Source: Zygnema circumcarinatum SAG 698-1b (lineage: Eukaryota; Plantae; Zygnematophyceae). From it: a stretch of DNA of 64,000 nt. A program made the translations under genes and the position numbers. The notes under the pieces were generated by a model. That model ran no database searches, was not told the origin of the DNA, and was given only the letters and a program-made list of their open reading frames with translations. The stretch lies in contig CM074819.1 of NCBI GenBank assembly GCA_037447605.1, positions 558,001-622,000 of the forward strand, given 5' to 3'. This document shows, one piece after another, positions 1 to 64,000 of this stretch. Every line of letters begins with the position of its first letter. Positions within the stretch are counted from its first letter, which is position 1.

Positions 1-2799
1 CGCAACCATACGACTCGAGAAATCTTCCATCTGCACAATTTTCACATCTGCCCCCCCCAAGTGGGTATCAGTACGGACATGGATTTCCAGATAGTCGGGA
101 CTCAAGAATGATGGGGGATGGCAGGTTTAGCTCGGATCCTCGATATGGGGTGGATCCACGTTACCCTCCAGATCCACGATACGTTGATCCGCGGATGCCA
201 CCAGATCCCAGATACTCAACTGATCGCCATATGAGCATGGAAAGCGCACCCCCAAGTTTTTCTCTCCCTCAGGGAGAAAGAGGTTTGTATGGCGATACAA
301 TGAGGTCTGATTTACGGATTGGGGCAGAGCCCATTCCTATGTCGGAGATGAGAAGTTCAACAGTGGACCTGCGAGGGGTGGATCCAAGGAGCTCCGCAGA
401 TCCAAGGAATTCCGCGGATCAGAGGAATGCAGTGGATCCGAGAAGTCCGGTTGATCCGCGAAATGTAGTGGATTCAAGAAATGCAGGACCGGATCCGAGG
501 AATGGAGGAGATTCCAGGAATACAGTGGATTCAAGAAACCCGGGGGATCCGAGAAGTCCGGTGGATTCGAGGAATGTGGTTGATTCACGAGGAGTTGATC
601 CACGAGGAGGGGCAAGGGAGGGAGCTGTTGGAGGGGGGGAAATTCGAAGCCCGGGGGAAACGAGAGCAGGGGAAAGTCGACAAAGTGGCGGCGGAGAGAG
701 ATTCAATTCCGGAGTTTCAGGCCCCAATAGGGACGTTGCTTCTCGCACAAATTTTCCGGTTCCAGATAGAAGACCGGCGGTGGAAGCTGAAGGGACTGAA
801 AGTAATACAAAAGCGAGCGGGAGTCTTGGAAGTGGGAACCCTAAGAAGTCGAGAAAGACGCAAGAGGAGGCGGAGGACGACGAAGAAGTCGCTGGTAAGG
901 GGGTGTGTGTAGTGGATAGGACCAAACTTCTCATTCCACTCCACTCTCCTCTCTACTCTCGTCTTTTGAAATGTCTTGTCTTTCTCTCTCTCTGCACTCC
1001 TTCCTCTCTTTTTTACTGTAGTAATGATGGGTTTGCATCGCCTGAGTGTCTCACATTGAAATCCGCAATTGGGTTGTGAATTTGTTACACGTTTTTGAGA
1101 AGGCCAACTGGGTCTCGCTCCCTTTCTCCCTCTCTCTCTCACTCTCTCTCTCTCTGTTTTCCCTCGCTCACCCTTTTGTTTGCTGGGTGCTTCTCTGCTC
1201 AGCGGGAGGGCCAGAGAACAGCAGTGATGAGCAGCTGCCGAGAACGCTGAAAAGGCCTCGTCTTGTCTGGACCCCGCAGGTCAAGATTCTCCCTTTCCCT
1301 TCAAGGCATTCCTGCGGAAGAGGAGATGTGTGGGAGATGGGAAATGAGGAGAGACGTAGAGAGAGAGAGGGAGTGGGGAGTGAGAGAGAGAGTGGGGGCC
1401 GGCAGAGGGAGAGAGGGAGGGAGAGGGGGAAGGCCGGGGAGTAGGGGAGGAGTTGGAGAGATAGAGATAGAAAGAGAGGAAGTAAGAGAGAGGCGTGAGA
1501 GTGGGGTAGGCAATTAGAAAGGGTTCAGGTATTTTCTGACACTGAAATGTATGGCGTTGGTTTTGCTTCAGTTGCACAAACGTTTTGTTGATGCTGTCGG
1601 TCATCTGGGCATAAAAAATGCCGTTCCGAAAACCATCATGCAGCTTATGAATGTGGAGGGGCTGACGAGGTGAGTAGTTATACGATGGTATAGAAATTTA
1701 AAGTTTATCCTTTTTGCCGTTGATGGATCTTTTATACAGATCTTTAGTAACAGAGATTAGTGTGTTGATTGACTGAATTGTGGAGCTAGGAGCAGGGAGA
1801 GTTGGCATAGAGTGCAGAAAGATCAGTGAGAAAAAAGGGTAGATCGAATGGCAAACGTTAGAGGGAGAGGGGGGAGAGGAACAGAGAGAGCACGAGAGAA
1901 GAGAGTGCGAGAGAAAGAGATAGGGAGAGAGGGGCAGAGAGAGAGGGATGGTCTGAGTGATGTTGTTTCTGTTCGTGGTGCAGAGAGAATGTCGCCTCTC
2001 ATCTGCAGAAGTACCGACTGTACTTGAAGCGCATGCAGGTTTGTTAACGTCAATCTCATTGTCGTATCAATTGTTTTAACAGATAGCTTGGCTTAAAACT
2101 CATCTCTCTGCTTTCTGTGACCTTCCTCCCTTCCTCCTTCTACGTCTTGCGTCTACTTCTATCATCCTTTTCTCTTGATTCTGTTCCCTCACTCTTCCCC
2201 TCCTTTTCTCCCATTTGTCGATGCCTGTCCCACCCTCCCCCTTCCTCATCTTCCGTTCGCGCCCCTTTCTCGTCCCTCCTCTCACATGCCTCCTTTTCCA
2301 CTCTCCTGCTCTGGTTTTCTCTCCTTCCCACTCCTGTCTGCGAGTACATATATCCCCTTCCCTCCTCCCCTCCCTCCCTCCCTCACACTTCGCTACCTCT
2401 CCTCTCCCACAGGGCCTCTCCAACGACGCCCCCTCTGCAGCCGACCAACTTTTTGCGTCTACCCCTCTCCCACAGAGCCTCACCAGCCCCCCCCACTCCA
2501 TGTACATGCCCAGCCACCGTGAGGATCTGGCCCCTCCCCCCCATCCCCAAAACTCCTATGGGGGTCCAGGGCCAGCCATGCCTCACATGTCCTCTCTCAC
2601 CCATGATGCTCTCACTCCTCCTATGCTTCCTTATGTACCATATGATCACCATCAGTATGGAAGCATGGGGAGGCAGCAGCTCCCTCCCCCAAGGTCGCCT
2701 GTGAGAGACTCCCGCGAGTACATGATGGAGCCCCATGGGCCGGCTCCGAACTCTCCCCCTCAGCGCATTCTGAGCCTCTTTCCAAGCAGCGGGAAGTGA
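1..2799 (+). CDS. LUX: LUX ARRHYTHMO/PCL1-like GARP (SHAQKYF-class MYB) transcription factor, 5' end outside window
   Basis: Exons <1-894, 1203-1279, 1572-1669, 1984-2038, 2413-2799, with GT-AG borders and consistent phases. The spliced product contains [82 protein letters not shown], the LUX signature, and ends LSLFPSSGK*. The frame is open back to base 3, so ATG 108 may not be the start. Confidence 0.93.
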
Positions 2800-4014
2800 A
2801 CCCATAAAATACGAGGATCTGAGTAACTCTCAATCTGCCTCTCATTCTCCCTCCCTCCCGCTCTCTCGGCCTCTCTTCCTCCATTTCTCACTTTTTTTTC
2901 TCTTCTTTCTAATTCTCCTCTTGGAGCAGTAAGCGGTTGGTCTATACTTTATAACGGTAGCGTAGTGGGAAAGCCCAAGAGTACCCATCTTTGTTGATGC
3001 TGTTGGGAAAGGGGAAGAGAAGGGTGGGAGGGATGGAGGGAGGGGCGCGGGGAGAGGGAGGATTCTCTATGTGGTACTGCAGGTCTGAGCAGACTCAATT
3101 TGGGTCCCTTTAGTTTTTGCCTAAAACTGGGTTTGCAATAAGTGGAAGGAAAGAGGCAAGGCATGTGTATTTGGTAGCAGCGAGAAAACAAGTAGTCCTA
3201 GGTATGTGCCTCCGTGTTTAATTCAACCTGTGTTTTTCTTTGCGTAGTAAGGCAAGCTTTTTTGAATTTGGACGCAGGGGGTTGAGAAAAAAAAAGGTGA
3301 AAAACATTTGCAGATTTGGAAGTGAAGAATAGTAAGAAGAATTGGTTATTTTGATACCCCAAAACACAAATGTATCCGAATTTTACAATTTAGTAGATTT
3401 GTTTTTCCATTTATTGAGCGTTTTCTGTCGCGATTGAAATTTGCTGGTCGAAGTTTTCATGCCTCACCTTGGTTTTTGTTGGGAGGGAGAGTTAAAGGTG
3501 GTCCGGTGCGAAGGAAACATAAATTGGGGCTTCGGAAGTTTTACGGTTTAGGTTTCCCTAAAGAAGCAAATAAATTTAAACAAAGACAACAAATGTAGCC
3601 GGTCCTTCGAAATTAAGGTTTTAACCTGAGCTTCGTTTCCTGATAAGAGGAAAAACAGCACGGCAACCTGAAATCCTGTCGAGTTTGCAAACTCGCAAGT
3701 TGAATTTGCAAGTTAGCTCTTCACCCAAGGACATGCACCAGTGCTCTCAGTCGCAGATTCCTGAGCAAAGCAAGTGCGGAGGGAGGGGAGGGAGGGTGGG
3801 AGGAAAGAGAGAAAGAGAAAAAGGCAGGGTTTCGAATGCACACAAAAAGAGCCAACCAATAAAAAACATGAACTCCAATCTCCAAGCGCCGTCCCTCCCC
3901 GGGGATTAGAAGGCCTTTCCTCCACGTTGAGCAACACCCGGGTTAACGGAGATCGCTTTCTATGTCCTACAACAAAATTAAAGTTACACAATTTCAGTTG
4001 AATCCAGTTGAGAT

Positions 4015-6789
4015 TCACGACGCTTCAGCGGCATAGAGAGCCTTGATCGCCTCCACATCTTCGTAACTGCCCATGAAAATTGGCGACCTTTCATGAATCT
4101 TCGTCGGAACAATTTCCATTGCCTGCAATTTCCACATGCAGGCCCTACGGTGTGAGAGAGGGAGAGGAAGAAGTGAGAGGGAGGGAGGGGGCAAAAAGAG
4201 AGAGTGGAGGGGAGAGAAGGAGAGAGGACAGGGCGAGAGGGAGGGGTGGAGCGAGCCAGAGGGGGACAGCGAGAGGGAGGGAGGGGAAGAGAGAGAGAGC
4301 GAGAGAGAAGCTTATTTACCCTTATCTTGCCAGTGAATGCTTGCCCCCCCGCTTGCTCCATGAGGAAGGACATTGGGAACACTTCATAGAGAACTCTGAA
4401 AAACCGCCAAAGGGATGCATCAGGACGAAGAAAAAGTCAGCAACATTGTTGCATTTTACGTTGGATTAAGTTTGATTTCGTACGGAAGGAAAACGTTTGG
4501 GAACGCGAGAGAGATGCGAGACGGGAGGGGAGAGTGAGCGAGAGAGAAAAAAAGAGAGGATGACTCACCGCAACTTCCCACTGGGACTCTTCTTGTCAGC
4601 AGGGTACATGAAAATTCCACCATAGAGGAGGGTTCTATGCACATCTGCAACCATACTGAAAAATGCGAAACACAAAAATAAAAGACGAATTCACATTGAG
4701 TTAAACAGTTCGAATTCATGCTCGATACCAATCCATCCGTCAAATTTCAGATAAAGAAAAAAAGGTGAAAAGTCAAAAAGTGCATCTAATAAAGGCTGCC
4801 GATTTCAATGGACTCATTGGATGCGAGGAGGTAAGGGCAATTATTGTCCGATAAAGAAGATTTACCTCCAAATGATTTTTGTACTTACAAAACGACAACA
4901 GACGAAGCTCACCTTCCGATGTACCGAAGTGATTTGGAGGATCCCTCTTTCGGGAACTTGCAGTTTTCCACATATCTGTCACAGAAATTTGCAGAGTGAG
5001 AGGAGAGAAGTTTCCACAACCCGCTCACACCAAAAGTTCTCCCCTTCCGCTCCCTACCCTGCTTAGTTCCCTCTCCGTCCACTCCCTCTTCCGCTTCTTT
5101 TCCCCCTCCTCTCCCCCCCATTGTAACCCCCCCCATTGAGACCCTATAACCCTCTCCCTCTCCCTCTCCTTCTTACTCACTCACCCCCTCTCTCTCTCTA
5201 ACCCTCTCCCACTCCCACTCCCACTCCCACTACCCTCATCTGCCTTTCCTGACCGCCTCCCTCTCCCTCTCCCTCTCCCTCGTCCAGGCTACATCAGACA
5301 ATAACATTGCCGAGTTCGAAAATTCCCCCACCCACAGCCCGAGGGAGAACGGAGAGACTCACTTCGTGGTGGGCTGATCCCAGTTCTTCGCATTTCCTTC
5401 ATTCACAGAGTAGATTTTGCCCTTCTTGGGAATCTGCTCCCATCACAATAAGTATAGATGGGTCTCGATCATTTCACTCCCTCCCTCTCTCCCCCTTCCC
5501 CACTTCCCCTCCCTCTTGCTCGCCCTCACCCGCCCATTCTTCGGGGCTTTTTAAGTGTGCAAGACTATGATTCTAAGAAACTATTCCAAAAGAAAGGGAG
5601 ACAAAGGCGATGACTTGTTGGAGTATGAGGAAATCTGCGGTTTAGGGAGTCACCTTGATATCGGGATGTGTGAGGATGAACTCTCCAAGGGAGGGATCAA
5701 GAGTGAATCCGTGAACCCCATTACCAGTACTCAGGACAAACTGCAAAATGCAAAATGAAACTAAGGTATAAATATTTTTTGTTATTAATGCAAACCATTC
5801 AGCAATAAGAGGGATGGTTGGGCTATATTGATGGGTAATAAGAAAAAACGGAGAAAACGAGCGAGAGATGGAGATAGAGCGAAAGAGGGGGAGGAGGGGG
5901 GAGGGGATACAGGCGGAGGGGGGGCCGAGGGAGGGGAAAGGGAGAGGCAGGAATGAGGGGGGGGGGGGGGAGAATAAGGAGAGAAAGGGAGAGCAAGAGA
6001 AAGAAAAGGAATGAAAGAGGGCGAGCGAGAGAGTCCTGTATTACTTACCGTGCAGGAGCTCCCATACATACAGTATCCCGCTGCCACCATTTGTGTTCCC
6101 GGCTTGAGCACATCGCTGAGTTCGCCTGCCTTGCTGTCCTCAAGGAGGTAAATTCCAAAAATCTGTTGAATAAAACGAATGGAAAGAGTCCTTAAAGTTG
6201 AGGAACCTTTCCCCTCCCTCCCCTCTCCTCACTATTTCCGCATAGCGGATGTAAATCATCCGATAGATAGAAATTTCGCGGTAGTGAGAATGAAAAGGGC
6301 GATTAGGAGAAAGATGGGACGATTAAGTTTCTCATAGTTTAAACTTTTCACAATCAGGCGTTTTTAAAGGGTTCCGCACTCCGTGGCCTAACCTCTTTCC
6401 TATTCTCCCACATTCTCTCGCTTTTTTTTTTTTCCCTCTCCTTCATTCATTGTTGTTATCTCTTAGTTACCGTGCCAATAGATACTCCGCAGTCGATGTT
6501 GGAGGATCCGTCCAATGGATCAAACACTACACAATATCTGATTCGAATCAAGCCCAAAAACAGGGAGAGTGCGAGAGTGGGAAAACAGAGAGAGAGAGAG
6601 TGAGTTGTCAGAAACGAACACTAATGGCAAAACGGGGAGCCTGTTGCTTGGTGACGCGATGGAATAAATCTTAAAAACGAGTTTTTTAAAAATTACCAAT
6701 TCTATCTACTTTCGTAAACAAGTCTCTGAACGTGGATTTTTCTACTGCTGGTTATAGGTGGGTGTTTGGAGGGAAGGGTAGGGAAGGTT

Positions 6790-6825
<36 letters not shown>

Positions 6826-8661
6826 AAGAGAAAGAGAGAGCGAGAGAGAGACGTATCCTCCGCCATCCTGCAGGCACTCACTTTCCTCGCTTTGAGGCCT
6901 CCACATAAATGGGCTCTTCATTCTCCTCTGACACGAGAATGTTCTGCACTCCACTTCCATCAGGTCAACTATTGCACTGTGCCCTTTCTCTCGCCCTCCC
7001 CCTTTCTCCTGCTCGCCATCCCCTCTCTCTCTCTCTCTATGTAGCGCACATGCACACATCCCTCTTTGTCTCTCCCACACTCCACACCGCTGTATCCTCA
7101 TCTCTCCCTCTCCCTTCCTCTGACCCCTCTCTCTCACTTTGTCTCAACCCTTACCCCAGGTAAAAGTACGATATGCAACCCATTCGAGGCCCTCATGAAC
7201 CGAACTGAATCGTCAAGACCTCCCACATCAGAAGGAGACACTAAAGCGATTCTCGTGCGCGTTGACAACATACTTCGAACAATCTTTTGATCACGTCTAG
7301 GATCATAACACATCATACATTGATGATGCATACATGCATGAAGTTATGCAACGCAGATACTTCAATTGCTTTTTTTTCGACGTCCCCCTTTCGTAATATT
7401 GTTTCTTGATATAGTGTGGGAGAGTGAGGGAGTGAGTGCGGAAGAGTAAGGACGGTGTTCTTACGGTTCGCCCGCTGCTGACCAGTGCATTGATGAAAAC
7501 ATCGTTAGAAAGAACGTCGAGCTTCTTCTGCTCTTCGCCCTGATGAGAGGAAAAACCAGCATAAAAAATTAGTTTGGATAGAAATAAGGTATCAGCGTTA
7601 AAATGAGATAAAAAGATAAATGCTGGTCACTCAATTGCTCGATCAGGTCTGGACTTTCTGGTCCTGACATCTCTCTCTCTCTTTCACATGCTCTCCCACT
7701 CCCCCGCCCCCCTCCCCCGCTCCTCCCTTCTCCACTTTGCCCCCTCTTCCATCCCCCATCCCCCCTCACTCCTTCCCCTTTCCCTCTATCACTCTCGCGC
7801 CCTCCACCCCTCCTCCTCTTGAGCATTTGGCATATCTCTAGAAACATCAACGGTTAGGAACTCATCTCCATCCACTGCATACCTGCATATCACATTCAAG
7901 ACATCACATTTGCCACATTGACAACATCACTTTTACAGCACATTCTCGCAAACCTCTCAAAGCTCTAATGATCCCATTCGAAGTGCGGTTCAACAGAACA
8001 GTCGCCTCCTTTCTAACACAATACTTTGAATTCAGGCGACCAACGAGAGGCGCACCTGCACGTTCGTCTCCCCCGCGAGGCCGATAAGCTTCGCCAGACC
8101 CGCCTGCAAGCAGAAAACACACACATTATAGGAAGGGAGACAAAGAACAAGCAAGGTCAAAATATACTACTGAACTGTAACAATGTAATGCATTAGTTGC
8201 ATATCTTTATAGTCGAACACGAGCGATCAAATCAGGAAAGTCTAAGAAGTTCTAAAAAAATGCCGAAGCCTAACTAAATGACTAACAAACTAACTAAAAA
8301 TCTGAAACTCGAACTCAAGCCAAACACTGAAATCGAAGCCAGCAACTTGTAACTGAAACAGACGACTGGACTCAGACAAAACCCTGTCACAGTAACTTGC
8401 AACCGAAACCTGTACTGGAACCTGTAACTGGAACCTGTAACTGAAACCTGTAACTGGAACCTGTAACTGAGACCATAACTGAAGCATGTACCCCCCCGGC
8501 ACCTTGTTGACAGCGGAGCAGACGAACTTGCAGCCGAGCACGATGTGGCTGAGGAGGATGGTGAGGTCCCCGCGCGCCTCGGGGTGCCGGCTCTGCTCGT
8601 TCAGCACGTGCCGCGTGATGGTCATCAGATCCGTGCGCTGCATATCCGCGCCATGGTCCAT
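4015..8661 (-). CDS. FBP: Cytosolic fructose-1,6-bisphosphatase (338 aa, 12 exons)
   Basis: Exons 8661-8503, 8103-8056, 7539-7465, 6943-6882, 6537-6471, 6162-6049, 5740-5654, 5433-5363, 4975-4913, 4655-4569, 4395-4320, 4122-4015 total 1017 nt in phase. Motifs [64 protein letters not shown]. No transit peptide. Confidence 0.97.
8409..8472. repeat. 13-bp tandem repeat (CCTGTAACTGGAA) x5 in FBPase intron 1
   Basis: Units start at 8409, 8421, 8434, 8447 and 8460. Confidence 0.85.
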
Positions 8662-8860
8662 GGCTCTCCCTCTCCCTCTCCCTCTCCTCTCCCTCTTGCC
8701 CGCTCTCCCTCCCTCTTCCCCTGTTCCTCCCTCTCCCGCTCTCCTCTCTCACTTCCCTTTTTCTCTCTCCCTCGCCCTCTCTCTCTCTCTCGCCCTCTTC
8801 TACTTTGCAGGTCTTGCAATGTTGGGGCCTCCCTTGTGCCAACTTTTTTGTCGAGTCTTC

Positions 8861-9127
8861 GCCAATGAGAACGCGTCACGTGTACATTTTTTTTCTCATT
8901 GGCCGGCCCTCGACCACCGGCGAGGCGGAGCCAAAGGGAGAAAAAAAGGGGTCGTTTGGCATATCCGTACACGTTCGTACATAACCGTACATGTATGGAA
9001 CCGCCACGTTGTACGAATTATACCCCCTTTTATTTCAAAGGGGTGCAAACGCCACTACAGCGCAAATTTCTCTGGCTGGAAATTACTCTTTGTTCAGGGC
9101 TGCCCGCTCACGTGGCTGACACGTGGC
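8861..9127. promoter_or_regulatory. FBPase upstream region with inverted CCAAT pair around a G-box, CCGTAC cluster and tandem ABRE/G-boxes
   Basis: GCCAATGAGAA 8861-8871 and TTCTCATTGGC 8893-8903 flank CACGTG 8877-8882. (C/T)CGTAC at 8965, 8975 and 8985. CACGTGGC at 9109 and 9120. Confidence 0.5.
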
Positions 9128-10542
9128 GCGACGATGGGCAGGAGTTAGGGAGTTCGGTCAGGCCAAACTTTTCACTCGGAATCTTTTTGTTACCATACGG
9201 ACGGAACAATCTGCATACTGTATCGAGCCAAAATGTATTGGATATCGGCCTCCGTCCGAAAAATTGGTTTGCCGATAGCGATATATATTTCAGAGGTAGC
9301 GATATATCGAGACTGAACCAAACCCAGGTATATCGAGAAATGAAGGCCTTCCAAAAAGTCAATGGGTGTAGCAATGATCCGAAGAAGTCCACTTTTCAGT
9401 TTCAGTTCCAGTTTCAGTTTTAATGACATCGACATCCGCAGTTCAGTGCCATCGTCCTCTTTTTATTTTTATTTTTTTAAATGCTGAAAGCCAAGACATT
9501 GGAATCCAAGTTATATATATGCCTTCTAAGACACTACATATTTAAAAAAAAGGGAAGCCCACCCACAACTACAGCGCACCCCATTCAACTCCTAAAGCCC
9601 TTAATAACCTTTAATACCAGAGAGAGCGAGAGAGAGAGAGAAAGGNNNNNNNNNNGGGGGAGAGGGAGTTGGAGAGGGAGAGGGAGAGGGAGAAAGAGAG
9701 GGAGAGTGAGAGAGAGGGAGGGAGGAAAATGGAAAAGACGAACCCTAAAAGTGAAAGAAAGAAATTGCTCTCTTAGCTTAGTTCTGACAAAACATGATTG
9801 CTAACTGCCTGTTCTATGCAGTTGCAGCTGCTAGTTCAGTTCCGTGATTTCGCCGTCGGCACATGGAACATCGTCCGCCGTAACACGCTGCCACCGCTCC
9901 CTCCGTAAATCCATGTCAACGGATTCTCCGTTGTCATAGAGAATCTGAGACAAAAGCCCAAACAAAATAAATCAAATAAAAAACAAAATTACACAGAAAA
10001 AACATAGAACACAATCAAATTCCTATTCCTATTCATAAGGCTAACTAATGAATTGATTAAATTGATCAATTCAGCCATTACCTGCACACGGGGTCTGCTC
10101 CACAGCGGCACATGTGAAACAAATCCGTAACGGAATCTGAACCCTCCCACATGGAACCCGTCAGCTCGTCTCCGTTTTGGAACGAACTGAACAAACAGCA
10201 ACAAGAACAAAAACAGGACCTGCAACGGAACAGAGAGCAGGAATGCAACAGAACGGAACGGGTAACGGAACATAACGGAACGGAACAGTGCATAGAACGG
10301 CCCAGCCCTTCACCTGTGCAGCTGCGGCGACCACACTCCCAATCGCCAGCCAATCAGCAGACTCCAATCTTGCCGCAACAAACTTTCCTGAACCCCCACA
10401 GAGAAAAAACCAAGGACCCAATATGGACAAAATCGAAAGGCAAAATGACCCATTTCAGGGTTCAGAGTGTAAACGTAAAACGTGGCACCGATCGGATGGA
10501 TGGATACATGTGACGGATTCAGTTAGGGTTCAGAACGGAAGC

Positions 10543-17217
<6,675 letters not shown>

Positions 17218-18217
17218 GACAAGAAAATCCGTTGGGTTTAACGGAATCCGTTCAAAATGTCAGCAATGAGATTCCGCATGTAAATCCTGTGACAGTTGTC
17301 GCAAGTGTTCTTGGCAGACGTTAAAAGGTTCACTTGCTTCCACGAGCCGAGAGCATCCATTGAATAATAGGAAAGGAAAATTTGAGCATAATATTTGACA
17401 GAAATCCTGCAAGTATTTAGTAAAGGAACGAAGAAGGGGTCAATGACAACAGAAGAGAAGACTCCCATGCACCTTTCTTTCTTTCCTTCCGGCAGTTCCG
17501 TTTATTTAGGAAGAACTGTGAACTGTTTGCTTCTTGTTTGTTTGTTTGTTCGTTTGTTTTCTTCTTGTTTGTTTGCTTCTTTGTTTGTTTGTTTGTTTGT
17601 TTGTTTTCTCCCGTTTGAATGAGGATTTCACGTTTCAGGGTTACAGGAGTTGAAGGTTATTGAATACTACGGCATTCAGAATCTAAAAGATTAATGGCTA
17701 TGCGAGATTCAGAGTCAAATCTTACGGGCGGGGGGGGAGGTGGAGAGAGAGAGAAAAAGGAGGCAGAGAGGGTGAGAGACTCTCTTCCTTCCCCCGTGCA
17801 CTCTCTCCTCCTCCTCTCCGCAACCTCTCTCTCTCTCCCTCCCAAACCGAACCCTCTCGCTCCCTTTCCACCAGCTCTCTCTCTCCCTCCCCCCGGCACT
17901 ATCTATCTCACTCTCTCCCTTTTCCCCAGCACCCTCTCTCTCTCCGTCCCTTCCTGCATATGCCTTTGATTAGCACACCTTTCCTCCGCTCCTGCGCCAC
18001 TCACAATAGTCGTTTGGAGCAACGCCTTCCCTCCCTCTTGAGAACTTTACTGCCATCTGAACAATTCAACTGAAAACAGTAACGTAAATAGGCAAATAGT
18101 TACTTGCTTTAGCATTTCAACAAAAAAAAAATCAAAGATTTCAAAGAAACTTCAAAAACAACAAAAAGCAAAAAGATTTTTTTTAAAGATTTCCTTTATC
18201 TTTGCAGAGAGAGACAG

Positions 18218-18283
<66 letters not shown>

Positions 18284-18923
18284 GAGTGAAGCAACCACTG
18301 AAAATTCGGGATTTGAACTACGAAATCGGCTGCTTGATTAAGGCTTCAGTCAATTAGGGTTTCAACATTAAGGTACCAATTTAGGGTTTCAAGAACAGGG
18401 TTTCAACAGCTTCGAAATTCAGACAACAAATTGCCAGAAATTGCAGACGGTATCTGAATAAAAAAAAATCGATGCAACAGACATAAACATATGATCCGAT
18501 TACCAAATCCTTAAGAAAAGGAAACCCAATAATCAATACCACAGTGATCGTAAATTCACTGTAAATTCTCTGAAGCAGGCAGATGCACCCGAGAACACGC
18601 CGCACATTATCAGATATTGCAGTTCCAATGCATACCGATTCATAGAAATAGGGATTCGAATTCTATTGAAAGAACTGATTACCGAAAACTGCAAAAGGGG
18701 AGTTTTCTGACCAGCAGAGATGACAACTGGCAATGCGCCTCATCCGTACAAAGAAAGAGAGAGAGAGGGAGAGAGAGAGTGAGAGAGAAAGAAGGCGGAT
18801 CGGCAGGAGAGAGAGAGAGGCAGAAGAGGGAGAAAGGGACTCCTACAGATGAAGCAAACGTTCCATCTTGAAGCGTGCAGAGGGTTGGGGAGGGAGGGAG
18901 AGAGAGAGAGAGAGAGAGAGAGG

Positions 18924-18966
<43 letters not shown>

Positions 18967-19006
18967 CGAGGGGGGCCTCTCTCCTGTTCTAGTAATAAAC
19001 GATAAC

Positions 19007-19177
19007 CCAATGGAAACGCGCCACGTGTACAGAAGTGCCACGTGTCGAATCCCACTTGGAGAAGTCCTTGGAGGACGGCTATACGAAAATTGAAGTGGAT
19101 AGTGCGCTGACCGTTCTGGGGGCAGGCCAACCGCAGGGTGCCACGTCGCCTTTTTACACGTGGCAGACTGTTGTTGG
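19007..19177. promoter_or_regulatory. G-box/ACGT cluster with CCAAT-N9-CCACG element
   Basis: CCAAT 19007-11 + CCACG 19021-25; GCCACGTGT twice (19020, 19037); CACGTGGC near 19157. Confidence 0.45.
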
Positions 19178-19654
19178 CCATGGCGATTATGTCATGCCAT
19201 GCCATATGCCCTGCCATGCCATGGTACTCTGCTGATGCCTATCCCTTGGGTTTTTGCTTTAGATCCGTATGTATGAAATGCCCTAACATCAACAAGGGAC
19301 TAGCACCTGAGTATCATACAGTCTATAATACTGTATTAATACGATATTATACACAGTATTGCACCTCAAGGTGTATAGTACGGATCTGTAGTTTTTGCGT
19401 TTCCATGATGCAACTTTCCTTTATTTTTTTCAACTGGTTGAACCTGGGGAGTTGGAACCTAAGGCGGAAAGTTTGCAACTATTTGCAACTTATTTGACCT
19501 TCGACCTTCGGCACGTGCGAGATTACGTCAGCTGAGTTGAACCACGTCAGCAAAATTTGAAAGAAAGTTGAAGAAGAGAATTGGACCATGAGAACGCACG
19601 CTTCAGCAGGGGAAGGAAGTATCAAGTGTTGCACAGGTCGGCCCGTTGGATCAA

Positions 19655-19815
19655 CCATTGGATTGGCTGCAAACCATTGTTCGCGACCCGGCCAACCATT
19701 GCCAATGGTTCCAACCTTGGATCCAATGGTTGCCAACCATTGCATGGTCATTGGCCGTGGCCATTAGTTGGCCATGCAATGGTTGTCCAATGGTTGCCGA
19801 CCCCATGGTCCGACC
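19655..19815. repeat. Nested palindrome island built from CAACCATTG/CAATGGTTG
   Basis: AACCATTGcCAATGGTT, CAATGGTTGcCAACCATTG and 14-bp arms CAACCATTGCATGG...CCATGCAATGGTTG. A related island lies at 50280-50560. Confidence 0.7.
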
Positions 19816-21569
19816 TGACAAGGGTTTCTAGGGTTTTTAAGGGTTTTTCTAAAAGCCCTAAAATTCGACCAGACCAATTTTTCAGGGCTACCGTAATTTG
19901 CCCCACCCCCATTTCTATGAATGGCAAACTTCCGTGCCCGTTTACACGGACGATAGCTGTCACAGTTAAGCTGAGATCCGTCGGCATTGTCAAGGGTCAT
20001 ACTACCGGCACATTGCAGATCTCCCTGTGCACGCCCCAACCTCAAGACGACCAATTAGAGGTTGCCAAGTGGCATTGCTGACGTTGCTTGGCAGTGTGTA
20101 GGGCCGTACAAAATGGCAGATGCTGCTCACCCGGGCGGGATGGCTTGTCGTATACGAAGTAGCTTGTGAACGTAACGAGCCACTGAATTATAAGCTTGTG
20201 TACAAATTGCCAAATGACGTCAGTAATGCCACGTGACCTTATCTTATCGGTCGAGAATAGATTCTTATGTGAACTAAGAGATCTGCTACGTGTTATTCGG
20301 GATTCCTAGTCAATCATTATGTACGTACATACAAGTGTACGGTACAGAAAATGTACGGACAACAGCTGACAATACAACTTGAAGATGATTGAACGTCAGA
20401 AATTGTTAGAATATTCCGAAAGATTCTGTACGGAAAAGATACGGATCCACCTGACAATTCAACGAAGTCCAGTGTGCGCATAGCAATATTGTTTTCCCTT
20501 TTTGTTAGGATTACACAGCTTTTTTGTCTAGACACACACCTTTTCTCGCCAGGCTGATTTTATTTTAGGGTTTTCGGGGGAGTCAGACATTGACCATCGC
20601 GTACTTAATTCCCGAATTTAGTATACTAAAAGTGAAAGTCTCGTGTACGAATTCCGGGTCGGGATCCGCGGCTCCGCCGTACATAGCCGTACCAAAATGC
20701 GTACCTGGCTAATGCTCAAATTGGCCCGACAGGCTTGCTTAATTGATTTGGCGATGGTGAATGTCTGACTCCCCCTGTTGGGTGTTTTTTTTTCTTTTTT
20801 GAGGTGTTTATCTAGACAGAAAAGCTGTGTAAATAGCATTTCTTTTTTTGAGAAAAAAAAATTGAGCAAATCTGGATTTTTGTGGCGTATCGTATTTTGC
20901 TTTCCATATCGCCAGACCGTACGGTGAATTTTTCGGCTCAAGCTTCCGAAAGGCCACGTGTCGCCAGCCGACAGCTCCTCAAAGGCCGTTTACCCCATTT
21001 GTACCCGACAATTCCAACAGATTCTGAATTTCCGAGTTAATTTTTCCAAGGCTTCCCTTCCCGGACGGGCTTGGCAAAGGCTGCGCTCATTATCGACCGT
21101 TAGATGTATCTCCCGCGCGATCACAGCCGTCCGATCTCCATTTTTCAGCCTGCAGACAAGGCTAGCCGCCCTTTAGCCGTACAGTCCATCCGTACAGTCC
21201 GACGACGTTTGGGCGTCCCAAAAATCTTATGTTCTGCCCAAAAGTTCGGGCAAATTTTGAGACCTTTTTCCTACCCGTTCCTGCCCTGCCCTACGGCATG
21301 AAACGTTTCATCCTGCCCGAACGGCCTCTTCTTTCCAATCAGAACGTCGCTTTACACGCGTAAAAAACATTCATTCTGCCCCCTGCCCGTTTCAATCCCA
21401 AAAAAACCATAATTCTCCCCTCCACCTCTTCCCGCCTTCTCCCCAGCCTTGGTAGGTGGCCATGGCCGTCTCAGGCTCGGCCCTCACACTCCGCGCCCTG
21501 CACACCCCCCCCCCCCTGAACCCTGCTGCCTCTCCCTAATGCCTCGTCCTCCAAATAATGAATTTTAAA

Positions 21570-21720
21570 CTCGAAACTTTGAACCCTGAACCCTATTCGT
21601 TGAACCCTAAACCCTGAACCTCAAGCCCTGAACCCTAGACAATGAACCCTGAACCCTAGACCCTAAACCCCTAACCCTAAGCCCTGAACCCTGAACCCTG
21701 AACCCTGAACCCTACCCCCT
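21570..21720. repeat. Degenerate telomere-like (AAACCCT/GAACCCT)n array immediately upstream of ATG 21731
   Basis: Repeated aaccctaa and aaccctga units. Confidence 0.85.
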
Positions 21721-21730
21721 GACTCCTGCA

Positions 21731-24700
21731 ATGGCCCACCCGAAGTACGAGCTGAATGTGGTGATGTCCGGCCCCGGCGAGGATCTGGAGCTTCCGGATT
21801 TCGCGGCGCTGGAGGCGCTGGAGAGCCTTGGGGCGCACGTGGGAGGGATCCCGCACTATGCGGAGGACATGGCGTACGGAGCAGGTGGGGGGGGGGGGGG
21901 AAGCAGCGGGGGGAGCGGGGGGAGCCTCAAGGGCCCATCTTCCGCCACCTCAGTCAACGACTCGTCCTCGGATTGGCAGGCGCCCTTTGGAGGGTCGTTC
22001 GGCCAGCAGCACCTAAATTCGCTGGTAGGGCTCCAGGCGGTTTTCAGGGTTTAGGGTTTAGGGTTGAGGGATTAGGTTACGGTGCAGGGTTTAAGGTTCA
22101 GAGTCTAGGGTGTAGGGATTAGGTTTCAGAGTTTAGGGTCGAGGGATTAGGTTAGGGTTGAGGGATTAGGTTAGGGTTCAGGGATTAGGGATCAGAGTTT
22201 AGGGGTTAGGGCTTGGGGTTTAGGTTAGTGTTCGGGGTTTAGGTTAGAGTTTAGGGTTCATTGGTCAGGGTTCACGGTCTAGGTGAGAGGGTTAAGGGTC
22301 AGGGTTCAGCGTGTAGACTTCAAGGTTCAGGGCTCGAGATTCAGTGTTCAAGTTGCAAGGTGGAGGCGTCAGGTTCAGGAATTAGGGTTCGGACTTTGGT
22401 GTCAGGGTTCATGGCCCCGGGATGCGAGGTTGAGAGCTTCAGGTTCAGGGTTCAAGAGTCAAGGTTCGTAGTTTAGAATTTAAGAGGGTTCAGGGTTTAG
22501 ATTTTGAGTTTAGAGTTTTAATTCAAGGTTCAGGATTATGGTTTAGGGGGTGAGAGTCAGAGGTCTTTGAGCTGTTAGTGTTTAGAGATGTGTCGGGGGC
22601 TAGGGTTCAGGGATTTCTGGTGAGGGTGCAGATTTTGGGAGAGGGGGGGGTGGGGGGAAGAGGAGAGGGAGGAAAAAGGTAGGGTTCAGAGACCGGGAAA
22701 AGGGGTGTATCTTCAGGGGGGGAGCTCAGTGGAGGGCGAGAGATTGGCTTTGGGTGTCCTCACTCCTCACGGCAGGGTTCAAGTTGACGGATTGTATGTG
22801 AGCTCATGCATGCATGCATGTGTGAGCCATATGAGTCAAGGACAATTGGATATGAGGAGGGTATGTGTGTCCTCCTCAAACAAATGTATGATTGAATTTC
22901 ATTCCCTTGCTGTAATGCAGCTGGGAATCGGAGGCCTTGTGGGGAATAACATCAGTGTGGAGCAAGCGCTGACTATGAGCATAGCGCGGTCGGAGTCGGA
23001 GAACCGCAAGATCAAGCAGGAGAGGGACCACTTGGGGGAGGAGTGCAAGAAGCTAATGCAGGACAAGGCGGCGCTGGAGGAACGGATCCGCCGCTTTGAA
23101 GTGCTTGTGCAGAGCATGGGGATGTCGGCCTTCCAGCAGGCCATGCAGACGCTCAAGGATGCCTTCGATCAGGTGGGTGGGAGGGAGGGAGGTAGGGAGG
23201 GAGGGAGGGAGGGGGGGAGGGTGGGTGGTAGGTGTTTGGAGTGGGGGGAGGAGAGGGAGGGAGAGAGGGTGGTAGGTGTGGGGGTGGGGGAAGAGGGAGG
23301 GAGGCAGGGTGGTAAGTGTAGAAGTGGGGGGGGAGAGGGAGGAAAGGGGGAGGGAAGGAGACCGGGATTGGGGGGGAGAGGTAGAGAGGAGACGGGAGAA
23401 GGGGAGGGAGGGAGGAAGGGAGAGAGGGAGAGTGGTAGGGAAGGGAGTGTGGGGGAGGAGAGGCAGAGTGGGGGGGGGTTAGTGGGAGAATTGGGGGAAG
23501 TGGGAGGGAGCAAAGGGCAAGGGCGGGAGGTAGAGAGCGAGAGGGAGGGTGGTAAGGGAGGGAGTGGTGGGGGGAGGGGAGGAAGACAAAGTGGGAGGGA
23601 GGGAGGCAGGGAATGGGGGGGAGGGGAGGGAGTGGGAAAGAGTAGTAGAGGGGCAGATTGAGCGAGAATATGAGAGAAAGATATTTAGAGCGGTCGTCTG
23701 AGGAGACACGAAGGTATAGTCAAGTGAGAGAGGGGCACTCAAGAAGTGAGCCCGGAGATAGAGATGGGAGTCAAGAAAGAGAGAGTTAAGGGCAAGCGAG
23801 AGTGGGAAACTCTATGATTCGAAGGAGGAAAGAGAAAAGAGGATAGAAAAACTCAACAGCAGAGTGACGAAACTTAAAATTATGCGGTTCACTCGGATCA
23901 GTTGAGTTATGTTCTTCCTGCAGTTAGAACGAAGAAGATGATGTTGTGAAAGGTCTTTCGTGTGAAAGGTTATCCCCATTGTCTTGACTTGCTTGAATTC
24001 CTCTCCTTGTCTTCCTTTTTTCATTTCAGGCCCCAATTCCTCGCGGAATTCGCTTTGCTCCGACAGATGTTGAAGTTTTTGATTATCTATCGAGGAAGCT
24101 TCGCGGAGCTCAGGAAGATGTGGGGCTTGACCGATTCTTAGTTCGAAGGCTGAGGGGAGTGCAAGATGCAGATGGACTCATTCCAGAAGTTGAACTTTTG
24201 AAGTTTCCAAGACCATGGCATCTTCCAGGTTTGGGAAGACCTCTTAATTTTGATGATTTGGGATTTTAAGTGGTTTATCGCTGCTTGTGAAGGTTTGTTT
24301 GGAGTGTTTTTGATAAGGTTTGAGTTTGGTGTGACTGAAAGTTGGAGCTTTTGAGTGTTGCTGGGGGGGGGGGGGGGGGGGGGGGNNNNNNNNNNGGGGG
24401 GGGGAAAGGTGTTTGTTGTATTTGATTTGCGTTATATGTAAGGAACTGTTAGGGTTTCTGTGTTCGCTATGTATTTCCTGAATTCCTGTAAATGCATTTA
24501 TGCTTTTAGAGCTCTTTGCTTGTGAATGCATTTTCATTTTGCATTCATTTTCGTTGTTGAATGCTGTGATAATGATGTCAATGATGATGTCAACGGTGGT
24601 GATGATGATTCGATTTCTTCCTTTCTTCCTCTTGAAATTTTCTGTTGTTTATTTTTCAGGATTGGATGTTGCCCCTGACGGAAAAGGGCAAGTTGGGTTC

Positions 24701-27679
24701 TACTTCGTTCGTCCTGAATGGCGACCAAATGAAAGAAGGAGGAGAAGGGAGGCAGATATGGCTGCCCGGGATGGAAAACCTCCCTGCTGGAAAGAGTCTT
24801 GCCAACCCACTACCTTTGATGATCTAAGGAAAGAATATGGGGGAAAACCGGAAAGAAGAATGTTTAGATTCAAGCTGCCCGGAACGAGAGAGGGCCCTGC
24901 GGGAGAGAAGAAGGAGAAGTGGAAGATGTATGAGTATACACTCAAATCGGATGCGGAGATGTATGAAGATAGGAGGAATGGGTTGCCAGTATGGGTCATA
25001 TGTAAGGTGGTGAGAGAGGGACCTATGACGATAGATGAGATCGAAGAGCATGAGGAGAGGATGGGAGGGAGTGGTTTTCCTGGCAACGGTAACGGAAATT
25101 TCTTTAACGGAAGTTTAGGGAGAGGTTTTGGGGTTCAGGATGGGTCATCTTCGTCGGGTACAGGGGGTTCAGGAGTTACAGGTTCAGGACATAACTATGG
25201 AGGAGGGTTTGGAGGAGGAGCAATGCAGTATGGGTTGATGCATGCAGGAGGAGAGGTAGGGGAGGGAGTGAAGGGTTCAGGAGTCTCTCTTAACCCTAAA
25301 ACCCTGAACCGGGGGTTAATAGAATGGTTGCAGTCAGTGCCCCCCCCTCCCGCTCTGAAAGATCGAAGGCTGAGTGGTCTAGAGAGTAACAATCCGAAGG
25401 GATTGGCTGCTCTTTTACAGAACGTGTTGGCTGGGAGAGTGGGAGGAGAGAGAGAGAGAGAGAGGGAGAGAGTGACACCTGTTGCTGGATGGATGGCGGG
25501 ATTCCCAGATGCTCAGAAGGTAGTGGGAGCTCTACTGGAAGACTTCTTTGTTAGTAAGCTGGTGGTGAAGTTGAGACCGGTGGAAAAGGGAGAGAGAGGG
25601 GGAGAGAGAGGAGAGAGAGGGGGAGAGAGAGGGGAGAGGGGGTTGCAACCTCCGAGCTGGAGGAGAGCCCTCACAGATGAAGACTGGAAAAGGAGAGAGG
25701 GAGAGGGAGAGGAGGAGGAGGAAGAGCTCCCTCCCGAAGATTCAGAAGAAGAAGATTCGGAAACTGAATGCGAATTTGACGAAGAAGATGGATCATTCAA
25801 ACCCATTTCTGGGAGCGAATTAGATTCACTCGCTACTAACATGCTGACCGAAGTGAAAAACTTATCTAACGCACTTGCAGCTTCCTCAGAAAAAGAAATT
25901 TCCGGTCGGCTGAAAGGTTTTCTCTCACAAACTTCAGTTGTTCTCTCCGAGTTCATTAGCCAGGCGGGACGTGACGAACCGGCTGCCCAACTTTGGCTCG
26001 AGTCACTTCAGGACAGTCTGAGTAAAGTTCGGGCAGTGATAGAGAGCTTAGCAGGTGACTCACAATCGAGAATTTTTTTACTCGTAAAAAGTCCGGAAAT
26101 GGCCATTCAGGCTCAGACAGCTGTCAGACGATTAGCTCATGTTCTCTCTCTCCTTCCAAATGTACATTTGGATTTTATGTCGGCAGATGTACGGCGACAA
26201 TTGGGTGAGCTAAAAGGGGCTATGGTGAGTGAAAATTTTGCTCCCATGGCTTCTACAGTGAAAGCTCTGAGTAAACTTCTTCAGATAGCAGTGAATGGAG
26301 GGAAATTGGGAGGTCAAGGAGAGGATGAGAAGGGAGAACATACGGAAAAAGTCGAAAAAAATCGCGATTTCGATTTCAGTACTGACGATATTGCGGGAAT
26401 CAAAGCTCTGAATCAGTTGAAGGAAGCTTTACTGGGATTTTCAAACAATTCGGGTCCGAAAAATTTCACGTATCCGTCCCCTGTGATGAGTAATCTTGTG
26501 ATTGAAGTGTTTTCTCTCGTTGGGGTTGAGTGGGACTCTTCCGCGGTTGAGATAGAATTGGAACGACTCGAGAAAGTTTCGGAAGGCGAGAAAAAGAAGA
26601 AAATTGTGGTGAAAAATGTGAAGAAGGAGGAGGAAGAAGATGCAGCTTTGGCTGAGGGAGTGATCGCTTTATTGAAAGCATTCTCTTCAGGAGGTGCAGT
26701 TACCAACATGGAACAAGAAGAAATGAAAGGAGTAGAGAAGAAGGGGAAAGCAGTCGATTTCGACATAGAACTGCCGTTGCCAGCTCCGTTAGTCTACAGT
26801 TGCAGAGTGTTCAGCCAATCCGAAGTGGATAGTGTACAAGGAGAGAGGGTACAAGACGTGCTTTCAGGAAACTTGAATGGAGTTCCCGTAAGTTTGGTAT
26901 ATGTAGACCAAAACAAAGTTTCTGAAATCGCATTACACCGAGAAGTAGAAGCTGTGGCAGCAATTCGGCATCCAAATATCGCCTCTCTGATTGGCTGCTG
27001 CCCAGAATCAGCCTGCTTAGTCTATGAGAAACTGCCACCTGGCAGTTTAGAAGACTACCTACAACAGTCTGCCGGAACTCCCCGTTTCCCAGAAATTCCT
27101 CTCTCCTGGTCAACCCGATTCCGAATCATCCACGAAATTGCCTCTGCTTTAGCCTTTCTCCACGACCGAAAAGTCCTTCACCGTGATGTACGACCTGCAA
27201 ACATCATGATAGGCTGGGAATCCCCACAAACCCTAAAAAATGGACCCAAAAACTGGCCTGTTGAACAGACCCCCGGAGCAACAATAGTGAGCAAACTTGC
27301 TAGAGTCGGAGTAGCTGCTCTTGGACGAGAACATGAACCCGGAAAAACCCCCATGGATGTAGATGGTCTATATCTCGACCCCGCATTTGCTCGCTCAGAA
27401 TGCTTCTTTGTTCCTGCTGCCGATGTATATGCATTGGGAGTTATTATGGCCCAACTTTTGACCGGCCGCCATCCCCCCAGTGCGGTCAGAGCGGTCGCCT
27501 CCGCCTTTGACGGAGGCAGAAAAACGGTCCAATCGGTCTTAGACGGGCGGGCGGGGGAGTGGCCATTGAGAGAGGCGGAGGAGGTAGCGCGGGCCGCGTG
27601 GAGGTGTTCGATGTTGGAGAGGGCGGCGAGGCCGGAGTTAAAGGAGGTCCTGCCGGCGCTGGCGAAGGTGAGGGTTTAG
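21731..27679 (+). CDS. Multidomain fusion protein (~1250 aa): coiled-coil/leucine zipper - divergent NAC domain - MLKL-NTD/UND-like helical bundle - RLCK-IX/PUB-type pseudokinase
   Basis: Exons 21731-22024, 22921-23172, 24030-24228, 24660-27679 are in phase. NAC motifs: IPRGIRFAPTDVEVFDYLSRKL, IPEVELLKFPRPWHLP, FYFVRP, CWKES, KWKMYEYTL, WVICKV. The same ORF continues to a helical bundle (LQDSLSKVRAVIE..SRIFLLV..LAHVLSLLP..SADVRRQL) and a kinase fold (IRHPNIASLIGCCPESACLVYE, LSWSTRFRI, HRDVRPANI, YLDP, DVYALG, WP..EAE). A possible AAG|GTGAG donor at 27667 may add a short last exon at ~28871. Confidence 0.85.
22045..22620. repeat. Degenerate telomere-like (TTTAGGG/TTCAGGG)n array in intron 1 of the fusion gene
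   Basis: Repeated gggtttag, gggttag and gggttcag units over about 570 bp. Confidence 0.85.
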
Positions 27680-27819
27680 GGTTTAGGGAGGGGGGAGGGT
27701 GGAGGAGGGGAGGAGGGGGAGGGAGGGGGGGGAGGGGGTAGGGGGAGGGGGAGGGAGGGGGTGGGGGGTGGGGGGAGGGGTGGGAGGGGGAGAAGGGGGG
27801 AGGGGGAGGGGGGGGGGGG

Positions 27820-27884
<65 letters not shown>

Positions 27885-28745
27885 GGGGGGGGAGGTGGGG
27901 GAGGGGGGAGGGGGGAGGGGAGGGGAGGGGGGAGGGGGGGAGGGGGAGGGGGAGGAGGAAGGGGGATGGGAGAGGGGGAGGGAGGGAGGGGAGGGGGAGG
28001 GAGGGGAGGGGGAGAATGGGGGAGGGGGAGAAGGGGGGAGGGTGGAGGGGGGAGGGGGAGGGGGAGGGGGGGGGAGGGGAGGGGGGAGGAGTGGGGGAGG
28101 GGAGGAGGGGAGGGGGGAGGTGGGGGGAGGGGGAGGGGGAGGGGGGAGGGGGGAGGGTGGAGGGGGGAGGGGGAGGGGGAGGGGGGAGGGGGAGGAGGGG
28201 GAGGGGGGGGGGGAGGAGGAGGAGGAGGGGGAGGTGGAGGGGTGGAGGGGGAAGGGGGAGGGGGGAGGGGGGGAGGGGGGGGAGGGGGGGAGAGGGGGAG
28301 GGGGAGGGGGGGAGGAGGAGGGGAAGGGGGATGGGAGAGGGGGAGGAGGAGGGGAGGGGAGGGGGATGAGGGGAGGAGGGGGAGGTGGGGGGAGGGGGGG
28401 GGAGGGGGGGAGGGGGGAGGGGGGAGGGGGGAGGGAGGAGGGGGAAGGGGGATGGGAGAGGGGAGGGGAGGGGAGGGGGGAGGGGGAGGGGGAGGTGATG
28501 GGAGGGGAGGAGGGAGGGGAGGGGGGAGGGGGGAGGGGGGAGGAAGGGGGAGGGGGAGGGGGAGGGAGGTGAGGAAGTGGGGAGGAGGGAGGGAGGGGGA
28601 GGAGAGGGGACGGGGGATGGGGAGGGGAAAAGGGGAGGGGAGGGGGAATGTGGGGATGGGGGGGAGGGGGGGGAGGGGGGGAGGGGGAAGGGGAGGGTTG
28701 AGGGGGGATGGTTGAGGGGGGAGGGGGGAGGGGGTAGGGTTGAGG
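27676..28745. repeat. ~1.07-kb G-rich polypurine tract with long G runs
   Basis: Almost only G and A, with G homopolymers >40 nt around 27810-27870. It begins with TTTAGGG units. Confidence 0.85.
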
Positions 28746-29538
28746 TTTGAGGTTCAGTTCAGCTTAGCTCAGTCAGTTCACTTCAGTTCAGTTCAGTTGC
28801 GTTACATGCCAAAAATAACATCTGAACTCTCTATGCTGATTGATGATGATCTGATGTTTGCGGGGTTCAGGTGGCGGCGAATTGCTGATTCCTGAAGTGA
28901 TTTACGGAGGCGATCCGTATCCATGTAACTATGATAATTATGACAGTTGGCAGGTTTTCGGATTCACATGCGATGCATAAGAAAGGTTTACAGTTCAAAA
29001 AAGTAACCGTGTACCTATCTGAGGGTCTTTTTTTTTTTTTTCCCTTTTTTTTTTTTATCAGCCATGTACTGCCCAATTTCTTGGCCCTGGTGGTTGGTGG
29101 AGAAATTTAGGGTTTAAGGTTATACTTGGAATTTTAAGTTTAGGGGTTAGGGTTCAAGGCTCTGGTCTGTTGTATAGTAAACTTGGCATCAGAGGCTCAG
29201 TTTAAGGTATGAAACTTGGTTGAATGGGGATGTTGAATCAAGAAAAAGAGGTGGGTGTGAACAGGGAACATTTCTGAGCCTGTTTAGACTTGAAAACCTC
29301 GTCATCATTAGAGAAATTTATCTATATTTTATGTCTTGTGTGCTTTCGTTACGTTTGACTGAACCTCAAACCCCACATTATATAAAACCTCAACCCTAAA
29401 CCCCAAACCTTGAAACCTACCCCTTTATAAACCCTTAAGCCTACTCTACATCAACCCTACCCTGTAAACCCTAAACACCCACTCTGTTCCCTTCGCCCTC
29501 CCTCCGTCCTTTTTTGAATGCAATGTTTTGTTGCTCAC

Positions 29539-31775
29539 CTGCCTGACAGAAAATTTAACGCAGGGTAAATCTGACGTGAAATGAACATTCGACCCTCAAT
29601 TGTGTTCCTCCAATGGATGTGTTTTCTAGTTGCTCAATTGAACTTGAATATACGTAATAATAATATAAAAAAGGTGTGTAAATAGCACTCTCCTATATAT
29701 AATACTACAACTTAAATATGCGCATAGAAAAAGGCAAACTGAATCGACTTCCCAACAGTTCATGGTCACACCAATTGTTATTATTATGGAAGGACAATGT
29801 CCAACGTTTCAGAACCATTTCAGATTTGCCAGAATAACAGAATGTAACAGAATGTAACAGAGGAGAGAGCGAGAGAGAGAGAAGAGAGGGAGCGGGAGAA
29901 CGATTGAGGAGACACAGACCATTTGTTCCTCCCCGTTCTCCTCCAAATCATCCATAGGAAACTGTGTATATGTGCATACATTATTTACAGAATCGACATC
30001 GCTGCAGAGTACATTTGGAAACAACCCTAAAACCCGACAAACGTTCGCATCCCTGAAACCCTCAAATTCTCAAAATGGAGAGCAATACGTAACTGGAACG
30101 TAGCTTAAANNNNNNNNNNNNNNNNNNNNNNNNNNNNNNNNNNNNNNNNNNNNNNNNNNNNNNNNNNNNNNNNNNNNNNNNNNNNNNNNNNNNNNNNNNN
30201 NNNNNNNNNGAAGAGAAGAAATGAGGATAAAGAGAGGGAGGATGAATGGAGGAGAAAATTGAAAGGATACACAGAAAGTGGGCCGGACTGCTGCTTCAGG
30301 AAAGTTTCCAGCCAATTCCAAACCTCCCATTCCTGAAACATGGGAAGCCCTCCCACTCCCTCCCTTTCTCCATCCAACGATTCTCTCCCTCCCTTTCTCA
30401 TTCCCTTCCTCACGTTTCTCCCTTCGACCACTTCGTCCTCTCCCTCCCCTCCATTTCCAGAAAAGCTTTCATAAAACGTTGCTTTTCTTCTCTTCAGAGG
30501 TTGGAAAGAGAAATTTGCCCTCTCTCTCTCTTCCTCCGAACTACCCTCCATCTCCGTATCAATTAAGTGCTCTATTTTTGGCTGAATTTCACTTTCTTTG
30601 ATCTTAGTTCTTTTTGCGCTCCTATACTCCTCTCCTCTATCTCCTTCCTTCGTTCCTTCCACCTCCCTCTCCCTCAACCTCTCCCTCTCCCTCTCCTCCT
30701 CTTCAGATGGCCCTCTCTGTCCAAAAAGCCACCTTTGGCCTATTCGAGAAACTGCGAAAACCAAAAAGCATCTAGAAAAAGAAAAGGGTTAAAATAAAAA
30801 GAAATAGGAAAGAAATCACTGAAAATAAATAGACCCAAATTTACCCAAATGTAAAATCAACCAAGGGAAAAAACCCAAAGTAAGAAACAAAAAAGTCTAA
30901 TCATGTCCCATGTACTCACATGTTGAGATAATTGGCAGAGAAAGTGATTTTCCGACCACAAACTCACGTTTCCTCCTCCCACTCTCTCTCTCTCTCCCTC
31001 TCCCCTCCTCCCTCCCACCCTCCGGCTCCTTCTTCAACCTCCAACCCCTCCTCTTACTTTTCCTCCGCCCTATTCCGACCTCCGCCTCCCTCTCTCCCTC
31101 CCCTTCTGCCTCCTCCCTCTCCTCCTCCCTCTGCCTCTCCCTCTCCCTCTCTTTCTCCCTAACTCTCTCAACCCCTTCTTCAACGATTTCTGATTCTTTA
31201 CACTTTTTCGTATTTTGCGGAATTCCAAAATCTCCTTTCGGAGTTTTTGTATATGCCCTTTTACGGTTTAATTTTTCCGTAAATAGCGTTCCATGTCCCG
31301 TTAACATAAGAGCCCTTATACCACTACTAGGTCTCCCACCACTCTCTCTGACAGAGGGAGAGGAAAGGTCCACTCTCACTACCTCCACTCCCGCACAGAG
31401 GGAGGTAGCTGTGCCAGGGAGAGGAGGGACAGAGAGAGGGAGAGGAAGCCGTGAAGGTCTTAAATCAATAGAATTAAATTCGGAAAAAATCTCTTTGAAT
31501 TTATAAGGGAGGGAGAGGGGGGTGGGAGGGCTCCATGAGTATAAAGGCCAAGGGGAGTCCCAGCTTCTCTGTCTCTCTCCCGCTCCCACTCCCTCTCTCT
31601 GTTCTCTCCACTCTCTCCCACCTCTCTCCTCTCTCTCTTCTCCTTTCTGTCCCTCTCCCACATCTCCCTGCAAGGAGGAGTGGCCGTACGGAAACCACTT
31701 AAGGGCACCGCTGCCCAAACTGGCGGCGAGAATTGCTTTCCCTGCGGAGAGAGAGAGAGAGAAGAGAGAGAGGGG

Positions 31776-31811
<36 letters not shown>

Positions 31812-32201
31812 GAGAGAGGGAGAGAGAGAGAGAGAGAGAGAGAGGGAGCGAGAGAGAGAGAGAGGGAAAAAAGAGTGAGGGCGGCGAGAGAGAGTGAGAG
31901 AGACACGTGAATAAAAGAAAAGCAATGAAAGGAAAGTCTGTAAACTAAAAAAAATTGCGATGGTGAAAAAGAAGGGAGAAAGGGCGGGAATGTCGAGGGC
32001 GGAGGTGCAGAGGAGGCCAGAAAAGAGGAAAGGGAAAGGGGGAAATGGGCGGGGAAGCGAGGGAGGGGCAGGAGAGAAAGAGAGAGAGCGAGAGTGTGAA
32101 AGAGTGAGAGAGGAGAGCGAAAAAAAGAAAGAGGGGGTGAAAAAGAGAGAGACAGAGGGCGAGAGAGAGTGAGAGAGAAAGTGCGAGAGGGAGGGGGAGA
32201 A

Positions 32202-32233
<32 letters not shown>

Positions 32234-32666
32234 AAAAGAGAAAGAGAGAAGGGGTGAAAAAAAGAGAGACGGAGGGCGAGAGAAAGCGAGAGAAAGTGAG
32301 ATAGGGACGGAGAAAGAGAGAGACAGAGAGAAAGAGCGAGAGAGGGCGAAAGAGAGCGAGTGACTGACCATGGCAGCACACGTGTGACAGTTGTGACCGT
32401 TTTGCAGTCCGATGACATTCACATTCGGAGTAAATTTTGAGCAGTCGGGGCACCTCCTGCATGCGGTGCTCCCACTGCCCAAAATAGAAAAAAATCCCCC
32501 CAAAGAAAGAGATAGGGACACGATAGTAGAGGTAGTGAGAGAGATAAAGGTAGCGATAGGGACACAAGGGAAATATTACACGTCAAAAAAAAAAGGGGGC
32601 TCTACCCCTCCTTAGCCCCATTTTCCTCCACTCCTACCTCTCCTCTCCATTCTTCTCCCTCCCCTG

Positions 32667-32709
<43 letters not shown>

Positions 32710-34452
32710 TCAAACACAAACACACACAAAGGGCTCTACTAACCCTCCCCTTTGTGAATTTCCTATCCCCTTCGCCCATCTCTGTCACTCTCTATAACTC
32801 CTGCTGCTCCTCTTTCCTCCCTCCCTCCCTTTTCCTCCTTCCCTCTATCCCCTCTCCCCCTCCCACCTTTCTCTCACTCCCTCTCTCTCTCTCTCTCCCC
32901 CTACCTGCAGCAGCGGCATATTATATCTCCGAAGGTCATATAACAAAATTGTTCGAGTCGTTCCGACAGAAAATTCGAAGGACTGCCCGTCCCTTGCAGT
33001 CGCTAAAGCCCAAATGCGGCCCAAATCTGAAAAAATTCGTTCTTTTTCTTTGCTGCCCGGCTTATCGGCATCGACCTTTACTTTTTTCTCGTTATGATTT
33101 TCCATGTCCACCAACACTGTGGGGGCAGGAAAAGAATCTGCAAAAAAAGGGGAGAGAGAGAGGAGAAACTGCTTAATATTGAAGGAAGTTTGGTTTGAAT
33201 TCATTCATTGTCTCCCGCACACTCTCTCTCTTCTCTCCCTCCTCTCGCCCCCCCAACCTGCTCTACCCAATTCTCTCTTCTCTCTCTGTCTCTCCCTGCT
33301 CTTTTTTCCCTTCGCTTTCTCTCTCTCTATCTCTCCTTCTCAGCCTTCCCTCTCCCACCCTCCAACCTCTCCTCTCTTCCTCCTCTCCTCCTCGCCTCCT
33401 CTCCTCCTCTCCTCCCCTCCTCTTCTCCTCCCCCTCTCCTCCCCCTCTCCTCCCCCTCTCCTCCTCTCCTCCCCCTCTCCTCCNNNNNNNNNNCTCTCCC
33501 TTTCCTCTCCCTCTCCTCTCCCTCTCCTCCCCCTCTCCTCCTCCTCTCCTCCTCTCCTCCTCTCCTCCTCCCTCCCTTGCTTCTCTCCTCTCCCCATATC
33601 TTACCAGTCCCCGGCCGAGCCGGAGTCCGCAAGTCGACCAGTAAAATATTTCGCGAATTTCCAACTAACAAATTTCTCGGATTCCCTCCCGAAAACTCGC
33701 AGGTCCACCAAAGTTGATCTCCTCCCGGAGGGTGGATCCCCCCGATTTCTGAATTTCGAGTTGATCCAAAACTTTGCGCAACTCGGGTTTTTACCGAAAA
33801 ACCGCTAGACCGCACTTTCGTTTTAGGGCCCATTTTTTTCAAGTTGGATTTTGAAGTTCCAAAATCCGTATTTTTGAGATTGCCTGCTTCGATATCAAGG
33901 AGATGGAGTTTTCCAGTCTCCAATATGACAGCGCTTTGACCTAAAAAATTAGGGTTAAGGGCCACCTGAACCCTCCAGTGCAAATCACCCAAAAAGGAAA
34001 ATGTGATTTTTCTTCAAATGGGGCGATGGTTTTTCAAAAAATGTGTCTTGATTGGGTCCGAACGGATTACAGAACTATTTACGGAATTGCCCCGCAGGCT
34101 CCGTCTGCTGACCTGGTTAGCAACTGCATTTCCATGTGTACTTCTCCGTAGCCCATAAAAGTTACGGAACGCGGAACTGTGACATGGAACGCACATGTGA
34201 AGGCCGCTGCTTAAACGAAACGTCTACGGCCAAGTCCGCTTGCAACTGCCCCTCCTGCAAGCAGCCAACATAGATCGACCAGTTTCAGTTCCGTTCCGTT
34301 TCGTTCTGTTCGGATTACCTTACTTTGGACCTTACAACAGAAGATGGTGTTTCCGCATGTGAGTGTGAGTGGTTTTTCTCTCTCCTAAACTCCCTCTCTT
34401 TCTCTCTCTCTCCCTCTCTCTCACACACTCTCTCCCCCGTCTCTCTCTCTTT

Positions 34453-34495
<43 letters not shown>

Positions 34496-36353
34496 TTTTG
34501 TTGCTTTGCATACACTTACACGCTCGTTCGCCACAAGAAACTTCGTCCCATATTCCGTTCGTGCTGCCACAAGCGTTTCCATGGAGGCAGTCTCAGTTTC
34601 GACCGCATCCAACGGCGTTGCAGCCAACTGCTTCCATGCGGGTAACAGCGAGGTCAGCATAGAACACGGCCGAAGACCCTCAATCTCCATGTACTTTAGT
34701 TCTGCCTTCCGTTCAGTCAACATAGTCAACACGAGGAAGATCTTCTCTTCATGAAGTCAATGAAACCAACAACGTCAACAAAGTCAACAAAGTCAACAGA
34801 AAGAACGTCCAATCAATCTTTAGTCCCATCTCTGTTCCAATCAAGTTAATGTATCAAGGAATCCATCACGTCAATCAGTTTTACCGAAAGTCAACCAAGT
34901 CAGCAAAGTCACCAAAGTCACCAAAGTCAAGGATGACACGTGTACCTGCCAGATTCGTCCTCCAAGGCAGTCGCTCAGTACCCATTTCATCAAACGGCGA
35001 TCTTCATCCGAGCCGCCTTTAGAATTCAACGGATTTCCGTCTCCGTTAGGCGCATGGAACGGGCTGCTCTCCACGTGGAGCCCTCCCGTTGAACGGCTCT
35101 CCGTTTTCCGTTGGCATAGAACGCCTCCCAGATAAGAGCCGCAGGGTCCCGCGGGAAAAAACAAAGAAATTCGACCATCTCGCCCCTAAAGAAAAAAGAA
35201 AATAAAAAAAATTAAGACTATGTCCACACCCCTAACCGGTTTGTTCAACATGATGACATGTTTGTGGTGTCTGGTTACCATTACTGCTACACTGTCATGA
35301 TAAAAGGAGGAGAGGGAGGGGGAGCGGGAGTGAGGAGGGGATATGGGTAGAGGAAGGGAGGGGGAAAGAGTGAGGGAGAGGGGAGGGGGAATGGGGAGAG
35401 AGATAGAGAGAGATGGGAGGGGCAAGAGAGAGGGAGGGAGTGTGAGGGGGAATTGGAAGGGCGAGAGGGAAGGGAGGGGCAGAGGGGGAGGGAGAGGGGA
35501 GGGGAATGGTGAGAGAGATAGAGAGAGATGGGAGGGACAGAGAGAGAGGGAGAGCGGGGGAACTGGGGAGGGAGACAGGGAAGAGAGGGGTAGAGAGAGA
35601 GGGAGAGGGAAGGGAGAGAGGCGAGGGAGGGGCAGGGGTAGTTGTACAAGTTCAATCACCCTTGAACTCCAATAACATTAACTTTCTGACTAATTGAGTC
35701 TTTCAAACATTTGAATAGACTTGATACATACTCAACAAATAGCAGATGCTAAATAAATATTCATAGGTTGATTAAAAAATTAGCAAATTATTAGTAGATA
35801 ATGATGAGTTCTCTCTCACACCTGGATGCTTTGCAGCCGGTTTCCAATGCACTGGTCCGACCTCCCCAGAGAAGAATGCATCGCCTTGGCCTCTTCAAGG
35901 TTTCCATGAAGCCCTTCGAACGGAAACGGTTCAGTTTCAGTTTCGGCTAGAAAGTCCGCGACGCGCTGTGTGAGGTGTGAACCAATCGGAGATCGAAAAT
36001 CAGCAAAAAGCTTGCTGTGAATTGGAGCAATGGTGGCTAACCAGAGAACCCTAAAATGGTAACCAGAAAACTCTACAAATCGCATGTACTTGATCAACAA
36101 AGAAACAAAGGGGGAGAGGAAGAAGAAATTCAGCAATCTTTGAATCCTTTGAAAGCCTTTCAACATTCAAACTAGTCAGTACTCCACTTCTTGATCTTAT
36201 TTAAGTTGCTGAATGTTTTAATTGGTGTTTCTTTAGTTCAATAGTTTCTCTCTGCTTAATCTTCACCTTCCCCAGGGGCTCCTCCACGTCGTCTCGAAGC
36301 TCCAAACTGTCCCCTGCGAACAGAAGCTCTCCGGCACTTCCAGCAGCCGCCAT
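29539..36353 (-). CDS. TAF1C: TAF1C/RRN6-like subunit of the RNA polymerase I factor SL1/TIF-IB (beta-propeller protein)
   Basis: ATG 36353. Exons 36353-36267, 35965-35822, 35185-34946, 34627-34520, (34330-34319), 34254-34195, 33965-33605, 33137-32905, 32474-32369, 31741-30920, 30751-30273 are in phase. Motifs match plant TAF1C-like proteins as recalled: SLFFPAG, LVAARTEYG, HVALNP..SAVILETGKLHLLDI, WTCEFSGGNPRNLLVG..ILLVDLR, ILLYDLRRYNMPLLQWEH, AILAASL..FPYG. The 3' end is uncertain: gap at 30110-30209, candidate exons ~30002-29920 and 29570-29539. Confidence 0.75.
30110..30209. other. Assembly gap (100 N, true size unknown)
   Basis: N run. Similar 100-N gaps at 42786-42885 and 55720-55819; 10-N gaps at 9646, 11771, 24386, 33484, 38516, 61701 and 63649. 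Confidence 1.
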
Positions 36354-36785
36354 GTAAACCCTAAACCCTCAACACTAAACTCTAAACCCTAAAACCATCA
36401 ACCCTGACACTGAACCCTAAACCCTAAACACTAAACCCTAAACTCTAAACACTACATCTAAGCCCTTAATCCTCGACCCTTCAACCGTTGACACTGAACC
36501 AAAGCCCTTGGACCCTAAACCCTAAAAATTGGACCCTAGAACCTTCAACCATAGAACCTTGAACTCTGCAACCTCAGACTCTAAACACTACAACCCTAAA
36601 CCCTTAGTAAGTCCCGGACCCTAACCCCTAATCCTGAACCTGAACCGTGATCGTTGCCTTCAAACCCTAACCCTGCTACCAACCTTCAACACCCCAAACC
36701 TTGAAGACTGAACCCTAATTTTCTAACCTTCTAAACCTTGAACCCTAATTTACTAACCTTAAACCCTTAACCCTTAAACCCTAAT
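36354..36785. repeat. Degenerate telomere-like (AAACCCT)n array directly abutting the TAF1C ATG
   Basis: On the minus (sense) strand it reads gggtttagggtttacATG. About 430 bp. Confidence 0.88.
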
Positions 36786-37430
36786 TCCGTGACCTCTGCC
36801 TCAATTGGAAACAATTTTTTTTTCCAACGGGAAGATAGTCGTGGACCAATCCAATCCACGTCACCGGTCATGTTCCCGTCACGGAGACGTGTCGCAACAA
36901 AAAAAAGAAAATTGCCATTTTCCAGACAATCAAAATTCCTGAAAACCAGAAACCGAAAAACTGCCATCGATTGTCTGGTTTCGGTTCGCCATAACTGGCC
37001 AATACGAGCCTGCCACGTCAGTAAATATGACTCTCTATTAAAATGTAATATAAATATTTCTGCACACGTGACGCGTTTCGATAGGGCCATTGCTAAGCTT
37101 TTTAATTTTTTTTCAAATATCGATCAAAGTGCCACGTGGAAAATAATTGTACCCGTGGCGTGTTTCTATTGGAGGTTCGTCCGTATCTGGCCCCGCCCGT
37201 ACAGTTGACATGGAACCGTTTTCGGCGGGAACCCTGCACGGTAAACCGAAATTTTGTAAGGCGCGGACATGGAAAAGCGTACATGGAAACCTCCATCTCT
37301 CTCCGCTCGTGAGGGAGAGGATTTGTAACTTTTAGTTCGATAATTTGGAATTTAAGTTTCAGCTGTAAGATTAAGTAATAAATTTGAGCTGGGCTGGGAA
37401 GTTGAGTTTTAGATGCGAGGCTGGGTGAGT
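36786..37430. promoter_or_regulatory. Putative bidirectional promoter core between TAF1C and TAF1A
   Basis: Non-repetitive segment between divergent ATGs. CCAAT-N9-CCACG at 36999-37017; CACGTG near 37064 and 37133. Confidence 0.55.
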
Positions 37431-37485
37431 AGTAGGTGGGGGTCAGGGTGGGTGGGGTGGGGTGGGGTGGGGTGGTGGGTGGGGT

Positions 37486-37521
<36 letters not shown>

Positions 37522-37740
37522 GGGGTGGGGGGGGGTGGGGTGGGGTGGGGTGGGGTGGGGTGGGTGAGGTAGATGGGGTGATGAGGTGAGTGGGGTAGAT
37601 GGGGTGAGTGATGGGTGGCTGGGGCTAGGGTTAAGGTTAGGGTTAAGGTTTCGGAATTTAAGTTTAGGATTTAGGGTTAGGGTAAGGGTTAGGTTTAGGA
37701 TTTAGGGTTAGGGTTAGGGTTAGGGGTAGGGTTTCCTTTT
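37430..37740. repeat. (TGGGG)n/poly-G tract followed by (TTAGGG/TTTAGG)n array upstream of the TAF1A ATG
   Basis: Read directly; the array ends about 15 nt before ATG 37750. Confidence 0.85.
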
Positions 37741-37749
37741 TCCGTTGCA

Positions 37750-40700
37750 ATGTCAGGGTTGCGGAGGGTTAAGAGAGAGGTGAGCGAGAGAGAGGAAGGA
37801 GAGAGAGAGGAAAGTGAGAGAGGCAGACCAGTAAGGACGAGGCAAAGAGGGAGAGAAAGCAGACCCAGGGAGAGCAGTCCTGAAGCTACCATAAGCCATG
37901 GCGCCTCTCCTCCCCCCTCCTCCCGCAAACGGAAGCTCCCTCACTCCCCCTCCCCCTCTCCCACTCGCTCTCCCCCTTCTCTCCACTTGTCCCTCTCCCC
38001 TTCCCCCCCCCACCTTCCCCACCCTCCCTCCTTCCCGCCCTCCCCCACCTCCCCTCCCCGCACCCCTCCCAAAATCCTTGGACTCCCTGAACCCTGGCCC
38101 CACATGAGGACTCAGAGAAGCCCTATCAAGAATCGGATGTTCAAAGCCCTCCATTTACATTGGGACGTGCATGAGAACTATGAGAGGCTGCGCAGGCAGG
38201 GGTTTGACTCGTACGGACCTCCCAGTTTGGGCATGGATGGCCCGCACCAAGGGCTGCTGGAGAGGATGCTGAGGGAGGCCTTGGAGGGGGAGGAGATGGA
38301 GGCGGCGGCGGGAGTGGCGGCAGTGCTGAGGCTGAGAGCGGAAGGGTTGGAGAGGAGGATGGGAGTGAACGATGGGGGATGGATAAGGACGGTGAAGTGG
38401 GGGCGGTGGAGGAAGGACGAGGTGAGATGGGGAGGGGAGGGAGGGAGGGAGGGAGGGTGGATGGGAGGGAGAGAGGGGAGGGAGGGAGGGAGGGAGGGAG
38501 GGAGGGTGGATGGGTGGTTGGAGGTGCAGAGGATANNNNNNNNNNGAGGGAGGGTGGATGGGTGGTTGGAGGTGCAGAGGATATGGAGGGAGGGAGGGAG
38601 GGTGGATGGGTAGGTGAAGGGGCAGAGGAGATGGAGGGAGGGAGGGAGGGAGGGTGGATGGGTGGGTGGAGGGGCAGAGGAGAGGGAGGGAGGGAGGGAG
38701 GGAGTGTGGAGGATGGAGGGGGGGGAAGGGAAGCGAGGGGATGGGGGGAGGACGGGAAGAGGATGAGGGTAGGGAGAAGAGGGAGGAGTGAGAGAGGGTG
38801 AGACAAGTTGGGGAAGGGAGAGATAGGGGAGAGGGAGGGCGAGAGGGAGGAGAGATGGGGGAGAGGAGGGGGAGACAGAGGGCGAGCGGGAGGAGGGAGG
38901 GAGTGGGGGGTGGGGGATAGGGGGATAAGTAAAAGGGATAGCAAATGGATGGAGAAACTGATGCTAGGAGGGGAGGGATCTCTTATGGCACTTTTTGTTT
39001 GAGAATTGTTTTACGCGTTGCTCACGGACTCTCTCGCTGTCTCTCTCTCTCTCTCTTTTTGTTCTGGGGGGGGGGTGGAGGAGTAGTTTGCAGTTGACAT
39101 TGGCCTACGGGCAGGTCTAAGAAACTTTCCCCCATCCCAAGTGGAGAACTTCTTTAAGTCCCTCCATCGTACGACTATTGTAAGTGCCTTTTCTCTTTAC
39201 TGCTTTTGTGGATATTTTAGCCAAGTCCCGAAACAAAGTTTACACCAATTTCCTTTTTTGGGTTGATAGGGATTCTAGAATTGTATTGAACTTTTGGGTT
39301 CGTTTTTGTAGGCCCTTTTTAGGGATGCATGTTTTTTTCTTTTGTTTTTTTGCTTTTGGTCAACCTTTAAAATTTGAAGAAGGTTTGTGGAAAGATTTAG
39401 GGTAATGGATTTTTGTATGCAGGTAAAAAATCCAGTTTTAATTTCAAAACAAGCCCAACTGGAAAAGATTCTTGGATGCTATTATTTGGAGGAGGGCTAT
39501 TTGGATGAAGCTTTTGAGAGGTTCCGAAGGTGAGAGAAAAGTCATTAAATTCTAATTGGCACACTTTTTCTGCCTTCTCTCTCTCTCTCTTTCCTTTTTA
39601 CTCGCTTTGTATGTCTTTATTTCATCTCTACATTCTCCCTCTCTCCCTTTCCCTCGCCCTCCAAACTTGCTCCCTCTATCTATCTCTCCTTTTCTCTCGT
39701 TCTCACTTTCCCTCACGCTCTCTTTGCTCGTTTCCTCTCCCGCCCTCCCTCTATTCCCCTCCCTCCCTCCCTCTATTCCTCTCCCTCCCTCCCTCTATTC
39801 CTCTCCCTCCCTCCCTCTATTCCTCTCCTGCCCCAGCTCCAAGCCCTTACCCTCTCTATCCCTTTCCCATGTCTTCCTCATCCCACTCACTCAAAGTCCT
39901 TCCTTTCATTCCCCTTCTCTACACCCTCCCCCTCTCTCCCCTCTTCCCCTTTCCCCCTTCCCCTCCCCCTCCGCCTTTCCTCCTTCGCTCTCTCTCTCTC
40001 TCCCTCTCCCCCTTCTCCTCCCCCTCCCTCTACTTCGCCTTCTCCCCCTCTCTCTCTCTCTCTCCCATCCTTATGAACTGACTCATGCAGCTCTGCACTT
40101 CTCATTCTCAGCCCTTGTTGCTGCGCTGCATGTAAATCTTCCCTACCATCTCTAACCCATTCATTCTATGTCTCTCTCTCTGTGTTCCTTTTGCCTTTGT
40201 TTTTCTGTCGGTCATGTTCTATTCTCCGTTTTCATTCCGTTCCGTTCGCCGTTCCGTTCCGTTCCGTTCCGTTCCGTTCCGTTCTGTTCTGCAGTAATGC
40301 AGCGTCCCTTGTCAAAACTGACGGCGGCCACACACACTTTTTGGCCGGCCTGACCGCTCACCGTCTATGGCGAAAGGAAATTTTGAGGGTCTACCCGGAG
40401 AATCGGGCAGACCGGCCGGGCACAGAAAAAAATTGCGCAGAGGGTAGCTGTGAAAAATGTTCCGGTGCAAAGGTTCAAGCGGACGAGCATGGCGACAAAA
40501 GCAGTTTGAATGCGGCGTTTCTATGCGACTGGGTTGACGGAAAATGGCAGGAATCTCTGTGCATGGAACGGGAAGTGCGTAGTTTTCCGTTGAACGGAAA
40601 CCTGAACGCGGACATGGATGAGGGTGTCAGAGCCAGCCAATCAGAATGGCTGGACGAGATACAACCCGATTCGGAAATGGTTGTTTTGTGTAAACCAGGT

Positions 40701-41440
40701 AAAGTAGGCAAACCTTAAACTCTAAAACCCTAAACCCTAAACCCTCAAACCCTAAAAACCCTAAACCCTAAACCCGAAAAACTCTAAACCCGGAACCCTA
40801 AACCATAAAAACTCTAAACCCTAAAAGCTCTACAAACCTTAAACCTTGAAACCCAAAAAACCTTAAATCTTGAAACCCTAGAAACCCTAAAAACGTCAGA
40901 CCTTGAAACCCTAAATTCCACATGACTCGCAAGTTTTCGGACCTCTGAAACAATATTTTTTCTCTTGGAAAGAAAAATGTCACCAGCTTCCAAGGTTTCT
41001 AGCCTTTCTCTAGGGTTCAGGGCTCGTCTAAAAACTTTCAAAATCTCGATATTTTGCTTTTCAAACCGTTCCTTTCTGCTGAGGCCAAAAAGTCAAACTC
41101 CGTCAACGGTCAACGGGGTTGCAGATATGGACGTTGACCTTTTTCCGTTCCGTCTGCCGTCCACATGGAACGGTCAACCGTACCGTCTGAAGTCACAGAA
41201 ACGACAAAGCCAGTGGGGGCAGGAGGCGCGGAAACATCTGACGGAAAGCGTGAAACTGTGTCCGTACAGGCAGGCGGACCTCCTCCCGTTGGTGCAGGTC
41301 AGCTCGGGTTTAGGGTTTAGGGTTTAGGGTTAGGGTTAGGGTTGAGGGGTTAGGGGTTAGGGTTTAAGGGTTAGGGTTTAGGGGTTAGGGGTTAGGGTTT
41401 AGGGGTTAGGGATTAGTGGTTAGGGGTTAGGGGTTAGGGG

Positions 41441-41473
<33 letters not shown>

Positions 41474-42770
41474 TAGGGGCTAGGGTTTAGGGTTTAGGGT
41501 TTGGGGTTTGGGGTTTGGGATTTAGGGGTTAGGGGTTAGGGTTTAGGGGTTAAGTTTAGGGTTTAGGGCTAGGGCTAGGGGTTAGGGGTTAGGGGTGAGG
41601 GTTATGGGAATTGGTACTTGGGGTTTAGGGTATTGCATTCTATACGGTCGCTTCATTTTGATTAATTTGTGATTATTCTTGACAGTAACAATAAGAAGGA
41701 TTTTGAGTTTAATTAATAGATTACACCAATCAAAACGATCGAACTACATGTCTATTTTCTTATGTGAAATTTCAGATTCTTTTGGCGGATGGAGAGGTGG
41801 CAGAGGCAGTTGCAGTCACTCGTTGGGTCTGCTCAGCCTCCCAAACAGCTTTTCCGTACAGGTGGGAGACAAAGGGGGAGAGAGATGGAGAGAGAGGGCG
41901 GGATGGGGAGAGAGTCAGGGGAGAGGAAGAGGGTAAGAGGGGAAGGGAGAGACGGGGAGAGGTAGAGAGTGAGAGGGAATGGAGTGGGAGAGAGCGATTG
42001 GATAGGGGCAGTGAGAGTGGGGGGTGAGAGTGTGAGATAAAGGAGAGAGGATAGAGTGAGACAGCAAGATGGGAAGGAACGAGAGCGGGGGAGGGCAGGA
42101 GGCGAGTAGGGAGAGTGAGAGTGCGAGAGGAAATCGAGAGAAAGTGGGCAGAGAGAGAGTGAGAGAACAGAGAACGAGAGGCCGAGGGCGAGAGGGAGGG
42201 GGGAGAGAGAACACGAGAGGGAGAGAGGAGAGACGTAGAGGGGGACAATCAGAGGTGGGGAAAGAGTAAGCGACGGAGAGTAGGAGTGGGAAAGAGGGAG
42301 GAGGCGAGAGAGACAGAGCACAGGAAGGAGAGAACTAAAGAGAGAGTGGGGAAAAGAGAGAGATATTAGAAAGTGACATTGGGAAAAGGAGAGAGAGCGG
42401 GAAGACAAAGAGAGACGAGAGAGAAAGGGTGTGACTTATAGAGAGTGGGGGTAGTGCTCCTATGCTAGATTCCCATTCCTCTCATCTCTCGTTTCCTACT
42501 CTCCTCCCTCTCTCTCTCTCGACCTATCTCTCTCTCCGTTCCTCTCACTCTCCCCCCTCTTCTCCCTCTCGACCTCTTTCTCTCTCCGTTCCTCTCACTG
42601 TCCCCTCTCTTCTCTCTCTCCCTCTCTCCCTCCCAGAGTACTGTCCGACCTCCTTGAAGCTTCGGCTTCGAACGATCCCTCCGCCCTCGCTCTCGCCAAC
42701 CTCTCTCTCCTAAAGTTGGAGCCAACCGCAGGCTTTGCCGTGCACCGTCTCATGCATCTTCACTCCCAAG
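37750..42770 (+). CDS. TAF1A: TAF1A-like subunit of the RNA polymerase I factor SL1/TIF-IB (TPR-like helical protein); 3' end lost in or after a gap
   Basis: Exons 37750-38391, 39087-39179, 39423-39529, 40295-40698, 41014-41297, 41776-41861, 42637-42770 are in phase. Motifs match plant TAF1A-like proteins as recalled: LERMLREAL...EAAAGVAAVL, THFLAGLTAHRLW, DMDVDLFPFRLP, EARKHL..LLPLVQILLADGEVAEA, LLKLEP..AVHRL. Confidence 0.75.
40710..40915. repeat. Intronic telomere-like (AAACCCT)n array
   Basis: Lies in TAF1A intron 40699-41013. Confidence 0.88.
41306..41630. repeat. Intronic telomere-like array of mixed TTTAGGG/TTAGGG/TTAGGGG units
   Basis: Lies in TAF1A intron 41298-41775 and is the least degenerate array in the window. 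Confidence 0.92.
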
Positions 42771-43463
42771 GTGGGGTCTCTCTCTNNNNNNNNNNNNNNN
42801 NNNNNNNNNNNNNNNNNNNNNNNNNNNNNNNNNNNNNNNNNNNNNNNNNNNNNNNNNNNNNNNNNNNNNNNNNNNNNNNNNNNNNATTGAGACTTGATTT
42901 GCTGCGCTGCATCCTGAACATGTCATGTATACTTGAACGGCCTTTCCTTTGCTCACATACTACGAATACGTCTCAGTTAGCAGTAATTTTAGAAAACAGT
43001 GTCACTATATACAAACTGCTTATCCGTGTAAAGCATTCGAGGGCCCAGGGGCATCAAAAACCAAAACAGTTCATACGATGAAAAGTGATGCTACACAAAC
43101 AAAGACGGGATATACTAGGAATGGTTGCCTATCAGTAGGTGAACAGCTACAGCCGTGACTCTGACTCTGCCACTAGGATGTGGGAGTCTCGTTTTACCAC
43201 CAACACTGCATTCCACCTTAAGATAATCCTGTTAGGCCCGCATTCCCTTTATGAGATCAATCTGAAAGCAACAACCATCCTAATGCTGAAGATATAGAGA
43301 GAGGGAGAGGACCTAAGTACCGCCTGCACATGGGGCTTCCCTTACAGAAAGCGAACCTCAGAGTATTCTCTACATAGGATTCGATGCACACCTTGGTATA
43401 CGGCAATTCTTGAGAAGCAGTACACCTGAGATCGGTAACATCGTTAAGCCCAAAACTTTAGGT

Positions 43464-46400
43464 TCAAGAGGCACTGGCAGTGCGTTTCCGAAACATCAAT
43501 GGCACTTGCGAGGTCACCCTTCTGCCCTGTACACACACATCATCCTCTTTTCTTGGACGGCTCGGCACCCACCTCCCTTCATTGCTGTTGTCATTGCTCC
43601 GCAGTTGTATATGTGAATTTCTCTCAGCCTTCCCATGCAAATCCAGGATACCGGGTTTCCCAACCTTCACATTCTCCAAATACTTGGCTCGATTCTGTTG
43701 CCTATTCAGGGAATCACCCATACTTCCGTCGTCCATATTACCCGCAACCCGCTCGTAGTTATCTCCTTCGCTTAACTCTTTACTTTCCATAGAGAACTTT
43801 CCGTCGGAAGGCCTCACAGAAACACGCTTCACCCAGACACCATGTTCACCAGAGATGCCAACTTGAGGAGTCTGTGCATCTGCAGAGAATGTAAGACCTC
43901 TCGATGGGACACCTCTCCTTCGTCTGTCGAAGTTGGAAGGTATCCCCTCTTTAACACCAACAAAAGGCCGAGAACGTGTAGTAAGGATAAGACTTCTCCC
44001 ATCATCTGAATGTCTCCGCTGCTGCCTCTCACTGAGAGCGGATGTGGAGACACTCTTGTAAATTCCTTGGCGTTTCATCTCAGCGATTCCACGTATGTGA
44101 GTACTATTGAGGTCACTGCCAAGACCTGGAATGGCCTCTGAGGGTGGAGACCCCATCTCCTTTATGGAAGAGTTTGAGGACAGCAAGAGTTGAGGAAGAA
44201 GGAAGGATTGGCTCACTTCAGCACCGCGATTATTAGACCAGTTATAGAAAACATCATCATCGTCGAGACAGTCTTCTTCACCATCAAACCAGCCGCCCTC
44301 ATCATCATGCTCGTCCCCACTCCGCAACTCCTGTTCGTCATCACTTTGCATGTAGCTCTCCTCCTCATCAACAGAGCCTTCCTGCGCCCCTCAGAATGCA
44401 GCAAAAACGATTAAGAGAAGCAGAAGAGAAGCAGAAGCAGATTAAGAGAAGCAGTTTTTAGTTTCAAGAAAACACAGTCACTTCCACACCTCCACCTTTG
44501 AGATACATTTTGATGAGGGCTTGACCATAGCAGGGAAACTATAGAGCGCGGGAGAGAGAAAGAAAACATCTTAGAACCAAATCTGCGGCAGATTACCTCA
44601 AGCTCGTCCATCATATACTTCTGGTCATCGTCTTCATCACTCCCATTAGTCTCCGGTTCTTCGTCACTCTCTGACATTGCAACAGCATCATCTGCAACCT
44701 GTAACATGGCGAAGAGGAGGCAGGAAAAAAAGTTTCTCACTTTCACAGTATTACAGTCGACACAGTTGAAATAAGGTATGCCGGATGGACAGGGAAACAT
44801 GGGAAGAAAGAGGGAAAAAGGACAGGAAAAAGAGAGAGAGGTAAGAGTAACGTCCAATGTATGTATCTCCTCTTGACCGCTCACCTCTTGGCTAGTGGAG
44901 CCTGTCTTCTCTGCTGAATAAGAATCCACTCCGGTAGCTTCTGTACCGGAACTACTCTCAAAAGCCAAAAGGGTTGCTCCTGTACTACTCAGTCCCTCCA
45001 CGCTGCTATTACAAGTACTGCATCCTCTAGGCTCTGTTCCACATTGGCTTAATCCATGGCCTCCAAAACGTACATGTACAGGAGAAGTGGGTCCCATTGG
45101 CCCTGAAACAAAACAAGAACTATTCTTTATGGGTCTGCGGTTTGAAGCGATTGGCCTTGGAGAGCTGAATGGCACTACCCTTTTGCCGACCATAGCTACG
45201 TCTGCCTGCCTTTCTATGATACCATCTGCCGTCATGACTTCAGGATTTATCGTCGAGTTGTCTTCACCAGAGTTTTTTGAGGGATGAAGCCCCTTGTTCT
45301 TCACATATGAGTTCCACACATCCTCCGAATCTGCTCTACTTTCTAAAGTATAAGAGCTGCCTGATGCCGATCCTGCATCTTCAAGCCCGGGCCCTGAAGT
45401 TGCTGCTGCTAATTCCTCCTGCTGCTGCTGCAAGTATGTATCACGATTAAAAAGCTGAATCGTCTCTGCAGCAGAATTAACCCCACTTTTGCCCTTGTGG
45501 TTGCAGCCTGTTGTGGAAGTTTTCTGCTTCGACGGCAAAATGCCCCCTCCACATTCTTCACAAATCGGCTGCTCGGATACGCTAAGCAGCTCGCTAGTCA
45601 GAAGTTTCGTATGAGAAAGCAACTCGCTCCTATTCATAACCTTCCCTGCCGTGGGTAACAGCACTCCTCCAGTATTTTCTATAGCTATGGGCCAAACTTT
45701 CGTCATTGGTCCATTTGCATGCACCAAAGAAAGAGAGTTTCGGTTGACCCCCTGCAACTGAATAAGCTGAAACATTCCTTTTGAGCTCCACCCCGAAGCA
45801 GCATACTGACTTTGATACTCTTCATGAATAATCGGGACTGTGTTGTGGGCCTGATCATAGAGAGTCTCTCCTGCAGCGCAACGACGAAGGCAAGCGAAAA
45901 CTGTGGCATGGATTGCAGCCACACTCTTATCAACATTTGTATTATTTACCTGCAATGAACGCACAGGAGAATGCAGAGAAAAACAATTTCACAAAATCAA
46001 TCAAATCAGTTAGTTTGGAGGAAGGCAAAGCCACAGAGGGAATTGAGAAGCAAGAAATGGAGTTACTATGAAGTAACTGTCATCCAAAACCGATCGAATG
46101 ATTGAATTCAAGTTTCAGAATGTTGTGGGCTTTTTACCTTAGGTACAAGGTGTTTGTCCGCGCGCTTGCAGAGATAATCTTGAATAGTTCGGATGTTCCG
46201 AATGTACTTCACGTACTTATTGCGAGCTGGATCAAGGGTCATATATTTGGCTCGAACAGCGAATCTCTCTAGATGCTTTGTCTCATTGCTAATGTACACC
46301 ATGAACGGGATGATGGAAGGGTGCTTTTTCATCAAACTCATCTGCACACCGAGAGCAAGGGGAAGTGGATTGCTTCAATAGACTCCTACACATTACTCCT

Positions 46401-48733
46401 CCCAAAACACCACTGCAAAATTGCCGCTGTCGAAGAAATTCTCTCACAAAAACCTGTGCAAGATGCTTGGAAAGATCCCAGCGAGAAATGTATACGACTT
46501 TCAATGATCAGAGATTTGTTTGTGACGAGCCCTTACCACAAAGTTTAGGCTCAAATGTACACCTTCCACAACTGCTGATTCTCGCCGCTGCTCCCACTGT
46601 GTAATCAGCCGGTCAAGAGAATCGATGACCATCTCACTTTGTGCCTTGAACCCTTGAACCGTGAGTTCCTTCTCATTCAAAACAGTCTCCAAGTCCTCAC
46701 TCCCGATGCACCCACTAGCATTACTTGATGTCCTTTTTCCCGCTAAGCTCCCCTCTTCTTTCCACAACAATTCTCTTTCTCCATCCACATTAGATGCCCT
46801 CTTGAACTCTCCATCAGTACCCCCTTTGCTGCTGTCATCTGGAAGGACTCCATCATCCCCATGGTGATCTCCTTCAAAAAGATGTACTCCCTTTGCTCTC
46901 GCGTCTTCATGTAGGCCAGGCAATTTCAAAGCCTTTTTTTTTGCTTTTGCTTCTGCCACAGCTTCAGGATCAAGGCACTCCCCTGCATGGTATGTTGATG
47001 CCCATAACAAGGGATTATCTTCTTCACTAATGAAGCTCCTCATCATGTGACGGATGGAATCAGTGGAGACCACAGTAGTGATGCCGAGCCGACTAGCCTG
47101 CAAGACGAGGGAGAGGGAGAGGCGAAAAACGCAGTAGTGCTGAAATGATCAGTATTGCATGCATTGAACTTGATGTAGACGGTTAAAGCTGCAGGAGCAA
47201 CATGTTAGAATGACGACAAGAATACTTGAGAATAGTGGAGCGGGATTTCACCAGAAGAGAGGAAAGAGTTGATTTCCCACATCCGCTTGTGCCACATAGT
47301 AACACAGTTACAGATGTACGATGTTCTCTCACACTGCAGAGACAAGCAACCCGCTTAAAAAAAAATTAGCGACAACACACCACAATGCGTTGGAGTTTTG
47401 TGGATAGCAAAGGGTTGAACCCCTACAGCGCCCCTGAAACTCAGTTTTGACCGGATTCATCGACCGAGCAGAATAGACTCACAGCTCAGAAAAGAAACGA
47501 CTTAGACAACTTTCAGTCAGAAAAAAAACCGTACCTGCAGGCGACCATTAAATCCGATCGCTGGTTTGGACCAACATAGTGATACTCTGCCAGAGCTTGG
47601 CACACAATGTCCAAAAACTTCTTGCGAGTTATATCCACAGATCTTCGGCTTGCCTTCGACGTTTTTGGCTGACCTTTGTTCAACTGACTTTTATCATCCC
47701 CTTCATTTCTTGAAGGCATTCGCAAAACCCGCTCAGAAGACAACACCGATTCACTGCTTTTCTCCCTCAATTGGAATGTGTTTATCTGCATTATTTCAGG
47801 ACGAACACCTATCCTTTTCATACCCAACTGAAAAGGGGGCAGGTTACTGTCGCTTCCTGCCACTTTTTGCAGTCTTTCAGATTGCCCAAAACTCGCACCG
47901 CGAAAGTTTGAACTGTCTTCTGAAGACAAACCTTCGTCAGGTTTTCCACTTTCCGTCAGTGTATCAAGACCCGCAGGCATTGACATGACCACCTTCAGCT
48001 TGCTGAAAGTGGCTTCAACAGACTCCTGCAAACTTTTCGAAGACAATTCGCGAGACAGTATCTCAAACGCACGATTGCTAATCTGCACAGATGGGAAAAA
48101 AAACAGAAAAATCCACTCAGAGAGAGCACAAAGAAAGTTGATACTTTCAAAACGATATAAAACAGGCAGATGAAGCCTTTGGAATTTCACTAAGTTTCAG
48201 TTGTTCTCTCCATTCAGACCTAATTCTAATTTTTTAGCAGACACCAGACTTGCACCAACTATCTTGCAGCTACCGTTTCAAATAGCTCGATCTACCTATG
48301 AACCGTGAATGGCCCAAGAATTACATATGCGATCGTCTTTTTATCAGCAATGCACAGGAGAATACCATCATGAGTAAGACAGTTTGCGCAGCACATTCAG
48401 GCTATTGAATTACGGAGGGACAACTGCGACTTCCAATATGAACAACTTCAACATTGGTTCTACATTGTCTTTGACCAGGTCGATGTTGTGGCATCGACAT
48501 CGTGAAAGCAATGCCAATCCATTCATCTCAAACACCAAACGCAATCAACTTCAGACCTTGAAAGCATGTCGGGGCTTGCATCCCATGAGCAGCAGCGTGC
48601 TTGAGAGCAAAGAACGCGTATATCGTGGGTGTACTTGTCTTGTCGAAGCATCTCTAACCGGAGATGATCCCGAAAGAGTCTCTCGAACATCATCTTTAAC
48701 ACAAATGTATAGAAGCCTTGGGCGATGAGCCAT
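43464..48733 (-). CDS. LPA1: P-loop NTPase LPA1 homolog (low phytic acid 1; 2-phosphoglycerate-kinase-related)
   Basis: Exons 48733-48557, 48082-47535, 47333-47252, 47097-46537, 46341-46138, 45949-44885, 44698-44597, 44381-43464 are in phase. Motifs [43 protein letters not shown] (Walker A), [60 protein letters not shown]. Confidence 0.93.
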
Positions 48734-50279
48734 GTTCAGGTCTGAACTTCAGATATCCAGCTCAAGTTTGATTTTCACTGTGGATAAAAAATAACATTGG
48801 AAGGACAAATGGATAATTAGTTTAGGCTTATCCAATAGGTAGCGAGATATATGATCACACCAGCGATTGCTCTGTTCCTGTAACAGTTCAAGCATGAATC
48901 AGCTCCCAAAGCCAGTCTGCATGGTCACGTGTACTGATGACTAACTTAAAAAAAGGAAAGTGTTTGTCTATTCAACTCAAGAAAAAAAGGACAAAGCTCA
49001 ACGTACATAACCTACATATTCCAAAGTCATAGATGAGGAATTGTCTACCACCCTGGTCAAGAAAAAGACCACCATGCTGTCATAAGCATCACTTCATACG
49101 ATTTCAGCAATTTTAAACGTCCATGGACAGTATTCAACATGTGCAAGGCCGAAATTTTCAAATTCGTCCTAATTCCTGTCAAACACAGTGAGCATTGCTC
49201 CGCCAAGACAATAACGCCGCCTCCATTGTGACCAAGGTCTTCATAATTCAAGTCAAATTTCCAACGTATCTGATACCTAGGCCTCCTCCCAATCAGAAAC
49301 CGTTTTCTCACCTTCAAACTGCTTCAACTTTTCCAAACTGCAACCAATCCAGGCCCTCCAATTTACTGACCTTTCCTATTCCCATCAAATTCCTTCACAA
49401 TCACTGCAAAAAACGCAAGAATTTGCATATTCCACACCAATACTGAACCATATTCCAATCCTGAAACTCAATAAACAGAAATACTGAATTCAGCTCCCAA
49501 CCTTGTTCAGACATCCTCCTTCCCAACCAACCACCATGAAAAATTCCTGCGTTCCTGCAGCCACATGTCCTGAAAGCAGGCCTTGCAGCTCGTGCCTGCT
49601 GGCTGCACCAAGAGGGCGGCGCAGGCATGCATGGAAGCTGACATGGCCGCCATGGCTGCCGTCTTGGCCGAACTTTTGGGACACGTGGCAAGTCCAGAGA
49701 GGAAGTTTCCGAGCTTCAGGCGGCAGGCGGCTTTGCGACTTTCCATTCAAGGTACCCCGTCGGGCGGAGCCAATCACAAAATGCCACGTTAACATTTATG
49801 GTGACATGGCATTTTTTGATTGGCTTTGCCTGACGGCAATGCTGACATGACAGTCTGTGATTGGCCCAACCTGGCTCCCAAATTCTAACATTCGTCGTTT
49901 CGGTCAAAAGGTCCGCTTTGGAGCCTCGGTTTGGCTCGATCACGTTCCATGTGACAGTTCCAAAATATCTTTTTGGGCCTGTCGTTAAACTGTCGCTCAA
50001 AATCAGACAATCAGCCAATCATATCTCGCCAGGTACGCAGTTATTGGATGCTAATACAGTATTTACAGGGAAAGGCATCACCGTGTGAGCAGCCTCGATT
50101 CATTGTAGTTGTTGCCTTTCGCATAGTGTGAACATTCCCTGAGTTTTTACATTTCCGTTGGTGTCGTGTGAACGCACCACGCACAAAACGAAAATGAAAG
50201 CTTCCGCGAAGGTTTGAACAGGTCATTATATTTTTTTTTTTTTAAAAGGCTGCGTCATTATTCAATGCGGTAAGCACCG

Positions 50280-50560
50280 CTGAACCAATGAACCAATGCC
50301 AACCGTTGGCCTTTGATGGTTGGTGGGACAATTCTAGCAATGGTTGGCAACCATTGAATCTAATTGTTTAAATAAATGGCAACCAATCGTTCCAACCCTT
50401 CGTACTGTTGACTGGTACGCCAATTTAATGGTTGCAACCATTGGCTAATGATTTGCCAGTCGTCAATTGGCTTCCTTGTCTGCCAACCATTGGTTGCAAT
50501 CTTTTGCAACTCATGTCAACCATTGAATCCAACCATTCCATTGTTTGATCCAATGGTTCG
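50280..50560. repeat. CAACCATTG/CAATGGTTG palindromic word island (second copy of the family)
   Basis: Many caaccattg and caatggtt words, e.g. aatggttggcaaccatt and aatggttgcaaccatt. Confidence 0.65.
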
Positions 50561-50823
50561 ACCTGTGGACATGAATCAATTCAATATGAATCAAGTGACT
50601 GAATTACATAGAAGGGGCTTTACATCTAGAGGCCTTTCCATTCTAAACCCTTTCTCCTCCCGAACACGGGAAACGTTGGGTTACCTTTCAACCTCAATCC
50701 TCTGCCTATGCCTACGACCAAGGCTTCAGCCTTCTCCTTACGAGCACGAACCCGAGTTTGTGTGGACAAACTAAGTCCTATCGTAATCTAGTGTTCAACC
50801 TCGAGCCGCTTTATGCTCAGTTC

Positions 50824-52593
50824 TTCAGTCACGAATGTTTATTCTGTTTATGGCACATGGAACCTAAGACAAGGACACTGAAACTACTGTACCACATGTA
50901 TGTACTAATGTCACGTCACACTACCTCCCTGCGCTGGAAACAGCTCCGCCAGTCCCTGAGGAGGTCACATGTGTGGGAGTGGTCGGTTCCGTTGCCTGCG
51001 ACTGTGACAAGAGATGCATGGGAATCACAGGCAGCAGGGTGTTCCCAAAGACGGAATCGCAGGCCTTGTAGTGACCCGTGGCTCCTGCATGAATGGCGCG
51101 TTGAATTGCAGCTTTCTTCACTGCAGCAGCTCTCACATCTTCTGCATGCCGGTTTCCTTGCTGTGGAGCAGTGTCTCCATGTCGACGACCTCCCTAAAGA
51201 ACAAGAAAAAAATATTCAACGTACACCCAAGAGGGAGAGGGAGAGGGAGAGAGAGAGAGAGAGAGGAGAGAGAGACAGAGAGAGAGAGAGACAGAGAGAG
51301 AGAGACGAAGGGGAGAGAGAGTGACTAACAAATCCCCATTCAACTCAGCTGAACCAAGTTACAGTGTTGAAACGGTTACAGGGGTTCAAAAGAAGACAAA
51401 AGACCTGCTATATGTGTGAATAAGGGGACAGCTTGAGCTTAGCTAAACTTGCGTATACAGAGAAAGCAAACCCTCAACCAGAAAAATGATTTATTGGATA
51501 AAAAAAGGTTGTTCAGTATGATCTGATCTCACCTCTGTTCGACTTCGCTGCCATCCCAATGGCCTTGCTTCGGCAACTACAGCTGCTTGAGCATACCCTC
51601 TGTAACAAAAACCAATCCACACGGTCTTCCAAAGTCTCAAGTGCACATACTTAACGTCGAATGCGTAAGAGGTTGAATCGAGTGACCGACTTTGCAGGCT
51701 TGATATGACCCATAGTACACAGGATTAGGTTTGGCAAGCTATCCCGATTTGATTAGTATCTAAATTATGCTAAATATTGGGTTAGAAAGCGAGGGTGCTT
51801 ACCTGGCAGCTTTGTGGGATGATGCTGGAGGTCCAGCTGCGTGAGGTGAAGGAATTGACGCCTCCGCTGTTAGTGCAGGCTCCCAATACGAAAGATTCAC
51901 ACACAGACGACCAAAAAAAACTTGGTTCAGACTTTAATATGGTGACCATACATGTTCTCACAGGCTTGAATCAGTTCAAGGATGTACAGTACGTGATTTA
52001 TAGAAATTGACTTAGTACCCATGTGCTTCCTCGGCCCTACTATTTGCCTGCATCCTGCATACCTGCATGCGTGCTATAAACCTACTTTTCTGCATGTATC
52101 CATAGGTGCACATATGCCCATGGCTGAATCGATACCTGCATGTGCATAGAGGCCATGCCTGCTTTAGTGAGCATCACCACGTACGCATAGATACAAATGC
52201 AGAGTGGTCACATGACCAAACTGAGCATGCGTGTACCGATGCTGCAATACATAATGTGCATATATATATATATGGAGAAAGTACATTTAGACGAAAACCA
52301 TTGGCAGTGGTGGAAAAATTCACCTAGAGAACATCTGTGGTTCAAGAAGAACTATTCGTGCCTTCGTTTGCAAGGATGTTAATGCTTCAACTTGGATATC
52401 CTGAATTTCAAAAGCTAAATTGCTGTTATTTGCATGCATGCATACATCCATACATATACAAACTGAATGCATGATCAAACCGAGCACGCATGCATGCACG
52501 CACACCTTTGCCCTGCGCAGCAGAGGTCTTCACAGTCCTTTGACTTTGAATGGGAGCGCTCCCTCCGCTGCGCCCTCCACCTTGAGAAGCCAT
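50824..52593 (-). CDS. Small uncharacterised spliced protein-coding gene (exon chain partly ambiguous)
   Basis: Strong splice sites around 52503, 52324-52399, 51803-51868, 51651-51738, 51531-51599 and 50923-51193. The last large exon reads GGRRHGD..AEDVRAAAVKKAAIQRAIHAGATGHYKACDSVFGNTLLPVIP, and the protein ends R|INIRD*. Upstream phases were not uniquely resolved. Confidence 0.5.
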
Positions 52594-53059
52594 GGTTGCC
52601 TTGCCTCAATAGAACTGCGAAAAAAAAAATCAAGGAAAAGAAGAATTCGAGCCACTCTCTCTCTCTCTCTCTCCCCTCCCCCTCTCCCGCTCCTTCTACG
52701 TAGCTCTCCTCGCTTCCTCCACTACCACCCCTCCCTCTACGAACTTCTGCTTCCACCCTCTCATCTCCGCCACTCACTCACGCCAGTTCTTTCCCTGTCG
52801 TTCCTCCTCCCTGCGGTGCAGGACCTGGTACGGTACCACTCTCCCTCTCCCTCTCCCTCTCCCTCACTTCCTTCCCACCCTCTCCCTCTCCCTCTACTGC
52901 ATCCAAAGTGTAACTTCGAATTAGCTCTCACTTCCTTCCCACCCTCTCCCTCTCCCTCTCCCTCTCCCTCACTTCCTTCCCACCCTCTCCCTCTCCCTCG
53001 CCCTCTCCCTCAGGCTCCCACTTCAAGGGCGTCTCTCTCCACTACGAACTAAAAAAAAA

Positions 53060-53581
53060 CTCGACCAATGAAACGTCGTGAAAACCAATTGTACACGTGA
53101 CAAACTCCTACTGGAAGATGACTTTTATTTCGTCAAACATCCAATGAGAATCCGCCACATCAGCCCACACGTGGCATGTCCCCATTGGGCAATGGCCGAA
53201 TCCAGTCATTCCAGGGCCGTTTGGCGGGGCATTCCCCGCAATTCCAGGGCCCTTAATAGCTTTGGCTCCGCATAGCCAGTTGGTCATGCTTTTACTGTCC
53301 ACGCCCATGGCTGCAGGCATGGAACGGGCATCGAAACTTAGGTACTTTAATCTTGATTTGCTAATCTACAGAAGGAAGGGTTAATATGTTATGATGTATA
53401 AAGCTTGAAAAAGACGTTCATGAAAGTCCTAATTGGAGATGCAAAGAAGGGCCTGCTGCTGCAAGCGAGGCATGGCCAATGGCAACACGCTACGTCTACA
53501 GAAGGGTACACGTGGCATTCGGGAAGCAAATTAGTCGGGGAGCTGGGAATTTGGCTACAGTAGGACAGATTTAGGGTTTCC
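53060..53581. promoter_or_regulatory. Putative bidirectional promoter (unknown gene / WASHC4) with CCAAT-N9-CCACG modules and a telo-box
   Basis: CCAAT-N9-CCACA 53141-53159; exact minus-strand CCAAT-N9-CCACG 53170-53188; CCAAT-N9-CTACG 53476-53494; TTTAGGGTTT just before ATG 53582. Confidence 0.5.
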
Positions 53582-56500
53582 ATGGAGGACATGGCGCAGC
53601 AGAGGGAGCAGACTCCGTCCGGTGAGAGCTTGATTGGATAATTTTCGTAGTATATGTGTAATATGTATGCATAGATTTATCTGTAAATGTTCTTTTTTGA
53701 GTTTTTTAGTTTTCGATCATTTTGGAGGATCAGTGAGTTTCAGGAGTTTGAGAGGACGATAAGCTGTTTTAGCAAAGAACTGAAATTAGGGTTATGTTTT
53801 CTAGATTCTTTTTAATTTTTTTAGAACACTTCTCTTGCCAATATTTTTCTCAAAAAGATTAAAGAGCCCTTTTAGTGCCAACAATCCTTTTTTCTAATTT
53901 GTTTTTGTTTTTCCATTTTGTTTTTTTTCTAAATTGTTGACCTTGAGGTTTGATTTGTATGCAGTGGCTGTGGAAGAGCAGCACGAAAAGCTGCGGCGCT
54001 TTGTGGACGAGTGGAGCATTCGAGGAGGGTGCCTCTTGCAGGTGATTATGCGGGGGGCAGAGAGGGGGAGAGAGAGAGGCAGAGATGAAGAGAGAGATGG
54101 AGAGAGAGAGAGGGGGGTGAGGGGGTGGGCGAGGGGAGGGCGGAAGGGGATGGGGTTGGGGAGGAGGGTGGAGGAGTGAGAGTGGAGGAGGGAGGACAAA
54201 GAGGGGGAATGGAAAAGGGAGGGAAGGGGAAAAGGGGGCAGAGAGAGGGCGAAATTGGAGGAAAGGGAAGGGAACGGTAAAGAAATGAGGAGGGAAAAAC
54301 AATGGGAGAAGTGGACGAGAAGGATTGGGAGGAACGAGCAGAGCGTCCTAACGAGATGGAGAGGGAGAGTACGTGAGGAAGAAGGAGAGGGAGACCGACT
54401 AGAGAGGGCGAGAGAGAGGATGAATGTCGCCTGCACATGACTCAAAGTGTCTCTCTCTGTTGACAGGATTTTGGATTCCATGTGACTCCCCTTGGCAGCG
54501 TTCCGGGAGATCTATGGAATGATCCAATGGCTTATAATGCTCAGATTCAGGAATTCACTTCTGTGCCGGATATAATCAGAGCTTCCAATGACCCATTTAA
54601 CAAATTTATCACTGTGTTCACATATCTGTGTCATGAAATATCCGTTCTTCAGTCTCAAGTAAGCCTCTCCCTCTCCCCATCCCCCTCCCACTCCCCCTCC
54701 CCCCCTCCTCCTCACCTTCTCCCTCTCCCTCTCTTCAGATTAGGAAACGTGTAACCCGCTCCCTCAACTCCGTTAAAATGCACCTTATAAAGCCTCAAAC
54801 TTCCTCTATTTCGTGCCCGCTACTGCAATTTTTTATGTGTTGCAAATTCTGTTCAGTTTTACGGTAAGTGAACTGAAAGGTCTTGACAGGCCCCCGTTCT
54901 ATGTGCAGGTGGTGCAGCAGTTTTTCCCCCAACTTTTGGTCTTTGGAATTCAAAGTCCACCTGATGAGGTTTGCTCTGAAGGAGAAGCTCAGGAATTGTT
55001 CGCGCGATTTATGCCACAGTTACAAAATCTGTTGGGCTGCATCGCCCATTTACGCGGATTTCTTCTTAATCTCGTTCAGCAGTTGTCAGTTTTATATCCA
55101 CGTAATGCAAAGGAGCCGAGACCATATGCGTACTTTCGAGAATCTGCACATTTGCGAGTAAAATCCCTCTCTCTCTCTCTCTCCCTCCCCCAAAATGCTG
55201 ATATGTTTAGAAAGCATGGAGAAGAAGTATGAGGGTACTGACAGGTGCATACATGCAAAACAGAAAAACACAGATGCTCATTTTTTCACTGAAGTGATCT
55301 CCCCCTCTCTCTCTCCCACTCTCGCACCCTCTCTCTCTGGGTCGCCACTCCCTCTCTCCCTACCTCTCGCGACCCCTCCCTCTCCATCTCTCTCTCTCTC
55401 TATCTCTCTCCTTCTGGGTTGTGCAGACTGCTGTTGCAGCTTTAGCAAAAGGGTTCGGTACTTTGGCGGCCCTTGATACTGTTATCGCCCATAATGCCGC
55501 AATTCCCCACGCGTTATCTTCCTTCATCAGGTGGGATGGAGCATTTGCATTTGTAGTTTTGAAGGGCATTTTGTATTTTAGGTTTTGGGGTTTCTTGCAA
55601 TAGATGTTATAAAGTCCCCCCTCCTAAAAGGAGAGCCCTTAGGAGGCGGAGGGAGACAGAGAGGGAGGGAAAGAGTGAGCGAGCGAGCTCTAAGATATTT
55701 CCAATGATTCAATCAAATGNNNNNNNNNNNNNNNNNNNNNNNNNNNNNNNNNNNNNNNNNNNNNNNNNNNNNNNNNNNNNNNNNNNNNNNNNNNNNNNNN
55801 NNNNNNNNNNNNNNNNNNNGGTCTGCCACGTGGCAGGTTTTTATCGAAAAATTGGCTCACACGCAGGACCGGAAACACATTCACACTATAGCAGTGGGAC
55901 ACGTGGCAAGCTCCCTCAGGGCGAACGGGCCCGGAGTGGCCCATACAAGTGTGAACGCGGCTTATTCTTTTCTGGCTAGGAAACTAGTCGTGGTTTCTCA
56001 CTTTTTGTATGACGACTTTATCAAATCGAGGATCGGGAAGGAGGAGAGGGAGTGGGAGGAGGTAGTGGGAGATGGGAGAGCACACGAATACTCCCTTGAG
56101 AGAGCGGAGAAACTTCACAAAGTGGGTTGTTTTCCAGCAAGCTCGGTCCTTAAAAAGAATAAAATAAAATGAGTTTGAGGGAAAAATGCGAAGGAAAAAT
56201 GCAGAAAAAGGAATGCAAGATGATATATCTATATATACATATCTTTTTTTTTTTTTTTTTTTTGCCTTTTTTTTTTCTACAGGATATCCGCAGGCTCGGT
56301 TTGACGGCTAAGGGCACGAGCTTTATGGACGCCCTGCGTGACGCTGTCACGGAGATCGGGAACGCGCTCGGACTCGTTCGCATAGTGAGAACAGGGGCAA
56401 TGCGACTCTGCACTTCTGCCGCGGGGTGAGAGAGAGAGGGCCAAAAGGGAGAGATCAAAAGGAGAGAGGGGGGGTGGGGGGGGAAGGGAGGGGGGGGGGG

Positions 56501-56988
56501 GAAGGGAAAGACATGGTTCATGGGAGTTTGTGTATATAAGCGTGAACCACATCATGGGTGGTAGTGGAAACGTAGAGAGGGAGGGGGAGGGGAGAGAGGG
56601 GGGAGGGAGGGAGGGAGAGTAGAGAGTGGGGAGGAGGGAGAAGGGAGGGGAGGGGGAGAGGGAGGAAGAGGAGAGGGTGGGGGGAGAGAGGGGGGAGAGA
56701 GGGAGGAGAGAGGGGGAGAGTGGGGGAGGGAGGGAGGGGGAGTGAGAGGGGAGAGAGGGAAGAGAGGGGGAGAGGGGGGAGGGAGGCGGGCGAGAGGGGG
56801 GAGTGGGGAGAGTGGGACGAGGGAGGGAGGGATGGGGTTGAAGAGAGGGAGACGGGGGAGAGAGGGGGGAGAGAGGGTGAGAGTGGGAGGAAAATAGAGT
56901 TGGAACTTCCTTTGTAAAGCAGGCTAATCTAAGAAGGACTATTTGATCGTCGGTGTGATTGTTGCTTGTTAGATCTTCTCTCTCTCTC

Positions 56989-57034
<46 letters not shown>

Positions 57035-58562
57035 TCTCTCTCTCTCTCTCACTGTCTCACTCTCTCTCTCTCTCTATCCCTACATCTCTATCTCTCTCCA
57101 CCCCCCTCTCGTTCCGCCTCACAGACACATCTCTTTCGCTCTCACCCGTTTTTAAGTACTGCAATCTCAGTCTCTCGCTATTTCTATGATCTTTGTTTTC
57201 AATTACTCCGTTGGGTCTTTCTTCCTTTTAATCTTCCTTCAAAATTTCCTCCCTTTTCAGGTATCTTCCGGACGCTCTTGAGAACATGAGCTTCCAGGAA
57301 GTTGCTCAAAAGGAGCCCTTTAGCACTCACACGCGCGAAGCTGCCACGTTATTGGACGCTGCAAGGACCTACATTCAAGCCGGAACTTCTTCCCAAAAAA
57401 TGGACTATTTCCGCATTCTGGTCGACGTTTTTGTACCGGTAAGAAAATCTTTCTTCATTCAAACCCAAACTTTGATTGAAAAACCCCAAATCAAAAAATC
57501 GTGAAAAATGAAAGGCAATCGTAGACAATGTCATGTGTAAAGTCTTAAAAGATGCATCGTGATGTGTTTGATCTCTCTTTGCAGGAATTGAGTAGTGAAG
57601 AAAATTTACATTTACGTCCCTTTTATCTCTTAGTCCCGGCCTTATCTTTGAATGCTGTGGAAGCCCTCCATAATGGGAAGGAGCGACTTCATAAACGAGG
57701 CCGTGACGCGACATCTGCAACGTTCATAGATGATGGATTTGTTCTTGGGTTAGGATATTTGCTGAAGGTAAGACTCCCTCTCTCTCTCCCGGCTCCTCTC
57801 TCTCTCCCGGCTCCTCTCTCTCTCCCGGCTCCTCTCTCTCTCCCGGCTCCTCTCTCTCTCCCGGCTCCTCTCTCTCTCCCGGCTCCTCTCTCTCCCGGCT
57901 CCTCTCTCCTGGCTCCACTCCCCTTCTCTCCTGGCTCCTCTCTCTCCTGGTTCTTCTTCTTTCTCTCTCCTGGCTCCTCTCTCCTGGCTCCTCTCTCCTC
58001 CTGGCTCCTCTCTCTCTCTCTCTCCCGGCTCCACTCTCTCTCCCGGCTCCACTCTCTCTCCCGGCTCCTCTCTCTCTCGGGGCTCCACTCTCTCTCCCGG
58101 CTTCACTCGCTCTCCCGGTTCCTCTCTCTCTCCCGGCTCCTCTCTCTCTCCCGGCTCTTCTCCTTGCTCCCCCTTTCTCTCCCTCTCCACCTCTCTTCGT
58201 CTCCCGTCCCTCTCTGCCGTCTTCACTTGTCCATCTCTGTCTCCCTCTACCACCACTCTCCCCACACTTTCGATCCTCATCTCCTCTCCGTCTTCCTCTC
58301 CCTCTCCCTCTCCCTCTCCTCTCCCTCTTTCTCGACCTCTCTCCTCACCTTTCCGACTCCCTCGTCACCTCTACTCACCCGCCCCCCACTCTCTCCCTTT
58401 CCCCTCCTTTCTCCGTCTCCCTCGTCCACTCCCTCTCCTCTCCCTCCCACTCTCTCTCCTCTCCCTCCCTGTCCCTCTTCCCCTTTTCCTTACTCACCTC
58501 ATCTCTCCGTCTACCTCCTCACCCCCATCGCTCCTTGTCGCTCATCCTCTTCCACTCCTTCC

Positions 58563-58593
<31 letters not shown>

Positions 58594-59316
58594 CCTCCCT
58601 CCCTCTCCAGGTTTTTCAGCAGGACAAGCAGTTTGACTCCCTCCACTGGTTCACCTCCGCCTGCAAAAAGTTCGCCTCCGAGAGGGACCGTCTCGAGGAG
58701 CTCATCGACCCTGAGGCGGGGGACGGGGGAATGGCCGGACTCAGGAGGTGGAGCATCAAAGTGGGGGCCATCTCGGCAGAAGAAGTGCATAATGCGCAGC
58801 TGGTCAGCGGAACCATCTCTCTCCCTCTCCCTCCGTCCCCTTTCACTCTCCCTCTCCCTCTCCCTCTTCCCTCCGTCCCTTTCCATTCCCTTTCCTCCCT
58901 CCCTCCCCCTCCCTCCCTCCCTCCTCTCCACCTCCTCTCCTCTCCTTCTCCTCTCTTCCTTCTCCCTCCTCTTCTCCTTCTTCCTTCTCCTCCCTCCCTC
59001 CCTCCCTCCTCTCTCTCCCTCTCCCTTCCTCTCCTTTCTTTCTTCTTTCTTTCTTCCTTCTCCTCTCTTCTCTTCCTCCCTCCCTCCTCTTCTCCTCCCT
59101 CCCTCCCTCCCTCCCTCCCTCCCCGTCACCCTCCGCCTCCCTCCGCCTTCCTCCGCCTCCCCCCCCCCCCCCTCTCTCCCTCTCCCTCCCCCTCTCACAT
59201 CGGGTTAGTGGTTTTGGGTTGTGGGTTGTCGTCAGGTCTTGAAGAAGACGAAGGCGTACTTGTCAGAGATGGAAGTGCTGCACTTCACGCTCGATAACGC
59301 CCGAACTTTCTTTTGA
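53582..59316 (+). CDS. WASHC4: WASH complex subunit 4 (KIAA1033/SWIP) homolog; central part missing in an assembly gap
   Basis: Exons 53582-53621, 53965-54041, 54467-54658, 54909-55157, 55427-55530, [gap 55720-55819], 55837-56121, 56283-56425, 57261-57438, 57585-57767, 58611-58802, 59236-59316. Motifs KFITVFTYLCHEI, LLVFG, KHIHTIAVGHVASSLR, GNALGLVRIVRTG, FYLLVPALSLN, FIDDGFVLGLGYLLKV..QDKQFDSLHWF. Confidence 0.9.
57775..58160. repeat. 18-bp minisatellite (CTCCCGGCTCCTCTCTCT)n in a WASHC4 intron
   Basis: Near-perfect units to ~57900, decaying afterwards. Confidence 0.9.
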
Positions 59317-59936
59317 GATAACGTGTAAATGTTGTAAGTGCAATTCTTGCTAGTAAATAGACTTTGCTTATAATCTCCAACATGGGCATCTTTGTTTCAG
59401 TGCACAGAAACGTGATGTTAAACCCTAAAGTCGGCTCCCTTTCTGTAAAAAGGATTTTAGGGTTTGCAGGAAAATTTTCGAGAATTATCGACGCTGTTCA
59501 CATGTGACTGTTGTGGTCGTGTTGTAGAATAGGCCCACGACAAAAATCAGGTCTAGTTTCGATTCGACATTTTTGTACAATACCTATCTTCAATACCATG
59601 CCTTGTGGGGAGGGACCCATGTCATGCCATGCTCGACATGGCATGTGGCATGACTCATGGTAATATTATCGACATTGCGATGGCTGACCTTTTAAACCAA
59701 GGTGGATCAACGAAGCTACTTTTGTCTATATGAACTAGTTCAACCTTTGATCTTGGATCCTCTCCACATGGATCCACTTGGATCTTCTGGATCACTTGAA
59801 ACCAAACCCAATGTGTACTGTACTTACAATCTACCTTTCAACTATATACTTGACCTATGTTGCATTGTGACAAAGTGTGGAATCGGATCAACCCAGATCC
59901 ACTCATTCCAAGTTTAACAGTGGATCCACCTCAAGA

Positions 59937-62761
59937 TTAGCTCAAGGGGAGGCCTCCAGCAGATCCACTGCCATCATCGTCGCCTTCGTTTTTTGCATTC
60001 AAAGGCTCCTCTTCGTCGGAAAGTTTGTCGTACCGTTCCATGTAAAGGCAGTAATGTTGGACGATGAACAAAACGTCAAAAGCAACAGTTTCCTGCAACA
60101 AAAAACGGAACGGAACAACAGAACAAGGAACAACGGAAAAAGGTTCAGCATAGAACCAGAAAGTTTCATTCAAAGGTCTCATCCTGAATATGTTTATGAT
60201 TGAATAGTAGTCTTGTTACTTTGAAGGTGTAAAAAGTTAAGGGTTCGAAGAATTGGGTTTTAAGGGTTCAGGGCCGAACAGAAAGGCTTACCACAGAAAG
60301 GCCGACCTTGCCAACATTGCCCGAAAAGTTCTCCGTAGATCCTGTTCACATGGAACACACATTCCGTTCAGTTATCGTAATCAATTCCGTTTTTGAAAAA
60401 AAAAAAAAAAACGCACAAATGAAGAACACCATTCCACAAAGACATCGTTATTCAGCAAGACCCAATTTCTCCTTACTTTAAAAACTGCAACGTTTCTGAA
60501 ACCCCATAATCCCTTAAAGCCAGGCAGAGATACGTTTCGCAGCAATTATTTCAAAATTTCAGGAATAGTTGGCTTATAGCAACTCTCTCCCTCACTCCCT
60601 CTCTCTCTCTCTCCCTTCCCCCCTCTCTCTCTCTCTCTCTCTCTCCACCTCTTCCCTTTTCTTTCCTTTGAGACTTACGTTGATCGATTGACTGTAGAGT
60701 CATTTGTAGGAAGGACGCAATTCCGCCGGTTATGTCAAAAAGGATGTTATTAATGCTCCATCCCACCGTACTTTTCCGTTGGAAATTGAACCACGCCTGT
60801 GAAACGGATTTCACACAAAGAAGAAATAATAATAAAAAGAGGAACAAAGAAAATTAGGGTAGAAATTGAAAGGAAGTAACTCTTTTTTATCCTAACTCAA
60901 TTTACCGGTCTCCTTTCTCTTCCTCCCCTATCCTCCCTCCGTCTCGCTCTTTGTCTCTCTCTGCCTTTATGCTTCATGATCCATCAATCGTCACTGAAGA
61001 GATAGGAGTGGCAAGGAGTGAGAGAGAAAGAGAGGGGGATAAAAAAAAAAGTGGGAACGGGGGAGGGAGGGAGAGAGAGAAAGACGGAGGAAGAGACAGT
61101 TTGAAAAGCGAAGCTGTACATTCCCTCGAAACCCTAGAAACTGAAAACCGTAAAACAACAATAAAATCCCAAAACAAATTACAAATGCGTACCTGAGGGA
61201 TGTATTTGATTGACGTCATCAGCAATTGTATATAGCTGCACTCCAACACCCCCTCCCGTTACAACCCTTTTTTTTGGGTGAAAAACAAAAAAAAACTTCA
61301 CAGTAAGCTCTCACCAATACGAACTCTCTCTCTCTCACATTTTTTTTTGTAACAACATCATCCCCAACACCTACACCTCAAAAGAATACCATCAACACCT
61401 TCAAAACCCTAAAACAACTAAAAACCGAAAAAACCCAAACCATCAATTCCACGTTCTCGAATCACGACATTGAAAATTTTAAACTAACTAACTAGAATTT
61501 ATTGATTTAAAAAATAGAAAAATCCCATACTTGAATGAGGTAACCAGCCAGAGCCAATCCCCGGAAGGGGCGGCGAGGAGGAGGAGGAGCAGAGCCCCGG
61601 CCCAAACGCAGGAAGAGATGAGAAGGCAAATGCGGGACACCTTCTGCCCGCCTTTCTGCACAGAGAGGCCACTCTCCCGCCGAGCTGAGAGGGGAGAGGG
61701 AGAGGGAGAGGGGGAGGGGGNNNNNNNNNNGAGAAGGAGAGGGAGGGGGAGAGGGAGAGGGAGGGGGAGAGAGAGAGGGAGAGGGAGAGGGAGAGGTAGA
61801 GGGAGAGGTAGGGATTACCTAGGTGATTAACATCTTAGGTTTCCCGCTCACCTCGTAAAGAATGATTTGTACGCCGGTAAGGGCGGTAAGGAGGACGGCA
61901 TGGACAGAAAATGCCACGTCACTTGCAGATACGGGAATGAGCTGCATTCAGCTCAACATACCTCATTATTAAACGATGAGGTAAAGGAGGATAAGACAAG
62001 TCAGACAAAAACCTACGATTAGGTCTTTACAGGTGTCTATGTAAGTGCAAAGGACACTCCTTTATGTACACCATCAAAACAGGTATTTTCCGTCAAAAGG
62101 GCAACATCTTTTGCTCATGTAAAGCAGTAATTTTCACCTCTTTGGCTCCGTATTTAGCGTGATACTGCGCCTGCACGACGGGACTGAAGAACAGGGAAGC
62201 GTTGAAAATAAGATATGACGTATGCTTTGTCAAATTAAAAACCAAAAAGTCAAAATTTAATCCAACCACACTGCACCCACCACCCCCCCCACCCCCCCCT
62301 TCTGAAAAATAATCAGCAAAGCACCTTTTGTTTAAAGTTACGAGTTTTTGACAAAATGAAAAAAAGAAAAATTGGACTATCGCTAATTTTCAGGGACTAT
62401 TTTAAAAACCCAACTCAGCGTTACACCTAAATTATTACGACGCATTAATTCTGACAATAAGATCTACAAATTAACAACTTAGAGGGGGCAGAACCTCTGT
62501 TCTCAACCTCCCTTCAAGCCCTCATTCCCAAAATTCTATCCAGTTCAAAACATTCAGAATAAAAAACAAAAAAAGGGGAGAGGGAGGGGGGGGGAGGGGA
62601 AAGAAAGAAGTGAATGTGTTTTACCTTTTCCTTTGAAAATTGAGTATTGCTTGTGGGTAGAAGCTGGATGACCAGGCAATGAAGGCGATCCAGCCGAGCG
62701 ATTCATAGAGGAAGTGAAGAAATCCGGAATGCCAAAAAGCTTCGCCATCGTCCAATGCCAT
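59937..62761 (-). CDS. CTNS: Cystinosin homolog (PQ-loop lysosomal/vacuolar cystine transporter family), 283 aa
   Basis: Exons 62761-62625, 62270-62138, 61941-61852, 61655-61531, 61235-61193, 60796-60679, 60341-60292, 60092-59937 total 852 nt. Motifs [73 protein letters not shown]. Confidence 0.96.
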
Positions 62762-63405
62762 CTCTGAAAAAAGCATAGCACTTCAATTTTAGTACTCAGA
62801 TAGCAAAAATACTCCTCACCTCTCTCTCGCTCTCTCTCCATCTCTCTCGTTCCGACTCTCTTCTCCTATTCCCCTCCAGCTACTCTCCTCCCCTTCTCTC
62901 CCCTTCTCTCCTCTTCTCCGATCTCCCCTCCTCGCCTCTCCTCTCGTCCCTCCTCCCCTCTCTCTCCGCTCCTCTCATCCTTTGCCGTTTTCCCCCTTCT
63001 GTACAAACTCTCCTCTCTTCGCCCCTTCTTTCCTCACTCCCCTCCCTCCCTCCCTTCCACTCTCCCCTTTCTCTCTCCCCTCCTCTCTCCCTTTTTCTCC
63101 CCTGTCCTGCCCCCTCCCCCCCCATAAACCTCGCTCTCCTCCTTTACCACTCTCTTTCTCCTCTCTCTCTCTCCCTCTCTCGCTCTCTCTTGCTCCCCAT
63201 ATCCCACAGCATTCCTTCCTACGGCCTTACCTGCCATCGCACCTCTTTCTCCCAATTCGAGAAGATGAGCAGGCTGTGCAGCGGTAAGCGACGGAATATT
63301 CAAAAGCCAATCTATCTGTTAGATAATAAGAATTCGTGCAGGATCAAAAAAATGTACTTTCTGCACTGTACGAAATGTACGACATGTGTACCTTCTCCGT
63401 CATTT

Positions 63406-63867
63406 GGGTCATACGACCAGGCCTCTTCAAATAGGGGAGATCCCCTAAATATCGTAAATAGCTTATTTATGTAAGATTTTGAGATTAGTTTACGTGATTT
63501 CAACTTAAATACCACACAAGCCCCAAAAAAGCATTTTTTTGGTTAAAAACAAAAAGGAAATGAATTGCATTTGCAACCACGATAGCAATGATGTATATGA
63601 ACTTTACTTGTTGGTATAACAACACGGCTTTAGAAACTGGTGCAACCTNNNNNNNNNNGTCTTTCTCCCATCCAATTACTGAAAAATCAGACTCGACGGT
63701 AGCAGTGTTGGGAAATGATGAAGCAAGGTCTCCACAAAATTCTCGTCCGTACGTGCACGGTTTCGTCCGTACAATCCATATTTACGTGTTTTTACAAAAC
63801 CAAGTTAGGGGACAGTCCCCTATCTTAAGCCGATTTCCCCTATTTGAAGAGGCCTGGTCATACGACT
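63406..63867. mobile_element. MITE-like element: ~460 bp non-coding segment with ~35-bp terminal inverted repeats
   Basis: Left GGGTCATACGACCAGGCCTCTTCAAATAGGGGA versus right TCCCCTATTTGAAGAGGCCTGGTCATACGACTC. The 22-bp core is a perfect inverted match with 3 mismatches outside it. No clean TSD was found, and there is a 10-N gap inside. Confidence 0.5.
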
Positions 63868-64000
63868 CATACCTCTGTACAGTAGCCTGTTAGTTGATGT
63901 CGATTTGTTGTAAAGTTGCGAGTACGGAGGAGAGGGAGGGAGAGGGAGCGAGAGAGCAGAGGGAGAGGGAGAGGGAGAGGGAGAGGGAGAAGGAGAGGGA

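Follow-up and report, generated by a model that had tools for sequence, protein, structure and literature searches.

The question raised by this locus is whether a NAC transcription-factor domain, a helical bundle and a kinase fold belong to one protein, and what kind of protein that would be. The window analysed is a stretch of 64,000 nt from Zygnema circumcarinatum SAG 698-1b (GCA_037447605.1, CM074819.1:558,001-622,000, forward strand). A first-pass annotation had placed NAC subdomains C-E, the bundle and the kinase in one frame (24660-27679), with NAC subdomains A-B and a coiled coil spliced in phase upstream, and had read the product as an MLKL-like executor or sensor carrying an integrated NAC domain. 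The locus is a five-coding-exon gene that is expressed as spliced RNA and has a predicted product of 1256 aa.

RNA contigs from runs X1, X3 and X4 cover 21898-22024, 22921-23172 and 24030-24228 and continue from 24660. The three joints (22024>22921, 23172>24030 and 24228>24660) all have GT..AG borders. The coiled-coil exon and the NAC A-B exon are spliced in phase upstream of exon 4, as had been predicted, and the gene model contains no internal stop. The ATG of exon 1 is the first in-frame ATG following a stop; within this exon the RNA contigs cover 21898-22024, and the model aligns with the de novo Trinity transcript P0001 from aa 41 on. The ORF at 22705-23661 was rejected as an entire coding unit, since it is exonic only at 22921-23172. 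The ORF at 24500-27679 contains NAM positions 53-122, the helical region and the kinase domain, and the exon 4 frame is open for 1003 codons. The domains assigned earlier to this frame are borne out, but not its end. Exon 4 is not terminated at 27679; it has its donor at 27667, which is joined to 28871 in all four RNA runs, and the stop at 27677-27679 is within the intron. The mini-exon 28871-28888 encodes VAANC and a stop, so that the CDS ends at 28888, and the loose ends of the RNA contigs match 28874-28903 exactly. The C-terminal Cys is common to the Zygnema model, P0002, P0006 and P0099. A U-box downstream of the kinase was also considered and rejected, because the CDS stops five codons past the 27667 splice. 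Gene models in public databases are unnamed, and the terminal mini-exon is seemingly absent from at least some of them. A telomere-like GGTTTAGGG repeat opens intron 4, and a G-rich low-complexity array with ORFs in it fills the intron.

Table. Features of the Zygnema gene, in window coordinates.
Feature	Position	Strand	Evidence
CDS exon 1, aa 1-98, Gly/Ser-rich acidic N-terminus	21731..22024	+	start codon inferred
CDS exon 2, aa 99-182, coiled coil immediately before the NAC domain	22921..23172	+	RNA splices, coiled-coil profiles
CDS exon 3, aa 183-249, NAC subdomains A-B	24030..24228	+	NAM 1-26, E 7.4e-5; spliced in X1, X3, X4
Intron 3, GT..AG, with assembly gap 24386-24395 in a poly-G tract	24229..24659	+	24228>24660 joint, three runs
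Exon 4 start, aa 249-375, NAC subdomains C-E	24660..25040	+	NAM 53-122, E 8.2e-4; family alignment
Exon 4, disordered Gly-rich acidic linker, aa 376-626	25041..25792	+	composition, BLAST homology, repeats
Exon 4, predicted six-helix bundle, aa 627-806, U-box N-terminal/MCAfunc/MLKL_N fold	25793..26332	+	AlphaFold2 model, structure comparisons
Exon 4, second conserved helical region, aa 807-960	26333..26794	+	low-confidence model, pLDDT 50-67; family conservation
Exon 4, predicted RLK/Pelle-type pseudokinase, aa 961-1251	26795..27667	+	Pkinase and PK_Tyr_Ser-Thr, E 1e-20
Intron 4	27668..28870	+	27667>28871 splice, four runs
Exon 5, VAANC and stop (28871-28888), then 3' UTR to ~29056	28871..29056	+	RNA contigs

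The assembly gap in intron 3 is of unknown length. Together with the microsatellites within exon 4 and the scores of the separate NAM pieces below the gathering threshold, it could point to an artefact, namely a misjoin at the gap, a chance read-through of two neighbours or a decaying pseudogene. However, both flanks of the gap are on the same spliced RNA contigs, which traverse the gap intron in three runs. The junction RPWHLP/GLDVAPDG over intron 3 aligns with the homologues without indels, indicating that no coding sequence is missing at the gap. Collinear homologues from at least five other sources and purifying selection on every part also argue against an artefact, which we regard as extremely unlikely.

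Between the RNA contig of the NAC part and that of the bundle/kinase part lies a GA microsatellite (25433-25479), at which both contigs stop. The 47-nt gap is shorter than the unaligned tails of the two contigs combined (40 and 34 nt), and 7 of 9 sampled 31-mers across the microsatellite were found in run X1; for these reasons the two parts are very likely on one RNA molecule. Contig depth is 96-160 in the NAC part and 256-305 in the bundle/kinase part (1.6-2.8x lower in the former), with the step at the microsatellite break. A minor contig (depth ~6-7) departs from the gene at an AG/GT site at 25071, and its continuation is absent from the 64-kb window. Both observations would fit a locus with two products, the full-length protein and either a shorter bundle-pseudokinase protein started internally or a NAC-only isoform, in which case the fusion would account for just part of the output. 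The C-terminal half may also have a shorter transcript of its own. Contig depth, however, is a poor measure, and 3' bias could account for the step. The long open frame, the conserved blocks of the linker (dN/dS 0.21) and the full length of the homologous models and of the Trinity transcript also speak against two products, and this reading appears unlikely.

Collinear homologues were retrieved from Mesotaenium, Closterium, Spirogloea, the Trinity transcript P0001, which includes all parts, and the environmental contig L002. The earlier statement that no protein with this domain order is known has to be given up for the databases, in which unnamed homologues are present in at least four other zygnematophytes; it stands for the literature searched, in which no description of a NAC-kinase fusion was found. 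NAC subdomains C-E, bundle and kinase are encoded by one exon in Zygnema. In Closterium, the N-terminus, NAC domain and bundle lie within one exon in P0003, and the bundle and kinase within one exon in P0005. The gene is a true fusion that is conserved in its family across Zygnematophyceae, the only class from which this architecture is known so far. The order in the family is fixed: variable N-terminus, coiled coil, NAC domain, disordered acidic linker, six-helix bundle, helical region, pseudokinase and C-terminal Cys. Homologues share 49-67% identity in the NAC part versus approximately 30-34% elsewhere. The dN/dS values in Closterium are lowest in the coiled coil and NAC domain (0.04-0.05), followed by the bundle (0.05-0.09), the linker (0.21) and the pseudokinase (0.30), indicating purifying selection on all parts. 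Judged from these comparisons, conservation and constraint are highest in the NAC part, which is fixed throughout Zygnematophyceae.

Coiled-coil profile matches of exon 2 include DivIC (5e-5), and this segment is kept in the homologues. NAM (PF02365) was not matched when the ORF was scanned with Pfam in its entirety, and matches were obtained only with the exon pieces scored separately (positions 1-26, 23.7 bits; positions 53-122, 20.3 bits), each of which alone falls under the cut-off of 27 bits. The homologues score 28.6-39.9 bits against NAM, past the gathering threshold; four of the five span positions 1-122, and P0006 spans 12-122. When residues 150-400 of the Mesotaenium homologue P0002 were compared with solved structures, solely NAC domains were retrieved (ANAC019, SNAC1 and ANAC092; E 1e-4 to 1e-2), and the Zygnema NAC domain is 67% identical to that of P0002. 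Subdomains C-E contain the invariant family blocks FFVRPEWRPNERRRRRE, KPPCWKESCQPT and KEKWKMYEYTLKSD, and from Spirogloea through Closterium the NAC blocks hardly vary. In the DNA-contact strand, the canonical WKATG is changed to WKESC plus an insertion, with the W-K and an Arg-rich loop invariant in the family. On this sequence evidence, the protein has a NAC domain with subdomains A-E, a putative DNA-binding domain. A word-limited search for short proteins that are related to this NAC region and lack the other parts retrieved none, which is weak evidence. The linker contains a conserved block (approximately aa 466-560), GA/GERG microsatellites and an acidic stretch, with BLAST homology from aa 466. 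No transmembrane segment was found in the protein.

The AlphaFold2 model of the bundle has a pLDDT of 83.7 and a pTM of 0.77. With predicted models on both sides, Foldseek matched it to PUB12-19 and MCA1 (prob 1.00, TM 0.70-0.75, rmsd 2.4-2.8, 150-174 residues), to Selaginella D8R2D4 (TM 0.77) and to an Atlas PUB13-like cluster (TM 0.82). Among solved structures, the MLKL N-terminal domain superposes over 137-146 residues, nearly the whole bundle length, with Z 11.5-13.2. The top Z of 13.2 is a tie between the MLKL executioner domain and the HIP1R THATCH domain, and for helical bundles a Z near 13 may reflect merely a common arrangement. In the Foldseek search against the PDB, MLKL had the best prob and TM among the matches listed (prob 0.96, TM 0.54/0.66, E 0.79); no E-value in this search was significant, and re-alignment and the predicted-structure libraries were informative instead. 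A phmmer search gave a weak sequence link of the bundle to a PUB UND exon (E 5.9e-4). PUB10_N reaches 14.3-15.6 bits, far short of its cut-off of 32.6, and no U-box profile match was found anywhere in the protein. The bundle profile retrieved nothing meaningful among PDB sequences, with solved MLKL giving no sequence match, and the helical region, searched exhaustively with HMMER, retrieved only family members and two short proteins. Language-model neighbours are MCAfunc+kinase and MLKL_N+kinase proteins. By these comparisons of models, the bundle has the plant U-box-N-terminal/MCAfunc/MLKL_N fold, and its closest relatives are the UNDs and MCA1/2, not MLKL. The second helical region is conserved in the family, with helices at 199-298 of model 1. 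Of the profiles that the first-pass annotation had proposed for checking, NAM gave complementary pieces (1-26 and 53-122) and Pkinase matched with E 1e-20. No MLKL_N match was found in the protein.

In the kinase domain, Val stands in place of the beta3 Lys and Arg in place of the DFG Asp, and the Gly loop has degenerated, with the HRD Asp and Asn retained. The stretch from the catalytic loop to the DFG position is interrupted by an insertion. The DFG Asp is absent in all nine family members compared, indicating an ancient dead kinase that the family has retained. The best solved matches include IRAK4, LYK3, CERK1, PBL2, BIK1 and BRI1, MLKL is not in the best 60 chains, and Foldseek with the bundle+kinase model retrieved kinases only. 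In a search limited to proteins of at least 551 aa, the first matches outside the family were P0008 (USP+kinase), P0009 and P0010 (kinase+U-box), with approximately 35% identity and E 1e-35 to 1e-29. The motifs CPE..CLVYE, DPEY.RT, DVYALG and QLLTG are shared with USP/U-box kinases. By sequence, the kinase fold is thus of RLK/Pelle type, with USP and U-box kinases as its nearest relatives, and is predicted to be catalytically dead.

The protein could be an MLKL-like cell-death executor or immune sensor in which the integrated NAC domain serves as a decoy for effectors. The order of bundle, helical linker and pseudokinase mirrors MLKL, the MLKL executioner domain is at the joint-top Z with a Foldseek prob of 0.96, and proteins combining MCAfunc or MLKL_N with a kinase are language-model neighbours. 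This much of the proposed MLKL-like architecture stands, but the bundle is of U-box/MCA type and the kinase is of RLK/Pelle, not MLKL, lineage. The bundle is internal, with 626 residues before it, instead of N-terminal, the MLKL_N match is absent, and the Z of about 13 may be due to a common helical arrangement. Its nearest relatives, the U-box UNDs and MCA proteins, are not known to be pore formers. Integrated decoys are typically lineage-specific. A decoy is unlikely here because the NAC domain is class-wide and the most constrained part, unlike a recently integrated decoy. We therefore set aside the executor with an integrated decoy, which we consider very unlikely.

A signal-controlled transcription factor seems a better description of the protein than a cell-death executor. 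We propose that it is most likely a NAC transcription factor whose output may be gated by its own C-terminal bundle-pseudokinase unit; the gating is inferred, and we give this reading a probability of about 0.55. Its dimeric or oligomeric state on DNA would depend on the coiled coil and NAC subdomain A, and activation on the acidic linker. The dead kinase fold could offer a docking or receiver surface for an active kinase, and the bundle beside it might respond with an altered oligomeric state, partner binding or localisation. Analogies are the control of the MLKL bundle by its pseudokinase and the membrane-tethered NAC factors that are inactive until a signal arrives. The bundle may also have membrane-directed activity, given the fold it has in common with the MLKL executioner domain. 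Quite unlikely, in our estimate, is a one-polypeptide switch in which an MLKL-like unit would sense an upstream kinase or pathogen cue and either free or activate the NAC arm or form a membrane-active oligomer; such a switch would tie a cell-death-type module to transcription specifically in the sister lineage of land plants.

Central components of land-plant stress and immune signalling include NAC factors, U-box ligase docking domains, MLKL-like bundles and RLK/Pelle kinases, and three of these are joined within one protein here. If the C-terminal unit gates the NAC domain, the family would provide a compact and testable case of kinase-type signalling wired to transcription before or around terrestrialisation, and a natural handle on the role of a UND/MLKL_N-like bundle without an attached U-box.

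Compared with known systems, NAC factors, including the membrane-tethered NTL factors, likewise have NAC subdomains A-E close to the N-terminus, and a long acidic region without order comes next. The timing of NTL activation is controlled by the C-terminal end of the factor. The Zygnema protein differs in the coiled coil ahead of the NAC domain, in the WKESC strand and R-rich loop, and in a C-terminus that consists of a folded bundle and pseudokinase, not a transmembrane helix. The UND of U-box ARM E3 ligases (PUB10-19, SPL11) and the MCAfunc domain of MCA1/2 have the same six-helix fold (TM 0.70-0.82, rmsd 1.9-2.8 A, predicted models), whereas the Zygnema protein has no U-box, ARM or MCA channel part, carries its bundle mid-protein before a kinase fold and falls far under the PUB10_N threshold. 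Animal MLKL and plant MLKL-like proteins share with it the succession of bundle, helical connector and pseudokinase, but the Zygnema bundle follows a NAC DNA-binding domain. Outside the family, the closest kinase sequences are those of RLCK-IX-type kinases (USP-kinase and kinase-U-box proteins such as PUB35), from which the Zygnema kinase differs in its lost catalytic residues, its pre-DFG insertion and the absence of a USP or U-box domain.

The gene under study contains a 1059-codon open reading frame on the forward strand, and contigs assembled from four public RNA runs of the same organism (X1-X4) were aligned to positions 21720-27719. Splicing across the assembly gap was checked first. A single contig in X1, X3 and X4 joins the exons on either side of it at GT..AG borders, and this contig links the upstream exons as well in X1 and X3. 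Therefore, spliced RNA is present in these runs, and the gap is intronic with its flanks in order on one transcript. Exact exon borders were set from the sequence. The protein junction over the gap intron (RPWHLP/GLDVAPDG) aligns to homologues without indels. A second contig was found in all four runs, and its onward letters match 28874-28903 exactly. The true donor follows 27667 (AAG/GTGAGG) and the acceptor precedes 28871, so the stop at 27677-27679, which the first-pass annotation had taken as the gene end, is intronic. The RNA contigs carry this splice, and the coding sequence ends with VAANC and a stop at 28888. The final model has five coding exons, encoding 1256 aa without internal stop. 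The last intron opens with telomere-like GGTTTAGGGTTTAGGG, whose TAG is the apparent stop of the reading frame; the rest is a roughly 1-kb G-rich low-complexity array yielding long spurious Gly/Arg/Glu ORFs. A 318-aa ORF was rejected as a coding whole, being mostly non-coding: the coiled-coil exon is prolonged by the intron 2 microsatellite.

Coordinates of features in and around the fusion gene (window positions)
Feature	Position	Detail
Open reading frame	24500-27679	1059 codons
Exons linked on the NAC contig	21898/21915-22024; 22921-23172; 24030-24228	X1, X3; contig extends to 25432
Telomere-like TTTAGGG variants	22040-22076	Intron 1
Rejected ORF	22705-23661	318 aa
Tract in intron 2	23173-23700	Purine-rich GGA/GGG microsatellite
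First NAM piece	24030-24227	Profile positions 1-26
Splice junction	24228>24660	X1, X3, X4
Assembly gap (N run)	24386-24395	In poly-G tract, between the two NAM pieces
Second NAM piece	24662-25060	Profile positions 53-122
Departure of minor contig	25071/25072	AG/GT
GA microsatellite	25433-25479	Contig break
Bundle/kinase contig	25480-27670	X1-X4
Last intron	27668-28870	
Terminal mini-exon	28871-28888	RNA-supported
Telomere-like TTTAGGG variants	29100-29160	Just 3' of 3' UTR

The NAC contig and the bundle/kinase contig break at a GA microsatellite that was masked in the alignment. The unaligned contig tails (40 + 34 nt) exceed the 47-nt gap between the two contigs, seven of nine sampled 31-mers across 25390-25525 are present in X1, and a frame open over 1003 codons spans the break. 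The bundle/kinase contig has 1.6-2.8 times the depth of the NAC contig, a difference that 3' bias or a further internal start could explain. A minor contig (X3/X4, depth about 6-7) departs into sequence absent from the window. It may stem from a paralogue, from contig chimerism or from an alternative donor that yields a NAC-only isoform.

A long-exon search retrieved proteins of 1008-1457 aa with both NAM and Pkinase from Mesotaenium endlicherianum, Spirogloea muscicola, three Closterium entries and one de novo Trinity transcript, followed by a USP-kinase and U-box kinases of PUB35 type. A search confined to the NAC region found this NAM-Pkinase set again and one further Spirogloea protein. 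The spliced model aligns end to end with these homologues, sharing 49-67% identity in the coiled coil and NAC and about 30-34% elsewhere. In Closterium, residues 1-1107 of P0003 (N-terminus, NAC, linker and bundle) form one uninterrupted exon, and residues 604-1457 of its paralogue P0005 (bundle and kinase) form one exon. The environmental contig L002 (JGI metagenome, 63% G+C) carries at 1100-5750, collinear with the window gene, the coiled coil, NAC A-B, NAC C-E, linker block, bundle and kinase. This member comes from an uncultured alga, and prokaryotic gene calling broke it up into several small ORFs; its intron between NAC subdomains B and C lies in the same place as window intron 3. These exons and the collinear contig independently support a true fusion of NAC, bundle and kinase, and the gene is shown to be conserved and expressed. 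Its database homologues are unnamed. No description of the architecture was found in the literature, including the Zygnema genome paper and supplements, although coverage was incomplete and this is absence of evidence only.

The start of the reading frame, scanned separately, and the upstream short exon match different parts of the Pfam NAM profile. Together with the splice joining them, these matches agree with the predicted fusion of NAC A-B to the C-E frame, and the two pieces are complementary halves of one NAC domain. The NAM profile scores 28.6-39.9 bits in the homologues, clearing the cut-off, and four of the five span it in full. Among solved structures, only ANAC019, SNAC1 and ANAC092 were found with the Mesotaenium NAC region.

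A protein-kinase domain was identified near the ORF end (Pfam, E about 1e-20). Its best solved relatives are IRAK4, PBL2, BIK1, BRI1 and CERK1, and therefore it is of RLK/Pelle type. Motifs were read from an alignment with USP and U-box kinases. In the window kinase, Val stands in place of the beta3 Lys, where most homologues carry Glu, and Arg in place of the DFG Asp. HRDLK has become HRDVR and the Gly loop is degenerate; the HRD Asp and Asn are retained. Ahead of the DFG position lies an insertion specific to the family. Spirogloea retains the beta3 Lys and has lost the HRD and DFG Asp. The DFG Asp is missing from all members, which makes the family an old pseudokinase.

The helical middle of the ORF weakly matches PUB10_N (Pfam). 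Apart from family members, an exhaustive HMMER search using aa 634-960 retrieved just two short proteins: P0097, the bundle exon of the L002 member, and P0098, the first exon of a U-box-ARM ligase gene (L003:1836-7386). P0098 matches MCAfunc (1e-8), PUB10_N and, weakly, MLKL_N, and is the sole non-family protein (MCAfunc/UND, the N-terminal domain of plant U-box proteins) tied to the window bundle by library-wide sequence search. AlphaFold2 gave a confident model of aa 627-806 from a nine-sequence alignment (pLDDT 83.7, pTM 0.77), with four long helices and two shorter ones. The first 18 matches among Swiss-Prot models are N-terminal domains of PUB1, 4, 6, 7, 12-19, 45, SPL11, MCA1, MCA2 and CNR13 (probability 1.00, TM up to 0.75, rmsd 2.4-2.8 A). 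A Selaginella protein heads the AlphaFold clusters (TM 0.77, rmsd 1.9), ahead of U-box, MCAfunc, MLK-domain and fungal N-terminal-domain proteins, and a PUB13-like cluster matches in the ESM Atlas (TM 0.82). Foldseek found no significant match among solved structures; the highest probability and TM there belong to the MLKL executioner domain (0.96; 0.54/0.66). These matches place the bundle within the UND/MCAfunc/MLKL_N structural group, nearest to UND.

Nei-Gojobori dN/dS between Closterium copies is 0.04-0.05 for the coiled coil and NAC, 0.05-0.09 for the bundle, 0.14-0.25 for the second helical region, 0.21 for the linker and 0.30 for the pseudokinase. Every part shows purifying selection, and constraint is strongest on the NAC and bundle. 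A search for a transmembrane segment in the protein found none.

The first-pass annotation had proposed a possible MLKL-like executor or sensor with an integrated NAC domain, as decoy or transcriptional arm. On re-alignment the bundle does superpose on the MLKL executioner domain across nearly its whole length (Z 11.5-13.2), but this ties with the HIP1R THATCH core, and such Z scores are common for helical bundles. The kinase lineage, the nearest relatives of the bundle and the bundle position all differ from those of MLKL, and the executor/decoy reading, still a conceivable one, lacks support. The NAC would be the output domain rather than a decoy, because it is the most constrained part of the protein and fixed across the class. 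Our preferred reading is of a NAC factor that its own C-terminal unit would gate; the dead kinase and adjoining bundle look like a regulatory receiver.

The terminal mini-exon alone encodes the C-terminal Cys of the window gene. Within the family, Cys is the last residue or adjoins it (VAANC, LSVC, ASC and FCE among the window gene, Mesotaenium P0002, P0006, P0099 and the Trinity transcript P0001). It is absent from the Closterium models, which may lack a mini-exon of this kind. Telomere-like TTTAGGG variants also occur in intron 1 and beyond the 3' UTR. The intron 1 tract is touched by many unrelated RNA contigs (depth 83-128), and therefore the motif is present in many transcripts of Zygnema circumcarinatum.

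Follow-up and report, generated by a model that had tools for sequence, protein, structure and literature searches.

A head-to-head gene pair in Zygnema circumcarinatum tentatively assigned to two subunits of the Pol I initiation factor SL1

Two divergent genes were delineated in a window of 64,000 nucleotides of the Zygnema circumcarinatum SAG 698-1b genome, the window being the whole stretch of DNA analysed here, whose coordinates are used throughout. The best explanation of this locus, which we hold tentatively and at less than even confidence, is that the minus-strand gene is of TAF1C/Rrn6 type and the plus-strand gene possibly of TAF1A/Rrn11 type, the two being transcribed outward from a shared core. 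We infer the start sites and the co-regulation that belong to this explanation, as well as both family assignments. Human SL1 consists of TAF1A, TAF1B, TAF1C, TAF1D and TBP, and the yeast core factor of Rrn6, Rrn7 and Rrn11; the C-terminal helical domain of TAF1C/Rrn6 contacts Rrn7/TAF1B and Rrn11/TAF1A. Taken as a whole, an SL1 pair at this locus is plausible but unproven, and it would be an arrangement of a common kind.

Organization of the two genes

The start codons proposed in the first-pass annotation, at 36353 on the minus strand and 37750 on the plus strand, were confirmed, there being no earlier ATG in either open frame. They diverge, as had been described, and are separated by 1,396 bp (36354-37749); both the ATGs and the exon chains show the genes as a head-to-head pair, on opposite strands and with their 5' ends toward each other. 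The minus gene model comprises ten tentative exons encoding at least 855 aa, and the plus gene model eight exons encoding 566 aa up to a TGA at 43079-43081. Both models are stop-free with consistent phases. Position 42770, previously taken as the end of the plus gene, is instead the donor of exon 7, and the gene runs beyond it, over an assembly gap (42786-42885), to the stop at 43081 in a probable last exon. The minus gene ends somewhere between ~30.2 and ~29.5 kb (at 29539 in the first-pass annotation). Codon usage was scored after training on the other ORFs of the window, and the six frames were compared; "first of six" below refers to the rank of the annotated frame in this score.

Exons of the minus gene, in order of transcription:
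36267..36353, minus strand: exon 1; ATG at 36353, 29 codons, donor AAG/GTGAAG; first of six
35822..36088, minus strand: exon 2, tentative; weak AAG acceptor, donor CAG/GTGTGA
34946..35185, minus strand: exon 3; acceptor TTTAG/, donor CAG/GTACAC, phase 0/0; first of six
34520..34741, minus strand: exon 4; weak acceptor, perfect GTAAGT donor; codon usage scored
33605..33965, minus strand: exon 5; beta-strand-rich propeller piece, source of the sole Rrn6_beta-prop match
32905..33137, minus strand: exon 6; continues exon 5 by way of the split codon G/AT, with a gap (33484-33493) in the preceding intron; codon usage scored
32423..32474, minus strand: exon 7; starts WEHRMQ
31622..31741, minus strand: exon 8; alternative donor at 31662
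30968..31408, minus strand: exon 9, tentative; ordinary sequence, then an E/R-rich tail; first 227 nt first of six
30210..30751, minus strand: exon 10, tentative; charged, low-complexity, open into the gap 30110-30209

Exons of the plus gene:
37750..38364, plus strand: exon 1; ~110 aa of low-complexity, basic, Pro/Ser-rich sequence, then a helical part; first of six
38391, plus strand: alternative donor of exon 1
39087..39179, plus strand: exon 2; acceptor TAG, donor ATT/GTAAGT
39423..39529, plus strand: exon 3; AQLEKILGCYYLEEGYLDEAFERF resembles a TPR helix
40295..40698, plus strand: exon 4; codon usage scored
41125..41297, plus strand: exon 5; flanked by inverted telomere-like arrays (40710-40913 and 41306-41603); codon usage scored
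41776..41861, plus strand: exon 6
42637..42770, plus strand: exon 7; donor at 42770
42993..43081, plus strand: exon 8, probable last; TGA at 43079-43081, past the gap 42786-42885, which possibly hides more exon

The minus gene product

The minus gene probably encodes a Pol I core-factor subunit of TAF1C/Rrn6 type. A Pfam search with the 138-aa open frame at 33600-34013 returned the Rrn6_beta-prop family (PF10214) with an E value of 0.25 and 10.3 bits, below the curated cut-off of 23.1; the match covers profile positions 153-245 of 375, with a per-family P of about 1e-5. It was the sole Pfam family reported for this frame, and it had been named beforehand in the first-pass annotation. The label "TAF1C-like" given there was not confirmed: the expected family was the one matched, but at a sub-threshold score and with single exons as queries. 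After exon 5 was trimmed by a few residues the match disappeared, and the other minus exons gave none in Pfam. Pfam coverage of both genes amounted to 30 exon or open-frame pieces, each searched singly, of which this borderline Rrn6 match was the only yield. The profile test was underpowered, because only single exons were queried and the proteins are very divergent.

The structural evidence hints at a beta-propeller. Of three pieces of the two genes searched in Atlas, minus exon 5 alone gave a signal, that of a generic propeller. The Atlas neighbours of minus exon 5 are all WD40-type propellers at 0.85-0.88, a result that Atlas itself rates as a lead only, and nine of the ten best named neighbours belong to one beta-propeller clan. 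They include VID27, ANAPC4, MIOS, Vps41, TFIIIC-delta and Lgl, with no TAF1C or Rrn6 among them. The AF2 model of this exon alone is all-beta, with a pLDDT of 34. The minus protein would consist of an N-terminal beta-propeller (~510 aa) with a charged tail behind it, a tentative size and layout that would suit the TAF1C type.

Sequence searches gave no closer relative. An exhaustive phmmer search of the 138-aa frame against 1.84 billion representative proteins found no relative at or above 35 bits; the only phmmer matches to the frame were two bacterial repeat proteins, which we judged spurious. Five pieces of both genes searched against the PDB with phmmer matched no Rrn6, Rrn11 or TAF chain, and a word-seeded homologue search with minus exon 9, within the 561-aa open frame at 30900-32582, returned no matches. 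This open frame is largely repeat translation.

The plus gene product

The plus gene may encode a TAF1A/Rrn11-type subunit. Its 566-aa protein appears to have a basic, low-complexity N-terminus and a helical, TPR-like body, and the AF2 model of residues 108-205 (exon 1) shows three helices with a pLDDT of 55. The earlier label "TAF1A-like" found no backing from profiles, TAF1_subA (PF14929) and Rrn11 included, in single-exon queries of low power: all eight plus exons and longer open frames, searched in Pfam at E values up to 10, gave nothing but a chance-level DUF6285. In Atlas the plus-gene pieces returned noise only, as did Foldseek with the 108-205 model against the Swiss-Prot models (E above 2), and a word-seeded homologue search with plus exon 1 had no matches. 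Putative motifs of human TAF1C and TAF1A may have counterparts, in unchanged order, in several exons of both genes; a full-text literature search for four such human TAF1A/TAF1C peptide strings found no paper.

These results bear on the leading alternative, which we consider doubtful, namely that the minus gene alone is a Pol I factor (of TAF1C/Rrn6 type) and that the plus gene encodes an unrelated, lineage-specific helical protein, paired with it without functional link. The lack of a family signal for the plus gene in any tool used speaks for it, and so do plus exon 4, which looks unrecognisable and is probably disordered, and the fact that ~10% of eukaryotic genes sit in head-to-head pairs (PMC4089025). 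However, the per-exon tests of the plus gene had little power, its protein would fit TAF1A/Rrn11 in length, in helical character and in the TPR-like sequence of exon 3, and a resemblance is suggested both by the first-pass annotation and by the human motifs, tentatively in the same order along the protein.

A second alternative, which we regard as unlikely, is that neither gene encodes an SL1 subunit, the minus gene being some other WD40-type propeller protein that matched Rrn6_beta-prop by chance. Both the weakness of that match, which lies under the cut-off and does not survive trimming, and the Atlas neighbours, which are propellers other than TAF1C or Rrn6, agree with this. On the other hand, a typical WD40 protein matches generic WD40 models first, whereas these are absent from the Pfam report for frame 33600-34013, where the only family reported was the one predicted in advance.

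Support for the gene models

All 16 introns of both genes are GT-AG with matching phases. Ten whole exons measure at least 170 nt; the annotated frame came first of six in eight of them, and in 9 of 12 rows when both halves of plus exon 1 are included. Codon-usage support is absent for minus exon 2, whose 5' border is therefore uncertain, for minus exon 10 and for the first half of plus exon 1. Probable RNA assemblies contain 47-64% of the words of 35400-38500. Several assembly gaps fall within the locus: that at 33484-33493 lies inside a minus intron (33138-33604), and the split codon G/AT is restored across it; that at 38536-38545 lies inside plus intron 1 (38365-39086), within a GGGA-rich tandem repeat; and that at 30110-30209 breaks the tentative minus-strand coding sequence.

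GA/CT microsatellites make long open frames, so that some of the exons may be non-coding, but the reading of the gene models as partly artefact, in which the 110 N-terminal residues of the plus protein, minus exons 2 and 10 and the tail of minus exon 9 are non-coding, or the genes are decaying, is very improbable: it can draw on the mostly repeat-derived 561-aa frame, the gaps and the exons lacking codon-usage support, and it has against it the intron borders and phases, the frame ranking and the RNA assemblies.

We also considered whether the exons might be dispersed repeats tied to telomere-like arrays, and rejected this because in a self-comparison of 29000-43500 against the window only the telomere-like arrays repeat.

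Comparison with SL1 and the core factor

Considering the pair as TAF1C/Rrn6 and TAF1A/Rrn11 types, the likeness to SL1 and the core factor lies in the putative propeller and charged tail of the minus protein, together with its faint Rrn6_beta-prop signal, and in the apparently helical, TPR-like character of the plus protein, as in Rrn11/TAF1A. In contrast to the known subunits, both proteins fall below the family threshold in single-exon queries and their sequences are extremely divergent. The human TAF1A and TAF1C genes lie on chromosomes 1 and 16. Neither the human nor the Arabidopsis genes are reported as neighbours, whereas here they are putatively head-to-head; Arabidopsis TAF1A is AT1G53200, an assignment supported by a published paper. 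Knowledge of the machinery with which Pol I initiates in plants and related algae is scant (PMC4209244), and if both identities are true the locus would supply TAF1C and TAF1A candidates from a streptophyte alga.

For the product of a neighbouring gene, a NAC-kinase gene, the nearest relatives come from Closterium and share 38% identity with it (the proteome of the alga itself is not in the databases). The genes around this locus in Closterium are TPT, SPX/MFS and SBF/peroxidase genes, and none of them is TAF-like.

The region between the genes

Between the two start codons, telomere-like arrays in mirror image surround a unique core:
36355..36790, no strand assigned: telomere-like array, degenerate; (AAACCCT)n on the C-rich strand, directly next to the minus ATG
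36791..37445, no strand assigned: unique core; CCAAT five times, CACGTG twice, ACGTCA twice, TGGGCT (site II-like) once, TATAAA once
37446..37621, plus strand: G-run/(GGGTG)n repeat
37622..37733, no strand assigned: telomere-like array; TTAGGG/TTTAGGG-like on the G-rich strand, stopping 16 bp short of the plus ATG

The codon-usage score is negative in all six frames of the core, and the spacer is empty in tRNA scans and in Rfam searches of the window at the gathering threshold and of 36300-37800 at E values up to 1. Under the favoured explanation, both genes would probably be transcribed outward from this core of ~0.65 kb, whose CCAAT, ACGT/G-box and site II-like motifs would form a putative divergent promoter. 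Probable RNA runs, whose label is guessed, contain 0.32-0.73 of the sampled words of the core (36800-37420), and DNA-labelled runs contain up to 0.87 of the sampled core words. As the probable RNA runs contain core words, the 5' UTRs probably extend into the core, and start sites inside the core would be consistent with this. The mirror-image arrays would then belong to the 5' UTRs of both genes, the usual place of telo-boxes in plants; the array at 36355-36790 probably lies within that of the minus gene. On this view, two subunits of equal stoichiometry would have their expression coupled by a single compact promoter region that works in both directions.

The locus resembles bidirectional-promoter pairs in its opposite strands, facing 5' ends and short common upstream region. 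It differs from them in the ATG-to-ATG distance of 1.4 kb, over the usual start-site criterion of <1 kb, and in a spacer whose unique core has telomere-like arrays in mirror image on either side. Head-to-head pairs tend toward co-expression and shared function (PMC4089025, PMC2194621). If true, the proposed pairing would be a natural case of two subunits of the same complex with a common divergent promoter; even so, it would add another functionally coupled example to the head-to-head pairs, a class that comprises about one in ten eukaryotic genes.

A stronger form of the proposal is that the genes are true TAF1C and TAF1A orthologues, that their linkage is conserved across Zygnematophyceae or wider, that the core is bidirectional and that telomere-repeat-binding factors act on the arrays; we consider this unlikely. 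If true, it would amount to a eukaryotic mini-cluster that keeps two Pol I initiation-factor subunits equal and that had come under the telo-box growth regulon before the rise of land plants.

In land plants, telo-box and site II motifs mark ribosomal-protein and translation genes and are associated with expression in cycling cells (PMC3022908, PMC3212954). The present locus is alike in having many AAACCCTA units beside both start codons and one TGGGCT in the core. It differs in that the arrays span hundreds of bases, against one or two boxes in those promoters, and in that comparable mirrored arrays also occur in introns and elsewhere: such pairs are found at 21.6/22.1 kb and, in the plus gene, at 40.7/41.3 kb, so that they may be a genomic repeat feature and not dedicated regulatory elements.

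Structure and coding support of the divergent gene pair

The window has a eukaryotic, plant-like character, and GA/CT microsatellites occur throughout it, from which long spurious open frames result. The first-pass annotation had proposed, at 29539-42770, a head-to-head pair of genes for the SL1 subunits TAF1C and TAF1A. The geometry was read correctly: two open frames have their first ATGs at 36353 (minus strand) and 37750 (plus strand) and diverge across 1,396 bp. The models of both genes were built by hand from three-frame views of the sequence, and their exons are predicted ones.

Predicted exons of the plus-strand gene (three-frame view)
37750-38364, plus strand, exon 1
39087-39179, plus strand, exon 2
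39423-39529, plus strand, exon 3
40295-40698, plus strand, exon 4
41125-41297, plus strand, exon 5
41776-41861, plus strand, exon 6
42637-42770, plus strand, exon 7
42993-43081, plus strand, exon 8

All seven introns of the plus gene, defined by these eight exons, are GT-AG with matching phases, and the predicted product of 566 aa ends at a TGA stop (43079-43081). Position 42770, previously taken as the end of this gene, is only the exon 7 donor; the gene runs on across the gap 42786-42885, which lies just after this donor and could conceal exon sequence. Another gap (38536-38545) falls within intron 1, in a tandem repeat of period 48. A (TTCCG)x10 microsatellite (40235-40289) forms the pyrimidine-rich tract immediately 5' of the exon 4 acceptor, and intron 3 holds a CT-rich tandem repeat with a 22-base unit (39754-39813).

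The minus gene comprises 10 candidate exons, from 36353 down to 30210, which join without a stop codon into 855 aa or more. The acceptors of exons 2 and 4 are weak and the last two exons are tentative, the very last being open into the gap 30110-30209, where the chain length is a lower bound only. The gap 33484-33493 is harmless to the coding sequence, because it lies in the intron 33138-33604, over which the split codon G|AT is restored. The 561-aa open frame at 30900-32582 (minus strand) exemplifies how microsatellites blur ORF-based reading in this genome: it is mostly a CT-repeat translation, yet minus exons 7, 8 and 9, which look real, lie inside it and share its frame.

Using a codon-usage log-odds score trained on the other ORFs of the window, the six frames were compared in whole exons of at least 170 nt. 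The annotated frame ranked first in 8 of 10 exons, or in 9 of 12 rows when both halves of plus exon 1 were counted separately. The core of the spacer between the two ATGs scored negative in all six frames, i.e. it is without coding signal. That the exons are dispersed repeats was ruled out, the telomere-like arrays alone being repeated within the window.

Identity of the two proteins

The minus gene is probably of the TAF1C/Rrn6 type (Rrn6 being the yeast counterpart). For the 138-aa open frame around its exon 5 (33600-34013), Pfam returned a single family, Rrn6_beta-prop (PF10214), at profile positions 153-245 of 375, with an E-value of 0.25. This is the family predicted beforehand, and no generic WD40 model was listed for the same frame. 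The score of this open-frame query against the Rrn6 profile, 10.3 bits, is below the cut-off of 23.1; the match borders on HMMER's filter limits and was lost when the query was cut back to exon 5 itself. The protein Atlas neighbours of exon 5 are eukaryotic propeller families (VID27, ANAPC4_WD40, MIOS, Vps41, TFIIIC-delta and Lgl; 0.85-0.88). The AF2 model of this exon alone was uninformative (pLDDT 34), PDB sequence searches with minus-gene pieces gave no relevant match, and one exhaustive phmmer search yielded only two bacterial repeat proteins, with scores made of stacked weak repeats. The assignment is partly drawn from motifs of human TAF1C, which may align in order with minus exons 5-9 and serve as a lead only.

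For the plus gene, we lean slightly towards a candidate TAF1A, mostly on a presumed likeness to the human protein. The first 110 or so residues of the predicted product are basic and Pro/Ser-rich; the body that follows appears helical, with a TPR-like exon 3 and an unrecognisable exon 4. Single-exon and open-frame queries matched no Pfam family, TAF1A profiles included, apart from a chance-level DUF6285 hit, and gave no relevant PDB entry; plus-gene pieces gave no Atlas signal, a homologue search with one piece found none, and Foldseek with a low-confidence three-helix AF2 model of a piece gave no signal. Strict family-membership tests do not yet allow either protein to be classed as TAF1C or TAF1A.

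These searches were weak because the queries were single exons or open frames instead of spliced proteins, the databases lacked this genome's own proteome, the available relatives are distant and Pol I factors are fast-evolving. The neighbouring 1,059-aa NAC-kinase ORF (24500-27679, plus strand) has as best relatives, for its kinase-like end, Closterium proteins of 38% identity, together with EukProt transcripts, and none of the database proteins was marked as stemming from the window itself; therefore, this is a streptophyte alga without a close annotated relative. Some relatives of this ORF combine a NAC (NAM) domain with a kinase domain, and the fusion therefore seems to exist in other Zygnematophyceae as well. 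The Closterium loci around these relatives show no synteny with the window.

The spacer and a possible shared promoter

Features of the spacer
36355-36790, degenerate (AAACCCT)n array
36791-37445, unique core
37446-37621, plus strand, G-run/(GGGTG)n, including a 125-base tract (37446-37570) about 180 bp upstream of the plus ATG
37622-37733, TTAGGG/TTTAGGG-like array, ending 16 bp before the plus ATG

The 125-base tract is prone to G-quadruplex formation on the plus strand. The core contains CCAAT (five), CACGTG (two), ACGTCA (two), TGGGCT (one) and TATAAA (one), and Rfam and tRNA scans of it gave no match. Assemblies labelled as probable RNA contained sampled core words (36800-37420) at a fraction of 0.73 in one sequencing run and 0.32-0.70 in about 12 others, and DNA-labelled assemblies at up to 0.87. 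The core may belong to long 5' UTRs, to divergent transcripts that overlap, or to a non-coding RNA not yet annotated. If the runs are truly RNA, the 5' UTRs would reach into the core, so that the start sites would be far closer than 1.4 kb, or overlapping, which would fit a shared divergent promoter. The telomere-like arrays would then lie within the 5' UTRs, the usual place of plant telo-boxes (PMC3022908).

Some 10% of eukaryotic genes are arranged in head-to-head pairs, which show a tendency towards co-expression and related function (PMC4089025, PMC2194621). Even if both identities hold, this pair would belong to that known class rather than represent a novel one; its use would be in pointing to algal Pol I factors, which are poorly known (PMC4209244).

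Mirrored telomere-like pairs occur three times in the window (21600-22280, 36355-37733 and 40710-41603), each consisting of a C-rich (AAACCCT)n array, 0.4-0.9 kb of unique sequence and a G-rich (TTTAGGG)n array. Since such pairs are also present at 21.6/22.1 and 40.7/41.3 kb, the arrays are not promoter-specific and belong to a recurrent repeat architecture of the region. The third pair flanks plus exon 5, within introns of the plus gene.
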